NCBI GenBank assembly: GCA_036389075.1 | Contig: DASVQO010000045.1 | Span: 1-42,358 of the forward strand | Reading direction: 5' to 3' | Source: Chloroflexia bacterium | Lineage (GTDB): Bacteria > Chloroflexota > Chloroflexia > QHBQ01 > JADMIH01 | DNA length: 42,358 bases | Part shown: positions 1-42,358 of the stretch, one piece after another | Numbering within the stretch: the stretch's first letter is position 1 | Layout of the letters: every line of letters starts with the position of its first letter | Made by a program: the position numbers and the translations under genes | Notes under the pieces: generated by a model | Seen by the model: only the letters and a program-made list of their open reading frames with translations | The model's database searches: none | What the model was told of the DNA's origin: nothing

Positions 1-1
1 A

Positions 2-1333
2 GAGGCCGCCGACGAAGCCGTTGCTGCTTCCCCCACGGTAGAGCATACGCTTGTTGTGAGCAGGCAAGGCGAGGCAAGGGGCAGCACCGCACCCTGGACG
101 CGAGGCCGGGACGTGTGGTGGCACGAGTTGGTCGGCGGGCAGAGCGAGGAGTGCGACACCGTGCGCACAAGTGCCGGCGAGCCGTACATGATTATTTACA
201 CGTCGGGCACCACGGGCAAGCCGAAGGGCGTGGTGCACCTGCACGCGGGCTTCCCCATCAAAGCGGCGCAGGAACTGGCCCACTGCTTCGACCTGCACCA
301 GGGCGAGGCGCTCTACTGGATCAGCGACATCGGCTGGATGATGGGGCCGTGGGCGATTACCGGCTCCCTCATGCTGGGGGCCACCTGCTTCCTGTACGAA
401 GGCGCCATCAGCCACCCGCAGCCCGACCGCCTCTGGTCCATCGTCGAGCGGCACCGCATTACCCACCTCGGCATCTCGCCCACCGCCGTGCGCTCGCTCA
501 TGGCCCACGGCGACGAGGCGGTGCGGGGCCACGACCTCTCCAGCCTGGTGGTGCTTGCCGGGGCGGGCGAGCCGTGGAACCCCGGCCCCTGGCGGTGGCT
601 ATTCGACGTGGTGGGCGGCGGCAAGCTCCCCATCATCAACTACTCCGGCGGCACCGAGGTGTCGGGCGGCATCCTTAGCTGCAACCCGCTGCTGCCCATC
701 AAGCCGTGCGCGTTCAGCGGGCCGGTGCCAGGTATGCTGCCCGACGTGGTGGACGGCGACGGCAGACCAGTACGCGGCGGCGTCGGAGAGTTGGCCCTGC
801 GCGGGCCGTGGGTGGGGAAGACCGAGGGCTTCTGGGGCGACAACGGGCGTTACCTCGACACCTACTGGTCCAGGGTGCCCGGCCTGTGGGTGCACGGCGA
901 CTGGGCGCGGGTGGACGACGAAGGCTTCTGGTACATCCTGGGCCGCTCGGACGACACTATCAAGGTAGCGGGCAAGCGCGTCGGCCCCGCCGAGGTGGAG
1001 GCGGCAGCGGTGTCGCACCCGGCAGTGGCCGAGGCGGCGGCTATAGGGGTGCCCGACGCGCTGAAAGGCGAGGCGTTGGTGGTGCTGGTCGTGTTGCGTC
1101 CAGGCCACATGGCAGGCGAAGAGCTGCGGGGCGAGATAGCGTCCGGCATAGTGGCCCACCTGGGCAAATCGCTCAAGCCGCAAGCCGTAAAGTTCGTGGC
1201 GGAGCTGCCGCACACCCGCAACGGCAAGACGCTGCGCCGCCTGGTGCGCCAGGGCTACCTGGGCGAACCACTGGGCGACCTGTCGTCCCTGGAGAACCCG
1301 ACCGCGTTGGAGGCGGTGGCGGCGGCCTTGTAG
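2..1333 (+). CDS. AMP-dependent synthetase/ligase, acetyl-CoA-synthetase-like (5' end cut by window edge)
   Basis: The frame is open from base 2 with no stop before the tracked GTG at 56. It carries the AMP-binding motif YTSGTTGKPKGV, then SDIGWMMGPW, DDTIKVAGKRVGPAEVE and PHTRNGKTLRR, which are typical of adenylate-forming enzymes. Confidence 0.85.
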   Translation, partial: EAADEAVAASPTVEHTLVVSRQGEARGSTAPWTRGRDVWWHELVGGQSEECDTVRTSAGEPYMIIYTSGTTGKPKGVVHLHAGFPIKAAQELAHCFDLHQGEALYWISDIGWMMGPWAITGSLMLGATCFLYEGAISHPQPDRLWSIVERHRITHLGISPTAVRSLMAHGDEAVRGHDLSSLVVLAGAGEPWNPGPWRWLFDVVGGGKLPIINYSGGTEVSGGILSCNPLLPIKPCAFSGPVPGMLPDVVDGDGRPVRGGVGELALRGPWVGKTEGFWGDNGRYLDTYWSRVPGLWVHGDWARVDDEGFWYILGRSDDTIKVAGKRVGPAEVEAAAVSHPAVAEAAAIGVPDALKGEALVVLVVLRPGHMAGEELRGEIASGIVAHLGKSLKPQAVKFVAELPHTRNGKTLRRLVRQGYLGEPLGDLSSLENPTALEAVAAAL

Positions 1334-1397
1334 GCGCGCTCACAACAGCCTGATGTGGTAGACTTGGTACCGCACAGCCTCACACAAGGAGCCTCTT

Positions 1398-1868
1398 ATG
1401 GAACTATCCGGCACGCATACCATCAAAGCCCCCCAGGCCCTCGTCTGGAAGGTGCTCACCGACCCTGAGACGTTGCGGCGCACCCTCCCCGGCTGCCAGA
1501 GGTTCGAGGCCCAGGAGGACGGCAGCTTCAACATCACCATGAGCATAGGCATCGCGGCGATAAAGGGCACCTACACCGGCACCGTGCGCCTGCTCAACGA
1601 AATGCCACCCGACTCCTACAGCCTGAAGGTCGCGGCCAAGGGCGGCGTCGGCTTCATCGACGGGCAGGGCGACTTCGTGCTCTCCCCCGCCGAGGACAAC
1701 CACGAGCACACGAAGCTGAGCTACACTGGCCAGGCCCAGGTGGGCGGTAAGATCGCTGGGGTGGGCCAGCGCTTGCTGCAAGGGGGCGCCAACCTGGTAA
1801 TCGGCCAGTTCTTCCGCGCCCTGGACAAAGAAGTGTCTCAAAGCGAAGGCGCGGGCAAAGACTTATAA
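1398..1868 (+). CDS. coxG: SRPBCC / CoxG-family protein (carbon monoxide dehydrogenase subunit G-like)
   Basis: 156 aa. The N-terminus (MELSGTHTIKAPQALVWKVLTDPETLRRTLPGCQRFE ... IKGTYTGTVRL ... GGKIAGVGQRLL) matches the usual CoxG/SRPBCC layout. An AAGGAG-like RBS (caaggagcc) precedes the ATG. Confidence 0.8.
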   Translation: MELSGTHTIKAPQALVWKVLTDPETLRRTLPGCQRFEAQEDGSFNITMSIGIAAIKGTYTGTVRLLNEMPPDSYSLKVAAKGGVGFIDGQGDFVLSPAEDNHEHTKLSYTGQAQVGGKIAGVGQRLLQGGANLVIGQFFRALDKEVSQSEGAGKDL

Positions 1869-1872
1869 AGAC

Positions 1873-2700
1873 TCATAGAGAAGCGGGCGGGCAGTCGAGC
1901 CTCGACCTGGCGTACTCTATAAACTTCTCCTTCTGCCTGCCGATCTTGATGCCGTCCAGGTAGAAATCGCCACTCCCTATTAGCCAGAAGAGCATATCGA
2001 CAGCGTACGGCGTTACACCCACGTGGTCGGCCACTCGAACAATGGCGTCATGTACCTCGAAATCATCTTGAGAGCGGCTCAACCCCAGGGCCGTGAAGAT
2101 CGCCTTGAGGTGGGTGTCCGGCTTGGCATACTTGTGATAACCCAGGTCCTTCAAGAAGGCGCAAGCAAGAGCGAAGCCGAAACCGTTAATTGTCTTGCTT
2201 AGCATTGATGGTAGAGACATGCGCGTACTGTCGTTGTCATAGAAGGTGTCGGCCCAGCGGTAGAAGTCCGCGGCGGTATTGAACTGAGAGAGGAACCGCG
2301 CACCCGACACAATCGATCTACAGAACAGCGGCCACCTGCTCCCGGCTTCCGCGCGTAACCGGCCCCTGGGTTGTAGCTCCCTCTTGATGTCCTCGAACAC
2401 CGGCTCCCAGGCATCTGCGTATTTCAGGGCCACCGCCTTTGGGTCGAAGTCAAAGAGCACCCTGCCCAGGTTGCCGACGCCCCCGATTGAAGCCCCTATA
2501 ACGCTCGGGCCCATACCCGCGCTCTGCGCCGACCGGAGAAGCCCCTCGTAGACAGCATTCAGGGTCTTCACTCGTTCGCTCGTGGGGTTGATATGCCTCT
2601 CAATAGTGTCACGGGGCATATTGCAGACCACGGTCAAGTATTCCAGGGCGAGAGTATACGCCTGGCGGTCGCACTCGGCTTGCTCCTGGTTGGGGTTCAT
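1873..2700 (-). CDS. Hypothetical protein; the C-terminal half has a helix-hairpin-helix-like pattern
   Basis: 275-aa ORF with an ATG start. It is visibly less GC-rich than its neighbours. The segment GFGFALACAFLKDLGY..KPDTHL..GVTPYAVDMLFWLIGSG resembles HhH-type DNA-binding or glycosylase folds, but no catalytic motif is recognised. Confidence 0.55.
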   Translation of the reverse strand: MNPNQEQAECDRQAYTLALEYLTVVCNMPRDTIERHINPTSERVKTLNAVYEGLLRSAQSAGMGPSVIGASIGGVGNLGRVLFDFDPKAVALKYADAWEPVFEDIKRELQPRGRLRAEAGSRWPLFCRSIVSGARFLSQFNTAADFYRWADTFYDNDSTRMSLPSMLSKTINGFGFALACAFLKDLGYHKYAKPDTHLKAIFTALGLSRSQDDFEVHDAIVRVADHVGVTPYAVDMLFWLIGSGDFYLDGIKIGRQKEKFIEYARSRLDCPPASL

Positions 2701-2753
2701 CCGGTACTCTCTTTTCTGACTCAGCCGGGCCCTACCTGCAATGTGCCGGAGCG

Positions 2754-2922
2754 GGTGACCGGAGCGGCCCCTGTCATTCTGAGCGTAGCGAAGAATCTAA
2801 AGAAGCTGGATGGGGAGGCTGTTGGACCGTACGTACTATGGTGCTGGCGTTCAACGTAGAGGCAGAGGCAGCATTTCAGATTCTTCGCTACGCTCAGAAT
2901 GACAGGGGCCACTCTGGTCACC
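2754..2922. repeat. 169-bp palindromic intergenic element: 45-bp inverted repeats (2 mismatches) around a 79-bp spacer
   Basis: Left arm 2754-2798 is ggtgaccggagcggcccctgtcattctgagcgtagcgaagaatct. Right arm 2878-2922 is its reverse complement apart from 2 positions. It has the same core (cctgtcatt..gagcgtagcga..aa) as the element at 10238-10401. Confidence 0.9.
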
Positions 2923-3001
2923 TGCCTCCTACAGCTTGCGAACAGGCATTAGCACCCTACATACCACTTTTTGAGACTTGTTCCCCAGCCTAACATATCT
3001 C

Positions 3002-4384
3002 TTAGCTTCTGTGTGCCTGCTGGCCGTGCACCACCACACCCGGCATAGACTCAAGCAGCCGCGCTATCCCTAGCAATCGCTCCTCGTCCCAGCGCTTCCC
3101 CACCACCTGCATCCCGATAGGCAGGCCGTCCGCATCCCTCCCGATGGGCACCACCACGACCGGGTGGCCGCTGAAGTTGAAGGGGGCGGTGTGTCCCACG
3201 GCGCGCCAGTAGTTCACCGCCGCGCCATCCACCTGCAAGGGAGTGTTGGTCGGGCAGTGCGGGAAGGCCGTGACCATGCACACGGGGCAGAGCAGCGCAT
3301 CGAACTCGTCGAAGAAAGTCTCCCAGGTGCAGATAACGTCGTCGCGGTGCTGAAGTGCGTTGTAGTACTGCCGCAGGTCCGGCACCTTCTCGCCCGGCTC
3401 CGGCTCCGGGGACAGGCCCATCGCGGAGGAGAGCACGGCCCGCGCCCTCGCGAGTTCCCTGAAGTCCACGTTGGGCAGTGTCTCCTCCACCCGCACACCC
3501 GCCCGCTCCAATTCGGCGGCCACCCTGTGAACGGCCTCGCGTATGGCACCGGCCACAGGCACGCCCGGAAAGGTGGGTGCCCAGGCGACCCGCGGTTCCC
3601 CAGGCAACAGACGCGGCACCTCGCGCAGGGGGATGGGCGGCACGGCGTGGTCGCGCCCGTCCGGCCCGGCGATTATTCGGTAGGCAAGCTCCAGGTCTTC
3701 CAGGCTGCGGGCGAGCGGGCCAATCGACCCCATGAGGCCGTGGCTTCGTACCGCGCCCGGCAGGTCGGGTATGTGGCCGTAGCTCGACACGCGGTGCTCG
3801 GTCGTCTTGAGGCCGAATAGACCGCAGAAGTGCGCCGGGATGCGTATAGAGCCTGCCATGTCGCTGCCGATTTCCAGGGGAGTCATGCACGCAGCCAGGG
3901 CCGCCGCCGCCCCACCGCTCGACCCGCCGGGCGTGCGCGTAAGGTCATAAGGGTTGTTGGTGCGGCCAAAGATGTCGTTGTAAGACTGGATGTCTCCCAG
4001 CAGGGGCGAAACGTTGGTCTTGCCGAGGATGATAGCTCCCGCCTCCTTCAGACGCGCCGCCACGGTGCCGTCCTCGGCGGGTACGTAGTCGGCCAGAGGC
4101 GGATAGCCACACGTCGTCCGCATGCCCGCAGTGGAGTGCCCGTCCTTCAGCGTCAGAGGCACCCCGTGCAGCGGCCCCCACATCTCTCCACGGGCCAACG
4201 CCGCATCGCACTCCGCCGCCCGCCTCAGCGCACCCTCCTCGTCCAGGGTGACTATAGCGTTCAGGGCGGGGTTGCGCTCGGCTATCCGCGCCAGGTATGC
4301 CTCTACCACTTCCAACGAGGAGGCCTTGCGCTCCTGTAAGGCGAGGGCGAGTTGTGTAGTTGTGAGGGAGGTCAGGTCTTGCAT
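3002..4384 (-). CDS. Amidase (amidase-signature family)
   Basis: 460 aa. It has the GGSSGGAAAALAA signature, the upstream TLKD lysine and a typical N-terminus (SSLEVVEAYLARIAERNPALNAIV). Confidence 0.9.
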   Translation of the reverse strand: MQDLTSLTTTQLALALQERKASSLEVVEAYLARIAERNPALNAIVTLDEEGALRRAAECDAALARGEMWGPLHGVPLTLKDGHSTAGMRTTCGYPPLADYVPAEDGTVAARLKEAGAIILGKTNVSPLLGDIQSYNDIFGRTNNPYDLTRTPGGSSGGAAAALAACMTPLEIGSDMAGSIRIPAHFCGLFGLKTTEHRVSSYGHIPDLPGAVRSHGLMGSIGPLARSLEDLELAYRIIAGPDGRDHAVPPIPLREVPRLLPGEPRVAWAPTFPGVPVAGAIREAVHRVAAELERAGVRVEETLPNVDFRELARARAVLSSAMGLSPEPEPGEKVPDLRQYYNALQHRDDVICTWETFFDEFDALLCPVCMVTAFPHCPTNTPLQVDGAAVNYWRAVGHTAPFNFSGHPVVVVPIGRDADGLPIGMQVVGKRWDEERLLGIARLLESMPGVVVHGQQAHRS

Positions 4385-4406
4385 AGTCCGCGATGCGGTG
4401 CGTTAG

Positions 4407-4465
4407 GGCCTATGCAAGAAAAATCCCGCGGAAATATCTTAAGCGGGATTTTTCTTGCATAGGCC
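4407..4465. repeat. Perfect 23-bp inverted repeat with a 13-nt loop, lying between the large-subunit stop and the amidase start
   Basis: 4407-4429 (ggcctatgcaagaaaaatcccgc) is the exact reverse complement of 4443-4465 (gcgggatttttcttgcataggcc). GC clamps flank an A/T-run core. No U-tract follows on either strand. Confidence 0.9.
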
Positions 4466-4468
4466 TTC

Positions 4469-6802
4469 CTACCGTCTTTTGCGCGCGCCCTCCACCAGCT
4501 CCCACAATTTACTAGGGCTGAGGGGTATCTCCCGTATCTCCAGCCCGATGTCCTCAAAGGCGTTGTCGAGCGCCTGGGCGTACAGCGGACCGACAGGGAT
4601 AGCCCCCGCTTCGCCCGCGCCCTTGACGCCCATCGGGTTGAGGGGCGAAGGGGTTTCCTCGTGGCCTACCTCGATACGGGGCACGTCGGTGGAGGTAGGG
4701 AGCAGGTAGTCCATGAAGGAGGCATTGAGCAGTTGACCGCTTTCGTCGTACGCCAGTTGCTCGAAAAAGGCGTTGCCAATGCCCTGCGCCACCCCGCCGT
4801 GCACCTGCCCCTCAAGGATGAGCGGGTTGAGCACCGTGCCGCAGTCGTGCACTACCACGTAGCGTTGCACCTTCACGTCGAACGTCTCATCGTCCACCTC
4901 AAGGATGATGGCATGCGCGCCACACGCAGTAGCCTGCATGGGCGGGCCGAAATAGGCCGTGGCTTCCAGGCCCGGCTCGGTCCCGGGCTTGACAGCGCCG
5001 CGCAACGGGTTGGCCCTGGCCGCCAGTTCCGATAGGCTCACCCTCGCGCCGGGCATGCCCTTTACCTGCGCGTAGCCCCCCTGCAACTCTATATCCTCGT
5101 CCGCGGCCTCCATCATCTCAGCCGCCAGGCGTTTGGCCTTCTCTGCAACCATACCGGCGGCGGCGTGCACGGCGGACCCGGCCACCGTGGCCCCCCGGCT
5201 GGCGAACGTGCCCGTGCCCCAGTTGAACTGCCCCGTATCCCCCGTCGAAACCAGCACGTCCTCTAGCGGCACCCCCAGCATGTGCGCGGCTATCTGGGCG
5301 AACACGGTGTAGTGCCCCTGCCCCTGCGTGCCCACCCCCGTGACCACCGTCACCTTGCCCGTAGGCTCCACCTGTATGCGCGCCCCCTCGTACGGCCCGA
5401 TGCCCGTGCCCTCGACGTACATCACCAGCCCGATGCCAATCCGCTTGCCCTCGGCGCGCAGTCGCGGCCCCTCCACCGCGCGAAACTCGTCCCAGCCTAT
5501 CATGGCTTTGGCCCTGTCCAGCACCGGCTCGTAGTTGCCGCTGTCATAGGTCAGGCTGGTGAAGTCCTGGGCGATAATCACGTTGTTGTAGGGGAACTGG
5601 TCCGGGTGGATGAAGTTGCGGCGGCGCAGTTCCAGGGGGTCGATGCCAAGCTCTTTTGCCGCCGCGTCCAGCAGCCGCTCGATCACGAACACCCCGTGCT
5701 GTCGGCCCGCGCCTCGGTAGGGCGTAACGATGATCTTGTTGGTGAACACCGCCTTGAACTCGGTGTAGTAGTGGGGCACGATATAGGGGCCGAGCAGGTG
5801 GGTCTGAGTGTTGAGGGGCACCGTGAGGCCGTAAGGGTCGTACGCGCCGTTGTCGTGGAGGAAAACGTCTTTTATGCCCAGTATCTTGCCATCCTTGGTG
5901 ATAGCAAGCTCGGCCTCGTGCACCTGCCCCCGCTCGTGCGTCATGGCGACGAAGTTCTCCAGCCGGTCCTCGATCCACTTGAGGGGCCGGTTCAGCTTAA
6001 TCGCCGCCCACGGCACCAGCGTCTCCTCGGGGTAGAACATCATGATCTTGGGCCCGAACCCGCCGCCCACAAAGGGCGCGACCACGCGCACCTGCCGCTC
6101 CGAGAGGCCGAGCATCCCCGCCAGTCCGTTGCGTATCGGTATGGGGGCCTGGGTCGAGTCCCACACGGTGAGGTGGCGGGCAAGCTGGTCCCACTGCGCC
6201 ACCACGCCCCGCGTCTCGATAGGTGCCGCCGTGCCCCGGTCGTACTCGAAATGCCGCGACACCACGAGGTCGGCGTTAGCGCGGGCCGATGCGTAGTCCC
6301 CCTTGGTCTGTATCACGTGCGCCGCCAGGTTGGAGCCAACGTCCTCATGCACCAGCGGCGCGTCCTCATCCAACCCGACTTCAACACGCACCACCGCGTC
6401 CAGCGGCTCGTACTCCACAACTACCGCATCCGCTGCGTCTTCCGCGAGGTACCGGCTCTCGGCCACAATCATGACCACAGGCTCGCCCACGTAGCGCACC
6501 TTGTCGCGCGCCAACTGCCCCGCCGTCCGCTGGTTGAAGACCACGTACTGCGCCGGAGGCGGAGGCACCAGCAGCGGCGAAGGCTGCCAATAATCCCCCA
6601 AATCCTCCGCCGTATAGACCGCCACCACCCCCGGCATCTCCCGCGCCCCCGCCACGTCCACGCTCAACAGCCGCGCGTGCGCGTAATCGCTCCTCTTAAA
6701 CGCCACGTGCAACATCCCCGGAATATGCACGTCGTCCACAAACAACGCCTGCCCCGTCAGCAGCCGAGGGTCCTCATTCCGCTTAACCCGAGCACCAATC
6801 AC
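4469..6802 (-). CDS. Molybdopterin-dependent oxidoreductase large subunit (xanthine dehydrogenase / CoxL-like, form-II-type motif)
   Basis: 777 aa. The N-terminus is KRNEDPRLLTGQALFVDD. The active-site loop reads TPYRGAGRQ (AYRGAGR type) rather than the AYxCSFR of form-I CODH. It starts with GTG, preceded by GGGGGGAG. Confidence 0.9.
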   Translation of the reverse strand: MIGARVKRNEDPRLLTGQALFVDDVHIPGMLHVAFKRSDYAHARLLSVDVAGAREMPGVVAVYTAEDLGDYWQPSPLLVPPPPAQYVVFNQRTAGQLARDKVRYVGEPVVMIVAESRYLAEDAADAVVVEYEPLDAVVRVEVGLDEDAPLVHEDVGSNLAAHVIQTKGDYASARANADLVVSRHFEYDRGTAAPIETRGVVAQWDQLARHLTVWDSTQAPIPIRNGLAGMLGLSERQVRVVAPFVGGGFGPKIMMFYPEETLVPWAAIKLNRPLKWIEDRLENFVAMTHERGQVHEAELAITKDGKILGIKDVFLHDNGAYDPYGLTVPLNTQTHLLGPYIVPHYYTEFKAVFTNKIIVTPYRGAGRQHGVFVIERLLDAAAKELGIDPLELRRRNFIHPDQFPYNNVIIAQDFTSLTYDSGNYEPVLDRAKAMIGWDEFRAVEGPRLRAEGKRIGIGLVMYVEGTGIGPYEGARIQVEPTGKVTVVTGVGTQGQGHYTVFAQIAAHMLGVPLEDVLVSTGDTGQFNWGTGTFASRGATVAGSAVHAAAGMVAEKAKRLAAEMMEAADEDIELQGGYAQVKGMPGARVSLSELAARANPLRGAVKPGTEPGLEATAYFGPPMQATACGAHAIILEVDDETFDVKVQRYVVVHDCGTVLNPLILEGQVHGGVAQGIGNAFFEQLAYDESGQLLNASFMDYLLPTSTDVPRIEVGHEETPSPLNPMGVKGAGEAGAIPVGPLYAQALDNAFEDIGLEIREIPLSPSKLWELVEGARKRR

Positions 6803-6817
6803 TTTGCTCCCCCCTTC

Positions 6818-6940
6818 GGGGGAATTCTTAATTCTTAATTTTTAATTCTTAATTGAGTCTCTCGTCACCAACGTCGCAAAAAATACACATAGTCACCAAA
6901 CCCAATTAAGAATTAAAAATTAAGAATTAACAATTCCCCC
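6818..6940. repeat. 38-bp inverted repeat (1 mismatch) built from tandem AATTCTT-type heptamers, with a 47-nt loop; intercistronic
   Basis: Left arm 6818-6855 is GGGGG(AATTCTT)(AATTCTT)(AATTTTT)(AATTCTT)AATTG. Right arm 6903-6940 is its reverse complement except 6827/6931. It is extremely AT-rich within a GC-rich operon. The last stem base is the first base of the small-subunit stop codon. Confidence 0.95.
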
Positions 6941-7467
6941 TACAGCATTCCTGCTTCTCCCGCCACGTCCTCTTCCTGGGCGGGGGTGGTTAGGCCGGCG
7001 CGGCGTTTGGCGGCGGCCAGCTTGACGGCATCTACTATGTGCTGGTAGCCGGTGCAGCGGCAGATGTTGCCGGAGAGAGCCAGGCGTATCTCTTGTTCGG
7101 TGGGGTCGTCGTTTTCTTCGAGGAAGGGCAGCAACGTCATCAGGAAGCCGGGTGTGCAGAAGCCGCATTGCAGGCCGTGGGCTTCGTGGAAGGCAGACTG
7201 TAACGGGTGCAGATCGTCGGGGTCGCCGGAGAGGCCCTCCACCGTCATTATGCTGCGGCCGGCCGCCTGCACCGCGAACGTCAGGCAGGAGCGCACCGGC
7301 ACGCCATCGAGCAGCACCGTGCAGGCCCCGCACACCCCGTGCTCGCAGCCCACGTGGGTGCCTGTCAGCCCAAGCTCGTGCCGCAGGAAATCGCTGAGCA
7401 GCAGCCGCGCCTCGACGTCCCGGGTATAGCCCCGGCCGTTTACTTCTACGTCAACAACATGGTCCAT
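6940..7467 (-). CDS. (2Fe-2S)-binding small subunit of Mo-hydroxylase (CoxS-like)
   Basis: 175 aa. It has GCEHGVCGACTV and CGFCTPG..NICRCTGY, the two canonical [2Fe-2S] cysteine clusters. Confidence 0.92.
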   Translation of the reverse strand: MDHVVDVEVNGRGYTRDVEARLLLSDFLRHELGLTGTHVGCEHGVCGACTVLLDGVPVRSCLTFAVQAAGRSIMTVEGLSGDPDDLHPLQSAFHEAHGLQCGFCTPGFLMTLLPFLEENDDPTEQEIRLALSGNICRCTGYQHIVDAVKLAAAKRRAGLTTPAQEEDVAGEAGML

Positions 7468-7476
7468 TTAGCTTCC

Positions 7477-8352
7477 TCAAGCCCCACTCGCCCGCTGTGC
7501 CGCCCGCGTGAGGGTGCGTCGCGCCAGCACCTTCGCCAGGTGCCGCCGGTACTCGGCAGTGGCATGGATGTCCGCCTGCGGGTCGATGTCGGCCTCTATG
7601 GCTTCCGCCGCCGCCCGAATTGCCTCCTCCGTGGGGCGCTGTCCGAGCAAAGCAGAGGAGGCCGCTGCTGACACGACGGGCATATCGCCTACCGACAGGA
7701 ACACCAGCCTGCTCTCGGCCACCGTGCCATCCTCGCCCAGCGTCACCACGGCGGCGGCACCCACAAGGGCATAGTCGCCGTGCCTGCGCGCGAACTCCTC
7801 GAAGGCGGTACCGGTCCTGGCGGGCAGCGGCGGCACCGACACCTCCACCAGCATCTCATCTTCGTCAAGAGCTGTGGTGAACAGACCCAGGAAGAAGTCT
7901 GGCGCGCCTATCCAGCGGTCGCCGCTCGCGTTCTGCACCCTCATCTGGGCGTCGAGCGCCACAGCCAGGGCGGGCAATTCAGCGGCAGGGTCGGCGTGGG
8001 CCAACGACCCCCCGAACGTGCCCCGGTTGCGGATCTGCGGGTGCGCGATGAAGGGCATCGCCTCGGCAATCAGAGGTGAGCGTTCGGCCACGATAGGGCT
8101 ACGCTCCATGCTGCGGTGCCGGGTCATAGCTCCCACCAGCAGGCCGCCGTCCTCGCCAGGGTGGATACCAAACAGGTCGTCCACCCCGTTCAGGTCCACC
8201 AGGATAGAGGGCTGGGCCAGGCGGAAGTTCATGCTGGGCACGAGGCTCTGCCCGCCCGCCAGCACCTTGGCCTCCCCCGCGTGCTCGGCCAGCAGGTCCA
8301 ACGCCTCTTGCCGCGTGCGCGGCGCGTAATACTCGAATGGAGGTGGCTTCAT
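7477..8352 (-). CDS. FAD-binding medium subunit of Mo-hydroxylase (CoxM-like)
   Basis: 291 aa. MKPPPFEYYAPRTRQEALDLL...AGGQSL...RNRGTFGGSLAHADPAAELPA is the typical FAD_binding_5/CO_deh_flav_C pattern. Gene order is M-S-L. Confidence 0.9.
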   Translation of the reverse strand: MKPPPFEYYAPRTRQEALDLLAEHAGEAKVLAGGQSLVPSMNFRLAQPSILVDLNGVDDLFGIHPGEDGGLLVGAMTRHRSMERSPIVAERSPLIAEAMPFIAHPQIRNRGTFGGSLAHADPAAELPALAVALDAQMRVQNASGDRWIGAPDFFLGLFTTALDEDEMLVEVSVPPLPARTGTAFEEFARRHGDYALVGAAAVVTLGEDGTVAESRLVFLSVGDMPVVSAAASSALLGQRPTEEAIRAAAEAIEADIDPQADIHATAEYRRHLAKVLARRTLTRAAQRASGA

Positions 8353-8354
8353 AG

Positions 8355-8427
8355 AATTACGAATTACGAATTACGAATTACGAGTTAGGGAGGAGCCCCC
8401 GTAATTCGTAATTCGTAATTCGTAATT
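8355..8427. repeat. Perfect 28-bp inverted repeat made of four tandem AATTACG heptamers, with a 17-nt loop; intercistronic
   Basis: 8355-8382 is (AATTACG)x4 and 8400-8427 is (CGTAATT)x4, the exact reverse complement. The loop is agttagggaggagcccc. The stem ends 2 nt from the medium-subunit ATG (8352) and 3 nt from the cyclase stop (8431). Confidence 0.95.
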
Positions 8428-8430
8428 ACC

Positions 8431-9255
8431 TTAGCTTTCCTGCACGAAGGCTACGATGCGGGCGAAGGCCGCTTCGCCGCCTTTGAAGCGGAAGGGGAAG
8501 CAACCCAGCCACACACGCTGGTCGAGCACCTCGTCCACCTGGCCGCCCACGTTCTCGGCGTGGAAGACGCCCCTCGGGAAGAGCAGCGTGTGGGTGCACT
8601 GGTAGTCTTCCATCCAGGGGAACGCCTCGTCCATGCTCATGCCTATCTTGGCTTCCACTTCGGGTACGAGGTCGGGACGGGCCACGCGCACCTTGGTGTT
8701 GAAGGGGTGGTCGGTGGAGATAGCGTCAATCGCCATCCAGCGGATGCCCCTGTCGAGCACCCAGTCGCAGAACTCGCGGCGGGGGCCGGGGTGGCGCAGG
8801 AAGGAGCGGGGCAGGTCGGGCGGCTCCTGGTTGTGGACCTTGTACCAGTCCTCGTTGTAGTAGTGGTGGTAGCCGGTATGGATCACCAGGATGTCGCCGC
8901 GCTCTATCGTGATGCCGGTGTCGCGCTCCCACTGCTCGAAGTGTTGCGAGCCGTAGATGTCGTAGTCGCCGATGCCGTACTTTGAGAGGTCCACCACGCA
9001 GGCGGGGCCGAAGAGGGTGTCGATGGGGATGCCCGCGATGTCGGGCCCGGGGTCGAAGAAGTGGTAAGGCGAGTCGAGGTGAGTGGCGATGTGGTTGGTG
9101 CTCGAAATGTGTTGCGCGTTCACACCCTCGAAGGCGATCTTCTTGACCCACTTGATGGTCGGACCCTCGTAGAAGGCGAACGGGGGCGAGTCCATGCTGA
9201 AGTTCTGCGACAGGTCCAGCACTTTGACCTTACTGAGATCATAAGGCACGTACAT
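8431..9255 (-). CDS. Cyclase-family protein (kynurenine-formamidase-like metal hydrolase)
   Basis: The tracked ORF 8431-9732 is trimmed to the internal ATG at 9255 (MYVPYDLSKVKVLDLS...). The 159 codons upstream are Cys/Pro/Arg-rich low-complexity sequence that overlaps the def start region. The HxxTHxDxPxH motif is present (NHIATHLDSPYHF). Confidence 0.8.
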   Translation of the reverse strand: MYVPYDLSKVKVLDLSQNFSMDSPPFAFYEGPTIKWVKKIAFEGVNAQHISSTNHIATHLDSPYHFFDPGPDIAGIPIDTLFGPACVVDLSKYGIGDYDIYGSQHFEQWERDTGITIERGDILVIHTGYHHYYNEDWYKVHNQEPPDLPRSFLRHPGPRREFCDWVLDRGIRWMAIDAISTDHPFNTKVRVARPDLVPEVEAKIGMSMDEAFPWMEDYQCTHTLLFPRGVFHAENVGGQVDEVLDQRVWLGCFPFRFKGGEAAFARIVAFVQES

Positions 9256-9508
9256 TAGGCACACTCCCTTGTGTAGTGATATTAAACGGGCAGGCAACCC
9301 GCACGTAACCGGGGGCGGGCAGCAGAATGGGCCTATTATACTACAAGAATCGCCTCCCATGAAACATAATGTCGCCCGTTTACGACTTTGCCCCGGCCAA
9401 ACGGCCAGACACCGGCCCCTGAGCAATATCGTGGCCTTACCCACTCTGCCTTCCAATCCGGTAGAATAGTACGTATCACGACCGATATGAAGGGGAGACA
9501 CAAGGCCC

Positions 9509-10132
9509 ATGAATAGCTTACAGCAGGACGGTACGGCGAGAAGGCCCACACCTATAACCCAGTTTGGCGACCCGGTGCTACGCTTGCAGGCGCAGGAGGT
9601 AGCCCCGGACGAAATCGCCACGCCCGAGATCCAGGACATCATCGAGGATATGGTAGTGTCCCTGGCCGCAGCAGGGGGCGCGGGCCTTGCCGCCCCACAA
9701 ATCAGCATTTCGAAGCGCATCATAATCCTCAAGTTCCCGGCTATGAACCGCGTCGGCTACGGAGACATCGAGGAAACGCCCTTGCTGGTGATGATCAACC
9801 CGGAGGTCGTTTTCGCCTCGGAGGAAACCAGGCGCGCGCCGGAGGCCTGCCTGTCGATAAATACCCCCGATGGAGGCAGGTACGAAGGGGTGGTCGAACG
9901 CCCTGAGCGGGTCCGCGTGAGAGGCTACGACCGCACGGGCAAGGAAATCACCGTGGAGGCGGACAAGTTCCTGTCGAGGGCGCTCCAGCACGAGGTCGAC
10001 CACCTCAACGGCATCCTCTTCACCGACCACATACGCAACCTCAAAGACCTCCGCATCTACCGCCCCGTAGAGGCTACAGACCCTGTGCTTGGGGCTAACG
10101 TGCATCTCTCGCCGCAACCTCTAACGTTGTGA
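9509..10132 (+). CDS. def: Peptide deformylase
   Basis: All three PDF motifs are present: GAGLAAPQI (motif 1), EACLSI (motif 2, Cys ligand) and QHEVDHLNG (HExxH, motif 3). Confidence 0.9.
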   Translation: MNSLQQDGTARRPTPITQFGDPVLRLQAQEVAPDEIATPEIQDIIEDMVVSLAAAGGAGLAAPQISISKRIIILKFPAMNRVGYGDIEETPLLVMINPEVVFASEETRRAPEACLSINTPDGGRYEGVVERPERVRVRGYDRTGKEITVEADKFLSRALQHEVDHLNGILFTDHIRNLKDLRIYRPVEATDPVLGANVHLSPQPLTL

Positions 10133-10237
10133 AAGGTTCCAGTCGGTTGCCCTGGCCCTGTGGCTTCAGCCGAGGCAAAGTCCCCTACGGTGACTAACTA
10201 GAAGTCGTCTCGATAACAACATCGCCAAACATGAGCG

Positions 10238-10401
10238 CCCAGGCCCCACCCCCTGTCATTTCGAGCGTAGCGAGAAACCTCGCCCTTCAGCACCCAAAGC
10301 TTCACCTTTCTTACGCTACAGCCTCCCCTGAGAAAAGAGCCACATCCCGGTGAGGGACGAGATTTCTCACTACGTTCGAAATGACAAAGGCGGGGCTTGG
10401 G
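10238..10401. repeat. 164-bp palindromic intergenic element, same family as 2754-2922 (imperfect arms of about 45 bp, 75-bp spacer)
   Basis: The left arm contains ccctgtcatttcgagcgtagcgagaaacctcg. The right arm contains cgagatttctcactacgttcgaaatgacaaagg. The core is shared with the 2754-2922 element, and the spacer length is similar. Confidence 0.8.
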
Positions 10402-10490
10402 TGCCGGTTCTCCACAGTTGGTTCTTGAGCGAGCTTCTAACATGAGGCCAGTCTCCTTCGGAGACTTCGCTACTTCTCAGCCCGTGGCTT

Positions 10491-10660
10491 ATGAAGATTG
10501 ACAACTTAACAAAGTAATAGGCTGTAGGGGCAGGCCCCCGTGCCTGCCCTCATGCTGGCGTACCATGTGCAAATCTCCAATAAGGGCAGGCACGGGGGCC
10601 TGCCCCTACGTAACCCTCTCTCACCCCTGGTGATTACCTCATTAACCAGTCAATCTTCAT
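10491..10660. repeat. 170-bp nested palindromic element (12-bp outer inverted repeat plus a perfect 27-bp GC-rich inner inverted repeat)
   Basis: Outer repeat: atgaagattgac (10491-10502) against gtcaatcttcat (10649-10660). Inner repeat: gtaggggcaggcccccgtgcctgccct (10524-10550) against its exact reverse complement (10583-10609). Each inner arm is itself self-complementary (gggcaggc/gcctgccc). Confidence 0.9.
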
Positions 10661-10781
10661 TAGCCACAGGGCGTCCCCACAAGGCTATCGCAGGGCATCA
10701 CAACCCCAGCTAAAATGAGCACACCCCGGGGAACAAGAAACATGCTTGACGGCGCTCAGGCGCTGTGCTACCCTGCTCTGC

Positions 10782-12818
10782 ATGAAGGCTACCCCGGCCT
10801 CGCCAACGGAAGCAAGCACGGCTGCGGTCCATGAGCGCGGGTCAACGCAATCTCAAGCAGCAGGCCCCACGCAAGTCCCTCAGAGGCCGGGCTTCCGAAG
10901 CGCATATTGGTTAGCTCTGCCGCTACTCGCTATCGGTGCATACATCACGGTCTTGCGAGTCGGCTTCCTGGCCGATGATTTAGTATTGCTGGACGCCGCC
11001 CGCACGGATGTCATCGGTGTCAGGTCCCTGCTTCCGCTGCAAGGCGAGACGTTCTACCGGCCCGTAGGTCTGATGTTGACCTGGAAATTGGGCTGGCAGT
11101 TATGGGGCTTCAATCCGCTCCCCCTCCATCTGCAAGGGCTGCTGATACACGCCGCTGTTTCCCTGGTACTCGGCTTGTGGCTGGCGGAAGCTACCTCACG
11201 CCGTGTGCTGGGTTGGCTGGCCGGGGCCATCTTTGCGGTGCTGCCCATACACACGGAGGCCGTAGGCTGGCTCGCCGCTCAGTGGGACCTGTGGGCTACC
11301 CTGTTCGCGCTACTCAGTCTCTTATTGTTTACACGCTGGTGGAAGGCTAGGCGGCCATCCTGGTACCTCTATGCCGGCTCGGTGCTTTGCTTCGCGCTCG
11401 GGCTGTTTGCCAAAGAGAGCCTCATAACCTTTATTCCACTAATCCTCTTATCTGCCTGGATTACCGAGCGCCCCACCACCGGACAGAGCCGTCGCCGCCT
11501 CGCTTATGCCATGCTGCCGTTCTGCCTGGTGCTGGCGGCCAACGTGGGTATTCGCCTCGTGACCTGGGGCAGCATCGGCGGGTATAAGGGCCTGGAGTCG
11601 AGTTACTTAGACTTCTTTTGGGACGGTTACACTCACCAGCTACGCGGTCTGTTATCTCCCGTGAACCCTGCGGTGTTCGGGGATTCGACGGTCCAGGTTG
11701 TTGGGGCATGTACTTCCCTGCTAATACTGGCGGGTGTGCTGATGTACGGGCGGACCGAGAAGGTCCCGCTCGGATTGGCTGCCGCCTGGCTTGCAGTGAC
11801 GTTGTTCCCCGTGCTGAACTTGCCCGTCAGACCCGACGACCTGCAACAGAACCGTTTCCTCTACTTACCGGCTGTGGGCTACTCTGCGGGTATTGCGGCA
11901 ATAGTCTGTGCCGCTATCAGCGGCATGGGGAGGCAGAGACGCTTAGCTCTAGTAGGCGTTTGTGGCCTCCTGGCGTTGAGCGGGGCCGCATGCTGGGTGC
12001 AGTTGCGCCCCTGGCACACCACTACCGTGCAAGCTGAAGAAATCGACCGCCAGTTGCAAGCCCTGGTGCCGCCACAGCCCAACAGGCCCCAGGGCATGAC
12101 ATGGTATGTCGAAAACGTGCCGGACAACTACAAGGGCGCGTACCTCTTTCGCATCGGCCTTGGGAACATGCGCGGTCTAGCAACAGGTGATGGAACATGG
12201 ATCGAGAACACCGAAAGCGCGGTCGGGGCACCGCTCTGGGACGCAAGCAGCAAACAAGATGTATTTGCTATGAGGTTCTCCTTCGACCGGGCGCTTACCC
12301 GCTTCCGTGTAGCTCACATTGCGGGCATTACGATGGGTAGCGCGAAGCCGGAGGAGCCCGCGACGGGTAACGACCTGAAGGTGGCCGATTTCACCAACTG
12401 CGCGAGCGATGTGCTGGACCAATGGCACCCCGAGCAAGCAACTTACCACTGCGTTCCGGGCGAGGGCCTGGTGTTCAAGCCGGGCAACGAAGATTCGCGC
12501 CTGGTCAATGCGGGTGCGAACGCTGACGCCCCTCGGTCCAGGGGAGGGTTCACCAGGGTGCGCGTGGCCGTTAGCTACCCGGCGAAGGACAACGCTCAGG
12601 GCCTTGTCAACCAGTGGTACTGGTCGGGGCAGGGTGAGGGCTTCAGCGAAGAGCGCCTGAGTAGCCTACCCATAGTGCAAGATGGAAAGGACCACACTTA
12701 CTGGGCGTTCGTGCGCGCAGACCAGTCGGAAGGAGGTATCTCCATGCTGAGGTTCGACCCGGTCAACGCTAAGATGCCGGTTACGATAAGGTGGCTAGCC
12801 ATCGATACGGTACCATGA
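10782..12818 (+). CDS. Polytopic membrane protein, GT-C-fold / TMTC-PMT-like glycosyltransferase candidate, with a C-terminal extracytoplasmic domain of about 250 aa
   Basis: About 11 hydrophobic segments. An early loop motif (GFLADDLVLLD ... FYRPVGLM) is typical of ArnT/PMT/DUF1736-type GT-C enzymes. I prefer the ATG at 10782 over the tracked TTG at 10746, because 10746-10751 (TTGACG) followed by a 17-nt spacer and then TACCCT looks like a promoter. The start remains uncertain. Confidence 0.6.
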   Translation: MKATPASPTEASTAAVHERGSTQSQAAGPTQVPQRPGFRSAYWLALPLLAIGAYITVLRVGFLADDLVLLDAARTDVIGVRSLLPLQGETFYRPVGLMLTWKLGWQLWGFNPLPLHLQGLLIHAAVSLVLGLWLAEATSRRVLGWLAGAIFAVLPIHTEAVGWLAAQWDLWATLFALLSLLLFTRWWKARRPSWYLYAGSVLCFALGLFAKESLITFIPLILLSAWITERPTTGQSRRRLAYAMLPFCLVLAANVGIRLVTWGSIGGYKGLESSYLDFFWDGYTHQLRGLLSPVNPAVFGDSTVQVVGACTSLLILAGVLMYGRTEKVPLGLAAAWLAVTLFPVLNLPVRPDDLQQNRFLYLPAVGYSAGIAAIVCAAISGMGRQRRLALVGVCGLLALSGAACWVQLRPWHTTTVQAEEIDRQLQALVPPQPNRPQGMTWYVENVPDNYKGAYLFRIGLGNMRGLATGDGTWIENTESAVGAPLWDASSKQDVFAMRFSFDRALTRFRVAHIAGITMGSAKPEEPATGNDLKVADFTNCASDVLDQWHPEQATYHCVPGEGLVFKPGNEDSRLVNAGANADAPRSRGGFTRVRVAVSYPAKDNAQGLVNQWYWSGQGEGFSEERLSSLPIVQDGKDHTYWAFVRADQSEGGISMLRFDPVNAKMPVTIRWLAIDTVP

Positions 12819-12890
12819 GCGCCGGTGCCCGCAAGCAAAACGCAAACAGTCCAGGCAGCCGGCAGTAGCATACTCGCTGGGCCTAGCCTA

Positions 12891-14831
12891 TCAAGGTAGG
12901 CTCCAGGCGTTCAAGTACCCCCCGGACACCCAGTAGATGAATCCGCGAGACACCGCCACCCCCGAATAGCCTTGAGCGGCGTTAGCGGGCATCAACGTGC
13001 GCAGCCGCCGCCCATCCGCCACGCTATATATCGACAGGCCCTCGTCGCCGGCGTCCGCGAAAATGAGGCCATTGGCAATCGCCAGGTTCCCGTGCAACTG
13101 CCCTACCTCCATTGGCGGGCGGACGTCAGCGCCCGTGGCCGGGTCCACTGCGTAGAGAAGGCCCTCCCGCCCCGTCAAGAAGAGAGTCCCCCCCTCCCCT
13201 GCCGTCGGGTCGTAGGCGGCAAGCATGCCAATGGCGTACACGGCCGGTTTCGACCAGATAGCCCCCTTATTGACGTTTTCCAGCTCGTACGCGTAGAAGT
13301 GGTTGTCCTTGTGGCTCGCCCCGACCAGCAGGCGGTTGTTACGGTCGTGGAAAATCACGGGGGACGAGGCGAAATCGAAGTCCCCGCTCGTCAGTCCCTG
13401 CTGGTCGTCTCCCGTAATGTCGAGACTCAGCGGGTCGAGCGTGAGCATGGCGCGGTTGTACGGCCCATTGTAACCGTGGGTGTCCTCGCCGGTCGTTATG
13501 GCGAGCACGTTACCGCGCGGGCTGATCGCGGGGGAGTTCCATATGCCGCCACCTGCCGCGCCTGAGTCCACAATATATTTCCTCGCTACGACCTCCCCGC
13601 TAAGCAGGTCCACCGCGCGTAGCTCGCCGCGCACCGGGGGGTTGTCGCAATAAGAGGCCACTCCCACGTAGGCCCGCCCCGCCGCGAGCAAGGGAGACAC
13701 CCAGGCAAACGCGCTGCCGCCCGCACTCATCTCCTCGCGCCACAGCCTCGCCCCTGTGCGAGCGTCCAGGCCATAGTAAGCCTCGTCGCCTCCGCCCACG
13801 GCCAGCACCGTCCCCGAAATAGCCGCGGTCGAGCCTATTCCCACGTCCTCGCAGTCCGACTTGTAACCCAGGTTGGCCGACCAGGCAGGCGCGCCCGTTT
13901 TGGCGTCAAACGCGAAGAAGTTAGGGCCGGAAGCCACGCTGCTGCCCACGTACACGCGCCCGCCCGCCACGCTGGGCGAGCTTGAGGAGGGATTGCCGTT
14001 GCTCCCCAGGAAGACCTGCCAGCGCGAGACCAACTGCTCCACGTTAGCCGCGCCTATCAACGTCTCGTCGGGATTGTAGCTGGTGTGCTGGGCGTCGTGC
14101 CCGTACATCGGCCAGTCGCCGCCGGGGTTGTCCTCGTTACGGGGCGGGGCGGGCGTAGGACCTGGCTCCGGCGTGCGCCCCACGTATCGCTGCTTGTACT
14201 GAATAGCGCCCAGGAGCGAGAGCAGCACGTCGTAAGGAGGCTGGTTCTCGGGGTGCGCCTCGAACACGGCCCGCTCGAAGTACTGCACCGTGTACTCCTT
14301 GCCATCCACCGCCGAGACCTCCCGGAACTCGTCGGAGATCGGGTAGCCCTGCTGGGCCAGGCCGCCATGCGTCTGCCAGTATTCGAGGAAACGACCGCCC
14401 AGGCGATGGCCTGTTTCAGGGAAGGAAACGGAGCCTGGAGATGTGTTGGGGACCTGCCCCGGCGCGCCCTGTGGGTAGCGCTGCTTGTAGGACGACACGC
14501 CCAGCAGCGAAAGCAATACGTCGTTCGGCGCGGCGTTCTCCGGGTGCAACTCGAACACCGCCCGCTCGAAGTACTGCACCGTATAGGTCTTGCCGTCGGT
14601 AGGGCTTACCTCCTGGAACTCGTCGGAGATCGGGTAGCCCTGCTGCGCCAGGCCGCCGTGGCTGTTCCAGTATTCGAGGAACTTCCCACGTAGCTGTTTT
14701 CCGGTAGCGGGGAACTGCACGACAGGGGTTTGCGCGAAAGTGGTATCCAGCGTAGAAGCCCGCATCGGAACCAGGACCAACAGGAGCGCCAGGACCGCGC
14801 GTAAAGCCGTACCGGTCAGGGGTCTTTTCAT
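12891..14831 (-). CDS. Secreted protein: two tandem modules of about 60 aa followed by a PQQ-like beta-propeller
   Basis: Signal peptide MKRPLTGTALRAVLALLLVLVPMRAS with a GGGAGGA RBS. The module FLEYW..HGGLAQQGYPISDEF.EVS..DGK.YTVQYFERAVFE.HPEN...DVLLSLLG is duplicated. The C-terminal part has repeated G..Y(V/A)... (A/V)(F/L)D..TG motifs like BamB/PQQ propellers. Confidence 0.75.
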   Translation of the reverse strand: MKRPLTGTALRAVLALLLVLVPMRASTLDTTFAQTPVVQFPATGKQLRGKFLEYWNSHGGLAQQGYPISDEFQEVSPTDGKTYTVQYFERAVFELHPENAAPNDVLLSLLGVSSYKQRYPQGAPGQVPNTSPGSVSFPETGHRLGGRFLEYWQTHGGLAQQGYPISDEFREVSAVDGKEYTVQYFERAVFEAHPENQPPYDVLLSLLGAIQYKQRYVGRTPEPGPTPAPPRNEDNPGGDWPMYGHDAQHTSYNPDETLIGAANVEQLVSRWQVFLGSNGNPSSSSPSVAGGRVYVGSSVASGPNFFAFDAKTGAPAWSANLGYKSDCEDVGIGSTAAISGTVLAVGGGDEAYYGLDARTGARLWREEMSAGGSAFAWVSPLLAAGRAYVGVASYCDNPPVRGELRAVDLLSGEVVARKYIVDSGAAGGGIWNSPAISPRGNVLAITTGEDTHGYNGPYNRAMLTLDPLSLDITGDDQQGLTSGDFDFASSPVIFHDRNNRLLVGASHKDNHFYAYELENVNKGAIWSKPAVYAIGMLAAYDPTAGEGGTLFLTGREGLLYAVDPATGADVRPPMEVGQLHGNLAIANGLIFADAGDEGLSIYSVADGRRLRTLMPANAAQGYSGVAVSRGFIYWVSGGYLNAWSLP

Positions 14832-15265
14832 GGGGTTGTATCCTCCCGTAAGGAGAGCTATCTTATGCGGCTAACCTCGGGCGAGCGGCCGATTTTCGAT
14901 GCCGCTATTGCCGCCTGCCAGCCAACGAGGCCACACATAGGGCTTTGGGCGCATGGAAGCCACGCCGGGCCATTGTACACCAAGAACTCGGCCCGAAACC
15001 ACAGTCCCACGTGGAACCAGCACGGCCGGGCGCGAACAGGCGCGAATCAACGGCGCGCCGGTGGGGCAGAGACCCGGCGGTAGATTGCGAGGTCCGCCCG
15101 TGAGGTGCAGGGCGCTCAGCATTGTGGTAGACTGGTCACCGGACCCCATGTGCCTTTCGGGCTCTTGTTGCGCGCCCGCCGCAGGCCCCCGGCAACCGTG
15201 TGCCACCCGCGCTAGCAAGCACCCCCTTTATGTGCCGACCAATTTTGAGCAATTTGAGAAAATCA

Positions 15266-15294
15266 TGTCGATTTCGTCGGACCTCGTTCGACGT
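15266..15294 (+). promoter_or_regulatory. Candidate ECF-type promoter (TGTCGA, 17-nt spacer, CGACGT) upstream of the DGPF gene
   Basis: TGTCGA lies at 15266-15271 and CGACGT at 15289-15294, with 17 nt between them, 100 nt upstream of the ATG at 15394. From memory, ECF41/42-type promoters have a TGTC(G/A) -35 element and a CGTC/CGAC -10 element. This is not verified here. Confidence 0.35.
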
Positions 15295-15393
15295 ATTTAT
15301 AGAGCGAGGATTTGCACCGGGCCCGACCGGACCAGTAGGCCGGTCTCCAAGCTCCAAACCTGACACACAACCAAGAGAAAAGGAGATACAGCG

Positions 15394-15816
15394 ATGCGAT
15401 TCATGGTCTTAGTCCCCGCCGGCAACGAGTCCGAAGAGGGCATTCTACCGGACGAGAAGCTCCTGGAAGAGATGGGCAAGTTCAACGAAGAGATGGTGAA
15501 GGCGGGCGTGATGCTGGCGGGCGAGGGCCTGCACCCTACCTCCAAGGGGGCGCGCCTGGAGTTCACGGGCGGCACGACCAGGGTAATCGACGGGCCTTTC
15601 ACCGAGTCGAAGGAGCTGATCGCCGGCTTCTGGCTGATCCAGGTGAAGTCGAAGGAAGAGGCGATTGAGTGGATGAAGCGCGCACCCTTCGGAGAGGGCG
15701 TCGTGCTGGAGATCCGGCAGGTGTTCGAGACGGAGGACTTCGGCCCCGCGATGACCCCCGGACTGCGAGAGCAAGAAGAAAGACTGCGCGCGCAGACAGC
15801 AGCGAACGCCGGCTAG
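15394..15816 (+). CDS. YciI-like / DGPF-domain protein
   Basis: 140 aa. MRFMVLV...DEKLLEEMGKFNEEMVKAGVMLAGEGL...VIDGPFTESKELIAGFWLIQVKSKEEAIEWMKR contains the literal DGPF motif. A GGAGA RBS precedes the start. Confidence 0.85.
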   Translation: MRFMVLVPAGNESEEGILPDEKLLEEMGKFNEEMVKAGVMLAGEGLHPTSKGARLEFTGGTTRVIDGPFTESKELIAGFWLIQVKSKEEAIEWMKRAPFGEGVVLEIRQVFETEDFGPAMTPGLREQEERLRAQTAANAG

Positions 15817-15905
15817 CTCCCGGCGTCCCTACCCGTGCTACATTACGCCCTGTAATGCCGGGTATGATCGCCTTGATGGACCTAAAACGTCTCAGGAAGG
15901 ACACC

Positions 15906-16379
15906 ATGCAAAAAGTTACCACGTTCCTAACGTTCAACGACCAGGCGGAAGAGGCTGTAAACCTCTACGTTTCCACCTTCAAGGATTCACACGTCACGAA
16001 CATCAGCCGCTATGGTGAAGGCGCACCATTGCCGGCCGGCACCGTAATCACAGCGTCATTCGTGCTCGCCGGACAGGAGTTCATCGCGCTGAATGGCGGG
16101 CCGAGTTTCTCCTTTGCCGAAGGCTTCTCGCTCTTCGTAAACTGCGAGACGCAGGAAGAAGTAGACGAGCTCTGGGAGAAGCTCTCGGCGGGCGGCGAAA
16201 AAGGACGATGCGGCTGGCTGAAAGACAAGTTTGGCGTCTCCTGGCAAATTATCCCTTCCGCGCTGGGCCAGATGCTGCAAGACGAAGACCCACGCAAGGC
16301 CGGCAACGTCATGCAGGCGATGTTGCAGATGTCGAAGATTGACATCGCGGGCTTGAGGCGAGCGTACGAGCAAGCCTGA
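15906..16379 (+). CDS. VOC / glyoxalase-superfamily protein (PhnB / 3-demethylubiquinone-9 methyltransferase-domain type)
   Basis: The tracked ORF 15669-16379 is trimmed to the ATG at 15906 (MQKVTTFLTFNDQAEEAVNLYVSTFKDS...). The upstream 79 codons are Arg/Pro-rich and overlap the end of the DGPF gene. CGWLKDKFGVSWQI is typical of this family. Confidence 0.75.
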   Translation: MQKVTTFLTFNDQAEEAVNLYVSTFKDSHVTNISRYGEGAPLPAGTVITASFVLAGQEFIALNGGPSFSFAEGFSLFVNCETQEEVDELWEKLSAGGEKGRCGWLKDKFGVSWQIIPSALGQMLQDEDPRKAGNVMQAMLQMSKIDIAGLRRAYEQA

Positions 16380-16406
16380 TCGCGCTACGGTGCGGTCACT
16401 ACGACC

Positions 16407-17672
16407 ATGTCCGACACTCATCGCACAATTGAGGCAGTCTGGCGCATGGAGTCGGCCAAGCTCATCGGCGCCCTGGCGCGGATCGTGCGCGACGTCGGGC
16501 TGGCTGAAGAGCTGGCCCAGGACGCGTTAGTGATAGCGCTCGAGCGGTGGCCGGAGGCCGGCGTGCCCGACAAGCCGGGCGCCTGGCTTATGGCCACCGC
16601 GAAACACCGCGCGATCGACCGGCTGCGCCACATCAAGTTGGCCGAGCGCAAGCATGAAGAACTGGGCCGCGAGCTTGGACTCCGGCACGACCTGACCGAG
16701 GCCGATTTCGAGGCCGTGCTCGATGAAGGCGACCACGTGCAGGACGACCTGTTGCGCCTGATCTTCACGGCCTGCCACCCGGTGCTCTCGACCGAGGCGC
16801 GCGTTGCCCTCTCGCTTCGCCTGCTCGGCGGCCTGACTACCCCGGAGATAGCCCGCGCCTTTCTCGTGCCGGAGGCCACGGTGGCCCAGCGCATCGTGCG
16901 GGCCAAGCGGACGCTGGCGGAGGCGCGAGTGCCGTTTGAGGTGCCGAGCGGGGCCGCGCGAGCGGCACGCCTGGCGTCGGTGCTGGAGGTGATCTATCTC
17001 ATCTTCAACGAGGGCTACTCGGCCACGGCGGGCGACGACTGGATGCGCCCCGCGCTGTGCGAGGACGCGTTGCGCCTGGGCCGCATCCTGGCGGGGCTCA
17101 TGCCGGACGAAGCCGAGGTGCACGGGCTTGTCGCGCTGATGGAGCTACAGGCCTCGCGCGTGCGGGCGCGGACCGGGCCATCGGGCGCGCCCATTCTGCT
17201 CCTCGATCAAAACCGGGGCCGCTGGGACCAGCTACTCATCCGGCGAGGTCTAGCGGCGCTAGAGCGGGCGGAGAAGTTGGGCGGGGAGCTTGGCCCTTAT
17301 ACGTTGCAGGCGGCAATCGCCGCATGTCACGCGCGGGCGCACACCCCGGACGAGACGGACTGGGCGCGTATCGCCGCTCTCTACGACGCCCTTGCTCAGC
17401 TTGCGCCATCGCCCGTAGTGGAACTGAACCGGGCTGTGGCGCTATCGATGGCGTACGGTCCCGAAGTGGGGCTTGCGCTGGTGGATACCCTGGCCTCCGA
17501 GCCATCGCTCAAGACCTACCATCTCCTGCCGAGCGTGCGGGGCGATCTCCTCGCCAGGCTTGGCCGCTTCGATGAGGCTCGCGCGGAGTTCGAACGCGCG
17601 GCGGGCCTTACGCGCAACGCCCGCGAGCGCGAACTGCTCCTCGAACGCGCGCGAGCTGCCGGGCATGAGTGA
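16407..17672 (+). CDS. ECF sigma factor with a long C-terminal TPR-like extension (ECF42-type)
   Basis: 421 aa. The sigma-2 region reads DALVIALERWPE...AWLMATAKHRAIDRLR. The sigma-4 HTH reads LTTPEIARAFLVPEATVAQRIVRAKRTL. A helical extension of about 230 aa follows. No anti-sigma gene lies adjacent, and a DGPF gene sits immediately upstream. Confidence 0.85.
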   Translation: MSDTHRTIEAVWRMESAKLIGALARIVRDVGLAEELAQDALVIALERWPEAGVPDKPGAWLMATAKHRAIDRLRHIKLAERKHEELGRELGLRHDLTEADFEAVLDEGDHVQDDLLRLIFTACHPVLSTEARVALSLRLLGGLTTPEIARAFLVPEATVAQRIVRAKRTLAEARVPFEVPSGAARAARLASVLEVIYLIFNEGYSATAGDDWMRPALCEDALRLGRILAGLMPDEAEVHGLVALMELQASRVRARTGPSGAPILLLDQNRGRWDQLLIRRGLAALERAEKLGGELGPYTLQAAIAACHARAHTPDETDWARIAALYDALAQLAPSPVVELNRAVALSMAYGPEVGLALVDTLASEPSLKTYHLLPSVRGDLLARLGRFDEARAEFERAAGLTRNARERELLLERARAAGHE

Positions 17673-17750
17673 GCACTTCAACAACGTGCATAAACCTCTA
17701 CCAGCGTCGAGGACTTATTAGCGCCAGGATTGGCTCGCGCCGGGGTGACA

Positions 17751-18716
17751 CTAACCGAGCCTGGGCAGCACATCCTCTGCGTACTCACGTAAACCTTCTA
17801 TGTCGCCGGTCTGAAACCACTGGGTCATGATCTCCTGGACACCTTCCGAGGCATACCTGGCAATCTGCCCTGCAATAGCCTCCCCATCGCCCACCAACAC
17901 ATGGCGGTCGTCGCGCCAGAAGGCGATCTTCTCGTCAAGGGACATACCGGCCAGGCGCGGGCTGTTGAAAGGCGGCTTGTCCAGGCGCGCTTCGAGGTCT
18001 TGCCGGGTGCGGCCAAATATCACCATAGTCATGATCGAGCGCTTTACGTCCCCCGGCTGGCGGCCCTCCTGCTGAAGCAGCCCATCCAGGTAGGCAGACA
18101 TGTCGCGGAACTCCTCCACGGTAGGGTTTACGGCGTTCCACTGGCCCGCATAGCGAGCCACCAGGGGCAGAGTGCGCTTGCGGCCGCTGCCGCCAATCAG
18201 GAGCGTCGGTCCACCTTTGCGCTCCGGGCGCGGCAGTAAAATGGCGTCTTGCAGGCGGAAATAGCGTCCCTCGAAGCTAACGGGTCCGTCGCTGTTGAGC
18301 AGCAAGTGCACCACCTGCACTCCCTCCTCAAAGCGGTCCATCCTCTCCTTCATGCTCCCCAGGTGGTGCCCGAAGAGAGTGTGCTCGCGCTCCTGCCAGC
18401 CCGCGCCCAGCCCCAGCAGCATGCGCCCGCCGCTCAAGTCGTCAAGGGCCGCAGCCTGGCGAGCCAGCATGGTCGGCTCGCGGAAAGAGAGAGGAGCCAC
18501 CAGGGGGCCGAAGTGCAGGCGCTGAGTGCGGTCCGCGAGGTACGCCAGCGAGACCACCATCTCCAGCGAGTCCTTATCGGGCGGCTGTGCGTTGGTGTAG
18601 TGGTCGGAGCGAAACAGGCCCGAGAACCCCAGCGATTCGACCTCCTCCGCCTGGCTCTTCCAGGTGGCCCAGTTTACGCCGTCCTGCGCTTCGATCATTA
18701 TGGAAAGCTCGGTCAT
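17751..18716 (-). CDS. LLM-class (luciferase-like) flavin/F420-dependent oxidoreductase
   Basis: 321 aa. The patterns GFSGLFRSDHY, LGLGAGWQEREH and PRPERKGGPTLLIGGSG are typical of the luciferase-like monooxygenase family. Confidence 0.8.
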   Translation of the reverse strand: MTELSIMIEAQDGVNWATWKSQAEEVESLGFSGLFRSDHYTNAQPPDKDSLEMVVSLAYLADRTQRLHFGPLVAPLSFREPTMLARQAAALDDLSGGRMLLGLGAGWQEREHTLFGHHLGSMKERMDRFEEGVQVVHLLLNSDGPVSFEGRYFRLQDAILLPRPERKGGPTLLIGGSGRKRTLPLVARYAGQWNAVNPTVEEFRDMSAYLDGLLQQEGRQPGDVKRSIMTMVIFGRTRQDLEARLDKPPFNSPRLAGMSLDEKIAFWRDDRHVLVGDGEAIAGQIARYASEGVQEIMTQWFQTGDIEGLREYAEDVLPRLG

Positions 18717-18821
18717 ATTAGCCTCAGTCCTCCGGTTGGTGTTTCGTGTGGGCGTAGTTTTCCAGCAAGGTACGAAGGCTGCAAGAATTGAGCCGGGCCG
18801 CCCGCTGTCTTCCCCACGTAC

Positions 18822-21800
18822 TCAGCGGGCACCTCGTGCGGGTGTCTGGCAGTTGGGGAAGAAGGCGAGTGACACGAACTTGGAAGCCTGGCCTCGTGTC
18901 ACGAAGTTGGTGGGACGGAAGTAGCTGCCCGGGCACGGCTCGCCCGCGCCCCCACACGAGTAGCCGCCCACCACACCCCTGGTGGATAGCCGCTCTATGT
19001 ACTGCCAGAAGGTATCGGAGGTGGGTACGTCCGCGAAGCTCCGCTGGCCCGCAGGCACAGGCTCGTTGAACTCCGCCGCCAATGCCACAAATTTGGACAT
19101 CTGCCCCCTCGTGACAAGCGCCTCGGGCTGGAAGCAGGGCGCTCCCGTGGCGGGACACCTGTCCTGTGTGTTGTACCCGCTCACCACTCCCCTGGACGCA
19201 AGCCTCTGTATGAAGATATAGAAGGTGTGAGTGGCAGGTACGTCGGTGAAGGTCACTTCAGCGTGAGACTCGTCAAAGCCAGCCGCATTGCTCACGATCT
19301 TCGCCATCTGCCCCCGTGTGATGTTATCCCCCGGCCTGAAGCATGGCGCTCCCGTCTCCGGGCACCTGGAGGGCGAGGTGTAGCCTGAGAGTATCTCACG
19401 GCAGGCGAGGCATCGCACGTTCTCGTAGAAGTTGTTGGAGGGTGGTACGTCCGTGAACTCGATGGCGCATGGCGTCGCGGTGGCCCCTCCCGGCGGTGTA
19501 GCGGTCCGTGTGTATGTTGGCGTTGAGCTAGGGGGCGTGCCTGTTGCCGTCCGGGTAGCCGTGCCTGTGTGGGACGGTGTGGAGGTGCTAGTTGGCGTGG
19601 GGGTGGGAGCGGACACCAGGAAGCAAGGAGAGAACTCGGAGCTATTACCATCGGGGTCGATGGCCTTTGAGGTAATGTATTGCCCCACAGGCACCAGTTC
19701 GTCGAACGTCCTCGTGAAGCTCAAGCTATTGCCCGCGATGACTCCACCCAACTTGGTGGCCCCTTCGCCATGACCTGACGCGTCGCAAGTCACGCTACGG
19801 AAGATCTCGATATTGTACCCTGCCGGGTTACTATTACCCGTGCTGTCAAAGCTGCCTTCTACGGTCGTAGAGTTGCCAGTGGTAGTGACGCCGGTGAGTA
19901 TGGGGAAGTTTTGCAGGTTGTTGGGGCCTGTGTCTCCGTCTCCCGCATCGTTGGGTGTTACCCCATCGTTGCCCAGGTCTATCCCCAGGCCCGCGTTCGA
20001 GTGGGTGGTAGTGTCGAGGATCATGTTGCGGGTATCCTGGCCGCCGGTGAGAGACACCCCATCGCCCCCGTTGGAGTGAATGGAGTTGCTGTAGACCTTG
20101 TTACCGGTAGCGTAGTCGCCCGCGATAGTCACACCATCGCCGCCGTTATAGGCGATAGTATTGCCCTCCCCTTGCGAGGGGCCGCCAATCATGTGGTTGA
20201 TGGAGAACAGCGTGGGACTGCTCCCACCCTGTATGAGGACACCCGACTGTGAGTTGCCCAGGGCGCTGTTCCCCGACGCAGTTAGCCCAATAAGGTTACC
20301 GCGCACCGCGTTGTTCGACGTATCGTAGCTCAGGAGAACGCCGTGCCTGTTATTGCCGGAGATGACGTTAGGTGCCCCGGCACCACTTCCGCCTATCACG
20401 TTGCTACCGGCAATGCCCGTCACCGACGTCCCGGAAATCGTCACGCCATCCTGTGAGTTGCCCAGGTCCGCCGTGCCGGCCTTATCGGTGCCTATATAGT
20501 TCCCCTGCACCACGTTGCCGGGATAGGCACCGATGTAGATGCCGCTCGCATTGTTGCCGGAAATCAAGTTGCGTGCGCCCGGCGTCGTGCCCCCGATGGT
20601 GTTGGATGAACTGAGTGCAAACACCCCGTGCCTGCCATTCCCCAGGTCCTGGATGCCGCTGGAGTCGGTGCCGATGAAGTTCCCCTCGATCCTGGTGTTG
20701 AAGCCCCCGTTGTCGTCGTCACCCAGGCTGATACCATCACGGCCAAAGCGGCTGATGATAAGCCCACGCACCGTGCTACTGTGGGCGTGAACTCGCAGGC
20801 CATCTGTATTTGCGCCTGCCAGGCTGCCGTCCAGCAAGATGAGAGGCTGGGCATTGTTGCCGGTAGCCAGTGTGTTGGGGGCGCTCCCCGGCTGGGTATA
20901 GCCGTCTATCGTCAGTATGTCGCCTATGATAGGGAGCGGGCTTGCCGGAGTTATGGTATGCACACCGGTGCCCGCTATCGAAAAGCTGATACCGTCCGCA
21001 CCCCCGTTGCTGTTGGCATCGAGGAGGGCCTGGCGGAGGGAGTCGACACCGCTGTCGTTGGTATTAGCCACCTCGTAGTACACCCTGACGCAGTTGGAGA
21101 ACTCCGAGGTGCTGCCTGTGGGGTCAGTCATCGTGGCCGTGATGAATTGGCCTCCCAGTCCCGTCAGTGCGCGGTTATGGCTGAGGGTCAGGTTACCGCT
21201 CGAGTCGGTGAGCTGCAGGCCTGACTGGAAAAGGAAGGTCTGCCCCTCGCCATTACCTGACGCATCGCAGTAGTCGCTGGCGTAATACCTTACAGTGAAC
21301 AAAGTGTTTGGGGTGCCGTTGAAAGTGCCCTGGACAACAGTGTGGGAAGAATTGCTGGCGGCGAAAGTGAGCACTGGGAAGTTCTGCAGGTTGTTGGGAC
21401 CGGCGTCTGCGTCGAGTGCATCGTTGGCAGTCACGCCATTGCTTCCGAGCAGGTCTATTCCCTGGCCGCCGTTGGTGTGAATGGAATTTTGCAAGATTGC
21501 ATTGCGAACACTATCGTTAACAACGACAGCCACGCCGTCATCGCCGTTAAAGGCGATTACATTGCTCAGCGTGCCCGCGAAGGCGCTGTCGCCAACCGTG
21601 TTGCCTGAGGCGCTGGATATGTTGACACCCGTAAGGCTGTTCCCGAGGGCGGTGGTGCCGTCCCTCTTGGTGCCAACCAGGTTACCCTGCACCACATTGC
21701 CCAGGTTAGCTCCTGACGTTCCTGAGATGCTGATCCCGTAGGCGCCGTTGCCTGAGATGAGGTTGCGGGCCGCTGCCGTCGAACCCCCCACAGTGTTAGT

Positions 21801-22562
21801 CATGGAGCTAGAGATACTGATGCCCGAACCGGTGTTACCGAGGTCTGAGGTGCCGAAAGAATCGGTGCCGATGAAGTTCCCCTCTGTCCGGTTGCCGGAG
21901 CTTCCTGATAACTGTATCCCGTGCCGCGAAAAACGGTTGATGATAAGGCCCTTCACTGTGCTGTTGCCTGCCGTGATTGACAGACCGTCGGCGTTGGCCC
22001 CCGCCGCGCTTCCATTCAGCTCTATTAGGAGCGTGGCGCTGATAGCGCCGGGCGCAACCACTGTATTGGGGATGGAGCCAGGCTGAGTGTACCCATCGAT
22101 AGTTACGGGGCTGGTAATACCGGGAAGGGCGCTCTGCAGGTTTATGGTCTTGACGGCACCGGGCGTACCACCAATGTTGAAAGCTATGGTGTCCGCGCCC
22201 GCGTTGTTATTCGCATCTATAATGGCCTGGCGCAACGTGCCGGCTCCGCTGTCGGCGGTGGAGGTAACGGTAAAGGTTGTGGAGACAGACGGGGCCAGGA
22301 TGCCGTTCAACGTAGGTGCCTTCAACCTCGAACCGAGGATCCCCTGCCCGCTGTCCACTCGTCCCACCGCGCTGGAGAACCCGCTTGAACTTGATGGGAC
22401 CAGGGTCCTGGCTGTTGCGTGCTCGCCCAGCAAAAGGAGAGAGGATAGCAGCACCAAAACACCCGCCAGGATGAAAGCGGTATAGCGCCTGCGTCTGTGG
22501 TCAAGAGACTCTAATACCTTGTTCGAGACACCGTACTTTGCGTGCGCCCACTTTGCAGACAT
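18822..22562 (-). CDS. Large secreted parallel beta-helix protein with three C-terminal Cys-containing SLH-like repeats
   Basis: The start is set at ATG 22562, preceded by GAGGAG. The tracked start at 22649 adds 29 unlikely residues. A TM/signal segment (AFILAGVLVLLSSLLLLG) is present. Two modules of about 410 aa each open with T..DSG.G(T/S)LRQA..DAN.N.GAD.I.F.I and close with GPNNLQNFP(V/I)LT. A Pro/Thr linker follows, then 3x F.DVP....F(Y/W)..I..L..RG..(S/G)GY...C....PCFRP....TRGQ..K. Confidence 0.85.
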   Translation of the reverse strand: MSAKWAHAKYGVSNKVLESLDHRRRRYTAFILAGVLVLLSSLLLLGEHATARTLVPSSSSGFSSAVGRVDSGQGILGSRLKAPTLNGILAPSVSTTFTVTSTADSGAGTLRQAIIDANNNAGADTIAFNIGGTPGAVKTINLQSALPGITSPVTIDGYTQPGSIPNTVVAPGAISATLLIELNGSAAGANADGLSITAGNSTVKGLIINRFSRHGIQLSGSSGNRTEGNFIGTDSFGTSDLGNTGSGISISSSMTNTVGGSTAAARNLISGNGAYGISISGTSGANLGNVVQGNLVGTKRDGTTALGNSLTGVNISSASGNTVGDSAFAGTLSNVIAFNGDDGVAVVVNDSVRNAILQNSIHTNGGQGIDLLGSNGVTANDALDADAGPNNLQNFPVLTFAASNSSHTVVQGTFNGTPNTLFTVRYYASDYCDASGNGEGQTFLFQSGLQLTDSSGNLTLSHNRALTGLGGQFITATMTDPTGSTSEFSNCVRVYYEVANTNDSGVDSLRQALLDANSNGGADGISFSIAGTGVHTITPASPLPIIGDILTIDGYTQPGSAPNTLATGNNAQPLILLDGSLAGANTDGLRVHAHSSTVRGLIISRFGRDGISLGDDDNGGFNTRIEGNFIGTDSSGIQDLGNGRHGVFALSSSNTIGGTTPGARNLISGNNASGIYIGAYPGNVVQGNYIGTDKAGTADLGNSQDGVTISGTSVTGIAGSNVIGGSGAGAPNVISGNNRHGVLLSYDTSNNAVRGNLIGLTASGNSALGNSQSGVLIQGGSSPTLFSINHMIGGPSQGEGNTIAYNGGDGVTIAGDYATGNKVYSNSIHSNGGDGVSLTGGQDTRNMILDTTTHSNAGLGIDLGNDGVTPNDAGDGDTGPNNLQNFPILTGVTTTGNSTTVEGSFDSTGNSNPAGYNIEIFRSVTCDASGHGEGATKLGGVIAGNSLSFTRTFDELVPVGQYITSKAIDPDGNSSEFSPCFLVSAPTPTPTSTSTPSHTGTATRTATGTPPSSTPTYTRTATPPGGATATPCAIEFTDVPPSNNFYENVRCLACREILSGYTSPSRCPETGAPCFRPGDNITRGQMAKIVSNAAGFDESHAEVTFTDVPATHTFYIFIQRLASRGVVSGYNTQDRCPATGAPCFQPEALVTRGQMSKFVALAAEFNEPVPAGQRSFADVPTSDTFWQYIERLSTRGVVGGYSCGGAGEPCPGSYFRPTNFVTRGQASKFVSLAFFPNCQTPARGAR

Positions 22563-23063
22563 TGTAAACTCCTCAGCTATTCCGCGGGTCCCGGCTTGTG
22601 TGGTCACAAACAAGCTCTGCTGTTCAGAACGAATATATGGCGGAAGCAACCGTTATGAAAGTCCCTAATGTACGGGAACAGGGCAGCCCGGGCCAAGATC
22701 ACCTCGTCTATAGAGAAAAGGGATTCAGAGGCAACGCACAGAGCAATATGTCATGCAACGCCAAGACTGCCGGCTCTCTTAGTACCCGAAGATTGAGCAC
22801 GGTAGAGTCGCGTATGCGCGCCCAGGTAAAACCGATCGCACAAGGAGCAGATTCGGTAGCATCAAGTATAACCGACAAGCAGAGCTAATTTCAACAGCTA
22901 GATGGAGAAGCGTCTCGCAGGACCACATCAAAACCGGCAGGGGCTTCTGCTCCGGCAAAGGTTCAACCGGAATAGGGAGACGTCCTTAGGACATCCGCCC
23001 GAGAAGACGTACACTCCAGAGCCGCAACGTGATTGACGCCATAACTGAGTCCGACGCCAAACA

Positions 23064-23095
23064 AACAGCCCGTATGATAGCTCGTACGGGCTGTT
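23064..23095 (-). terminator. Stem-loop (11-bp stem, 10-nt loop) immediately 3' of the tRNA-like fragment
   Basis: aacagcccgta (23064-23074) pairs exactly with tacgggctgtt (23085-23095). On the minus strand it is followed by TGTTTGG, and on the plus strand by cttgtgcctattctttt. Confidence 0.55.
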
Positions 23096-23111
23096 CTTGT
23101 GCCTATTCTTT

Positions 23112-23141
23112 TGGCTGGGGCGCAAGGATTCGAACCTCAAC
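23112..23141 (-). pseudogene. tRNA-Gln-like 3' fragment (T-arm, 3' acceptor strand, G73 and CCA) with no 5' half
   Basis: The minus strand reads GTTGAGGTTCGAATCCTTGCGCCCCAGCCA: a GGTTCGAATCC T-loop, the acceptor 3' strand CGCCCCA, discriminator G and encoded CCA. This closely resembles the 3' end of E. coli tRNA-Gln (..GAGGUUCGAAUCCUCGUACCCCAGCCA, from memory). The matching 5' strand TGGGGCG is absent from the 220 nt upstream, and no canonical anticodon arm can be drawn. Confidence 0.5.
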
Positions 23142-23331
23142 TTAATATCCAACTCTGGATAGGGAGCCGTCCAGAGGCGTGCACAGGCGTCCATCACGTT
23201 GAGGTACCCGGAGAAGCTCTGCTGTTCTTGTCCACTGGGAACAGATATCGTCCACTCTATTAGCTGTCACGAACTGCGAAACGAGTTTGTGAGAGTGGAG
23301 AGGTGGTACTTTTACCTTGGACCTGTATGAT

Positions 23332-25242
23332 TCACCCACCAGCCCCACCAGGAGGGACGCCAGAAGTGTCTCCGGTACCTGCTTCCGTAGGAGGGGTCCC
23401 AAGCCGCTGTCCACGCTGAGGCTCGGCTGCCTCTAATCGCTTGCGAACTTGCGCTACGTAGGCCGCACGTGCACCTACTTCCCTGTGCTTATACTCTTGT
23501 AAAAACGCCAGACCCGCTTCTAACAGCGGAACAGCCTGCGCCAAATGGCCCAACTTGGCGTGCTCGTCACCCAGGTTCCAGCTGGCGACGGCTTCTCCAG
23601 CTTGGTCGCCTATCTCCCCGGCAATTTCAAGCTGCTGTTCGTAATAGGGGATGGCTTGCCGCGAGTCCCCCAGATCGACGTAAACGTTTCCCAGATTGCC
23701 GAGGGCGACACTTTCTCCATGACGGTCCTTCAATTCGCGGGCAATTTCAAGCTGTTGTTCGTAAAAGGCGATAGCCTGATGGGAGTCATCAAGTGCCGCG
23801 TAAGCGTTGCCCAAATAGCCCAAGGCACTACTCTCCAGTTGACGGTCTCCGATTTCCTGGGCGATCTCCAACTGTTGCTCGTGATAGGAGCGGACTTGTT
23901 GGAGTTCGCCCATAGCAGCGGAGGCACGCCCCAGGGTGCCGAGGACCTTAGCTTCCCCAAGACGATCCCCGAATTCGCGGGTGACATCTAACAACTGCTC
24001 GTGGTAAGTGATAGTCCCGCGAGCATCTCCCAGGGCCATATGGGCGGTCCCCAGGATGCTGAGGGAGTTGCCTTCAGCGGCCCTGTTGCCGAAGTCCCGC
24101 GCTATCTTGAGGGCCTCGCTCGCATACTCTATGGCTTCTCGAACATCTCCCTGCAGAAGATGGGCACGGCTCATGTTGTCCAGCGCACTTCCTTCGCTAC
24201 GGCGGTCCGCAATGTCTCTCGCAATCTGGAGCCATTGCTCGTAGTAACCAATGGCTCGGGCGGTGTCACCTAGGGCCTCATAGGCCACTCCCAGGCTACC
24301 TAGGTCCTGGCCTTCAGCGCGGCGGTCTCCTATATTGCGGCTGACCTTCAGGGCGCGCTCATGGTAGGCAATGGCTCGCAGGAAATCTCCCAGGTCGGCG
24401 TAAGCGTTCCCAAGGTTTCCGAGGGCGTTACCTTCACCCCGCCGGTCCCCCAGTTCGCTCATGATAAGGAGCGCTCGTTCAGAGTGGGTAATTGCCTGCC
24501 AAGGGTCACCCAGTTCTGCGTAGGCCAGGGCGAGGTTCCCATGGGCGTTACCCTGGCCCCTGCGATCTCCCAATTCCTCTGCGATAGCAAGCGCCTGTTG
24601 GGAGCAAGTTATAGCCTGTTGAGGGTTTCGCAGGTCTGTATAGACCAGCCCCAGGTTGCCCAAGGCACCGGCTTCGCCGGCCCGATCCCCGATCTCACGT
24701 GCAATTACCAGGTGCTGCTCAAAACAGCTACGGGCTTGTTGAGGGTCGCCCATAGCCGTGTACGCCAGGCCGAGGTGGCCTAGTGCCACGCCTTCCCCAT
24801 GCCGGTTGCGGGCCGCACGAGCAAGCGCAAGGTGCTCCTGGTGATATTTGATAGCCCTATGTATATCGCCCAGCGCCAGGTAGGCGCTTCCCAGACTGCT
24901 CAGAAACCCACCCTCTGCCAAATTGCGCCCCAACCGCCGGGCGGCTGCCAGCGCGGCTTCGAGTTGGGAGATTCGCTCCTGCCGTTTGTCGTAGCGAACG
25001 TCCCCAATGTACGCAGTTCGGGTGGCATAGATGATCAACAAGTTATCTATGTCCGTATTCGTTCCAGGCGGTTGTGCAAGGAGCCAAGCCCAACCCATGT
25101 CTATCTGAGCGCGCTCCCCATCAAACTGCGCCAGTCCCGCGCGTTGTTCCGCGCCGCCCGCGCGGTATTGAACGTCCGCCTGAGCCACCACCTCAGCATA
25201 ATGCATCGCGACGCGACGGCCCGCCTCATAAGCACTCGGCAT
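23332..25242 (-). CDS. Tetratricopeptide-repeat protein (about 12 TPR units of 40 aa); sensor-arm half of a split STAND NTPase
   Basis: 636 aa. It has its own strong RBS (GAGGAGG, then 9 nt, then ATG). The N-terminus (HYAEVVAQADVQYRAGGAEQRAGLAQFDGERAQIDMGWAWLL) is the linker normally found directly after the NB-ARC winged helix. Reiterated units of the form GDRRGEG.ALGNLG.AY..LGD...AI.Y.EQ.L.IAREIGD follow. Confidence 0.85.
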   Translation of the reverse strand: MPSAYEAGRRVAMHYAEVVAQADVQYRAGGAEQRAGLAQFDGERAQIDMGWAWLLAQPPGTNTDIDNLLIIYATRTAYIGDVRYDKRQERISQLEAALAAARRLGRNLAEGGFLSSLGSAYLALGDIHRAIKYHQEHLALARAARNRHGEGVALGHLGLAYTAMGDPQQARSCFEQHLVIAREIGDRAGEAGALGNLGLVYTDLRNPQQAITCSQQALAIAEELGDRRGQGNAHGNLALAYAELGDPWQAITHSERALLIMSELGDRRGEGNALGNLGNAYADLGDFLRAIAYHERALKVSRNIGDRRAEGQDLGSLGVAYEALGDTARAIGYYEQWLQIARDIADRRSEGSALDNMSRAHLLQGDVREAIEYASEALKIARDFGNRAAEGNSLSILGTAHMALGDARGTITYHEQLLDVTREFGDRLGEAKVLGTLGRASAAMGELQQVRSYHEQQLEIAQEIGDRQLESSALGYLGNAYAALDDSHQAIAFYEQQLEIARELKDRHGESVALGNLGNVYVDLGDSRQAIPYYEQQLEIAGEIGDQAGEAVASWNLGDEHAKLGHLAQAVPLLEAGLAFLQEYKHREVGARAAYVAQVRKRLEAAEPQRGQRLGTPPTEAGTGDTSGVPPGGAGG

Positions 25243-25385
25243 AGGGTGACACCTCCTCAGGCCTGGGAGACCTACCCGACAATTGCTGTGACGTTCCTGC
25301 TAGGGTGTGCATACCGGTGCTGAGTCGGGTGGTAAGATGGGTGCTAACCATAGCAAGCCCATCATGTGATTTCCGATACATCTAC

Positions 25386-26960
25386 TTAAGGAGTTAGCAA
25401 CGTGCGTGCGTGCGTAACGAGCAGCGCATGCAACCAGAAGCGCCCGGTACTAAGGGGTTCAAGCAGTCCGCGATTCACTAGTACGCGGATCGTTGGCTTA
25501 GGATCGGCAACCTGCCAAACGCTGCGGAGAGCGGCCTCATCAAACGTCGCGGGTTTTGGCGCGAGCGCGCCCAGATAGGCAAAAGAGTCTCGGGTTGCAG
25601 GGTCCAGCAGGTCGGTGCTCTTCTGCAACAGAGCGGCCACAGTTGGGAGAGTCTCCTTACTTATCTCCGCACGATCCGCCGGTGCCTGGGCCTCCAACAG
25701 ACGTGCCCCCTCACGAATCTCTTCCAGCAAGGTGGCAACGCTGAACCCCAGTTTGGCCTCACTTTGCAGCAAACGTCCCGCAACCTGGATCGCCAGAGGC
25801 AGTCCTTCGAGGTCTCGCACTAAGGATTTACTTGCATCGATATCTGTGGCAACGACACGAGGGGCCAAAACCCGTAGCAGATCCAATGCTGCTGTTTCGT
25901 TTAGAACGTCCAGCAAATAAATGTCATCGGGCGTGGGTGCAATTGCCTCGGCGACCACCGGCAGCCGTGTCGTGAGAAGCAAGGCGCAATCCCGACCCCC
26001 AACCTGAAAGGACACCGCATGCGCTGCTTCCCAGACATCATCAACAATAAGCAGCCGCCGCTGGTTGCGTAACAGGCCTGCCAACCGGACCGAGGCTTCT
26101 TCAATGGTGCTAGCGCTCTCCAACTCGGGGTGGCCCAATGCCCGGCCCCAGGCAGCTAGCTCGGCAAAGATAGCGGGCTGCTGGCCGAGGGAAGCCCACA
26201 GAACGCCGTCCGGGAACATCCGTGCAATGTCCAGATCGTGGGCCAGTGCAGCCGCGAGACTGGTCTTTCCAACTCCAGGCCACCCCCGCACCGTGGTTAG
26301 GACGTGGAGCGGCCCTGGCGCACTGGTGGCTACACTGATCCCCAGTCGGGCTTTCAACTCGCGCAGATCTTCATCTCGGCCAAGGAGTAGTGCGGGGATC
26401 GCGGGTGCGCTCCCCGGTGCTATAGCAACGGGGGGTACGGAAAGAGTTACATCTGCCCGCAATATCTGGTTGCCGTAGTCACCATGTACTTGTAGAAATA
26501 CCGGCGGGAAGTCCCCAGATTGCTCCGACCGATTCTCCCTACGTGATGGGGCTCGGCGTGCCGTATGGATAGAGGCGTCAGAGTGTTTACTCTCGTACTT
26601 GTCTGCTACGCGGCAGAGGTGCTCCCAATCGGAAAAGGTTACCTGGGCCTTATAAGCGTCCTTAAACTCACTCACCAACTTTCGAATTTGAGTGAGGAAG
26701 AACTGCTGTTGGGCCGTTCGCTCCGTTGCGTGGCCGGTAGGCGGATCGCTTTGGTCCAGCAGTAATCGAGCCAGACTCGCCAGGTAGCCGAGGGGAGGCG
26801 TAATCCGCCCACGCTCATAGTTGCTGACCGTGCTAAGAGTAACACCATAATGCTTAGCAGCAGCATCCCTGGTCTCAAATAGAGCGCGTCGTAACTTTAT
26901 AGCCAGGTCTGCTGGCTCCTCGCCTTCAGCAAATTCCAGAAGCTCCCACTTGTCGGGCAT
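25386..26960 (-). CDS. XRE-type HTH fused to an NB-ARC/STAND P-loop NTPase (no repeat arm)
   Basis: 524 aa. The N-terminal HTH reads AAKHYGVTLSTVSNYERGRITPP. Walker A is GWPGVGKTSLAAALAHD and Walker B is RRLLIVDDVW. LLLTTR and EGLPLAIQVAG are NB-ARC hallmark motifs. The ORF ends right after the winged-helix region. A GAGGTG RBS precedes the start. Confidence 0.85.
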   Translation of the reverse strand: MPDKWELLEFAEGEEPADLAIKLRRALFETRDAAAKHYGVTLSTVSNYERGRITPPLGYLASLARLLLDQSDPPTGHATERTAQQQFFLTQIRKLVSEFKDAYKAQVTFSDWEHLCRVADKYESKHSDASIHTARRAPSRRENRSEQSGDFPPVFLQVHGDYGNQILRADVTLSVPPVAIAPGSAPAIPALLLGRDEDLRELKARLGISVATSAPGPLHVLTTVRGWPGVGKTSLAAALAHDLDIARMFPDGVLWASLGQQPAIFAELAAWGRALGHPELESASTIEEASVRLAGLLRNQRRLLIVDDVWEAAHAVSFQVGGRDCALLLTTRLPVVAEAIAPTPDDIYLLDVLNETAALDLLRVLAPRVVATDIDASKSLVRDLEGLPLAIQVAGRLLQSEAKLGFSVATLLEEIREGARLLEAQAPADRAEISKETLPTVAALLQKSTDLLDPATRDSFAYLGALAPKPATFDEAALRSVWQVADPKPTIRVLVNRGLLEPLSTGRFWLHALLVTHARTLLTP

Positions 26961-27016
26961 CCGTACACCTCATTCAGCCTCGCCGGATCGCTCGTTGCCC
27001 GTGTGATCGCTGACTA

Positions 27017-27040
27017 CTCCTTGCGCAAGGTTGCGCAAGG
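27017..27040. promoter_or_regulatory. Tandem palindromic boxes CCTTGCGCAAGG / TTGCGCAAGG (candidate HTH operator)
   Basis: ccttgcgcaaggttgcgcaaggtt contains the self-complementary octamer TTGCGCAA twice at a 10-bp period. It lies 57-80 bp upstream of the HTH-NB-ARC start, in the divergent intergenic region. Confidence 0.45.
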
Positions 27041-27181
27041 TTTCAGCACCCAGTAGTAGGATAGCAGTGCATGCAGGTGAATGGAGATCAGACGTACAGG
27101 AGTTGATCCGAGGTCCCACGAACTTTCACCACCTGCAAGCAACCTGAACCCGTCTCAAGTAGTCATTGTGGATCATTCACT

Positions 27182-27231
27182 CCGGAATGCGCTGAGCTGC
27201 AGATCATGCAGACCGGAATGCACTGAGCCGC
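27182..27231. promoter_or_regulatory. Two 20-bp direct repeats (18/20 identical) spaced 30 bp start to start
   Basis: ccggaatgcgctgagctgca lies at 27182-27201 and ccggaatgcactgagccgca at 27212-27231. They sit about 180-230 bp upstream of the candidate precursor start. Confidence 0.4.
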
Positions 27232-27413
27232 AAATCTAGCTACCGCACACGGGGCAGGCGGCCAGCAGGCTATTAACATCACACCCTGTTCACCTTAACT
27301 TGACACTAAGTGTATCACAGACACTTGTCGGTATCTCGGTGCGCAAGATATGGGCGACAGGTCAGTACAGGGCAACAACACCCTTAAGCTGTTCGAAACA
27401 AAGGAGAAACATC

Positions 27414-27632
27414 GTGAAAGTAGACCTTACACAACTCAAAGAGACGCCTCGTGGCGCGGGCAACGCGCTATGGACCGGTGCGCCGGAACGTACTGCGGCG
27501 ACTAACATGGACCAATACCTCTGTGGCTGCCTCAATAGCTATGGGGTGCCCCAGATCTGGTCGGGCCGCAGCCCAGAGCATGCAATAGCGTACGGCCATG
27601 GTAGTGCCACGTTCGCGATGCTTGGCCGTTAG
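27414..27632 (+). CDS. Candidate RiPP precursor peptide (72 aa)
   Basis: AAGGAG (27401-27406) is followed after 7 nt by GTG 27414. The product is MKVDLTQLKETPRGAGNALWTGAPERTAATNMDQYLCGCLNSYGVPQIWSGRSPEHAIAYGHGSATFAMLGR. It lies directly upstream of, and on the same strand as, the cyclodehydratase. The track shows a longer 110-aa version from 27300 that lacks an RBS. Confidence 0.45.
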   Translation: MKVDLTQLKETPRGAGNALWTGAPERTAATNMDQYLCGCLNSYGVPQIWSGRSPEHAIAYGHGSATFAMLGR

Positions 27633-27705
27633 GTTTAGATGCCGCCTGGATGTAGTGGAGCACCCATCCGCTGCGCTACCCAGGCGGCAGCAATAGAATG
27701 AGTCG

Positions 27706-27738
27706 GGTTCTGCTGGGACTTGCGTGCTCAGCAGAACC
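27706..27738 (+). promoter_or_regulatory. Stem-loop between precursor and cyclodehydratase (10-bp stem), plus a second one at 27640-27688
   Basis: ggttctgctg (27706-27715) pairs with cagcagaacc (27729-27738). tgccgcctgg (27640-27649) pairs with ccaggcggca (27679-27688). Neither has a U-tract. Confidence 0.5.
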
Positions 27739-27758
27739 CCTCGAAAAAGGATGGTGCT

Positions 27759-30251
27759 ATGAGTAACAATCAACAAATCAATGAGGTTCTCGATCTCACC
27801 TACTCTTCGGTCCCCGATCTTGAGGTTATCCCCATCGAAGAGGGGAAATGGCTTTGCCACTCTGCTACCGGCAGCGTTCGGATCGCGGGGCCATCCGCCC
27901 AGCCGATGGTGGAGGAGATCATGCCATTATTGAAGAACGGGTGTTTGTGGTCGACTCTACTGGCGCAGTTCCCCGGTCTGGAACCGGCCGAGTTGCGGCA
28001 GACGCTGAATGGCCTGGTGGCCAGTGGAGTCCTCAGGTGCACCGCTGGCTCGCCTCCCGACCCGGCGCCGACTCTGGCGCCTCTCCTGGCTCTCCTTGGG
28101 GGTCTCGATGTGCCAGCCGACGTTGCCGCATCCCGTCTCGCAAACGCCCGAATCGTCATCATTGGACTGGAAGGGATAGGGGCCCATCTTGCCCTGCTGC
28201 TCGCGCGGTATGGCTTGCGGCGCTTCGTTCTAGTCGATCCCTATCCGTGCCAGCCCGGCAACCTGCCGTTGCTGCCAACCGGAGGACTGGAGGCGCTCGG
28301 CCAACCTCGGCAAACATTGGTCGCCCAGGCCCTGCACGATACAAGCCCTGGCGGGAAGGACCTGGATATTACTCTCGGTCCGCCGAACCTTTCTCCAGAA
28401 TATGTGGAGCAGGTGGTCGCCGGTTGCGATTGCGTGGTCAGTTGTTTCGAACGTGGCTTTTCATCGGTCCATCACTGGGTAAATCGTGCCAGTCTGCGAG
28501 CTGGGGTACCTGCTGTGTATGCTGAAGCGCTGGGCCACCAGGGCTGGGCAGGGCCACTTGTCCTTCCCTACCGGACGTCCTGTTATACGTGCTACCGGAT
28601 GCGCGCTGTAGCTTGCGCCCCCGACATTACGGCTGCCCTAGCGTATGAGCAGCATACGGATGGGCAAAAACTGCCTCGATTGCACGCCCGCCCTGTCCTT
28701 CCCAGCCTGTTGCCTCAACTCGCCGGTCTGCTTGCTACGTCGGTCTTGCAAGTGGTACTGGGCCTTGACCCGCCAGCCCTTGCTGGACGGGTAATGGAGT
28801 GTCAGGCACTCACGCTTGTGGCAACGGTACATCCGGTGTTACAACAGCCCGACTGTCCGGATTGTAGAGGTAGCGGCCCAAGAGGCCCTGCTCACCCCAA
28901 CCTGGCAGAGTTACTGGCGGGAGGCGATTCAGCCGTCAACGCGCTAGAGATTGCTCCTGAATTGATAAGTCCCGAAACAGGTATCATCCGGGAAGTCAGT
29001 TGGTACGAAAAGGATGTGGCGGAACCGCATTTACCGTATATCTGCCGGGTGACGTTTGCGAACCACCATTTTAGATTTGAGATTCCTGCGGAGCATCTGA
29101 CCAGCGGGGGGAAGGGGCTTACTCGGGACGTTGCGCTTGCAAGTGGGCTGGGAGAGGCTATAGAGCGGTACGCAGCCGACTGGGTGGATCCAGAGGTCAT
29201 TATTTATGCCCGGCGTGCTGACCTCGATGGCCCCAGCATGAACCCTGTAGATCTCGTGCTCTACGCTCCTGAGCAGTACGCAACGGTGCCTTATCACCCA
29301 TACGAGGAAAGCAGCATCCTGGGCTGGGTCCGCGGGCGCTCGCTCGTGACCGGAGAGTCTGTGTATATGCCAGCGCTGGCGGTTTTCCTGGGCTACCAGG
29401 TCCAGCGTCCCGAGGAGCACCTGTTTCTGGTCACCTCCAATGGCGTCGCCGCCGGGGGTAGCCTCGTTCGTGCCATCCTGGCAGGCACATATGAGGTAAT
29501 CGAACGGGATGCCTTGATGATTACCTGGTTCGCCACCCTACCCGCCCGGCGCGTGGATCCGTCCACCCACCCGGATACCGAGGTTCGCGCCTTATGCCGC
29601 GCTTACCAACGGCGAGGGGTAGAAATAGGCCTGTGGCGGCTCCCTACCGATCAGCCTTGCGCCGTCTTCCTCGCCCTGGGGCTGCACCACGGATCCAAAT
29701 CGGAGCCTGCGGTAATCGCGGGTGCTGGCGCCGACCTGGCGCCGGCAGCGGCCGCGCGCAAAGCCATCCTGGAGGTGGGCCAGATCCGGCCATCATACCG
29801 GCGGAGCCTACGCCGTCCCGACGTTCGCGAACTCATGGAGGCCCTCGTCAAAAATCCGCAAAGTGTCACCACAATGCACGACCATGGGCTGCTGTATTGT
29901 AGTCCTGACATGCGCCACGCCCTCGGTTTTCTGCTGGACCAAGAGCCTGACGTGCAGGAGTGGGGGCCACTTACCGCCGGTGATCCCACTATGCAGTTGG
30001 AGCAATTGGTGAACCATTTCCGCACGACGCAGAGAGAGTTGCTCTATTATAACCTGACCCCGCCCGATCTTGCCCGGTTGGGGCTAGCAGCCGCACGGGT
30101 CATCATACCTGGTTTTCAGCCGGTTACCTTCGGTGCCGAAGAGCCGCGTCGGGGTGGAGCACGCCTCTATGAACTGCCACACCAACTCGGTCTAGCCGCG
30201 TCCCCGCTGATGCCGGAAGATCTAAATCCCTACCCTCACCCATTTGACTAA
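27759..30251 (+). CDS. Fused RRE / E1(ThiF)-like / YcaO cyclodehydratase (TOMM C-D fusion)
   Basis: I prefer the ATG at 27759 (AAGGA RBS) over the tracked TTG at 27720, which lies inside a hairpin. The region of about 27807-28043 is PqqD-like RRE (beta-strands, then ..LEPAELRQTLNGLVASGVL). The region of about 28137-28875 is Rossmann-like, with IVIIGLEGIGAHLALLLARYG and the CxxC pairs CYTCY and CPDC. From about 28962 the YcaO domain begins (SGGKGLTRDVALASGLGEAIERYAA). The C-terminus is proline-rich, ..LNPYPHPFD. Confidence 0.88.
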   Translation: MSNNQQINEVLDLTYSSVPDLEVIPIEEGKWLCHSATGSVRIAGPSAQPMVEEIMPLLKNGCLWSTLLAQFPGLEPAELRQTLNGLVASGVLRCTAGSPPDPAPTLAPLLALLGGLDVPADVAASRLANARIVIIGLEGIGAHLALLLARYGLRRFVLVDPYPCQPGNLPLLPTGGLEALGQPRQTLVAQALHDTSPGGKDLDITLGPPNLSPEYVEQVVAGCDCVVSCFERGFSSVHHWVNRASLRAGVPAVYAEALGHQGWAGPLVLPYRTSCYTCYRMRAVACAPDITAALAYEQHTDGQKLPRLHARPVLPSLLPQLAGLLATSVLQVVLGLDPPALAGRVMECQALTLVATVHPVLQQPDCPDCRGSGPRGPAHPNLAELLAGGDSAVNALEIAPELISPETGIIREVSWYEKDVAEPHLPYICRVTFANHHFRFEIPAEHLTSGGKGLTRDVALASGLGEAIERYAADWVDPEVIIYARRADLDGPSMNPVDLVLYAPEQYATVPYHPYEESSILGWVRGRSLVTGESVYMPALAVFLGYQVQRPEEHLFLVTSNGVAAGGSLVRAILAGTYEVIERDALMITWFATLPARRVDPSTHPDTEVRALCRAYQRRGVEIGLWRLPTDQPCAVFLALGLHHGSKSEPAVIAGAGADLAPAAAARKAILEVGQIRPSYRRSLRRPDVRELMEALVKNPQSVTTMHDHGLLYCSPDMRHALGFLLDQEPDVQEWGPLTAGDPTMQLEQLVNHFRTTQRELLYYNLTPPDLARLGLAAARVIIPGFQPVTFGAEEPRRGGARLYELPHQLGLAASPLMPEDLNPYPHPFD

Positions 30252-30263
30252 CCAGGAGGTACC

Positions 30264-31046
30264 ATGTTTCGCGAAATGTTTCCTATTGCGTGGGCCTTCC
30301 ACCGCAATACCTCAATTCCACCCTATCGACTAGGCGGTCCGGGCGGGCTGTTCCCTAAGGAGCCGGTCCCGCCGTTCAAGGAATACAGCACAGCCGAACT
30401 GGTACCGTTGCCCAGCCCCGGCGAACTGAAGACCTCCCTCGGCGCGGCGATACAGGAACGGCTTTCCTGCCGCCAGTTCGAGGATCACCCTCTGCCTCTC
30501 ACCACTCTCGCCACCCTGCTCCACGCCAGCTATGGGATCCAAGATCAAGTCCTCTTGGATGAGCACGAAGTGCTCAGCCGCCCGGTGCCCTCCGGCGGTG
30601 GTCTGTACCCGCTGGAAGTCTATGTCCTCGTCCGCAAGGTTCAAGGTCTCGATCCAGGAATCTACCACTATGCGGTCATAGATCACACGCTGGAGAGGCT
30701 CGATTTGGCACCTGTGCCGGCGCCACGGCTGACCGAGTTATTCTTGGGGCAGTCTTATCCAGAGGATGCGGCGCTTGTAGTGGTGATAACAGCGGTCCTG
30801 GGGCGTTCGCTAAAAAAGTATGCCGACAGAGGGTACCGCTTGGTGCTACTGGAAGCCGGTCATCTTGTCCAGAACCTGAACCTTGTAGCCACAGCCCTTG
30901 GCTGGGGAAGTGTGAACCTGGGCGGCTTTTTGGACGATGAGTTGGGCGCGGTTCTCGACCTGGATCGCGAGGTGGAGGTACCAGTCTATGCGACTGCGGT
31001 CGGCAAACCTCGAGGGACGAGCGCTGATGTCCTACGGCAAGCCTGA
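30264..31046 (+). CDS. SagB-type FMN-dependent dehydrogenase (nitroreductase fold)
   Basis: 260 aa. It starts 12 nt after the cyclodehydratase stop, with a GGAGG RBS. Motifs: IQERLSCRQF (RxSxRxF-type), PSGGGLYPLEVYV, and LLEAGHLVQNLNLVATALGWGS. Confidence 0.85.
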   Translation: MFREMFPIAWAFHRNTSIPPYRLGGPGGLFPKEPVPPFKEYSTAELVPLPSPGELKTSLGAAIQERLSCRQFEDHPLPLTTLATLLHASYGIQDQVLLDEHEVLSRPVPSGGGLYPLEVYVLVRKVQGLDPGIYHYAVIDHTLERLDLAPVPAPRLTELFLGQSYPEDAALVVVITAVLGRSLKKYADRGYRLVLLEAGHLVQNLNLVATALGWGSVNLGGFLDDELGAVLDLDREVEVPVYATAVGKPRGTSADVLRQA

Positions 31047-31096
31047 GGCCGGGCCTTGATGCTGTACTCGCCGCGGAGAAGTGCAGTGTTGTTATG

Positions 31097-31144
31097 GGGA
31101 ATGCTGGTTAGGCACTCTGCGAAAGATGCCTAACCAGCATTCCC
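31097..31144 (+). terminator. Perfect 18-bp stem with a 12-nt loop, 50 nt after the dehydrogenase stop
   Basis: gggaatgctggttaggca (31097-31114) is the exact reverse complement of tgcctaaccagcattccc (31127-31144). No U-tract follows, so intrinsic-terminator function is not assured. Confidence 0.55.
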
Positions 31145-31449
31145 GGTCTGAGATAGGGCACAAAGACCAACGTTGTGTTAACTGCGCTCTACAATCACGG
31201 CGGTACTAGGAGAGAGCAAATAACGTCGTATCTGCGGGAGTCAATCGGGGCAGGTAGATGGCGAGCCGACAAAATGAGCTGGGTATCTCAGCGGCTGCGC
31301 AAGTGGTCCAACTTCACAAGAAGAAGAGCACTCAGACTCCTATTGGCCTTAATGCTCTTCCTTCGTCAGCTGTGATATGTGCGCCTCCCAGCTAAATCGT
31401 AGCGAGGCCACATTAGGATCTTGGAACTCCCATCCTCGTTACCTAGTGA

Positions 31450-32160
31450 TTACCTATCGCTCCCGCCGCGCTGGCTACGCTCTGCTGAGGAGTCGCCGGG
31501 CCTGCATGCGTCCGCAGGGTGCTTTTGGGATTGGAAGGTAGGTTTCCGGCGCTTGGCAAGTTGCTCACCTTTAGTCATCCATCGGCAGTTCTCAGGCGTG
31601 TAATCCCCATCAGGGTCTCTTCTGCCCAAGCCGTATTCCGGCCCCGGCCTGGGTCGCATGTCCTCTAGGAACGCCTGGAAGCTCTCTCTCCAGCGCTCGC
31701 ATACCTTGATACCCCTGCCTCCATAGTAGGCGTAACCACCCGCTGTGGGTGTGCAGCAGCGCCGCTTCATTGACATCCACGCTGTATGCTCCGGCAAATT
31801 GGCAGTAGGCACACCGTACTTGTATGTCTCTGGGCGGCGTCTCGTGGTTCTGAGCTTGCGAGCGGCAGCATTGGCCTCGCGCTTAGCCTTCCTTCTTCGT
31901 TCCTCATAAACCTGGCCTTTAGGTGACCTACGCCACGCTGTCACTACTCTATTGAAGCGTTCCTTCTGTTCCGCCGACATGTTGGACCGCCTGCACTTGT
32001 TGTATTCTGCCAGGCATCGCTTGCACCTATGGTCTAGGCCGTCGCGGCTCCGTGCGTTACGGTGGAACTCTACCCGTGACTTGGGCACGCCGCACCTACT
32101 GCAGACTTTCATTTCTTGTAGAGAGGGACTGAGTCCATTAGGTTGTTCGTCCATGGGCAC
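31450..32160 (-). CDS. Phage-like Zn-ribbon / DNA-binding protein (family often annotated as HNH- or homing-endonuclease-associated)
   Basis: 236 aa. It has a CxxC...CxxC ribbon ([16 protein letters not shown]...[11 protein letters not shown]), a basic linker, then [26 protein letters not shown]...[26 protein letters not shown] recognise this pattern from phage and mobile-element ORFs, from memory. It starts with GTG at 32160 or ATG at 32154. Confidence 0.55.
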
Positions 32161-32874
32161 ATCAACTTAGGCTGCCTGGTACTCCAGGGGCCTCATCAGG
32201 TCTCCTTTACTTGCGATGCTTCCGGTGCTGTTGCTGTTGGCGAATCGTAAGGCGGGAGCAACAAACACAAAAGCCGCCCAGTTGTGGCGCTGGCGGCTCT
32301 CATGCGTAAGGAATAAAGGAGGGTTTGACTTCCCTTCCGACTTGATTGTAGCACACTCTATCCACACCCGGGTGCCAAAAGTGGCAATTGGGGTAGGAGT
32401 CGTGGTAGCGGTATGGCTGGCATAGAAGGGCCGTAAGGGTAGTGCCGAATGTATTTCTAGTGGGCACACAACTGGCATGACAGACTGCGAGACTTAGGGT
32501 GAGGTACTAATCCTGAAAAGATGCTACATCACGAAAGAAGCGCCCGGTTCTTAACCTGAGTGACCTGCCCCAGTTGCATAGCCAGCAATAATTAACATAG
32601 CAGCGTCCCCGTGTACACCTTGGTGCTGGTCACCGTAACCTCGGGATCCACGGGCACGTGGATAGGGTGCTCCACAATGCGGCCGGCTTGGCTGCCCACC
32701 ACATTTACTGATCTGATTGCGGTACCGAATCTGCGTTGATTACGACCTATACCGGGGTCCAATGGAACCGTCATAATCCGGCCCCGTGCGCTTCAATCCA
32801 TGGCCAACGAGCCCTACTTAGGCAAAGCTTCTTTGGACGGTGCTACGCGCTAGGGCTGCCCTTCCGAAGCTGGT

Positions 32875-34353
32875 TTATCTTGACCCTACCTGAGACTGCG
32901 ACATGTAGACTATCTTCGCCGTCTGGCCGCGTGTGATGCTCACGGCGGGTCTGAAGTAGGGCAAATTCTGGGGCCCCACGCACGGTTCCTCCGCCCGGCT
33001 GCCGCACGCGTAGCCACTGATGATCCCACGCTCGGACATGCGCGCTGTGTGCTCGAAGAAGGCGTGGTTCGCGGGCACGTCCTCGAAGTGCTGCTCGCCT
33101 ACCCCTTCGGTGAAGTTGAAGGCCAACCCTGCGATCTTGGAGAGTTGCCCCCGGCTGACTGGTAGCCCCGGCCTGAAGTACGGCAGGTTGTCCGGTGCCA
33201 TGCACGGCTCGTCGGGTAGCTGGCCGCAAGGGTAGCCGCCGATGTTGCTTCGGTCCGAGAGCCTAGAGATCGGCTCGTAGAAGTTGCTACCCTCCGCCAC
33301 GTCCTGGAACTTGCGGCCCTCTACCGGCTCCGTGTACCCGGCGGCCATGGCCACTATCTTGGCTGTTTGGCCCCGCGTGACGTCGCTGTAGGGCCCGAAG
33401 CAGGGCACGTGGTTCGCAGCGGGGCAGGGCGGGGACGAGTTGTATCCTGAGATGACGTTTTGCTCGCTGAGGCTCAGCACCGGCTCATAGAAGTAATCAC
33501 CGGGACACACGTCCCTGTAGCGCTCACCGGGGCACCTAGGTGGTTCGGGGGTGGGTGTGGTGCAGGCGGGCTGGGAGAAGGTGAGCTTCAGCCCGAAACT
33601 CAGGCTGTTCTGCGTGTAGCAGGAGAACTGGCTAGCCTGCTCGCTGTTGCGCTGCACTCCTACCGTGGTGGTCTCACCGCCGCCTTCCACCGTGCCGTAG
33701 AGAACCTCAAAATCAGATCTGTTTTCGAAGAACTTGATCTCGAAGTTGACGCGGCCGGCACAGGTGCCGAGGTCGTATATGCACGCTCGCCACTCGATAT
33801 TGAACACCCTGGTAGGAGCACTGCCAGTTACAGAGGTCAATATGCCAAGGTCGGCGCCTGCTGCGGTGCGCATGTCGAGATCGTCCCAGTGGGGGAAGAT
33901 TGTGTACTCGTAGGCACTGGTAGGCAAGCACTCATTAAGCATGAAGTCGGTGTCGTTCTGGAGGCTTAGGAAGCCGTTAGACGAGACGTAGGCCTGGGTG
34001 AAGGTGCGGTCGTAGAGGCGGAGGGGGAAGGGGAAATAGAGTAGGCGGTTGCAGTCATCACACTGAGAACCAGGTATCAGGGTGGTGGCTGGCTCCAGAG
34101 TGTCCGTGGACGCTGTTATGACGTAGTCACTCAACTCCCCGCACGCAGGACCAGTCCCCTGGGAGACAGGCTTTAGTGCCGGGGGCGTTCTGGGTGCGCC
34201 CTTGGCAGAGTCGTTATATAGAACTTTCGCGCTTACCATTCGCGGTTGGGTCTCTACTCCAGCGTTAGCAGGGAGTATCTGTAGCAGGCATAGCGTGAGT
34301 GCAGCAATCGCAGAGATATACGTGTAAGTGCGCTTGGCAGAGGTCCTGTGCAT
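32875..34353 (-). CDS. Secreted surface protein with three C-terminal Cys-containing SLH-like repeats
   Basis: Signal peptide (ISAIAALTLCLLQILPANAG). The N-terminal domain of about 270 aa is of unknown function. It is followed by three repeats of the same F.DV....F(Y/F)....(L/M)S....I.GY.C.....PC....(Y)FRP...(V/I)(T/S)RGQ..KI type seen at the end of the 18822-22562 protein. Confidence 0.8.
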   Translation of the reverse strand: MHRTSAKRTYTYISAIAALTLCLLQILPANAGVETQPRMVSAKVLYNDSAKGAPRTPPALKPVSQGTGPACGELSDYVITASTDTLEPATTLIPGSQCDDCNRLLYFPFPLRLYDRTFTQAYVSSNGFLSLQNDTDFMLNECLPTSAYEYTIFPHWDDLDMRTAAGADLGILTSVTGSAPTRVFNIEWRACIYDLGTCAGRVNFEIKFFENRSDFEVLYGTVEGGGETTTVGVQRNSEQASQFSCYTQNSLSFGLKLTFSQPACTTPTPEPPRCPGERYRDVCPGDYFYEPVLSLSEQNVISGYNSSPPCPAANHVPCFGPYSDVTRGQTAKIVAMAAGYTEPVEGRKFQDVAEGSNFYEPISRLSDRSNIGGYPCGQLPDEPCMAPDNLPYFRPGLPVSRGQLSKIAGLAFNFTEGVGEQHFEDVPANHAFFEHTARMSERGIISGYACGSRAEEPCVGPQNLPYFRPAVSITRGQTAKIVYMSQSQVGSR

Positions 34354-34540
34354 TACGAATTGGCGTTCATCTGTTGAGAACGGTGGTTCGCTACCGTTCG
34401 ACTAGTGCTGCAAGGCCGTCTCGAAAGGGCCTTTCGGAACCAAAACTAACTTCTGTGCGAAGGCATCTGGTATTGGTCATTGTATGGCGGTCTGCCCAGC
34501 ACCAAACTGAAGCAGAACCGAATCGGAGTAGCAACTGGTC

Positions 34541-35611
34541 CTAAACTTCTACCAACCACCGCTCTATGTTGTCGACGATCCTCTTGCCTGCTTTGCCGTC
34601 CCACAGTTCAGGAACGGATCCAATATTCTTCAACGGCTCTCGGCTTGCTATCACGATCTGTTCGTGCATCGGTGGCACTAGGCGGTTGGTGCCTTCAGTG
34701 ATAGTAATTGGGCGTTCCGTGTTGTGGCGAACTGTTACGCAAGGCACTCTCAACGCTGTAGTCTCTTCTTGTACACCACCGGAGTCAGTTATCACCACTC
34801 TCGCTTTGGCCAACAGGCCCAAGAACTCGATATATCCTAGCGGCTCAACGAGCCGCACTCCCAGCAAGTTATTCCAGAGCCCACCGGACTGGGCCAACGT
34901 ACGCGGATGGATGGGGAAAATGAGCGGTAACTCAGATCCAATTGTATTTAAGGCTTCCACCAGCTCCAGCGCAACGTGATGGTCATCGACGTTTGACGGC
35001 CTATGTAACGTTACAACCCCATAATTACTAGGTTGTAGATCATAGCTCCGCCATGGCTGCCTAGCTAGGGCCTTTGGTAGATGAGTATGTACCGAGTCAA
35101 TCATAGAATTGCCGACGAAATAGATCTTCTCGGAAGCAATACCTTCGCGGCGTAGGTTCTCTTTCCCGCTAGGTTCGGTAGTGAACAGCAACTCAGATAA
35201 GTGATCAGTCAACACCCTGTTCGTCTCTTCTGGCATCGACCGATCGTATGAGCGCAATCCTGCCTCGACATGCGCCACGTGAATGTTCAACTTCGCGGCT
35301 GCGAGGGCACACGCCAGGGTAGAGTTCACATCTCCTGCCACAACTACTAATCGGGGAGAATACTCTAGGCATATTGTCTCAAAAGACGTCAATATACGGG
35401 CCGTCTGTTGAGCGTGCGAGCCTGATCCGACTCCTAGGTAAACGTCAGGCTCGGGCATCTCTAGCTCATCGAAGAAGACGGCAGACATCTGCTTATCGTA
35501 GTGCTGGCCGGTATGAACGAAGACCTGTCTCATACCACGTCGTCTTGCTTCGAGTATAACCGGTGCCATCTTCATGAAGTTCGGGCGCGCCCCGACCACG
35601 GTACAGATCAT
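34541..35611 (-). CDS. wecB: UDP-N-acetylglucosamine 2-epimerase (non-hydrolysing)
   Basis: 356 aa. MICTVVGARPNFMKMAPV..., HTGQHYD, DVNSTLA, VAHVEAGLRSYD and ITDSGGVQEET are the canonical epimerase_2 motifs. There is a 4-nt overlap with the upstream glycosyltransferase. Confidence 0.9.
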   Translation of the reverse strand: MICTVVGARPNFMKMAPVILEARRRGMRQVFVHTGQHYDKQMSAVFFDELEMPEPDVYLGVGSGSHAQQTARILTSFETICLEYSPRLVVVAGDVNSTLACALAAAKLNIHVAHVEAGLRSYDRSMPEETNRVLTDHLSELLFTTEPSGKENLRREGIASEKIYFVGNSMIDSVHTHLPKALARQPWRSYDLQPSNYGVVTLHRPSNVDDHHVALELVEALNTIGSELPLIFPIHPRTLAQSGGLWNNLLGVRLVEPLGYIEFLGLLAKARVVITDSGGVQEETTALRVPCVTVRHNTERPITITEGTNRLVPPMHEQIVIASREPLKNIGSVPELWDGKAGKRIVDNIERWLVEV

Positions 35612-36861
35612 CTCTTTAGATTGCTTGTCAAGTACTCGCTGAACGCAGCAACTATCTTTGCACGGTCGAAACAGCTCTCTGCTGCACGCCGCCCATTTCG
35701 ACCCAGTTCATGTCGGAGGTGAGGATCCTTATGCAAAGTACACAGTGCACGGATGAGACCAGTAATATCCTCAGGTTCAACTACTATTCCGGCGTTGTGT
35801 TCAAGCACTATCTCTGCTGCCTCGCCAGCTGCGACCAATACAACTGGTCGCTCAGCTGCCATAGCCTCATAGAGTTTCGATGGCACAGCACCTGGAATAA
35901 AAGTCTTAAGCGGAACTAATACGATATCTGCTTCTGCAAGTTGCTTGGGCACTTCACTTACGGGTATCGGGTCTAGAAAGCTCACATTATGAAGTTCAAG
36001 CTCACGTGCTTTATTGAGAAGGGCCGCCTTCTCGGGACCGTCACCAATCAGTAAGAAACGGATCCTGATCTTATGCTGTAACTGCCTGGCCGCATCCAGT
36101 ACCTGGCTGAGACCCTGTGCCAGGCCGTGTAGCCCTGCATATAGGACGATGAGACCTCTGTCTGCAGCTAACTCTGCATGCACACCAAGATGCCGACCCG
36201 TCTGAAAACGAGTCGTATCAACACCGTTGGAGAGATGGTAAGTGCTCAATTCGGGGAAGCGTGCCTCGATACTTGCCAGGATGCTACGGGCCTGTCCAGT
36301 CACCAACCAAGCCTCGCGATAGCAGAAAGCCTCGAGTGCAGCACTCAACTTATATGCTATTCCTCCCCGACGAAGCACACCCAGGCGGACGGCACTCTCC
36401 GGCCAAAGATCAGATACGTTGAAAATCATACGGGCCTTTTTGAGCCTGCTCAACCAGAATCCACTCAATCCCAGGAACAAAGGTGGGCTCTCGACCATCA
36501 GGTAGTCCGATCTTGGTAGCAATACACTCCCTAACACAGCCGATGACAAGACGAAGGAGAAGTAATTTGCGAGACGATGCAGATAATCAGCCTTCTGTGA
36601 AGGATAAATGAACGTCCTAATCACCTGCACGCGGGCCCGCCGCTCTCGTCGCCATAGGCCACCATATTGAGCATGGATCTGCCCCGTCGGGTAGTTTGGC
36701 ATAGCGGTCAGAACGGTGACACGGAACCCAAGTGTGCTGAGACCTTGAGCAAGTTCTGATAGCCGATTCTGAGGTGCCCCAATTTCGGGCGGATAATATT
36801 GTGTCAGAATCGCCAAGTGGGGTTTGCGCCGCTTTGATTGGCGGTGACGTAGTCGAATCAT
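35608..36861 (-). CDS. Glycosyltransferase family 4, WbuB-like
   Basis: 417 aa. The N-terminus is LAILTQYYPPEIGAPQNRLSELAQGL..GFRVTVLTAMPNYPTG. The C-terminal part carries the GT-B EX7E-like region PSKLYEAMAAERPVVLVAAGEAAEIV. Confidence 0.8.
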   Translation of the reverse strand: MIRLRHRQSKRRKPHLAILTQYYPPEIGAPQNRLSELAQGLSTLGFRVTVLTAMPNYPTGQIHAQYGGLWRRERRARVQVIRTFIYPSQKADYLHRLANYFSFVLSSAVLGSVLLPRSDYLMVESPPLFLGLSGFWLSRLKKARMIFNVSDLWPESAVRLGVLRRGGIAYKLSAALEAFCYREAWLVTGQARSILASIEARFPELSTYHLSNGVDTTRFQTGRHLGVHAELAADRGLIVLYAGLHGLAQGLSQVLDAARQLQHKIRIRFLLIGDGPEKAALLNKARELELHNVSFLDPIPVSEVPKQLAEADIVLVPLKTFIPGAVPSKLYEAMAAERPVVLVAAGEAAEIVLEHNAGIVVEPEDITGLIRALCTLHKDPHLRHELGRNGRRAAESCFDRAKIVAAFSEYLTSNLKR

Positions 36862-37071
36862 GTCTGAGAAGCTGACAAGAGGACAACAAGCAAGCCGGCT
36901 TGCTTACGAGGCACGCCCTCACAACAGATGTTCATCACCATCTGTGCGTGATTCACGTTTCTATGGTGTCGTGAAGATAGTTTTGGATGATCACCGCGCT
37001 CAGATTACGCTTGACGAAGGCTTCTTCATTGCTGATGGCTATCGCAGTGAAGAGTCGGCAACTGGTCGTAC

Positions 37072-37902
37072 CTACAGCGAACCGCTTAAGAACTTACGCA
37101 AGAGCAGTCTTAGGAGTGCAGTTCCAGTCGGGTATGAATAGTAACAGTCTCTTGCGCCTGTACGCTGAATACGTTTTGCCTCACCAAGTTCGAGCTGTTG
37201 CAGAAATTCCTTCACATGGGGAAGACTATCGAGTACTGCTTTATGCCCTATGTAGCTGTGCCAGTGTTTACGCATATCAATGCCTTCTGCAGTACCTTGT
37301 ACATAAATATCGCCGGCATCTAGCTTCGCGTTCATCTTTAGCAAAGTGTATCCTAAACGTTCGTAATCTCGATTGAGTAGCGCCCAGAATGGCGAATATA
37401 CGCCTCTATATTCAGGAGTTATTCCTTCATGCCAGAGGAACGCACCGTGCTTCGGGGCGTTAATTATATTGCCGGGCAGATAGACATCTATGCACATACT
37501 AAAGATCACATCCAGGTTCGAAGATTGTATAGCTTCAAGTACTTCAGTTGACTTGATATCAGTTATATATAGCTGTCGTATTTCTGAAAGCGCTTTCCTG
37601 GGTACGCATTGTACAGAGTTGATAACCTGTTTTACGTTACTCGTTTCACCATTGATCAAGAAGCACCGGTAAAGGACATAGTAAAGAAATTCATTGAGAG
37701 TGCGTATCAAACCGTTCGACTTGATACGCTTTCGAAAGCGGGAAATCACGCGATTACGCCTGTTTTTTGCACCTCCGCCACTGTAGGACCAGGAAAGCTT
37801 ATTGGTCCACATGATAAGCTCAAGATCCGTATGCTGGCTTAACCAATCGCAAATCAACCTATCATAGGTGTTCTCTGTACCAATAAATGCTGATCTAAGC
37901 AT
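37072..37902 (-). CDS. Formyltransferase-fold protein (Fmt/ArnA N-domain-like)
   Basis: 276 aa, and the most AT-rich gene in the window. DVIFSMCIDVYLPGNIINAPKHGAFLWHEGITPEYRGVYSPFWALLN..ERLGYTLLKMNAKLDAGDIYVQ aligns by eye with the ..iN.H.SLLP.yRG..p...Ai..G....G.T...m....D.G.I core. The usual Asn before the His is not conserved. Confidence 0.55.
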   Translation of the reverse strand: MLRSAFIGTENTYDRLICDWLSQHTDLELIMWTNKLSWSYSGGGAKNRRNRVISRFRKRIKSNGLIRTLNEFLYYVLYRCFLINGETSNVKQVINSVQCVPRKALSEIRQLYITDIKSTEVLEAIQSSNLDVIFSMCIDVYLPGNIINAPKHGAFLWHEGITPEYRGVYSPFWALLNRDYERLGYTLLKMNAKLDAGDIYVQGTAEGIDMRKHWHSYIGHKAVLDSLPHVKEFLQQLELGEAKRIQRTGARDCYYSYPTGTALLRLLLRKFLSGSL

Positions 37903-37935
37903 TCCAGTAGCTACTTTTCCGCAAATGGGCGAGGA

Positions 37936-39375
37936 TCAAGGCAGTTCAGACCTTGGTACGTTACAAATTACCGCACGAAACTTACCGTTCGCTGTTCTCG
38001 GCACTTCCGATACTTCCTGAAGAAGGACCTCAACTTGGCCCATCCTTTCTTGTAGCCGCTCTGTAATTGACATTGCAGATTCAGCTGTGAAGCCCTGTGC
38101 TGGCACGTAGCGCACTACGATTCTACTTAGAGTCTCTTGAACAATTTGAGCCTCGCGAACGGGCAAGTTTGCTTTGAATATGGGGTCAAGACGCCCTATA
38201 CGGCGTCCGTCGAGTGTATATAGTACGTCATCAATCCGGCCTTCCACTTTAGCCATCTGGGGCAAAGTTCGCCCGCATGAACAGGTTACGTCACAGTCCA
38301 CCAGCGCGCCACGATCTCCAACTCGATATCGAATAAGAGGCATATCACTGTTAAGCAAACCAGTACAGATGAGGTCGCCGAGGCCACCGGGCTGTGTAGG
38401 CACACCATCTTCAAGAGTCTCTATCCACCCAACCTCTGGCCAATAGTGCAAAGCACCTGCTTCACATTCGCCGGCTGCCGCAACTGCCTCTGACATTCCG
38501 TACGTCTCACGTACAGGACAAGCGAACGCCTTGGAAATCGTTTCGCGTTGGTACTCGAATAAGGGCTCGGCATTGGTGACTACCACTTCTAGTTTCACTC
38601 TGCTATCGCACAGTTGCAAAGCTTCCTGAGCGAGAGCAAAGACTGACGACGAATAAGCCCAAATGTACCGGATGCGGTAGCGAATTAGTGCGTCGAGGTA
38701 GTGAGGGATGAGAGATGGTGAAAGGTGGTAGGAAGACATGTACAATTGGTTAAGCGCAGCGTTCCAGACCCAGAATGGTGGTACTATCTGACTCACTGGA
38801 GTGACCAGTTGCCCACCCAATATAGTCCATCGGTCATGTCTGGACACACCATACCACTGTCGCCAGCGTGCTTCAAAGAGAGCATACCACTCACGAACCA
38901 TCTTGCGGCTCCACCATAAGTCTAGAGACTTGCCCGTTGTACCGCTCGTGTGCTCATGGTACATGTGCTTTATATCGCAATCGTCTGCCACGAATGAGCG
39001 AGGCACCGTTCTTAAGGCTTCTTTTTCGAGAACGGGCCAATTCTCTAAGTACTCCCATGAAGCAAGGTCGCCCCTACGACGCCGTGCTTTCCACTGTTCA
39101 CGATAATATGGGACCTTGCTCGCAGCACGGTGTAGTACTCTCGCCAATCGTTCCTCACGCCAAGCCTTCCACGTCTCTGGACTCCAATGCTCCCGCTCGA
39201 TAGCAGCAGCCACTAGACTGTCCGTCGTTGGCCCGTATCGCCACGATCGCAGGTAAGCTCCTCGCATGGTAGCTGCAACCGAGCGCATATGTGTGGGCAT
39301 CCTGTGATAGAGCTTCAGCAGCACCTGGCTCACTCCAAGTGCTCCGCTATGACGCTTTTGAAAAGGGCTTCCCAC
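37936..39375 (-). CDS. Adenylate-forming enzyme, PaaK/CapK (coenzyme F390 synthetase-like) family
   Basis: Up to 479 aa. It has the HTSGTTGKSLDLWWS P-loop, TYGMSE and a C-terminal ..RTANGKFRAV. The tracked GTG at 39375 overlaps the upstream glycosyltransferase by 46 nt. In-frame ATGs at 39300 and 39288 would remove the overlap, so the start is uncertain. Confidence 0.7.
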   Translation of the reverse strand: MGSPFQKRHSGALGVSQVLLKLYHRMPTHMRSVAATMRGAYLRSWRYGPTTDSLVAAAIEREHWSPETWKAWREERLARVLHRAASKVPYYREQWKARRRRGDLASWEYLENWPVLEKEALRTVPRSFVADDCDIKHMYHEHTSGTTGKSLDLWWSRKMVREWYALFEARWRQWYGVSRHDRWTILGGQLVTPVSQIVPPFWVWNAALNQLYMSSYHLSPSLIPHYLDALIRYRIRYIWAYSSSVFALAQEALQLCDSRVKLEVVVTNAEPLFEYQRETISKAFACPVRETYGMSEAVAAAGECEAGALHYWPEVGWIETLEDGVPTQPGGLGDLICTGLLNSDMPLIRYRVGDRGALVDCDVTCSCGRTLPQMAKVEGRIDDVLYTLDGRRIGRLDPIFKANLPVREAQIVQETLSRIVVRYVPAQGFTAESAMSITERLQERMGQVEVLLQEVSEVPRTANGKFRAVICNVPRSELP

Positions 39376-40388
39376 ATAGGTAGGATGGTAGACCAGTCGA
39401 ATTGCTCTGCCTTCCTACGAGCGTTGCTGGACAACCGTTCTGCCAGTCCTGGCTCCGTCAGAATGCGATGGACCGCGACAGCCATTTCAGCTGGATCGTC
39501 TGGTGGTACCAGCAATGCATCTTGTTCATGCTTAAGCAAATAAGGAATACCACCCACATTGGTGCTCACCACGCATAGACCGCAGGCGATTGCCTCCATT
39601 ACACTAACAGGAGTGTTGTCTACATTAGTGGTATTCAAGAAGATATCGCCCTTGTTCAACCAAGTAGGTACGGCAACCTTCGACACGCCACCAGGAAATG
39701 CTATACGTCCTTTCATGCCCAGCGCAGTGGCGACCTGCTGTGTTTGTTGCAGACTAGCATCGCCCTTGTCGGGCCCCACCATGGTCAAATGCACATCCGG
39801 GTAATCTCTTGTTAGTAGGGCTACGACGTTCGGAGCCATGCAAGGATTATAGATCTTGTGGAAGGCACGCAGCCACACAAGCTTTGGCTCTGGTTTATCT
39901 CGAAGTCGAAAGGGGTAGGCACTGAGATCTAATGGATTAGGCAGTAGATATAAGTTCGTGCAATAGTCACGCATCTGCTCAAGCAGGTAAGTAGAAGGCG
40001 CAACGACAACACCACCCGAGGTCAACAACCGCCTAACGCGCCCCGGCCACCGACGCGCAAAGGCAGGCAAATTACCTCCTCTCAGTGAGAGTATGTAAGG
40101 CTTTCGCAGCCACCGTAATGTCGAGCATACAACCTCCACCCAGATAAATGCGGGACCACTATAAACATCCAGCTGCGCAACGCTATAGAGGTGTCTCTGC
40201 GCCAACGTTGTAGCAACCATGTCTAGCAGCCGTTGTAAGCGATCCGCCTTGTAGGACGTAGTGAGTACAGTCCACCCAGCTTGGCGCATTTTGAGGGCAA
40301 GCTCTTCACACACACTCCTGGAGCCGCCAACATCTGAGAGGAAGTTACCGACAAGTAGGACCGAAGGTTTCTTGGCAACACTTGACAT
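39330..40388 (-). CDS. Glycosyltransferase family 4 (GT-B)
   Basis: 352 aa. The N-terminus is SVLLVGNFLSDVGGSRSVCEELA. The C-terminal part reads NTPVSVMEAIACGLCVVSTNVGGIPYLLKHEQDALLVPPDD. Confidence 0.8.
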   Translation of the reverse strand: MSSVAKKPSVLLVGNFLSDVGGSRSVCEELALKMRQAGWTVLTTSYKADRLQRLLDMVATTLAQRHLYSVAQLDVYSGPAFIWVEVVCSTLRWLRKPYILSLRGGNLPAFARRWPGRVRRLLTSGGVVVAPSTYLLEQMRDYCTNLYLLPNPLDLSAYPFRLRDKPEPKLVWLRAFHKIYNPCMAPNVVALLTRDYPDVHLTMVGPDKGDASLQQTQQVATALGMKGRIAFPGGVSKVAVPTWLNKGDIFLNTTNVDNTPVSVMEAIACGLCVVSTNVGGIPYLLKHEQDALLVPPDDPAEMAVAVHRILTEPGLAERLSSNARRKAEQFDWSTILPMWEALFKSVIAEHLE

Positions 40389-40390
40389 AG

Positions 40391-41782
40391 TCAGACCAGC
40401 GCAGTGGCGAGGCCAGCACTAGTCTGTGCGTGGTTAACCCCATCATCTGCAGGCAAATACCCAAATGTCAGTCCAAATATCAGGGCAGGAGCAACTAGAC
40501 GCATAGCTGAATTAAGCATAAACAGCATCGTCCAAACTACCATTGCAGCTACGAAACCCTTTTGGGCTGTGCCTTGTGCCCGTCTATAATTCTGATAAGA
40601 CATAACCAGTAGCAGTAAGAAAGCAATTAAGCCAAAGAAACCATGTTCAGCAAGGAGACGCGTTACCTCGGTGTGGGCAGCGACCGGATCAAGGAAGAGA
40701 GCACGCGCCTCCTTTGCCATGCCCGGTCCAACCCCAAACAAGGGATTATGCATCCATACCTGTAGATCAGCTTCAGCTATCTCTTGCCTATGGGTTAGTC
40801 CAGTATCTTGGAAGCGGGTCAAAATCGCGCCACCGGTAAACTCCTGTAGGTTTGGCAGTATGAAATTATCAACCAAAAGGAAGAGTGCGACGAGTGAGAG
40901 TCCAACTCTGACCAGTGCTGCCCGGTCCCTGATGGAAAATAGGAGTAGCACTGCCGCCGCTGCGCCAGCGTTGTACAGTCCCGAGCGTGAGAACGTGAGT
41001 GCGCTAAGGGTGCCGAACACTAGCACTGCAGCGAACATAAGAGCCTGCAGGAACCGGCTTACTTTACCCTGCCTTATAAACACGAACGCAAGAAGAGCAC
41101 CCAAACCAAGCGCGTTAGATACCTGGTTTGGGCCGAAACCCCCACTTGTCACGAAGTTGGATTCGTCCGACCAACGGATACTTACGGCAGTAAAGGTACT
41201 ATACAGAGCTATTGTGGCTATGCCCACAATGGGCCCAATTGCCACAAGGAACAGCCGTTGTAACTGCTCTGTAGATAGCCGCACTTGTGAGAAGAACCAC
41301 GCGCATACCATCAACGCCAGCGGTCCTGAGAGGTTAAAGCTCACCTGATCTCTGGCATCGTCAAGTCCAAGCTCTGAAAGAGTAAGGATGCCTGAAGGAA
41401 GCATGACTAGGAAATACACAAGGGGTAGTTTCGTACCTTTCAACCCGTGGAGGCGCACTATCCCTATCGCAAACGTTGCGATTGTAGCATACTTGCCAAA
41501 CTCCCAGATGACGCCGGCATCGACCATGCGCCATAATACTTCCGCGCCGGTTATATACGCGCCCACAAGAGCAACCTTGACGACGTCACGCCCTAATAAC
41601 GCGTACCACAAGCCAGCCCCGAGGGTTAAAAGGGCATGAAGAGTACCTACCTCCCGCACCTGGTTCATCAGCAATGCGAGAGGCACATGTGCCGAGAAGA
41701 ACACAAGCAAGCCAATGCTGCTACTGTGGGACAGATCACGTGCGGAGTGCCGTGAATATGCGTTGCTGCCGACAATGTTCAC
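40391..41782 (-). CDS. O-antigen ligase / polymerase-like (Wzy_C-type) polytopic membrane protein
   Basis: 463 aa with about 11-12 hydrophobic segments. TFSRSGLYNAGAAAAVLLLF resembles the Wzy_C core. It is tightly packed between two glycosyltransferase genes, with a 2-nt gap on one side and a 4-nt overlap on the other. Confidence 0.65.
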   Translation of the reverse strand: MNIVGSNAYSRHSARDLSHSSSIGLLVFFSAHVPLALLMNQVREVGTLHALLTLGAGLWYALLGRDVVKVALVGAYITGAEVLWRMVDAGVIWEFGKYATIATFAIGIVRLHGLKGTKLPLVYFLVMLPSGILTLSELGLDDARDQVSFNLSGPLALMVCAWFFSQVRLSTEQLQRLFLVAIGPIVGIATIALYSTFTAVSIRWSDESNFVTSGGFGPNQVSNALGLGALLAFVFIRQGKVSRFLQALMFAAVLVFGTLSALTFSRSGLYNAGAAAAVLLLFSIRDRAALVRVGLSLVALFLLVDNFILPNLQEFTGGAILTRFQDTGLTHRQEIAEADLQVWMHNPLFGVGPGMAKEARALFLDPVAAHTEVTRLLAEHGFFGLIAFLLLLVMSYQNYRRAQGTAQKGFVAAMVVWTMLFMLNSAMRLVAPALIFGLTFGYLPADDGVNHAQTSAGLATALV

Positions 41783-42358
41783 GGCCTATTTCCTGTAAGC
41801 ACCGTGTCGTACACGCAACATACCTGGCTTATTACCCGGCCTGCGCTGTACCTGGTCTGAACATGACTCCTGAACCTCCCGCCGTACTGCTTGCGCAATT
41901 CTGCAGACATGAGCAAGCGCAGCAGCGCATCGGCTAACGCATCTGGTGAACTGGGTGGCACCAGTATACCTGTCCTACCTGAGTCCAGTACCTCCCTACA
42001 TTGTCCTACCTCAGTGGCCACTGACGCCAATCCTGCCATACCGTACTCTATCAGTGCCAGGGGGAGCCCTTCGGAGATTGAACTCAGAACTCCGATGTCG
42101 CACTTTTCTAATATCGCAAAAACGTCAGATTGTTCTCCCATCAACGTGATATTTCGAGCCAGATCATGTTGTACTATCTCCTGCTCAACACGCTCCACAT
42201 AACTTTTAACGCTGGTCGCGCCCACGAGCAGAAGATGCACATCTGGTACTTGCTCTCTAACCTTAGCAAGGGCATTAATGAGAGTAAGATGATCTTTCTG
42301 CGGGCGGAGGTTAGCCACACATACAATCCGCGTTCCGGGCTGTCCAAGCACAACAGTT
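41779..42358 (-). CDS. Glycosyltransferase family 4, C-terminal part (5' end beyond the window edge)
   Basis: The frame stays open to base 42358. RIVCVANLRPQKDHLTLINAL...SSISEGLPLALIEYGMAGLASVATEVGQCREVLDSGRTGILVPP is a GT-B C-domain that begins mid-protein. Confidence 0.8.
   Translation of the reverse strand, partial: TVVLGQPGTRIVCVANLRPQKDHLTLINALAKVREQVPDVHLLLVGATSVKSYVERVEQEIVQHDLARNITLMGEQSDVFAILEKCDIGVLSSISEGLPLALIEYGMAGLASVATEVGQCREVLDSGRTGILVPPSSPDALADALLRLLMSAELRKQYGGRFRSHVQTRYSAGRVISQVCCVYDTVLTGNRP

Follow-up and report, generated by a model that had tools for sequence, protein, structure and literature searches.

Bacteria have been known since about 1990 to carry tandem heptamer repeats, which are over-represented in several phyla. 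Stem-loops between cistrons that govern the stability of mRNA segments or control initiation downstream include the malE-malF REP, the hairpins of the puf operon and the structure in atpHA. In other operons, it is well established that translation can be coupled through the unmasking of a structured initiation region.

Heterocystous cyanobacteria carry heptanucleotide STRR sequences, and the hairpins between hupS and hupL are as a rule composed of 7-bp repeats; proposals for their role name the stability of the transcript and translational coupling (PMC2670836). In Xanthomonas, GGGAATC heptamers form 70 to 75 convergent inverted pairs per genome, and the type of repeat (single or inverted pair) is kept between species while its length varies (PMC4692102). 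The largest class of TAACTGA repeats in Beggiatoaceae ends 1 nt before a start codon; where sets overlap the upstream ORF, a recognisable Shine-Dalgarno sequence (SD) was found in only two cases, and a role in translation has been proposed (PMC4679880). Chloroflexus aurantiacus harbors heptamer-derived satellites, (GATAGRA)n (PMC6749651).

Here we analyze a heptamer-repeat hairpin, HP1, on a 42,358-nucleotide contig (the window) of an uncultured Chloroflexia bacterium, where it separates a cyclase-family gene from a coxM-like gene. Judged by its sequence, HP1 is an STRR-type palindrome from a host lineage new to this class, not a new kind of element. What appears to be new is a second heptamer hairpin, HP2, in the same operon, the retention of a hairpin at one gap while its sequence is rewritten, and the joint change of its arms.

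Results

HP1 is a tandem-heptamer hairpin between a cyclase gene and coxM

HP1 lies on the minus strand in a gap of 78 nt (8353-8430) between the TAA of the cyclase gene (8431-8433) and the ATG of the coxM-like gene (8350-8352), and it is wholly non-coding, being placed between two ORFs supported by Pfam matches (Table 1). Direct reading, repeat searches and folding all recovered the perfect 28-bp stem and 17-nt loop reported by a first-pass annotation of this DNA. By inverted-repeat search, the arms measure 28 nt, are 100% complementary, lie 17 nt apart and are also found in registers shifted by 7 and 14 nt, while TRF returned arrays of period 7 with 4.9 and 4.0 copies and 96 to 100% match. 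The spaced pattern AATTNNNAATTNNNAATT matched 11 times in the window versus none in 100 shuffles. The gap has a GC content of 38% versus 64% for the operon, which bears out the description of an AT-rich element in GC-rich surroundings. The same annotation had the stem filling the entire space from stop to start; it does occupy the 78-nt gap and its 3' arm does end 2 nt before the coxM AUG, but 3 nt (GGU) stand between the cyclase stop and the 28-bp stem. Two extra pairs (G-C and G-U) can bring the base of the helix flush with the stop and start codons.

Table 1. Positions of HP1, HP2 and the genes of the operon in the window
Feature	Position	Strand	Basis
Cyclase-family gene, upstream cistron	8431-9255	minus	PF04199 (E = 7.8e-33); public gene call, 274 aa
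HP1 5' arm on the mRNA, (AAUUACG)x4; (CGTAATT)x4 on the plus strand	8400-8427	minus	sequence reading, TRF, inverted-repeat search
HP1 loop, 17 nt, mRNA sense GGGGCUCCUCCCUAACU	8383-8399	minus	sequence reading, fold
HP1 3' arm on the mRNA, (CGUAAUU)x4; (AATTACG)x4 on the plus strand	8355-8382	minus	sequence, TRF, fold
coxM-like FAD-binding medium subunit, xanthine-dehydrogenase family, no SD	7477-8352	minus	PF00941, PF03450
coxS-like 2Fe-2S small subunit, SD GAGGAAG within the end of coxM	6940-7467	minus	PF01799, PF00111
HP2, second heptamer hairpin, coxS-coxL gap	6818-6940	minus	TRF, inverted-repeat search, fold
Small hairpin CCCCC-GAA-GGGGG(AG), just after HP2	6806-6822	minus	sequence, site scan
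coxL-like molybdopterin large subunit, GTG at 6802, SD GGGGGAG	4469-6802	minus	PF02738, PF20256, PF01315

The window is a JGI metagenome contig, and contigs of five further samples or assemblies also encode its CoxM protein. HP1 is identical, letter for letter, in five independent assemblies from different samples, and a sixth contig breaks inside the array. HP1 is thus a real element, and the possibility of an assembly artefact named in the first pass can be set aside.

The operon contains a second heptamer hairpin

The gene following coxL encodes an amidase, and the order cyclase-coxM-coxS-coxL is also seen in relatives. All related coxM sequences open with MKP(P/T/A)PFEYY at the same codon, indicating that the coxM start is correctly called. 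About 1.4 kb from HP1, HP2 fills the coxS-coxL gap. Its arms are built of about five units, AAUUCUU versus AAUUAAG, over 41 nt that are 95% complementary and enclose a 41-nt loop, and its predicted RNA fold reaches -75.2 kcal/mol (z = -10.6). Six related sequences retain the unit AATTCTT, and variant units in them always occupy mirrored positions in the two arms. In the alignment, 98.2% of the cells are paired and four pairs show compensatory changes, values that none of 500 shuffles reached. By this comparison, HP2 appears to evolve more conservatively than HP1. An inversion of the HP2 loop by recombination between the arms was considered for the window versus L126 and L121 (loci of relatives are designated by L numbers) and rejected, the alignment scores falling within the range of shuffles in both orientations.

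Several other structures occupy the gaps of this operon. The small hairpin at 6806-6822 pairs the coxL SD with an anti-SD-like run, and equivalents made of other letters occur in L287, L126, L121, L292 and L293; since the arrangement recurs with different letters, the stem that masks the SD appears to be maintained through covariation. The coxL-amidase gap holds a perfect 23-bp hairpin with a 13-nt loop and no heptamers (4407-4465), the amidase ATG being without SD, and the corresponding regions of L126 and L121 showed no hairpin of at least 16 nt. At the position of HP2, the contig of P0024 (JGI 3300056388) carries a Y1 transposase gene (PF01797, 150 aa) between coxS and coxL, which may mark the insertion of an IS200/IS605-type element in or next to the hairpin.

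Two more families of palindromes were noted. A 30-bp, GTAG-tagged, REP-like palindrome runs from GTAGGGGCAGG to CCTGCCCCTAC at 10524-10609 of the window, and a related element lies in the coxM-coxS gap of L293 (2425-2520). A MITE-like inverted-repeat family of 150 to 175 bp with the shared core CTGTCATTCTGAGCGTAGCGAAGAATC is present at 2751-2925 and 10245-10395 of the window, at 12331-12476 of L126, at 10515-10681 and 12684-12813 of L121, and at about 940-1110 of L292, with one copy in the coxM-coxS gap of L292.

The coxM start codon lacks a Shine-Dalgarno sequence

The 30 nt preceding the coxM ATG contain no GGAG, GAGG or AGGA, so that the missing SD of the first-pass annotation holds. SDs are present before the cyclase gene, coxS and coxL in the window. 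Within the window's clade, none of the eight hairpin-bearing sequences, the window counted, shows an SD-like motif before coxM. More broadly, such a motif precedes one of eight coxM homologues with an upstream heptamer array versus 101 of 150 without an array, a contrast that effectively amounts to a single evolutionary event since the SD-less relatives form one clade. In the one array-bearing homologue that has the motif, 46 nt separate the hairpin from the ATG. Moreover, the SD-less start of coxM is not exceptional here, since about half of the long ORFs in the window, with starts mechanically assigned, also have no SD-like motif.

Two further signals had been read into the loop, namely, an anti-SD-like CCUCC on the mRNA and a strong SD-like site, GGGAGGAG, on the plus strand. 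Neither reading survived the comparison with relatives: CCUCC is particular to the window, the related loops being unrelated in sequence and without the motif, and GGGAGGAG has no ATG, GTG or TTG downstream and is absent from all related sequences.

Relatives keep the hairpin and rewrite its sequence

Relatives were collected by a genome scan and by a protein search with contig look-ups, giving nine distinct sequences with a readable cyclase-coxM gap and 74 to 93% CoxM identity. L288 and L289 are one sequence on two contigs, and L291 is cut at a contig end so that only its 3' arm is visible. A search of metagenomes for closer relatives yielded no locus above 64% identity. A tandem-heptamer hairpin occupies the gap in all nine. 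From CGAATTA in the window (CoxM, 100%), the unit changes to CGAATTT, somewhat degenerate, in L287 and L288/L289 (93%), CGGATTT, with AAATCCG in the other arm, in L290 (91%), CGTGAAA in L126 and L291 (89%), CGTAACN in L121 (86%), CGTAAAA in L293 (84%), GAAGTTA/GAAATTA in L294 (78%) and GAGAAAT in L122 (74%). From one member of this series to the next, one to three bases of the heptamer are substituted. The gaps recovered in full fold with -27 to -58 kcal/mol, and the distance from stem to AUG ranges from 0 to about 19 nt. Orthologous operons had been suggested as a check for an insertion, but none with an empty gap was found: every related sequence examined has the hairpin, indicating that HP1 is old and inherited and not a recent insertion.

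Both arms shift jointly, as in the step from CGAATTT/AAATTCG (L287 to L289) to CGGATTT/AAATCCG (L290), and they stay almost perfectly complementary across the related sequences. At conserved residues of coxM, identity of third positions to the window ranges from 82% down to 47%, so that synonymous divergence across the series appears to approach saturation. Unconstrained arms would, at third-position identities as low as these, long since have become non-complementary. Taken together, these comparisons point to one old, vertically inherited palindrome per gap, the arms of which evolve in concert.

In L122, the first unit, GAGAAAT, equals the last two codons of the cyclase gene plus the first base of its stop codon, indicating that this array grew from local sequence. 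The same locus has an AATTACG/CGTAATT hairpin upstream of the cyclase gene (5031-5090), followed by a normal SD (GGGGAGGG) and ATG; a relative with 74% identity thus employs the unit of the window at another gap of this operon. Intercistronic heptamer arrays and hairpins, for example AATGCGG/CCGCATT, also occur in distant coxM operons from Gemmatimonadota, Acidobacteriota and Anaerolineae, either after coxM (L147, L222, L229 and L230) or before it (L134, L209, L127, L139 and L149).

The series bears on the idea that HP1 acts at the level of DNA, either as the site of a protein that reads the heptamer or as a phase-variable tract that switches expression by copy number. Heptamer direct repeats do bind proteins elsewhere, for example SARP regulators (PMC5930380), and for Nostoc a partner that binds the heptamers has been proposed (bioRxiv 10.1101/2022.06.06.494920). 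However, the heptamer differs among the related sequences, which disfavors a sequence-specific reader, and the five assemblies of the same population show no difference in copy number of HP1. We consider an action of this sort very unlikely.

HP1 belongs with the STRR-type repeats

In a pattern search of genomes, exact (AATTACG)x3 was found in at least 120 species genomes of several phyla; those among the matches listed include Nostoc, Anabaena, Calothrix, Chitinophaga, Saprospiraceae, Ignavibacteria, Acidobacteria, Planctomycetota and Chloroflexia. In the loci of the matches listed, 257 arrays have period 7 and at most 12 have any other period from 4 to 12. The matches listed contain 140 distinct heptamer units, including the classical cyanobacterial CCCCAGT and GGGGATT, and 35 pairs of arrays arranged as hairpins. 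Many of these pairs have AATTACG arms around unrelated loops, examples among the matches listed coming from Chitinophaga, Acidobacteria, Chloroflexia, Odoribacteraceae, Thermoflexus and Nostoc. The window holds four arrays in its 42 kb (two hairpins with two units), and L122 holds eight in 12.9 kb.

HP1 consists of a 7-nt unit repeated head-to-tail in at least three copies at an intergenic site, as STRR-type repeats do, and HP1 and HP2 share with the hupS-hupL type the arrangement of inverted complementary heptamer arrays between co-directional genes that encode subunits or accessory proteins of one enzyme. The original STRR hosts are filamentous or heterocystous cyanobacteria; the closest relatives of the present sequence are Chloroflexia/Chloroflexota MAGs. 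Other classes were rejected on their hallmarks. HP1 has tandem-repeat arms that bear neither a GTAG nor a CGTC tag, which speaks against REP/BIME; there is no target-site duplication and no core common to the copies, whose loops are unrelated, which speaks against a MITE; and the CRISPR reading was rejected on anatomy. An intrinsic terminator is not apparent, the stem being AT-rich and followed by CUAUGAAGCC with no U-run, and the site scan reported neither a promoter-like nor a terminator-like site in the cyclase-coxM gap. Rfam searches over 6000-11000 in E-value mode returned only sub-threshold miRNA-precursor models (35 bits versus a threshold of 90), which are generic models of long hairpins. 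With MITE, REP and terminator hallmarks absent and no Rfam match above threshold, HP1 is best filed with the STRR kind. The statement of the first-pass annotation that no described repeat family fits must be withdrawn, since HP1 matches a catalogued family: it fits the STRR type, the hupS-hupL hairpins and the heptamers of Xanthomonas, Beggiatoaceae and Chloroflexus.

These observations also bear on whether HP1 could be a mobile, MITE- or REP-like miniature inverted-repeat element inserted into the gap. Three observations would fit such an element: the arms are terminal and inverted, their sequence recurs at further loci and in further genomes, and a Y1 transposase gene stands at the position of HP2 in one distant relative. 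Nevertheless, besides the missing target-site duplication and tags, copies with the same arms have unrelated loops, and the graded series of heptamers at one site among the relatives argues for descent in place. A mobile origin is therefore hardly credible.

About 80% of the heptamer arrays are single and not paired. Arrays and hairpins lie in co-directional (19), convergent (10) and divergent (5) gaps, usually 0 to 15 nt from ORF ends, although these orientations come from rough ORF calls that are unreliable in GC-rich loci. Sense and antisense folding energies of the 19 co-directional hairpins gave a ratio of 12:7, which is not significant. Seeding of palindromes by units that contain a 4-nt palindrome (AATT or ACGT) found no statistical support, the hairpin form accounting for 13 of 52 versus 24 of 154 arrays (p = 0.14). 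In HP1 and its related copies, G-U pairs number 16 of 313 in the sense and 25 of 322 in the antisense orientation, with no enrichment on the mRNA strand; HP2 has four U-G versus two C-A pairs. The pairing thus does not in itself demonstrate selection at the RNA level, since there is no sense-strand excess of G-U and DNA-level homogenisation predicts the same picture.

This brings us to the possibility that HP1 is a self-renewing palindrome without function. Lineage-specific 7-nt slippage in non-coding gaps would generate the arrays, fold-back template switching would keep correcting the arms, the operon would merely tolerate the palindromes, and coxM would use an SD-independent route of translation common in the organism. 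The indifference of arrays and hairpins to gap orientation, the predominance of single arrays, the lack of a sense-strand bias in G-U pairs or in stability, and the frequency of SD-less ORFs in the window all fit this account, as do the seeding of the L122 array from local coding sequence and the presence of other palindromic families in gaps of the same operon in relatives. It sits less well with the persistence of the hairpin at one gap, in every related sequence examined, despite near-saturated synonymous sites. Direct repeats should readily allow the element to be lost by deletion between them, but loss was never seen among the relatives examined, and the SD is consistently absent exactly at the hairpin. 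On balance, we regard an element without function as rather unlikely, though a serious contender.

HP1 is predicted to fold stably and to slip between registers

As RNA, the HP1 gap is predicted to fold with -49.5 kcal/mol (z = -8.3), and as DNA with -30.1 kcal/mol (z = -10.6). We compared RNA folds of the shifted helix with in-register helices truncated to the same extent and obtained -25.5 versus -25.8 kcal/mol for a shift of one unit, and -14.0 versus -14.6 kcal/mol for the further shift. In these models, register slippage of HP1 costs almost nothing in energy, in agreement with the several 7-nt-shifted registers expected in the first pass. Because the arms are tandem repeats, the helix is predicted to re-pair in 7-nt steps at little energy cost.

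The coxM codons for Tyr-Tyr-Ala contain, at 8325-8331, the plus-strand sequence CGTAATA, a 6/7 copy of the HP1 arm unit, which is predicted to pair with the last unit of the 3' arm once a ribosome covers the first unit of the 5' arm. In a simple and crude model of a ribosome at the cyclase stop, the freed nucleotides near the AUG were accordingly predicted to pair with coxM codons and not to stay open. The model was dropped as an account of AUG exposure since it does not clearly expose the AUG, the freed nucleotides pairing with this copy inside coxM.

A helix of this length might also serve as an RNase III module. RNase III needs roughly two helical turns of duplex, and the perfect, continuous 28 bp of HP1 exceed this length, which provides the structural prerequisite alone. 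A cut would separate the cyclase mRNA from a coxMSL mRNA with a new 5' end 10 to 16 nt before the AUG; the short, SD-less leader would be read as near-leaderless, and stem remnants would set the stabilities of the segments. The absence of an SD would suit such a leader, and the small hairpin after HP2, before coxL, could protect a processed 5' end. In Haemophilus, RNase III is reported to act on a 5'-UTR element beside a heptanucleotide repeat tract (PMC12721329). Against this, the related stems vary in length and imperfection, and hairpins between convergent or divergent genes would be left unexplained. Processing of this kind, though compatible with all that was seen at the locus, seems improbable to us as the main role of HP1.

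Discussion

We tentatively favor, at somewhat less than even chances, the view that HP1 is a vertically inherited palindrome, renewed by slippage and arm copying, that gates coxM at the mRNA level and contributes to processing or stability. Whole units would be gained or lost by slippage within an arm, and intrastrand template switching, selection for pairing or both would copy one arm to the other. The 7-nt period would then be the trace of this renewal and not a sequence signal that is read. HP1 would be transcribed within the operon mRNA and, if it folds in vivo, form a 28- to 30-bp helix, the base of which would hold the cyclase stop beside the coxM AUG. A free 30S subunit would presumably be unable to load on an SD-less AUG 0 to 3 nt from such a helix; hence translation of coxM would most likely depend on ribosomes that come directly from termination at the cyclase stop. 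These ribosomes would melt the helix base, amounting to a structure-gated translational coupling. For the upstream segment, the helix could in addition block 3' exonucleases or provide a site for RNase III. An influence of HP1 on the expression of the downstream cistron is our best functional guess. Coupling cannot, however, explain all heptamer hairpins, since some adjoin convergent or divergent genes. The lack of a sense-strand excess of G-U pairs, the pairing predicted by the ribosome model, the varying distance from stem to AUG, the single clade behind the SD contrast and the many SD-less starts of the window also count against this view.

A bolder proposal, which we hold to be quite improbable, is that heptamer-repeat palindromes are self-renewing structured spacers across phyla with a real job, including a handover of the AUG that replaces the SD. 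Re-pairing in 7-nt steps at almost no energy cost could keep the AUG at the helix base while a ribosome enters the 5' arm, and handing the start codon to the terminating ribosome would replace the SD. In a stronger version still, a dedicated activity working in 7-nt steps could make and mirror such arrays in Cyanobacteria, Chloroflexota, Bacteroidota, Acidobacteriota and others.

Whichever reading holds, the locus provides a clean natural series: one gap in ten distinct versions (the window and nine related sequences with 74 to 93% CoxM identity), across which the hairpin is always present, its sequence always different, its arms co-changing and the coxM start always without SD. This series makes the old question of the role of heptamer hairpins directly testable, and it is a data set with which selection for RNA pairing can be separated from DNA-level correction of palindromes. 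For annotation, such elements in GC-rich Chloroflexota belong with STRR-like repeats and not with unknown RNAs, terminators or MITEs.

Among the known systems, the intercistronic hairpins of malE-malF, puf and atpHA resemble HP1 in being stable and in lying between cistrons of one transcript, which is presumed here. They are short and without tandem repeats, and their function has been demonstrated, whereas that of HP1 is deduced. The satellites of Chloroflexus aurantiacus come from the same phylum, and tandem heptamers are the most abundant class of short repeats there as described for this species, but they are direct arrays for which no hairpin arrangement or operon context is reported (PMC6749651). 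Like HP1, the TAACTGA arrays of marine Beggiatoaceae stand directly upstream of start codons and are patchy across phyla; in contrast to HP1, they are nearly all direct (1 inverted among 170), with a single heptamer genome-wide (PMC4679880). Xanthomonas shares intergenic inverted heptamer pairs able to form stem-loops, but its unit is G-rich, quadruplex-forming and dominates the genome, whereas the units described here are AT-rich and differ from site to site.

A close parallel is with the hupS-hupL hairpins of Nostocales. In both cases, a 7-nt tandem unit forms inverted arrays between the subunit genes of one enzyme operon, and the structure is kept while the sequence varies among close relatives; among the matches listed, classical STRR units and AATTACG arrays are found together in the same genomes. 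Unlike the STRR of cyanobacteria, the present elements reside in a Chloroflexia host of about 60% GC, use the units AATTACG and AATTCTT, and are seen within 42 kb only.

Follow-up and report, generated by a model that had tools for sequence, protein, structure and literature searches.

The stretch of Chloroflexia DNA analysed here (contig DASVQO010000045.1, 42,358 nucleotides; hereafter the window) carries two co-oriented genes that together encode the parts of a STAND-type switch protein. The question is whether they are the remains of one gene or encode two working proteins, and what these would do beside a divergent peptide-modification operon. The initial annotation had listed three options, namely a functional two-chain STAND protein, a recent gene fission and a decayed gene. 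The pair comprises the following features:

25386..26960, minus strand: gene 1 (524 aa), an output-plus-switch subunit in which a disordered linker joins the N-terminal module to a complete NB-ARC NOD (NBD-HD1-WHD)
26556..26960, minus strand: N-terminal module (aa 1-135) of gene 1, made up of an XRE-type HTH and a helical extension that is conserved
25386..26408, minus strand: NOD (aa 185-524) of gene 1, composed of a P-loop NBD, HD1 and a winged helix and followed by the stop codon
25243..25385, minus strand: non-coding spacer between gene 1 and gene 2 (143 nt)
23332..25242, minus strand: gene 2 (636 aa), an arm and 12 TPR units, with its ATG at 25242
24904..25242, minus strand: arm of gene 2 (aa 1-113), MPSAYEAGRRVAMHYAEV..., a helical linker equivalent to HD2
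23464..24903, minus strand: sensor region of gene 2 (aa 114-593), 12 in-phase 40-aa TPR units of the LGN/Pins type
23332..23463, minus strand: C-terminal tail (aa 594-636) and stop codon of gene 2, with low complexity in the final ~25 aa

The N-terminal module is presumably the output domain of gene 1. Its residues 30-67 matched both HTH_31 (28.8 bits, cut-off 27) and HTH_3 (27.8 bits, cut-off 23) of Pfam, in agreement with the XRE-type HTH of the initial annotation. The helical extension follows the pattern PPLGYLASL ... F.DWE.L...AD.YES, and the module is kept in the related proteins P0002-P0006, P0039 and P0048. The NB-ARC domain was detected at residues 223-407 (Pfam, E 6e-19). It is accompanied by Walker A (GWPGVGKT at 226), Walker B (LLIVDDVW at 303), LLTTR at 328, GLPLA at 386 and, in the winged helix, an MHD-like WLHAL at 509 with the MHD-like His511. 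Residues 174-520 aligned with residues 278-612 of the 993 of AfsR (E 1e-15). From the extent of this alignment the stop codon of gene 1 falls 4 residues past the winged helix, exactly where the domain had been said to end. The NOD shares 57-70% identity with hundreds of NB-ARC-only proteins.

Gene 2 begins with the segment that follows the winged helix elsewhere. In fused relatives the arm motif comes straight after that domain, for example '...HARSLLTEDGPGMPTLREAHCRHSTYY...' in P0170, and in the coordinates of the NCBIfam models AfsR and HaaT ~110 profile positions separate the winged helix from the TPRs. As a separate N-terminus, MPSLREAxLRHAxHY is kept in downstream partners at dozens of loci. 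Pfam reported 11 TPR_12 stretches (E 4e-98), which resolve to exactly 12 units of 40 aa, and the region shows a tandem periodicity of 120 nt; an NB-ARC linker followed by about 12 repeats had been proposed. The orthologue at locus L001 has 611 aa and lacks the low-complexity last ~25 aa.

The two genes are read in different frames and are separated by an unusually long spacer. Together with the existence of fused relatives (7 of the 150 best cluster representatives, plus genes of 907 and 839 aa at loci L002 and L082), this would fit a recent fission or a decaying pseudogene, in which a fused HTH-NB-ARC-TPR gene was broken by a frameshift or stop and its second half retained or acquired a ribosome-binding site by chance. 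The 143-nt gap and the GAGGAGG site, at 25252-25258 and 9 nt ahead of the gene 2 ATG, are as initially described. Five independent samples assembled the same DNA, with an identical gap wherever that region is covered, so that stop codon and gap are not sequencing artefacts. However, compared with L001 the spacer has evolved like non-coding DNA: in the alignment with the 132-nt spacer of that locus 101 positions are identical, and the indel lengths are not divisible by three. Nor does it align to the coding sequence of the fused relatives, which join winged helix and arm motif via only 5-12 residues. Within the spacer, searches for a terminator, a sigma-70-like promoter, a stable RNA fold (z 0.11) and an Rfam match were negative.

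The conservation of the break also speaks against a broken gene. The orthologues at L001 are 83% (gene 1) and 90% (gene 2) identical, the partner thus being better kept than gene 1, and the gene 1 orthologues at L002 and L082 are 65% and 59% identical. At all three loci the first gene encodes 481-524 aa and ends at the winged helix, and a separate partner follows that starts MP..YEA..R.A.HYA; the closest orthologues are hence split and not fused. The dN/dS values against L001 (0.28 for gene 1, 0.16 for gene 2) indicate purifying selection on both. An exhaustive search for the clade gave 1246 matching clusters at E ≤ 1e-30. Among the best 150 representatives of these 50%-identity clusters, 143 end within 14 residues past the winged helix and seven are fused, one of the latter retaining the partner start, MPTLREA. 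The split is therefore no oddity of this locus, as had been supposed. Break point, partner start codon and both frames are kept in several phyla and at identities from 83% to ~50%. A very large clade has inherited the break after the winged helix from its ancestor; separate genes are the rule in it, with the same split in hundreds of related bacterial lineages.

Given the conserved split, the purifying selection and a spacer that is not former coding sequence, a recent fission or pseudogene was rejected as highly improbable, and of the three original options the functional two-chain STAND protein is the one that is strongly supported. Both genes are intact and conserved, have the same orientation and evolve under purifying selection; they are best read as a functional and conserved STAND/NLR-type switch made of two proteins and not as a broken gene. 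A description of this split NB-ARC/TPR clade was not found in the literature searched.

The arrangement of the partners was scanned for 84 NB-ARC genes at loci L001-L081 and in the window. None of these is fused to TPRs: 81 stop 0-11 codons past the winged helix, two run off the contig and the one at L003 reads on into a transposase-like tail. A same-strand arm-TPR gene lies within 3 kb of 57 of the 84, and ~45 of the 57 start at most 50 nt from the stop codon. In most relatives between one and seven separate arm-TPR genes follow directly, usually beginning 3-7 nt past the stop; the other tight arrangement seen is a 4-nt overlap. Thirteen scanned genes lack an arm-TPR gene within 3 kb despite sufficient contig. 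These would be in line with products that work independently, gene 1 as a sensor-less 'medium' STAND regulator and gene 2 as a generic TPR scaffold that shares the operon. Repeat-less NB-ARC regulators are indeed known, as medium-sized SARPs are SARP-NB-ARC proteins without TPRs (PMC12224297). Nevertheless we regard independent products as improbable: the partner invariably starts with the arm, which in fused proteins comes directly after the winged helix, the adjacency is tight in most loci, and a head-to-tail chimera was confidently predicted as one STAND-TPR protein (see below).

The clade being mostly tightly translationally coupled, the 143-nt spacer is atypical, and its length is the sole local peculiarity of the split; we count it against the explanation preferred below.

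In the AF2 model of gene 1 (pLDDT 80) the N-terminal module is confidently helical (pLDDT above 90). Foldseek matched the model with the NB-ARC domains of Apaf-1 (1z6t; TM 0.51, rmsd 4.3, 360 columns), ZAR1 and NRC1 (TMt 0.75 for the latter). A chimera in which the NOD was covalently joined head to tail to gene 2 aa 1-360 was modelled with pLDDT 88 and pTM 0.75; because the chains are joined, this model cannot prove docking in trans. The number of aligned Apaf-1 columns increased from 353 to 492 in the chimera, in which the gene 2 arm is predicted to overlay the region past the winged helix (HD2). Apaf-1, CED-4 and plant NLRs, the AP-ATPase clade of STAND proteins, share the NBD-HD1-WHD fold and motifs with gene 1, but carry a WD40 or LRR sensor in the same chain and CARD, CC or TIR outputs. 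The best PDB match of the modelled NOD-arm-TPR assembly was PH0952 of Pyrococcus horikoshii (6mfv; 720 columns, TM about 0.5), a STAND-TPR protein that differs in being a single polypeptide and is only 14% identical.

The neighbouring genes, initially described as a divergent RiPP operon, constitute a true TOMM operon of precursor, ThiF-YcaO and SagB genes:

26961..27413, no strand: divergent intergenic region separating gene 1 from the TOMM operon and kept in sequence alignments with L001, L002 and L082
27021..27040, no strand: candidate operator, two TTGCGCAAGG palindromes in tandem (period 10 nt) that lie 61-80 nt ahead of the ATG of gene 1
27414..27632, plus strand: 72-aa precursor peptide of the TOMM, whose GTG start follows an AAAGGAG ribosome-binding site; VKVDLTQLKETP...CGC...ATFAMLGR
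27720..30251, plus strand: fused E1-like/ThiF (SagC-type) and YcaO (SagD-type) cyclodehydratase; Pfam YcaO E 5e-70, ThiF E 2e-23
30264..31046, plus strand: SagB-family FMN dehydrogenase; TIGR03605 E 2e-44, 151 bits against a cut-off of 78

The ThiF-YcaO protein scored 307.6 bits with TIGR03604 (cut-off 219), and gene callers prefer its ATG at 27759, which gives 830 aa. SagB-family dehydrogenases convert azolines to azoles. Independent assemblies have a 72-aa gene called at the precursor position. Precursor homologues occur in L002 and L082, and at these loci, as in the window, the precursor, ThiF-YcaO and SagB genes diverge from the pair; the intergenic region of L001 can be aligned as far as the precursor ribosome-binding site, where the contig ends. 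The genes beyond this module differ between the window and L002/L082. The tandem dyad is unique in the window (none expected from 100 shuffles), and equivalents exist in L001 (374/384) and L082 (7967/7977), while the version in L002 is degenerate; only three such tandem pairs were present in 1.08 Mb of fetched loci. Since synteny and the dyad-bearing intergenic region are conserved at related loci, namely in all four of the closest ones with readable context, the sequences support the proposal that the pair controls the adjacent operon. The dyad, however, adjoins gene 1 and lies ~280 nt from a conserved promoter-like block before the precursor, so it may only autoregulate the regulator. In L002 and L082, the fused HTH-NB-ARC-TPR genes (907 and 839 aa, respectively) are located across the operon from the pair and could be the real TOMM regulators there.

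We consider it probable that genes 1 and 2 encode two subunits of one STAND switch whose HTH modules bind TTGCGCAAGG and activate the divergent TOMM operon; by analogy, the pair most likely turns this operon on. Gene 1 would supply the XRE-type HTH output and the nucleotide switch (NBD-HD1-WHD), and gene 2 the arm and the 12-repeat TPR sensor. The arm would dock in trans on the ADP-bound NOD and keep it closed until a ligand, possibly a peptide, is bound by the TPR solenoid and the arm is released. The freed NOD would then exchange ADP for ATP and oligomerise, and the clustered HTH modules would bind the repeats in 26961-27413 and switch on the TOMM operon, probably along with the regulator genes themselves. 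The steps from arm docking to operon activation are modelled on MalT, AfsR and Apaf-1.

Among proteins of solved structure, AfsR, a 'large SARP' of Streptomyces (PDB 8k60, 8jke), is closest to the NOD of gene 1. It likewise combines a DNA-binding output with an NB-ARC switch and a TPR sensor and controls secondary-metabolite genes, but is a single 993-aa polypeptide whose output is an OmpR-type winged HTH plus BTAD and not an XRE HTH. Genes 1 and 2 match consecutive parts of the NCBIfam AfsR profile with 68 and 115 bits (cut-off 1430). HaaT of cyclophane RiPPs and the FxSxx-COOH TPR protein are NB-ARC and TPR proteins genomically coupled to ribosomal peptide modification. HaaT positions 105-425 match gene 1 and 537-813 gene 2, and FxSxx_TPR matches as well, all far below the family cut-offs. 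These proteins differ in being fused and devoid of an HTH and in their radical-SAM or cyclophane chemistry, as opposed to the azole-forming YcaO/SagB system found here. We count such NB-ARC-TPR precedents at RiPP and secondary-metabolite clusters, whose models match the pair, in favour of the TOMM activator, together with the related couplings in Kaur et al. 2020.

The caution of the initial annotation about a possible role in defence is well founded, and a rather unlikely yet serious alternative is that the pair is an NLR-like conflict sensor in which the N-terminal module of gene 1 is an EAD-like homotypic adaptor and not a pathway regulator. The TPR subunit would sense the invader, the NOD would oligomerise and the adaptor would recruit effectors carrying the same module. 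These would be TIR proteins in relatives, with the partner elsewhere in this genome, and the TOMM operon would be a toxic effector that was co-opted, or else a neighbour without any relation to the pair. N-termini in the clade comprise caspase, PNP, trypsin, EAD1, EAD7, EAD8, EAD10 and DUF4062, a set typical of conflict systems. At loci L083 and L084, whose relatives are 46-48% identical, a TIR protein is encoded directly upstream of the NB-ARC and TPR genes and carries the same N-terminal module (52% identity). A module common to an NTPase and an adjacent TIR protein is the signature of a homotypic adaptor and not of a sequence-specific DNA binder, and the gene 1 module may be such an adaptor. 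Moreover, locus L085 adjoins Cas10 and the disrupted relative at L003 type I restriction-modification genes.

On the other hand, no second gene with the module was present in the 42-kb window, which holds S-layer, cell-wall polysaccharide and sigma-factor genes and is not a defence island. The module itself exceeds the curated XRE HTH cut-offs of Pfam, and the subclade of at least 59% identity always lies beside a TOMM operon with the dyad conserved in the intergenic region. No named defence family of PADLOC was matched, Avs models included; the hits of gene 1 (TRIP13, mad1) were weak and that of gene 2 was to a generic TPR model, and we know of no phage trigger for the gene 1 clade.

Two groups of conflict systems are among the closest known parallels. 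Avs proteins consist of a variable N-terminal effector, a NOD and a TPR-like sensor, but their effectors are nucleases, SIR2 and similar domains and not HTHs; a split-TPR variant of Avs1, mentioned in Evans et al. 2026 (PMC13601566), is a precedent for a separately encoded TPR sensor of a bacterial STAND protein. The EAD-type systems (Kaur, Burroughs, Iyer, Aravind 2020/2021) share EAD1, EAD7, EAD8 and EAD10 with N-termini of the same NB-ARC clade, and their principle is matched in L083 and L084. They differ from the window, where a second protein with the module is lacking and the gene 1 module is recognisable as an XRE HTH. Kaur et al. 2020 described a coupling of AP-ATPase-TPR genes to peptide-processing systems and proposed the processed peptides of AP-ATPase-linked systems as toxin or signal; we count this proposal in favour of the defence sensor.

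The RRNPP regulators PlcR, NprR and Rgg provide a functional analogy only, with homology found in generic domains alone. These combine an XRE-type HTH output with a peptide-binding TPR sensor, often over peptide or bacteriocin loci, but have no NTPase switch and carry HTH and TPR in one chain.

The two genes of the STAND pair and the spacer between them are arranged in the window as follows:

25386..26960, minus strand: gene 1, 524 aa, XRE-type HTH and NB-ARC
25243-25385: spacer, 143 nt, with GAGGAGG 9 nt ahead of the gene 2 ATG
23332..25242, minus strand: gene 2, 636 aa, a 113-aa N-terminal segment followed by TPRs

Gene 1 combines an N-terminal module (N-module, aa 1-135) with an NBD-HD1-WHD switch (NOD). 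Against the curated Pfam cut-offs, aa 30-67 scored 28.8 bits with HTH_31 (cut-off 27) and 27.8 bits with HTH_3 (cut-off 23), and NB-ARC was found with 68.6 bits (E 6e-19, cut-off 23.5). Trans_reg_C, BTAD and the LuxR/GerE HTH were not found in the Pfam search, in agreement with the initial annotation, which had described an XRE-type HTH rather than a SARP/OmpR or LuxR domain. Likeness to MalT was limited to the TPR_MalT repeat similarity of gene 2. By these cut-offs the N-module contains an XRE-family HTH, a putative sequence-specific operator binder. The switch carries Walker A (GWPGVGKT at 226), Walker B (LLIVDDVW at 303), LLTTR, GLPLA (386, HD1) and the MHD-like WLHAL (509-513, winged helix), to all appearances the full motif set of an active switch. 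The P-loop NBD, the GLPLA of HD1 and the MHD-type histidine of the winged helix place gene 1 in the STAND NB-ARC/AP-ATPase clade. The AF2 model of gene 1 (pLDDT 80) has a helical N-module (aa 1-127; HTH segment helical with pLDDT > 90) and a NOD, both confident and joined by a disordered linker (aa 128-179), and its best PDB matches were ZAR1, NRC (NRC1 NB-ARC) and Apaf-1. The closest solved relative is AfsR, residues 278-612 (of 993) of which align with gene 1 174-520. The alignment closes in the winged-helix segment (...GRYRFHDLV; '...FHDLV..YA') and the gene 1 stop therefore lies 4 residues past the winged helix, which bears out the earlier statement that the gene ends right after this region.

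The roughly 12 TPR units first counted in gene 2 proved to be exactly twelve 40-aa units of the LGN/Pins type, all in phase. The 143-nt gap and the GAGGAGG RBS of gene 2 were likewise present as described, and gene 2 lies in a different reading frame from gene 1. Five independent samples assembled the same DNA, identical spacer included, so the gene 1 stop codon is not an artefact. Comparison with the closest related locus, L001 (gene 1 orthologue 83% and gene 2 orthologue 90% identical; spacer 132 nt), gave 101 identical positions out of 143/132 in the spacer, with indel lengths not divisible by three; the spacer thus appears to change as expected of non-coding DNA. It contained no terminator-like site, no sigma-70-like promoter, no stable RNA fold (z 0.11), no Rfam match and no conserved small ORF (its 22-codon ORF lacks an ATG in L001), and the readings as a functional RNA or a second transcription unit were rejected. 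Because terminator, sigma-70-like promoter, stable fold and Rfam match are all absent from the spacer, co-transcription of the two genes would be the simplest reading. Two differences from L001 were seen within the genes. The C-terminal tail of gene 2 (window 23335-23409), about 25 aa of Gly/Pro/Thr-rich low complexity, is not present in the L001 orthologue, which is 611 aa long. In gene 1, the HTH part (window 26631-26960) has diverged from its L001 counterpart (L001:3428-3757; dS 1.2, 58% amino acid identity) far more than has the NOD (dS 0.27), which suggests that the N-module was exchanged by recombination.

The initial annotation had left three options for this arrangement: a functional two-chain STAND, a recent fission or a decayed gene. 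A homology search showed that the top 120 matches to gene 1 are NB-ARC proteins of 300-900 aa with no TPR domains, with NODs 57-70% identical to that of gene 1 and variable N-termini. The pair is split in all three of the closest related loci, with a gene 1 orthologue of 65% identity, a 60-nt spacer and two partner genes in L002 and the same arrangement in L082 (59% identity). Taking one genome per species, we scanned 79 loci, mostly from Chloroflexota and also from Acidobacteriota, Planctomycetota, Verrucomicrobiota, KSB1 and others. The stop falls 0-11 codons past the winged helix in 81 of the 84 NB-ARC genes scored (those in L001-L081 and the window); two run off the contig and one, in L003, continues. 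In most loci a co-oriented gene 2-like ORF begins 3-7 nt after the NB-ARC stop or overlaps it by 4 nt; this partner matches gene 2 and starts with a conserved MPSLREAxLRHAxHY-type sequence. Exhaustive HMMER searching of 1.84 billion cluster representatives returned 12,725 relatives of gene 1 (1,246 at E<=1e-30). Among the best 150 representatives, 143 end at most 14 residues past the winged helix and lack the canonical tripartite STAND/NLR feature of sensor repeats covalently C-terminal to the NOD, as does gene 1. The window shows the pattern of the two-gene clade instead, namely an NB-ARC ORF that ends at the winged helix with a co-oriented arm-TPR ORF downstream, the arm being the N-terminal linker of gene 2 ahead of its TPRs.

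The other seven of the 150 carry a 320-540-aa C-terminal extension, in which 5-12 residues join the winged helix to the arm motif; one of them, P0170, retains the partner's start ('...LLTEDGPGMPTLREAHCRH...'). These proteins would fit occasional fusions of a normally split pair, and the arm that follows their winged helix upholds the proposal that gene 2 opens with the normal continuation of an NB-ARC protein. The 126-aa arm of gene 2 gave a single match as query, the word-indexed protein database being of limited sensitivity for so short a query, and the arm was surveyed instead with HMMs from the partner ORFs of related loci and through the exhaustive representative search with gene 1. Against L001, dN/dS was 0.28 for gene 1, 0.16 for gene 2 and 0.14 for the arm alone. 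The purifying dN/dS, the spacer that resembles non-coding DNA, the conserved split and the short fused junctions together rule out both a pseudogene and a recent fission. The same conservation and dN/dS values strongly support the remaining option, and gene 1 and gene 2 very probably form a functional two-chain STAND. The comparison also indicates that the NB-ARC/TPR split is ancestral and not local to the window; the locus is ordinary for its clade, and the architecture of the clade is the noteworthy part.

We considered the protein P0004 (689 aa; L003:7992-10061; 64% identity) as a fused orthologue and rejected it, because a transposase-like zinc-ribbon/HTH tail makes up the extra 165 aa. 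The locus lacks a TPR partner, serine takes the place of the MHD histidine and type I restriction-modification genes follow, so that L003 looks like a disrupted or rewired locus and not a fusion. In L001 (568-3374), a second, more distant pair of HTH-NB-ARC (511 aa) and TPR (424 aa) genes with a 4-nt overlap separates the gene 1 orthologue from the conserved intergenic region. Here a whole split pair would have been duplicated in tandem or inserted.

As a structural proxy for the two-chain complex, the NOD of gene 1 (aa 181-524) was joined head-to-tail with gene 2 aa 1-360 and modeled by AF2 with an alignment that included the seven fused relatives and NOD-only homologues. This chimera, a covalently joined proxy and not a multimer, gave pLDDT 88 and pTM 0.75. 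Its best PDB match was PH0952 (6mfv), a single-chain STAND-TPR protein, over 720 columns. Full-length inactive Apaf-1 aligned over 353 columns with gene 1 by itself and over 492 with the chimera, which places the gene 2 arm at the HD2 position. The model is consistent with docking of the arm on the NOD in trans and falls short of proof.

The arm-specific HMM detected two or more arm-TPR proteins in 33 of 74 loci, with the arm nearly always N-terminal in its ORF. The arm-TPR genes often stand in tandem right behind one NB-ARC gene: three in L014 (6169-9900) and in L020 (9090-13000), five consecutive in L016 (9011-16300) and six in L040; L012 also has an array. Such arrays hold three to seven arm-TPR genes with a single NB-ARC gene ahead; the window has one arm-TPR gene. 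These tandem arrays suggest that a separate sensor permits several sensors per switch.

The prevailing picture of a STAND/NLR switch is that of a single chain, whose nucleotide-binding module is kept shut in cis by its sensor repeats and arm until a ligand frees it. The sensor of the present clade, which comprises at least 143 distinct 50%-identity clusters and often several paralogous sensors per NOD, is a separate polypeptide, so that both autoinhibition and activation would have to operate in trans. The split pair is thus a natural system in which the arm-release model can be tested by mixing two proteins, in which one can ask whether one switch integrates several sensors, and in which new sensor specificities could be engineered through gene swap.

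The individual parts (NB-ARC STAND, XRE HTH, TPR sensor and TOMM cluster) are already known. AfsR and MalT follow the same regulator logic but are single chains, whereas the window has two genes. AfsR and the large SARPs carry an OmpR-type winged HTH plus BTAD at the N-terminus; gene 1 has neither and scored 68.5 bits with the NCBIfam AfsR model (cut-off 1430). The C-terminal LuxR-type HTH and MalT-type NOD of MalT/LAL proteins are likewise lacking from gene 1 and gene 2. HaaT and FxSxx, for which NCBIfam has models, are known NB-ARC-TPR proteins tied to RiPP systems, 'medium' SARPs without TPRs have been described (PMC12224297), and Evans et al. (2026; PMC13601566) mention a 'split-TPR variant of Avs1' in a single line. 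Full-text searching of one literature collection found no description of the split clade or of the arm-TPR arrays.

Divergent from gene 1 lies a RiPP operon, and the initial annotation had proposed that the STAND pair controls it. The features that bear on this proposal are:

27021-27040: candidate operator, tandem palindrome, TTGCGCAAGG twice
27171-27232: 31-nt direct repeat, 84% identical, with CCGGAATGCNCTGAGC (conserved element CCGGAATGYRCTGAG)
27299-27335: promoter-like block CTTGACACTAAGTGTATCACAGACACTTGTC, ~80 nt upstream of the precursor start, conserved in four of four related intergenic regions
27414..27632: TOMM precursor, 72 aa, AAAGGAG RBS, CGC core, conserved in L002 and L082

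The precursor is accompanied by a fused ThiF/E1-like-YcaO cyclodehydratase and a SagB dehydrogenase, which scored 307.6 bits with TIGR03604 (cut-off 219), 47.3 with TIGR03882 (cut-off 36.9) and 151 with TIGR03605 (cut-off 78) among the NCBIfam models. By these matches the divergent neighbor can be classified as a minimal TOMM cluster. An equivalent operon (69-70% protein identity) and the gene 1 orthologue face away from each other in L002, as they do in L082. In L001, the sequence ahead of the first HTH-NB-ARC gene aligns over the full length of the window intergenic region, as far as the precursor RBS, where the contig ends. Within L001-L081, tblastn found a YcaO homologue in L002 only, and the L082 operon came from a context look-up; the RiPP link thus belongs to the closest subclade and is not clade-wide. 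Since the flanking genes differ between the window and L002/L082, the five-gene module of sensor, switch/HTH, precursor, cyclodehydratase and dehydrogenase travels as a unit.

The TTGCGCAAGG pair is unique in the window (0 expected). Its equivalents occupy the same place in L001 and L082, with a degenerate copy in L002, and the pairs of the window, L001 and L082 are the only three in 1.08 Mb of fetched DNA. The CCGGAATGCNCTGAGC element, conserved as one copy in L002 and L082 and as two in L001, lies between the dyad and the precursor promoter, where it could act as a further regulatory site. The CTTGACACTAAGTGTATCACAGACACTTGTC block is likely a promoter or operator; a simple sigma-70 scan gave no call there. 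The conserved tandem palindrome, repeat element and promoter-like block support a DNA-binding regulator that acts in the intergenic region. Of the earlier proposal, the association with the RiPP operon stands, as the conserved synteny shows, and control of the TOMM operon by gene 1/gene 2 is plausible and supported by that synteny; the tandem palindrome, which is nearest to gene 1, could serve autoregulation only. Taken together, we favor with modest confidence a role of the pair as a regulator. If so, the module suggests a route to wake a silent Chloroflexota TOMM cluster, either with a regulator that is mutated in the MHD or lacks the arm, or with a TPR ligand.

The N-module could instead be a homotypic adaptor and the pair a conflict or defence system. 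The clade at large resembles an NLR-type conflict system, with N-termini that include caspase, PNP, trypsin, EAD1/7/8/10, DUF4062 and HATPase_c_4, and L085 adjoins Cas10. The N-module (aa 1-135) is also conserved in relatives of 46-56% identity that have no adjacent TOMM operon. In L083 (272-1330) and L084 (6870-7952), whose NB-ARC proteins are 46-48% identical to gene 1, TIR proteins encoded directly upstream of the NB-ARC and TPR genes carry a ~120-aa N-module with 52% identity to that of the neighboring NB-ARC protein. This placement of one adaptor on both the NTPase and a separate effector fits the effector-associated-domain logic of Kaur et al. Such a pairing is, however, absent from the 42-kb window, where an HMM of the N-module matches gene 1 only. 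PADLOC assigned neither gene to Avs/AVAST or another specific defence family and returned merely TRIP13 (E 7e-5, P-loop only) and mad1 (E 0.006) for gene 1 and a generic 'TPR' model for gene 2. The surroundings, too, look like ordinary chromosome and not like a defence island: SLH-domain proteins flank the module at 18822-22649 (1275 aa, right-handed beta-helix repeats) and 32875-34353 (492 aa), and farther out lie an ECF-type sigma factor with DUF6596 (16407-17672) and cell-wall polysaccharide genes (34541-37902). We regard the adaptor/defence role as less likely for this pair than the regulator role, though still a live rival.

The regulator and adaptor readings are not fully exclusive: an NLR-like sensor could induce the TOMM peptide as its effector. 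This would accord with Kaur et al. (2020), who proposed a toxin or signal role for processed peptides in AP-ATPase-linked systems. The N-module common to these regulators and their TIR-linked relatives may link immune-type NLRs to pathway regulators in evolution. In its widest form, which we put forward as tentative and somewhat doubtful, the split would underlie the design of a very large 'trans-sensor' NLR-like clade, wired in the window to inducible production of a TOMM peptide. A NOD chassis with swappable N-terminal outputs (HTH, TIR-linked adaptor, caspase, PNP, trypsin, EADs) would then be served by one to seven arm-TPR subunits in tandem arrays, the sensors could be multiplexed, exchanged and diversified with the switch untouched, and the RiPP would be the output of an NLR-like sensor in the window.

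Two further observations concern the TOMM loci. Beyond the far side of the operon, L002 (1266-3989, 907 aa) and L082 (1374-3893, 839 aa) have a conventional fused HTH-NB-ARC-TPR gene with no counterpart in the window, so that one fused and one split STAND surround one RiPP cluster in these loci. The precursors of the window, L002 (~7400-7528, minus strand) and L082 (~7413-7586, minus strand) are 72, 43 and 57 aa long and have in common a D(L/I)xxxLxxTP leader, a CxC core and a C-terminal AFAxLGR.

What the first reader, a model, noticed from the sequence alone, without database searches (positions are those of the whole stretch)
27414..31144. Minimal thiazole/oxazole-type RiPP cluster: fused RRE-E1-YcaO plus SagB dehydrogenase, with no protease, transporter or immunity gene
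Seen in sequence:
- An 831-aa protein joins a PqqD-like leader-recognition region, a ThiF/E1-like Rossmann domain (GLEGIG, CYTCY, CPDC) and a full YcaO domain ending in the proline-rich PYPHPFD tail.
- After a 12-nt gap comes a 260-aa SagB-type nitroreductase-fold dehydrogenase (RLSCRQF, PSGGGLYP).
- A short RBS-bearing ORF and two hairpins precede the pair, and an 18-bp perfect hairpin closes it.

Established knowledge: E1-like/YcaO cyclodehydratase plus a SagB-type FMN dehydrogenase is the azoline-to-azole machinery of TOMM/LAP, cyanobactin and thiopeptide pathways.

Inference:
- The operon is stripped down to A-CD-B. It sits in a lower-GC region next to a STAND NTPase and a phage-like gene.
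- The only nearby precursor candidate is very poor in Cys/Ser/Thr, so the product class cannot be assigned to a described family from what I can see.
Basis: partly seen in the sequence, partly recalled or inferred. Interest (0 to 1): 0.8.

Follow-up and report, generated by a model that had tools for sequence, protein, structure and literature searches.

The report
Minimal thiazole-peptide operon with conserved precursor
This is a real, compact three-gene operon of a known type: a small peptide, a fused enzyme that turns cysteines into thiazole rings, and an oxidase.

Summary
**Observation confirmed.**
- Window 27759-30251 (+) encodes an 830-aa RRE/E1-like/YcaO fusion. It passes TIGR03604 (307.6 vs 219.25 bits) and TIGR03882 (47.3 vs 36.9 bits).
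- After a 12-nt gap, 30264-31046 (+) encodes a 260-aa SagB dehydrogenase (TIGR03605, 151.1 vs 78.4 bits).
No protease or transporter family was found in any ORF scanned across the 42-kb window.

**New findings.**
- The 72-aa ORF at 27414-27632 is a genuine, conserved precursor. Only 13 representatives exist among 1.84 billion proteins.
- All 13 share an N-terminal LxIxEL leader and an internal CxC. Nearly all also carry the full CxC(A/L)N(R/S)xG core and a C-terminal FAxLGR tail.
- The enzymes belong to a multi-phylum family of the same minimal layout. Its precursors, usually Cys-rich and about 105 aa, end in RFGGLG(G). At least 175 clusters exist, and every one that carries a source name is called 'hypothetical protein'.
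- One Chloroflexia relative carries 11 tandem TCACANR units plus the RFGGLGG tail, which bridges the two precursor groups.
- All eight informative loci of the window subfamily sit next to HTH-NB-ARC/TPR STAND genes, which are probably cluster regulators.

**Verdict.** This is an uncharacterised linear azole peptide (LAP/TOMM) cluster that most likely makes a thiazole-X-thiazole peptide. It is a new member of a known kind and of moderate interest.

The parts
23332..25242 (-). TPR-repeat protein (636 aa), the separate sensor-like half of the upstream STAND pair
   Evidence: Pfam TPR_12 at 322 bits, plus a MalT-like TPR region. TPR genes occupy the same position next to the NB-ARC gene in L001, L002 and L008.
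25386..26960 (-). XRE-type HTH plus NB-ARC STAND NTPase (524 aa), divergently transcribed. Probably the cluster-situated regulator.
   Evidence: Pfam NB-ARC 68.6 bits, HTH_31 and HTH_3. It is 65% identical over its full length to the gene at the same position in L001. Orthologues are also present in L002, L008 and L091.
27021..27038 (.). Tandem palindrome TTGCGCAA-GG-TTGCGCAA in the divergent promoter region, a candidate operator for the HTH
   Evidence: It is the only match in the window, with 0 expected in 100 shuffles. The same pattern occurs at the equivalent site in L002. Related palindromes occur in L001 and L008.
27401..27406 (+). Ribosome-binding site AAGGAG of the precursor gene
   Evidence: Invariant in all six aligned subfamily loci, 7-8 nt before the start codon.
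27414..27632 (+). Precursor peptide gene (72 aa, GTG start). Leader motif 'DLTQLKETP' at residues 4-12, core 'CGCLNSYG' at 27522-27545, C-terminal tail 'FAMLGR' at 27612-27629.
   Evidence: Translation. Conserved upstream of the enzyme gene in L001, L002, L006, L008 and L091. A profile search finds 13 representatives. The core and tail motifs each occur once in the six-frame translation of the window, both in this ORF.
27640..27739 (+). Two stable RNA hairpins between the precursor and enzyme genes (27640-27689 and 27705-27739). Probably an attenuator or transcript-stability element that sets the precursor-to-enzyme ratio.
   Evidence: Arms of 10 and 11 bp, both perfectly complementary. Fold energy -63.2 kcal/mol, z-score -4.8. 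A hairpin at the same place but with a different sequence occurs in all five other subfamily loci.
27759..30251 (+). Fused RRE / E1(ThiF)-like / YcaO cyclodehydratase (830 aa)
   Evidence: TIGR03604 307.6 vs 219.25 bits, TIGR03882 47.3 vs 36.9 bits, Pfam ThiF 83 bits and YcaO 237 bits. AlphaFold model with pLDDT 82. Foldseek top hits are LynD (E 1e-42), TruD and MusD. GEAxERY, EVxERD and the C-terminal PYPHPFD are invariant or nearly so among 16 relatives.
30264..31046 (+). SagB-type FMN-dependent azoline dehydrogenase (260 aa)
   Evidence: TIGR03605 151.1 vs 78.4 bits. RxSCR, PSxG, Y186 and EAGH are invariant in 12 relatives, and K185 is nearly invariant. The nearest solved relatives are 3eo7, CyaGox, BmdC and McbC.
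31097..31144 (+). 18-bp perfect hairpin closing the operon
   Evidence: Fold z-score -6.1. There is no T-run, so it is not a canonical intrinsic terminator.

Best explanation
This is a functional three-gene operon for a linear azole-containing peptide (LAP/TOMM).

**Proposed pathway.**
1. The 72-aa peptide is the substrate.
2. Its N-terminal amphipathic motif (DLTQLKETP; family consensus LxIxELNNTL) is bound by the N-terminal winged-helix RRE of the fused enzyme (inferred).
3. The YcaO domain uses ATP to cyclodehydrate Cys37 and Cys39 of the conserved LCGCLNSYG core to thiazolines (inferred from family membership).
4. The SagB flavoprotein oxidises these to thiazoles (inferred). The product would carry a thiazole-Gly-thiazole unit and be 40 Da lighter than the unmodified peptide.

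**Supporting elements.**
- The hairpins between the precursor and enzyme genes probably keep precursor mRNA in excess (inferred).
- The divergent XRE-HTH/NB-ARC gene and its TPR partner are the likely pathway regulators, acting at the TTGCGCAA tandem palindrome (inferred).
- Leader or tail removal and export, if they occur, rely on functions encoded outside the 42-kb window.

**Evolutionary placement.** The locus is a Chloroflexia-type, single-unit offshoot of a large unnamed multi-phylum family. Precursors in that family share an ELENQL-type leader and a C-terminal FxxLG tail.
For: **Shown here.**
- The domains pass curated thresholds.
- Catalytic motifs are conserved in YcaO and SagB.
- The fold matches LynD, TruD and MusD over the full length.
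- The precursor is conserved in position, RBS, leader, CxC core and tail in 6 of 6 subfamily loci with upstream DNA and in 13 library representatives.
- The core and tail motifs are unique to this ORF within the window.
- Relatives with enzymes 34-47% identical carry the same precursor/fused-cyclodehydratase/SagB layout. An upstream ORF ends in F-x-x-[LFM]-[GM]-x(0-1) in 34 of the 43 loci that have at least 1 kb of upstream DNA.
- L011 (enzyme 54% identical) has 11 TCACANR units (the last truncated to TCACAN) plus RFGGLGG.
- The STAND partner is orthologous. A STAND gene is present in 8 of 8 subfamily loci that have usable flank.
- The hairpin before the enzyme gene keeps its place across loci while its sequence changes.

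**From the literature.**
- E1-like/YcaO plus SagB is the azole-forming machinery of this peptide class (PMC4603692).
- LAP leader proteases are often encoded outside the cluster (PMC10885120).
- STAND regulators that carry NB-ARC or AAA_16 domains are commonly linked to biosynthetic clusters, including RiPP clusters (PMC12224297).
Against: - No chemistry was observed. The modification sites and product are inferred.
- Profile methods do not link the window's peptide to the large precursor family: hhalign gives probability 3.5%, and local HMMs do not cross-hit or hit L011. That link rests on enzyme orthology, position and shared motifs.
- No sigma-70 promoter or canonical terminator was found at the expected places.
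- The window enzyme has Glu where most relatives have Asp232, in the E1-like domain.
- With no protease or exporter nearby, it is unclear whether a small mature peptide is ever released.
Confidence: 0.72

Rival explanations
1. The modified peptide is a signal rather than an antibiotic. The thiazole peptide, or its tail, would be sensed by the TPR domain of the adjacent HTH-NB-ARC/TPR STAND proteins, forming an autoregulatory peptide-receptor module.
For: - A STAND gene is present in 8 of 8 informative subfamily loci, and the upstream one is orthologous.
- STAND ATPases with different output domains recur next to distant family members. These include LuxR-type in Kribbella, SARP/BTAD in L004, LuxR-type again in L015, and SAM-guanylate cyclase in the L044 protein, with L047 grouped with it by BLAST.
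- No exporter, protease or immunity gene is conserved anywhere in the family.
- An operator-like palindrome lies in the divergent promoter.
Against: - STAND regulators are routine cluster-situated regulators and need not bind the product (PMC12224297).
- Chloroflexota and Actinomycetota genomes are rich in such genes (my own knowledge).
- About two thirds of the loci in the wide family show no STAND neighbour.
- There is no evidence of peptide-TPR binding.
Confidence: 0.13
2. The conserved C-terminal FxxLG tail is an enzyme handle. It would dock in the unusually ThiF/MccB-like E1 pocket, or be removed by the YcaO domain itself in an ATP-dependent, MusD-like reaction. Either would explain why no protease is needed.
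For: - The tail is the most widely shared precursor feature.
- The E1-like domain hits MccB and ThiF at about 1e-10 to 1e-11 and keeps the Zn-binding CxxC...CxxC pairs, D161, R185 and, in most relatives, the Asp aligned with the MccB/ThiF catalytic Asp.
Against: - The Arg of the E1 NLxRQ motif is lost (NLPLLP).
- The nucleotide loop reads GLEGIG with an invariant Glu.
- The window itself has Glu in place of that Asp.
- The last residue of the tail varies (G, S, K, R, H, E, Y).
- Identity to MusD is only about 19%.
Confidence: 0.1
3. The locus is a decaying remnant. The Cys-rich core has eroded to two Cys, and the operon no longer makes a useful product.
For: - The core has 2 Cys, against 9-21 in most relatives.
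- An HNH endonuclease gene sits where other subfamily loci carry a second STAND gene.
- The public gene call for the enzyme on this contig is truncated to 485 aa.
Against: - Both enzyme ORFs are intact and keep their catalytic motifs.
- Thirteen diverged peptides all keep the leader and the CxC, and nearly all keep the full core and tail, which indicates purifying selection.
- The RBS is invariant.
- Single-Cys variants also persist in Kribbella.
- The 485-aa call starts at an internal Met of an uninterrupted ORF.
Confidence: 0.05

Closest known systems
Cyanobactin heterocyclases LynD, TruD and PatD, and the muscoride enzyme MusD
   Same: One polypeptide with the same three-domain order: RRE, E1-like, YcaO. 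These are the best sequence matches among solved structures (TruD 1.7e-30, MusD 3.1e-28, LynD 3e-26) and the best fold matches (LynD E 1e-42, target-normalised TM 0.67). The proline-rich C-terminus is shared.
   Different: - Identity is only about 19-21%.
- No PatA/PatG proteases were found, and the precursor shows no recognisable cyanobactin recognition cassettes by inspection.
- The oxidase is a stand-alone SagB rather than a PatG-fused domain.
- The E1-like domain is closer to ThiF/MccB.
- The host is not a cyanobacterium.
Linear azole-containing peptides such as microcin B17 and klebsazolicin
   Same: A ribosomal precursor is modified by cyclodehydratase plus SagB/McbC-type dehydrogenase (McbC hit at 2.2e-12). 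The leader protease may lie outside the cluster, as TldD/E does for these peptides.
   Different: - By my own knowledge, microcin B17 uses separate B, C and D subunits and carries export and immunity genes.
- McbD was not hit at E <= 0.001.
- Here there is one CxC unit instead of a Gly/Ser/Cys-rich core.
- A conserved C-terminal tail is present here.
'Mobilisin' group of the 2015 TOMM census (PMC4603692)
   Same: That group is described as having only the B protein and a fused CD, with a short nearby peptide low in Cys/Ser/Thr that automatic searches missed.
   Different: - Mobilisins are reported from Mobiluncus, Rhodococcus and other Actinobacteria.
- The one listed precursor (..GGCCCCCTTCC..) is unrelated to this one.
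- The motifs GPCN and ELENQL are absent from that paper's precursor table.
- Sequence membership could not be tested here.
Unnamed multi-phylum 'ELENQL ... INECxCGPC ... RFGGLG' precursor family found here
   Same: The fused cyclodehydratase (34-47% identical) and SagB are orthologous, and gene order is the same. The precursor has an N-terminal amphipathic leader and a C-terminal FxxLG tail. L011 bridges the two groups.
   Different: - The window peptide is 72 aa with 2 Cys, against about 105 aa with 9-21 Cys.
- It lacks the AYxKV and CGINDC blocks.
- Profile comparison is not significant.

Membership tests
TOMM/LAP azole-forming system | YcaO cyclodehydratase of the SagD family (TIGR03604) | tested here: met
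   307.6 bits against a cutoff of 219.25, covering residues 452-830. Pfam YcaO 236.6 bits. GEAxERY and EVxERD are invariant.
TOMM/LAP azole-forming system | E1-like 'C' partner domain (TIGR03882), fused or separate | tested here: met
   47.3 bits against a cutoff of 36.9. Pfam ThiF 83.1 bits.
TOMM/LAP azole-forming system | N-terminal leader-binding winged-helix domain (RRE) | tested here: inconclusive
   No sequence HMM hit. The AlphaFold model has four short strands, three helices and a strand at residues 15-96. The full-length Foldseek alignment to LynD spans about 860-874 columns. Binding was not tested.
TOMM/LAP azole-forming system | SagB-type FMN dehydrogenase (TIGR03605) with the Lys-Tyr motif | tested here: met
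   151.1 bits against a cutoff of 78.4. K185 is nearly invariant and Y186 is invariant. The functional importance of the Lys-Tyr motif is from my own knowledge.
TOMM/LAP azole-forming system | Adjacent precursor peptide with heterocyclisable residues | tested here: met
   The 72-aa ORF with the conserved CxC core.
TOMM/LAP azole-forming system | Azol(in)e rings actually present in the product | not testable with these tools
   Needs mass spectrometry of the co-expressed peptide.
Cyanobactin pathway | PatA and PatG subtilisin-like proteases, and a precursor with recognition cassettes | tested here: not met
   No protease family was found in any scanned ORF of the window. By inspection, the peptide shows no recognisable cyanobactin recognition cassettes. 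This is not a cyanobactin cluster.
Heterocycloanthracin / thiopeptide-type systems | N-terminally truncated fused cyclodehydratase plus a separate Ocin-ThiF-like F protein (PMC4603692) | tested here: not met
   The enzyme is full length with its own N-terminal domain. No F-protein-like ORF was found in the window.
Mobilisin (PMC4603692) | Sequence grouping with the Mobiluncus and Rhodococcus D proteins | not testable with these tools
Only the verbal description matches.
Known precursor families (NHLP, Nif11, heterocycloanthracin, streptolysin S and others in NCBIfam and Pfam) | A significant match of the precursor to a curated model | tested here: not met
   No hit for the window peptide at E <= 1. 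Only non-significant chance hits for relatives.
Anti-phage defence systems (PADLOC) | A match to a defence-system protein model beyond generic domains | tested here: not met
   Only weak generic hits to E1, TRIP13 (P-loop), TPR and oxidoreductase models.
STAND-class transcription regulators (MalT, LAL and SARP-NB-ARC types) | DNA-binding domain plus STAND NTPase plus TPR sensor | tested here: met
   HTH_3/HTH_31 plus NB-ARC in 25386-26960, and TPR with a MalT-like region in 23332-25242, encoded as two adjacent ORFs. Regulation itself was not tested.

The most novel reading that the evidence does not exclude
The window represents an unnamed RiPP family spread over many phyla. Its precursors share a C-terminal FxxLG tail, and its clusters never carry a protease, exporter or immunity gene. 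In Chloroflexia the core has shrunk to one CxCANRxG unit and the operon is genetically locked to HTH-NB-ARC/TPR STAND proteins. On this reading the thiazole peptide would be a cell-internal or autocrine ligand for a STAND receptor rather than an antibiotic, and its tail would be handled by the ThiF-like or YcaO domain itself.
Probability: 0.13. Interest if true: 0.75.

Novelty: new member of a known kind. Interest (0 to 1): 0.4.

Why it matters
- The locus turns an 'orphan' minimal YcaO cluster into a defined, testable system. The substrate gene, the likely modification sites (Cys37 and Cys39), the likely recognition elements (leader and tail) and a candidate regulator with its operator are all identified.
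- It exposes a precursor family of at least 175 sequence clusters, spread over many phyla. The family has no model in Pfam or NCBIfam and carries no name in any source.
- The single-unit Chloroflexia version is the simplest member. That makes it a convenient model for asking what the conserved tail does, and why these clusters dispense with proteases and exporters.
- It does not change what is known about azole biosynthesis.

Tried and rejected
- **Profile link between precursor groups.** Comparing the window-type and the large precursor families by hhalign gave probability 3.5%, aligning the leader only. Local HMMs of either group did not hit the other group or the L011 repeat peptide. Homology of the peptides is therefore argued from context and motifs only.
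- **Curated precursor models.** NCBIfam and Pfam scans of precursors gave nothing significant.
- **Defence systems.** PADLOC gave only hits to generic-domain models, so the defence-system reading was dropped.
- **Structured RNAs.** Rfam at gathering thresholds over the whole window gave no hit.
- **Promoters and terminators.** The consensus scan found nothing at the expected places. Its few hits lie inside genes and are no more than shuffles give.
- **Literature.** Six searches found no description of this precursor family. The 2015 census families were read and none fits, although 'mobilisin' sounds similar in words.
- **Active E1 domain.** I considered that the E1-like domain might be a working adenylating enzyme. 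I rated this unlikely because the NLxRQ Arg is lost and the nucleotide loop carries an invariant Glu.
- **Horizontal transfer.** GC content does not single out the cluster as an island.

Full report
**1. The observation**

The window has an uninterrupted ORF at 27720-30251. The likely start is the ATG at 27759, which follows AAGGA. This gives 830 aa, identical to public protein P0037.

- Pfam places ThiF at residues 125-368 (83 bits) and YcaO at 452-787 (237 bits).
- NCBIfam gives TIGR03604 (SagD-type cyclodehydratase) at 307.6 bits against a cutoff of 219.25. It gives TIGR03882 (E1-like leader-binding protein) at 47.3 bits against 36.9.
- Twelve bases downstream, 30264-31046 encodes a 260-aa protein that hits TIGR03605 (SagB) at 151.1 bits against 78.4.
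- The short ORF 27414-27632 starts with GTG, 7 nt after AAGGAG.
- Two perfect hairpins (27640-27689 and 27705-27739) lie between it and the enzyme gene. An 18-bp perfect hairpin (31097-31144) follows SagB.
- All are far more stable than shuffled sequence, with z-scores of -4.8 and -6.1. None has a T-run.
- Pfam scans of 26 large ORFs across the window found no protease or transporter family.

The enzyme is 830 aa, not 831. The 'lower GC' is a gradient across the window rather than an island.

**2. The enzymes look functional**

I aligned the window enzyme with 15 relatives that are 41-72% identical to it. The YcaO nucleotide and Mg motifs (GEAxERY, EVxERD) and the proline-rich C-terminus are invariant or nearly so. 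The four Cys of the E1-like zinc site are also invariant.

An AlphaFold model has mean pLDDT 82 and pTM 0.79. It aligns over its full length with LynD (E 1e-42, target-normalised TM 0.67), then with TruD and MusD. MccB follows for the N-terminal half.

Residues 15-96 form short strands followed by three helices. This is the layout of a leader-binding winged helix. No sequence model detected this domain, so the RRE claim is supported only at fold level.

In SagB, RxSCR, PSxG, Tyr186 and EAGH are invariant in 12 relatives, and Lys185 is nearly invariant.

Identity to any solved relative is only about 20%. McbD was not hit at all.

**3. The small ORF is a conserved precursor**

The enzyme has only 22 close homologues in 5.8 billion clustered proteins, mostly from metagenomes. 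The ones with a source organism name are from Chloroflexia. I fetched their contigs.

In every locus with upstream DNA (L001, L002, L006/L007, L008, L091), a small ORF sits just upstream of the enzyme gene and behind an invariant AAGGAG. These peptides align with the window's. The initiator Met, the two Cys of a CxC, and the Phe-Ala and Gly of the C-terminal tail are invariant, and indels are in frame.

A profile of five of them was searched against 1.84 billion representatives. It found 13 proteins, all 69-73 aa, with the consensus M(D/N/S)LxIxELNNTLKxVR ... CxCANRxG ... FAxLGR.

In the window's six-frame translation, the core and tail motifs each occur once, both in this ORF. So the peptide is poor in Cys, but its two Cys are the most conserved residues.

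**4. A much larger family**

A scan of one genome per species found fused enzymes 34-47% identical in many lineages:

- Herpetosiphonaceae
- Actinomycetota (Kribbella, Micropruina, Georgenia)
- Bacteroidota (Ginsengibacter, Leeuwenhoekiella, Dyadobacter)
- Pyrinomonadaceae
- Polyangiaceae
- Planctomycetaceae
- Several Proteobacteria

All-against-all clustering of neighbouring ORFs in 50 loci shows what recurs broadly: only the enzyme, SagB (32 direct calls plus 9 loci where a shadow ORF masked it), the precursor, and STAND-type ATPases. No protease or transporter cluster recurs beyond genus-level synteny.

The upstream ORFs are about 100-160 aa long. They contain:

- a KKLELRIxELENQLK leader
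- an AYxKV block
- a Cys-rich core, often with CGINDC and INECxCGPC
- a C-terminal RFGGLG(G) tail

An ORF ending in F-x-x-[LFM]-[GM]-x(0-1) lies upstream in 34 of the 43 loci that have at least 1 kb of upstream DNA. Kribbella versions have a single Cys.

A profile of 18 such peptides finds 175 clusters. Where any source names them, they are 'hypothetical protein', and none has a Pfam domain. NCBIfam and Pfam have no model for them.

**5. The link between the two precursor groups**

Profile methods do not connect them. The link is contextual:

- The enzymes are orthologous.
- The peptide gene holds the same position and orientation.
- Both groups have an amphipathic N-terminal motif and an FxxLG-type tail.
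- L011 is a bridging case from a Chloroflexia MAG, with an enzyme 54% identical. Its contig-truncated upstream ORF reads 11 tandem TCACANR units (the last truncated to TCACAN), then SDRFGGLGG and a stop. That is the window-subfamily core motif repeated, joined to the large-family tail.

On this basis the window's peptide is best read as a single-unit version of that repeat precursor.

**6. The STAND neighbours**

The divergent gene 25386-26960 encodes an XRE-type HTH plus NB-ARC. The next gene, 23332-25242, encodes TPR repeats with a MalT-like region.

The HTH-NB-ARC protein is 65% identical over its full length to the gene at the same place in L001. This is about as diverged as the enzymes, which are 69% identical. 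It has orthologues in L002, L008 and L091.

Every subfamily locus with usable flank (8 of 8) has at least one such gene. Most also have a second HTH-NB-ARC-TPR gene downstream. The window has an HNH endonuclease gene there instead.

Distant family members also sit next to STAND ATPases with other output domains:

- AAA_16 plus LuxR-type GerE in the Kribbella sp. protein of L025. Four further Kribbella or related actinomycete loci group with it by BLAST.
- SARP/BTAD plus AAA_16 in L004, and an AAA_16-TPR-GerE protein in L015.
- SAM plus guanylate cyclase plus AAA_16 in the L044 protein, from a Pseudomonadota MAG. L047, from an alphaproteobacterium, groups with it by BLAST.

The divergent promoter region carries a tandem palindrome, TTGCGCAA-GG-TTGCGCAA. 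It is unique in the window, with 0 expected by chance. It recurs at the equivalent site in L002, with variants in L001 and L008.

The ordinary reading is that these are cluster-situated regulators. NB-ARC-containing SARPs and LuxR-AAA_16 proteins are known to associate with biosynthetic clusters, including RiPP clusters (PMC12224297). PADLOC gave no sign of a defence system.

**7. Most likely mechanism**

1. The leader is bound by the RRE.
2. The YcaO domain performs ATP-dependent cyclodehydration of Cys37 and Cys39.
3. SagB oxidises the thiazolines to thiazoles.

All three steps are inferred from family membership and motif conservation. None was observed.

The hairpin before the enzyme gene is conserved in place but not in sequence across six loci. 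This fits an element that sets the precursor-to-enzyme ratio.

A missing protease is not unusual for this class. Microcin B17 and klebsazolicin use TldD/E, which is encoded outside their clusters (PMC10885120).

Two less likely readings remain open. In one, the peptide is a ligand for the STAND sensor. In the other, the conserved tail is handled by the enzyme itself, either by docking in the ThiF/MccB-like pocket or by MusD-like ATP-dependent removal. The E1-like domain keeps several ThiF residues, but it has lost the NLxRQ Arg and has an invariant Glu in its nucleotide loop. I therefore consider adenylation unlikely.

**8. Comparison with known systems, and novelty**

The locus works like a linear azole peptide pathway and meets the testable defining features of that class.

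- It is not a cyanobactin cluster: no PatA/PatG proteases were found and the precursor shows no recognisable recognition cassettes.
- It is not of the heterocycloanthracin or thiopeptide type: the enzyme is full length and there is no F protein.
- It is not like microcin B17: by my own knowledge that system uses separate subunits, and McbD was not hit.
- The 'mobilisin' group of the 2015 census is described in similar words (B plus fused CD, with a Cys-poor peptide). Its listed precursor is unrelated, and membership could not be tested here.

I found no paper describing the precursor family.

**Verdict.** This is a new member of a known kind: an uncharacterised, well-delimited LAP family with an unusually simple representative. 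Interest is moderate. It is a good model system and a natural-product lead, but it is not surprising to a specialist.

Noticed in passing
window 31450-32160 (-): A 236-aa HNH endonuclease of phage type (phrog_3377, E 2e-34) sits directly after the operon. In L001, L002, L006, L008 and L009 a second HTH-NB-ARC-TPR gene occupies this position, so this may be a replacement by a mobile gene.
   Followed up: partly
window 27066-27141: An inverted repeat, CAGGTG ... about 50 nt ... CACCTG, lies upstream of the precursor gene. It is conserved in L001, L002 and L008. RNAalifold predicts 17 pairs, 5 of them with compensatory changes, but from only 4 sequences. It could be a 5'-UTR structure or a pair of operator sites.
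   Followed up: partly
window 27759-30251: The public record of a contig of the window's exact length (42358 bp) carries the enzyme only as a 485-aa product starting at an internal Met (P0039). The ORF is intact, and other assemblies call the full 830 aa. The N-terminal RRE/E1 half is probably missed or split in that annotation.
   Followed up: partly
L011 1-376: The precursor gene consists of at least 11 near-identical 33-nt repeats encoding TCACANRxGxx, and the contig ends inside the array. Assembly may have collapsed or cut it, so the true copy number is unknown.
   Followed up: no
L006 2304-4292: In this subfamily locus a CHAT (caspase-like) domain protein replaces the upstream NB-ARC gene.
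   Followed up: no
L042, L045, L046, L048 (about 3500-5990): The Rhodobacteraceae and alphaproteobacterial branch of the enzyme family has a roughly 620-aa radical SAM protein directly upstream (Pfam confirmed on the L042 protein only) and no tail-bearing precursor. It looks like a different sub-type.
   Followed up: no
L004/L005 5721-5972: An actinomycete relative (enzyme 42% identical) has no SagB gene downstream. Its upstream peptide has one Cys and no FxxLG tail, yet it is weakly recognised by the large-family profile (E 0.002).
   Followed up: no
window 18822-22649 (-) and 32875-34353 (-): Two S-layer-homology proteins, one 1275 aa with beta-helix repeats, flank the region. Genes from 34.5 to 42 kb form a lower-GC polysaccharide cluster with an epimerase, glycosyltransferases and a Wzy-like protein.
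   Followed up: no

Follow-up and report, generated by a model that had tools for sequence, protein, structure and literature searches.

Genes and features at the locus

The window, that is, the whole 42,358-nt stretch of DNA that was analysed, carries on its forward strand a short open reading frame (ORF) that ends 126 nt upstream of the gene for an RRE/E1-like/YcaO fusion protein, which is followed in turn by a gene for a SagB-type dehydrogenase (Table 1). An initial annotation had proposed that this ORF might encode an atypical precursor for the neighbouring YcaO enzymes and had flagged as anomalous its single mid-peptide CGC motif and its long C-terminal tail. The gene context implied there is confirmed by domain matches, which identify both the fusion of a ThiF/E1-like with a YcaO domain and the SagB-type enzyme.

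The fusion scores 308 bits against TIGR03604 (cutoff 219), 237 against PF02624, 83 against PF00899, and 47 against TIGR03882. It comprises an RRE-like winged helix (residues ~14-95; four strands, three helices, and one strand in the AF2 model), an E1/ThiF-like domain (~124-367), and a YcaO domain (~451-829), and it ends in the proline-rich C terminus NPYPHPFD. The AF2 model (pLDDT 86.9) has the full three-domain LynD/TruD architecture (Foldseek E = 4e-40, TM 0.63-0.72), and the best full-length matches are LynD, TruD, and 7u58. Across 19 homologues, the YcaO motifs GEAxERY, SNGxAxG, and ExERD (ATP-binding) are invariant, as are the E1 zinc cysteines and the C-terminal proline-rich motif. A single-sequence scan of genome contigs with the enzyme returned nothing; alignment-based scans did find homologues. 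The SagB-type enzyme, which would oxidise azolines to azoles, is syntenic in related loci, with 59-70% identity in L001-L005 and L094, 53% in L007, and a partial match of 48% in L091.

On the opposite strand, the HTH and NB-ARC protein has counterparts at the same position in L001 (65% identity) and L002 (59%), and its N-terminal part is kept in L003 and L091. The TPR-repeat protein, which is probably the sensor half of the NB-ARC regulator, has a syntenic homologue in L001 and L002. No protease, transporter, or immunity genes were found within the 42-kb window, and Rfam gave no match anywhere in it.

Table 1. Features of the proposed azole peptide cassette and its surroundings in the window
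Feature	Position	Strand	Basis or description
TPR-repeat protein, downstream of the NB-ARC gene	23332..25242	-	Pfam TPR_12, 322 bits
HTH + NB-ARC (STAND) protein, divergent, probable cluster-situated regulator	25386..26960	-	Pfam, synteny
Promoter-like block, ~100 nt 5' of the start codon	27289..27335	+	Conserved in the alignment of the window with L001, L002, and L003
Ribosome-binding site AAGGAG	27401..27406	+	7 nt 5' of GTG
Probable precursor peptide gene	27414..27632	+	72 aa + stop; translation, leave-one-out profile, homologues, synteny
Leader-like motif, residues 1-16, MKVDLTQLKETPRGAG	27414..27461	+	Alignment of 17; subclade consensus MxLxITELxNTLxxVR
Core unit CGCLNSYG, residues 37-44	27522..27545	+	Subclade consensus C-x-C-A-N-R-Y-G
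Variable linker, residues 45-65, Pro/Gly/Ala-rich	27546..27608	+	Alignment of 17
C-terminal tail TFAMLGR, residues 66-72	27609..27629	+	F-A-x-L-G-R then stop
Intergenic RNA hairpin 1	27640..27689	+	Folding of spacer
Intergenic RNA hairpin 2, near-perfect GC-rich stem	27700..27742	+	Folding of spacer; stops 17 nt short of the enzyme start codon
Fused cyclodehydratase, 830 aa	27759..30251	+	Pfam, NCBIfam, AF2, Foldseek
SagB-type FMN dehydrogenase, 260 aa	30264..31046	+	TIGR03605, 151 bits; PF00881, 96 bits

Start site, gene reality, and flanking signals

The initial reading of the translation start matches the DNA exactly: the ribosome-binding site is separated by the spacer AAACATC (27407-27413) from a GTG start codon at 27414. 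The ORF closes with a TAG stop codon (27630-27632), and the 72-aa string given earlier is identical to its translation. Two details of numbering are corrected here, as the cysteines are C37 and C39, not C36 and C38, and 33 residues, not 34, follow the CGC. All relatives have Met at the aligned start position, 6-8 nt 3' of AAAGGAG or AAGGAG (CAGGAG in L172), and the GTG start is thus backed by homology. A 110-aa version starting from TTG 27300 was rejected, since the relatives begin at the aligned Met, which is the sole start directly after the conserved ribosome-binding site; the corresponding in-frame upstream segment is merely 4 codons long in L001.

A leave-one-out profile was built from eight homologous peptides of other loci, with the window peptide excluded, and was compared with the 1145 six-frame segments of the window. 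It matched solely the ORF at 27414-27632 (E = 2.9e-11, 39.6 bits), and the runner-up segment reached only E = 0.66. This and the homologues described below show the 72-codon ORF to be a genuine gene that has been conserved. The peptide has no match in Pfam or NCBIfam, and a word-indexed protein search returned only the peptide itself. Against L172, the nearest peptide for which DNA is available, dN/dS is 0.58, a value that is by itself weak on purifying selection as dS (~0.94) is near saturation.

Upstream of the gene, the promoter-like block contains TTCACC and TATCAC separated by 18 nt, and TTGACA is also present (27300-27305). We only infer a promoter role for this block from its sequence; a simple sigma-70 consensus promoter and terminator scan of positions 26900-27800 reported no sites. 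Downstream, the 126-nt spacer between the peptide and enzyme genes folds with -63.2 kcal/mol (z = -5.28), which none of 200 shuffled sequences equalled. The AAAGGAG/AAGGAG ribosome-binding site and the two-hairpin spacer are present in all seven subclade loci examined. As the hairpins lack a U-tract, they are not called intrinsic terminators.

Conservation and architecture of the peptide

A homologous small ORF lies upstream of the fusion in L001, L002, L003, L005/L006, L091, L115, and L173/L174, loci whose enzymes share 53-73% identity, and it was found in the same place at every orthologous locus with sufficient upstream DNA. The conserved, syntenic small ORF that the initial annotation had proposed to look for beside orthologous YcaO fusions is thus present. 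Its converse, a different Cys/Ser/Thr-rich ORF in the homologues, was not encountered: the Cys-rich ORF at distant loci belongs to the same gene family, with the same kind of leader and an F-x-x-L-G tail. Conservation and the lack of any replacing ORF together support the initial annotation in assigning this atypical peptide to the YcaO system next to it as a candidate precursor.

An exhaustive profile search of 1.84 billion representatives returned 14 proteins with E <= 0.001, of which six had been part of the query alignment. They are 69-73 aa long, and none lies outside the subclade of the window. The final alignment holds 17 distinct homologues of 43-73 aa, both ends of which stay in frame despite the difference in length. 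C39 and G71 are invariant, and M1, C37, N41, A68, and L70 are at least 90% conserved, while the segments between the N-terminal motif, the core, and the C-terminal end drift freely.

The peptide can accordingly be divided into four parts (Table 1). By analogy with leader-binding systems, residues 1-16 form a putative RRE recognition sequence. In the core unit, C37 and C39 are the predicted sites of two thiazoles, and the unit departs from the CxCANRYG consensus at two positions: Leu for Ala is common to P0046, and Ser for Arg is paralleled only by the shorter core CMCAIG of L001. The linker varies in length among the relatives and is far shorter in the 43-aa L001 peptide. By itself, the peptide is predicted to be disordered (pLDDT 48).

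A wider precursor family

The enzyme tree places the single-unit clade, to which the window belongs, as sister to a clade with repeat-bearing precursors. In this sister clade, the precursors of L092 and L094 repeat a (T)CACANR or SCANR unit, the same unit as the single core of the window peptide, 11-12 times in tandem. Both clades nest in a large family with Cys-rich precursors, and these more distant relatives have an LExRIxELExxL leader and an RFGGLGG tail. As with the window peptide, the genes of these wider-family precursors lie just 5' of a same-strand gene for a homologous RRE/E1/YcaO fusion. The family spans Chloroflexota, Actinomycetota, Acidobacteriota, Bacteroidota, Pseudomonadota, and Deinococcota, among others.

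The tail pattern F-x-x-[LF]-G, with 0-3 further residues before the stop, is found in the upstream ORFs of 80 of 138 loci, compared with 4 of 12998 background segments, and the window ORF fits it with F67-A-M-L70-G71-R72 and then a stop. TFAMLGR is the local form of a family-wide (R)F-G-G-L-G-G tail. The residues after the conserved Gly number 0-3 in most members and 7 in L009, and the terminal residue varies (R, G, Y, E, Q, D, H, or S). Several precursors retain the leader in the absence of the tail, for example those of L097, L100/L015, and L101/L102/L105, as well as repeat precursors from Rhodobacteraceae, whose ends are acidic. When enzyme alignment columns were compared with tail presence, the top columns were scattered; with five tail-less enzymes from three clades passing the filters, the comparison is underpowered and confounded by phylogeny.

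In the leader, the window counterpart of L-E-x-R-[IV]-x-E-L-E-x-x-L reads KVDLTQLKET, and an hhalign comparison of subclade columns 3-17 with the LExRIxELExxL leader gave a weak match over 15 columns (P = 0.0055, 6.7% probability). The leader of L094, MRIVELDNPLKSLRL, bridges the subclade and wider-family forms. A second leader element, [ST]-x-E-E-[IL]-x-A-Y-x-K-V, is present in L092 and absent from all 17 subclade peptides. A whole-length HMM of 60 wider-family members matched L092 at 2.4e-11 and did not match the window ORF at E <= 10, and the exhaustive search with the subclade profile returned no wider-family member. With profile statistics failing or weak, the case for membership of the window peptide is built on its synteny and tail motif, together with the enzyme tree and the bridging sequences.

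For typical members of the wider family, no curated Pfam or NCBIfam models were found, and literature searches by motif strings and by taxon plus YcaO yielded nothing relevant. The window ORF is a stripped-down variant in a large, uncatalogued precursor family, whereas the type of system itself is already known.

Proposed function and alternative explanations

When these results are taken together, the ORF very probably encodes the precursor, the peptide on which the adjacent enzymes act, in a three-gene cassette for a linear azole peptide (TOMM/LAP). By the composition of its core, the peptide is a core-reduced, low-azole member of this group, not a classical Cys-dense one. A low-heterocycle product was the first of three readings offered in the initial annotation, and it is the one favoured here, with C39 invariant and C37 present in 16 of 17 relatives.

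It can be hypothesized that the fusion recognises the N-terminal motif through its winged-helix RRE, much as LynD is bound by the PatE leader motif LAELSEEAL. The YcaO domain would then, in an ATP-dependent reaction, cyclodehydrate C39 with the carbonyl of G38 and C37 with that of L36, and SagB would oxidise the two resulting thiazolines to thiazoles, with an expected mass change of -40 Da. The hairpins between the precursor and enzyme genes may raise the ratio of precursor to enzyme transcript, and the adjacent HTH/NB-ARC/TPR proteins may regulate the operon. As protease and transporter genes are absent nearby, removing the leader and exporting the product would have to depend on genes located elsewhere than in the cassette.

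The C-terminal tail would form a second conserved element, for which docking, processing, or export are conceivable roles. One specific form of docking is suggested by the GG tails of ThiS, MoaD, and ubiquitin, which enter active E1 enzymes: the tail might thread into what is left of the acceptor-tail channel in the degenerate E1/ThiF-like domain. We regard this as speculative and rather unlikely. If it were true, the substrate would be gripped at its two ends, the leader by the RRE and the tail by the dead E1 site, and the core between them would be looped out to the YcaO domain; such a double-ended hold would explain how the core can shrink to one C-x-C or grow to a dozen repeats and still be processed. 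Our literature search found no description of bipartite recognition of such a kind for azole-forming cyclodehydratases.

The tail could also be given a larger role. In a follower-directed substrate, the second reading of the initial annotation, the F-A-x-L-G-R tail would be the main recognition element for the cyclodehydratase, in a bottromycin-like manner, and the N-terminal motif would be otherwise employed. A mid-peptide core with a long C-terminal extension suits this layout, and the last seven residues are indeed conserved across the subclade and, in the form of the tail pattern counted above, across the wider family in many phyla; this part of the earlier reading stands. The follower as the directing element does not, since the N-terminal leader-like motif is itself conserved in the subclade and the wider family and several members without a tail retain the leader, which argues against a bottromycin-style, follower-only substrate. 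Bottromycin-type YcaO proteins are moreover stand-alone enzymes that lack an E1-like partner (Cox et al. 2015, PMC4603692), whereas the fusion carries an RRE-like domain at its N terminus and is built like LynD and TruD, an architecture that binds N-terminal leaders. We therefore consider a follower-directed substrate to be very unlikely.

A further alternative is that the E1/ThiF-like domain is active and adenylates the tail carboxylate, as in MccB, IndF, or ThiF, so that the product would carry, besides its azoles, a modified C terminus or a macrocycle. The ...LGG with which wider-family tails finish resembles the ends of ThiS, MoaD, and ubiquitin, and by sequence the E1-like domain is nearer to MccB (E = 4e-11) and ThiF (8e-11) than to TruD (3e-4). 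ThiF-like RiPP enzymes that act on a threaded C terminus are also known (PMC12596934), although the E1-like part in LAP systems is described as noncatalytic in the same source. The nucleotide loop nevertheless departs from GxGGxG, its sequence being GLEGIG with a Glu that does not vary within the family (G-L-E-G-x-G), the Arg of NLxRQ is replaced (NLPLL), and an RYxRQ-type N-terminal Arg motif was not seen on reading the fusion sequence by eye. The variable end of the tail is likewise ill suited to a reaction at a fixed carboxylate. With the nucleotide loop and Arg finger degenerate, active E1 adenylation was rejected as the main reading, and chemistry at the C terminus appears exceedingly improbable.

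It is scarcely credible, finally, that the ORF is a small accessory, regulatory, or immunity protein travelling with the cluster or an untranslated chance ORF, with the true substrate encoded elsewhere as the initial annotation had alternatively suggested: the missing Pfam and NCBIfam match, the presence of merely two Cys, and the dN/dS of 0.58 would fit such a view, but they are set against in-frame conservation with a ribosome-binding site at a fixed position in all orthologous loci, an E value not expected of a chance ORF, an invariant Cys within a conserved C-A-N motif that is tandemly repeated in the obvious precursors of the sister clade, predicted disorder without a fold, and the lack of an alternative precursor in the 42-kb window, where no other ORF matches either precursor profile.

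The reading of the peptide as a low-azole precursor has several consequences. A candidate substrate gene is identified for this cluster even though it fails the heuristic of a Cys/Ser/Thr-dense C-terminal core that genome-mining tools employ. Within the family, one enzyme scaffold would serve Cys-dense, tandem-repeat, and single-unit cores. The single-unit peptides (43-73 aa, with one or two target Cys) could provide minimal substrates for dissecting leader from tail recognition by a fused cyclodehydratase, and the predicted product, a small bis-thiazole peptide, has simple chemistry and should be quick to characterise.

Comparison with known systems

The closest structural parallel is found in the cyanobactin enzymes LynD and TruD and their substrate PatE (PDB 4v1t, 4v1u, 4v1v, and 4bs9), which share the fused RRE, E1-like, and YcaO architecture and provide the best full-length structural matches. 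PatE-type precursors have a short, helical, acidic/aliphatic leader before a variable core, to which LExRIxELExxL and MxLxITEL correspond here, and the multicore precursors of cyanobactins are paralleled by the relatives L092 and L094. Unlike cyanobactin clusters, the window cassette has no PatA/PatG proteases or macrocyclase and no recognition sequences flanking the core; it has instead a conserved F-x-x-L-G tail and a separate SagB, and its fusion is only ~21% identical to LynD/TruD.

The set of YcaO, E1-like, and SagB enzymes with an adjacent short gene for a leader-bearing precursor is the same as for microcin B17, plantazolicin, streptolysin S, and heterocycloanthracin. The cores of these classical LAPs are C-terminal and dense in Cys/Ser/Thr, whereas the window peptide has one mid-peptide C-x-C unit and a 33-residue extension, and its cassette differs further in having no transporter, protease, or immunity genes. 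No similarity of the peptide to curated precursor families was found in Pfam or NCBIfam.

Clusters of the "mobilisin" type (Cox, Doroghazi & Mitchell 2015, PMC4603692) show the same anomaly that had been flagged for this peptide, a likeness by description only, and they occur in different taxa; Chloroflexi, Kribbella, and Paracoccus are absent from that paper. None of the named families described there fits the window system; propionisin clusters, for example, have a discrete cyclodehydratase, transporters, and CaaX proteases (Cox et al. 2015, PMC4603692). The bottromycin precursor likewise combines a core with a long C-terminal extension that has a conserved part, but bottromycin precursors are without an N-terminal leader and their YcaO proteins stand alone, in contrast to the leader-like motif and the RRE/E1-like domain described here. 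With trifolitoxin there is a loose likeness by description, few azoles being the common feature.

MusD, the YcaO enzyme of muscoride biosynthesis, reportedly also cleaves a peptide bond through an ATP-dependent peptidase activity. It is itself a fused heterocyclase and the third-best structural match to the fusion (PDB 7u58), and MusD-like cleavage would be one way for a protease-less cassette to trim its substrate.

Conservation of the probable precursor gene

The 72-residue peptide encoded beside an intact cyclodehydratase and dehydrogenase is conserved, syntenic, and predicted to be disordered (pLDDT 48 when modelled alone), and carries an invariant cysteine. The initial annotation described its ribosome-binding site, 7-nt spacer, GTG start, and translation exactly, and the YcaO fusion and SagB dehydrogenase that it implied as neighbours were identified by Pfam and NCBIfam domain matches. 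Its numbering is amended here, as the cysteines placed at 36 and 38 are residues 37 and 39, and 33 rather than 34 residues follow the CGC motif.

Features of the window and of related loci (L-numbers) in other genomes and metagenomes
Feature	Location	Strand	Details
Ribosome-binding site	27401-27406	+	AAGGAG, then 7-base spacer AAACATC
Precursor ORF	27414-27632	+	GTG 27414, TAG 27630-27632; 72 residues
Fusion, E1/ThiF-like part	27759-30251	+	830 aa; PF00899, 83 bits; TIGR03882, 47 bits
Fusion, YcaO part	27759-30251	+	830 aa; PF02624, 237 bits; TIGR03604, 308 bits
SagB-type dehydrogenase	30264-31046	+	TIGR03605, 151 bits
HTH + NB-ARC gene	25386-26960	-	524 aa; upstream, divergent, syntenic; 65% identical in L001, 59% in L002
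TPR gene	23332-25242	-	636 aa; upstream, divergent, syntenic
Split upstream regulator	23332-26960	-	two ORFs; split shared with L001 and L002
HNH endonuclease, phage type	31450-32160	-	236 aa; phrog_3377, E = 2e-34; no Pfam match
SLH-domain proteins	18822-22649; 32875-34353	-; -	flank the cluster region
Low-G+C region	35001-42358		G+C 45-53% (remaining window 56-69%)
L173, fusion-gene start	3258-4154		missed by gene caller
L173, antisense ORF	3552-3974		140 aa; called in place of fusion start
L092, tandem-unit precursor	1870-2448		
L094, tandem-unit precursor	548-976		
L148, intervening ORF	448-2445		between precursor gene and fusion

The peptide matched no Pfam or NCBIfam model, and a word-indexed protein search with it as query returned only itself, so relatives were sought through the enzyme. 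Fusion homologues form a graded series of 40-72% identity; the DNA around them was retrieved and the upstream regions inspected, and profile-guided scans of genome and metagenome contigs added 160 further loci. The initial annotation had made its precursor reading depend on conservation beside orthologous clusters, and the ORF is indeed kept there: every orthologous locus (53-73% enzyme identity, contig long enough upstream) has a small same-strand ORF directly upstream of the fusion, beginning with Met at the position matching the window GTG. Examples are MDLIIKELKGTPTSTPRPAYCMCAIGTVGGTVGHRLAFAALGR in L001, MDIHVTGLGHTPGNARLSPKLCACANRYGALPSFADGSGELGMVRGHNTAAFARLGR in L002, and MNLHITELDTLLKHVRLAPRSGVQESNALSNMSPQFCACANRYGVGPAAVAGNAEQRGGRDHSRATFARLGR in L003, and similar peptides occur in L005/L006, L091, L115, and L173/L174.

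A profile of eight relatives, with the window peptide left out, matched the window ORF at E = 2.9e-11 (39.6 bits), the second-best of all 1145 six-frame segments reaching E = 0.66. The profile of this subclade of close relatives was also run against 5.8 billion clustered proteins, which retrieved further members, and when 1.84 billion representatives were searched exhaustively, just 14 proteins reached E <= 0.001, each 69-73 aa long. In an alignment of 17 distinct sequences (A5; database members, L001, and L002), C39 and G71 are invariant, M1, C37, N41, A68, and L70 are at least 90% conserved, and the consensus reads MxLxITELxNTLxxVR ... P..C.CANRYG ... A.FA.LGR. These peptides vary in length between 43 and 73 residues, yet both ends remain in frame, as is expected only of translated sequence. 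The L173 precursor (P0052) reads PCANRYG, without the first Cys of the C-x-C pair, and consequently only the second is universal. The fusion of L173, whose start was missed in that assembly, is 73% identical to that of the window.

Arrangement of the locus

In all seven loci examined, AAAGGAG or AAGGAG lies 6-8 nt before the start, and a precursor-to-enzyme spacer of 109-144 nt contains two strong hairpins; L172 has CAGGAG instead at equal spacing. The window spacer has a folding energy of -63.2 kcal/mol (z = -5.28). As the HTH/NB-ARC and TPR genes upstream are syntenic, orthology of the loci extends past the cassette of precursor gene, fusion, and SagB gene. L001-L005 additionally carry a single-chain HTH/NB-ARC/TPR protein (839-921 aa), convergent and downstream of the SagB gene, and two STAND-type regulators per cassette appear to be the ancestral layout of the subclade. 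The window, unlike L001-L005, has no such downstream regulator; one possibility is insertion or replacement by a mobile element, and an ORF for a phage-type HNH endonuclease is found downstream of SagB.

Further away, the low-G+C region encodes a UDP-GlcNAc 2-epimerase and glycosyltransferases and may be an island for cell-envelope polysaccharide gained by horizontal transfer. The flanking SLH-domain proteins, one of them a 1275-aa right-handed beta-helix protein, fit a Chloroflexia-like cell envelope.

A wider precursor family

Fusions less closely related to that of the window (27-50% identity) are preceded by members of a far larger precursor family, which spans Chloroflexota, Actinomycetota, Acidobacteriota, Bacteroidota, Pseudomonadota, Deinococcota, and others. 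Members are built from a helical leader, L-E-x-R-[IV]-x-E-L-E-x-x-L; a second leader element, [ST]-x-E-E-[IL]-x-A-Y-x-K-V; a hypervariable, mostly Cys-rich core, often CGINEC ... ECTCGPCN; and a C-terminal tail, (R)F-G-G-L-G-G. When the tail was scored as F-x-x-[LF]-G followed by 0-3 residues and a stop, 80 of 138 loci had it in their upstream ORF, against 4 of 12998 background segments; F67-A-M-L-G-R of the window peptide matches it.

Two loci bridge the subclade and this family. The L092 precursor (54% enzyme identity) combines the full family leader with twelve tandem TCACANRxxx units and an RFGGLGG end, and that of L094 (53%) joins eleven SCANRAAxA units to a leader resembling those of the subclade, MRIVELDNPLKSLRL, and ends in ...PFVLLGD. 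When the enzymes were placed in a neighbour-joining tree, those with single-unit precursors formed one monophyletic clade, sister to these repeat-core loci, and both groups nested within the Cys-rich family. Given this nesting and the bridging loci, the window peptide is best seen as a derived form, its core shrunk to one C-x-C-A-N-R-x-G unit. A whole-length wider-family profile does not detect it, the subclade peptides do not have the second leader element, and profile-profile comparison aligned only 15 leader columns (P = 0.0055); membership is therefore argued from synteny, tail, tree, and bridges, not from profile statistics.

Low-Cys cores recur within the wider family (Kribbella types, L100, L101, L127), so that a sparse core is a recurring state rather than a single-locus oddity. 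The Kribbella-type clade (L032, L039, L041, L050, L051, and L053, from Kribbella and related Actinomycetota) is another independent low-Cys lineage, keeping the leader and an RFA[DN]LG[GE] tail, with a single Cys within a conserved RCAM[LMV]GIFE motif. Precursors with 8-12 short tandem units (L092, L094, L064, L070, L072, L073, L075, L080) have units such as TCACANRPGA and SCANRAAMA or, in Rhodobacteraceae, GACMPAA, GACFPAA, or TACAPTACAQ with acidic ends; they resemble multi-core precursors, each of which could yield a small azole peptide in many copies. Loci from Paracoccus, Rhodobacteraceae, and related Alphaproteobacteria (L148, L058, L063, L066, L077, L084) have about 2-2.5 kb between the upstream precursor gene and the fusion, a gap occupied by an ORF of about 640-665 aa that forms one cluster across 13 loci.

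Proposed function and relation to known systems

Across 19 homologues of the fusion, the YcaO ATP/Mg motifs (GEAxERY, SNGxAxG, ExERD), the four zinc cysteines of the E1 fold, and the proline-rich C-terminus are invariant. In an AlphaFold2 model (pLDDT 86.9, pTM 0.82), residues 14-95 are predicted to form four strands, three helices, and one strand, the layout of an RRE, followed by an E1-like Rossmann domain and a YcaO domain. Foldseek ranked LynD (4v1t/u/v), TruD, and 7u58 at the top, LynD matching over the full length (E = 4e-40, TM 0.63-0.72).

By analogy with PatE and LynD, the N-terminal motif of the peptide would dock on the RRE, the YcaO domain could then cyclodehydrate C39 and C37, and oxidation by SagB would give two thiazoles (-40 Da). 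Stem-loops after structural genes tune transcript ratios in lantibiotic operons, and the spacer hairpins may likewise tune the precursor-to-enzyme ratio, with the STAND-type HTH/NB-ARC/TPR proteins probably regulating the operon. The 42-kb window contains no protease, transporter, or immunity gene, so maturation and export would have to use genes outside the cassette.

As the closest sequence matches of the E1-like domain are MccB and ThiF (E about 1e-10), it might be thought to perform chemistry on the GG-like C-terminal tail. This is unlikely, since its nucleotide loop is degenerate (G-L-E-G-x-G, the Glu being invariant across the family), NLPLL stands in place of NLxRQ and lacks its Arg, the residues after the conserved tail Gly differ in number and kind, and the E1-like domain of LAP systems is considered a scaffold for peptide binding (PMC12596934). 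Some wider-family members keep the leader without the tail, which argues against the tail as primary recognition element; a scan for enzyme residues co-varying with tail presence was underpowered.

As far as we could find, the precursor family itself is new: typical members match no Pfam or NCBIfam model, the family is uncurated, and our literature search found no paper describing it. Its conserved C-terminal tail and the reduced single-unit core of the window subclade are likewise new. A cyanobactin system is rejected because PatA and PatG are absent, and a bottromycin-type follower system because the cassette has a leader and an RRE. The cassette shows every testable defining feature of a LAP/TOMM system and probably works like one with a LynD-type fused cyclodehydratase.
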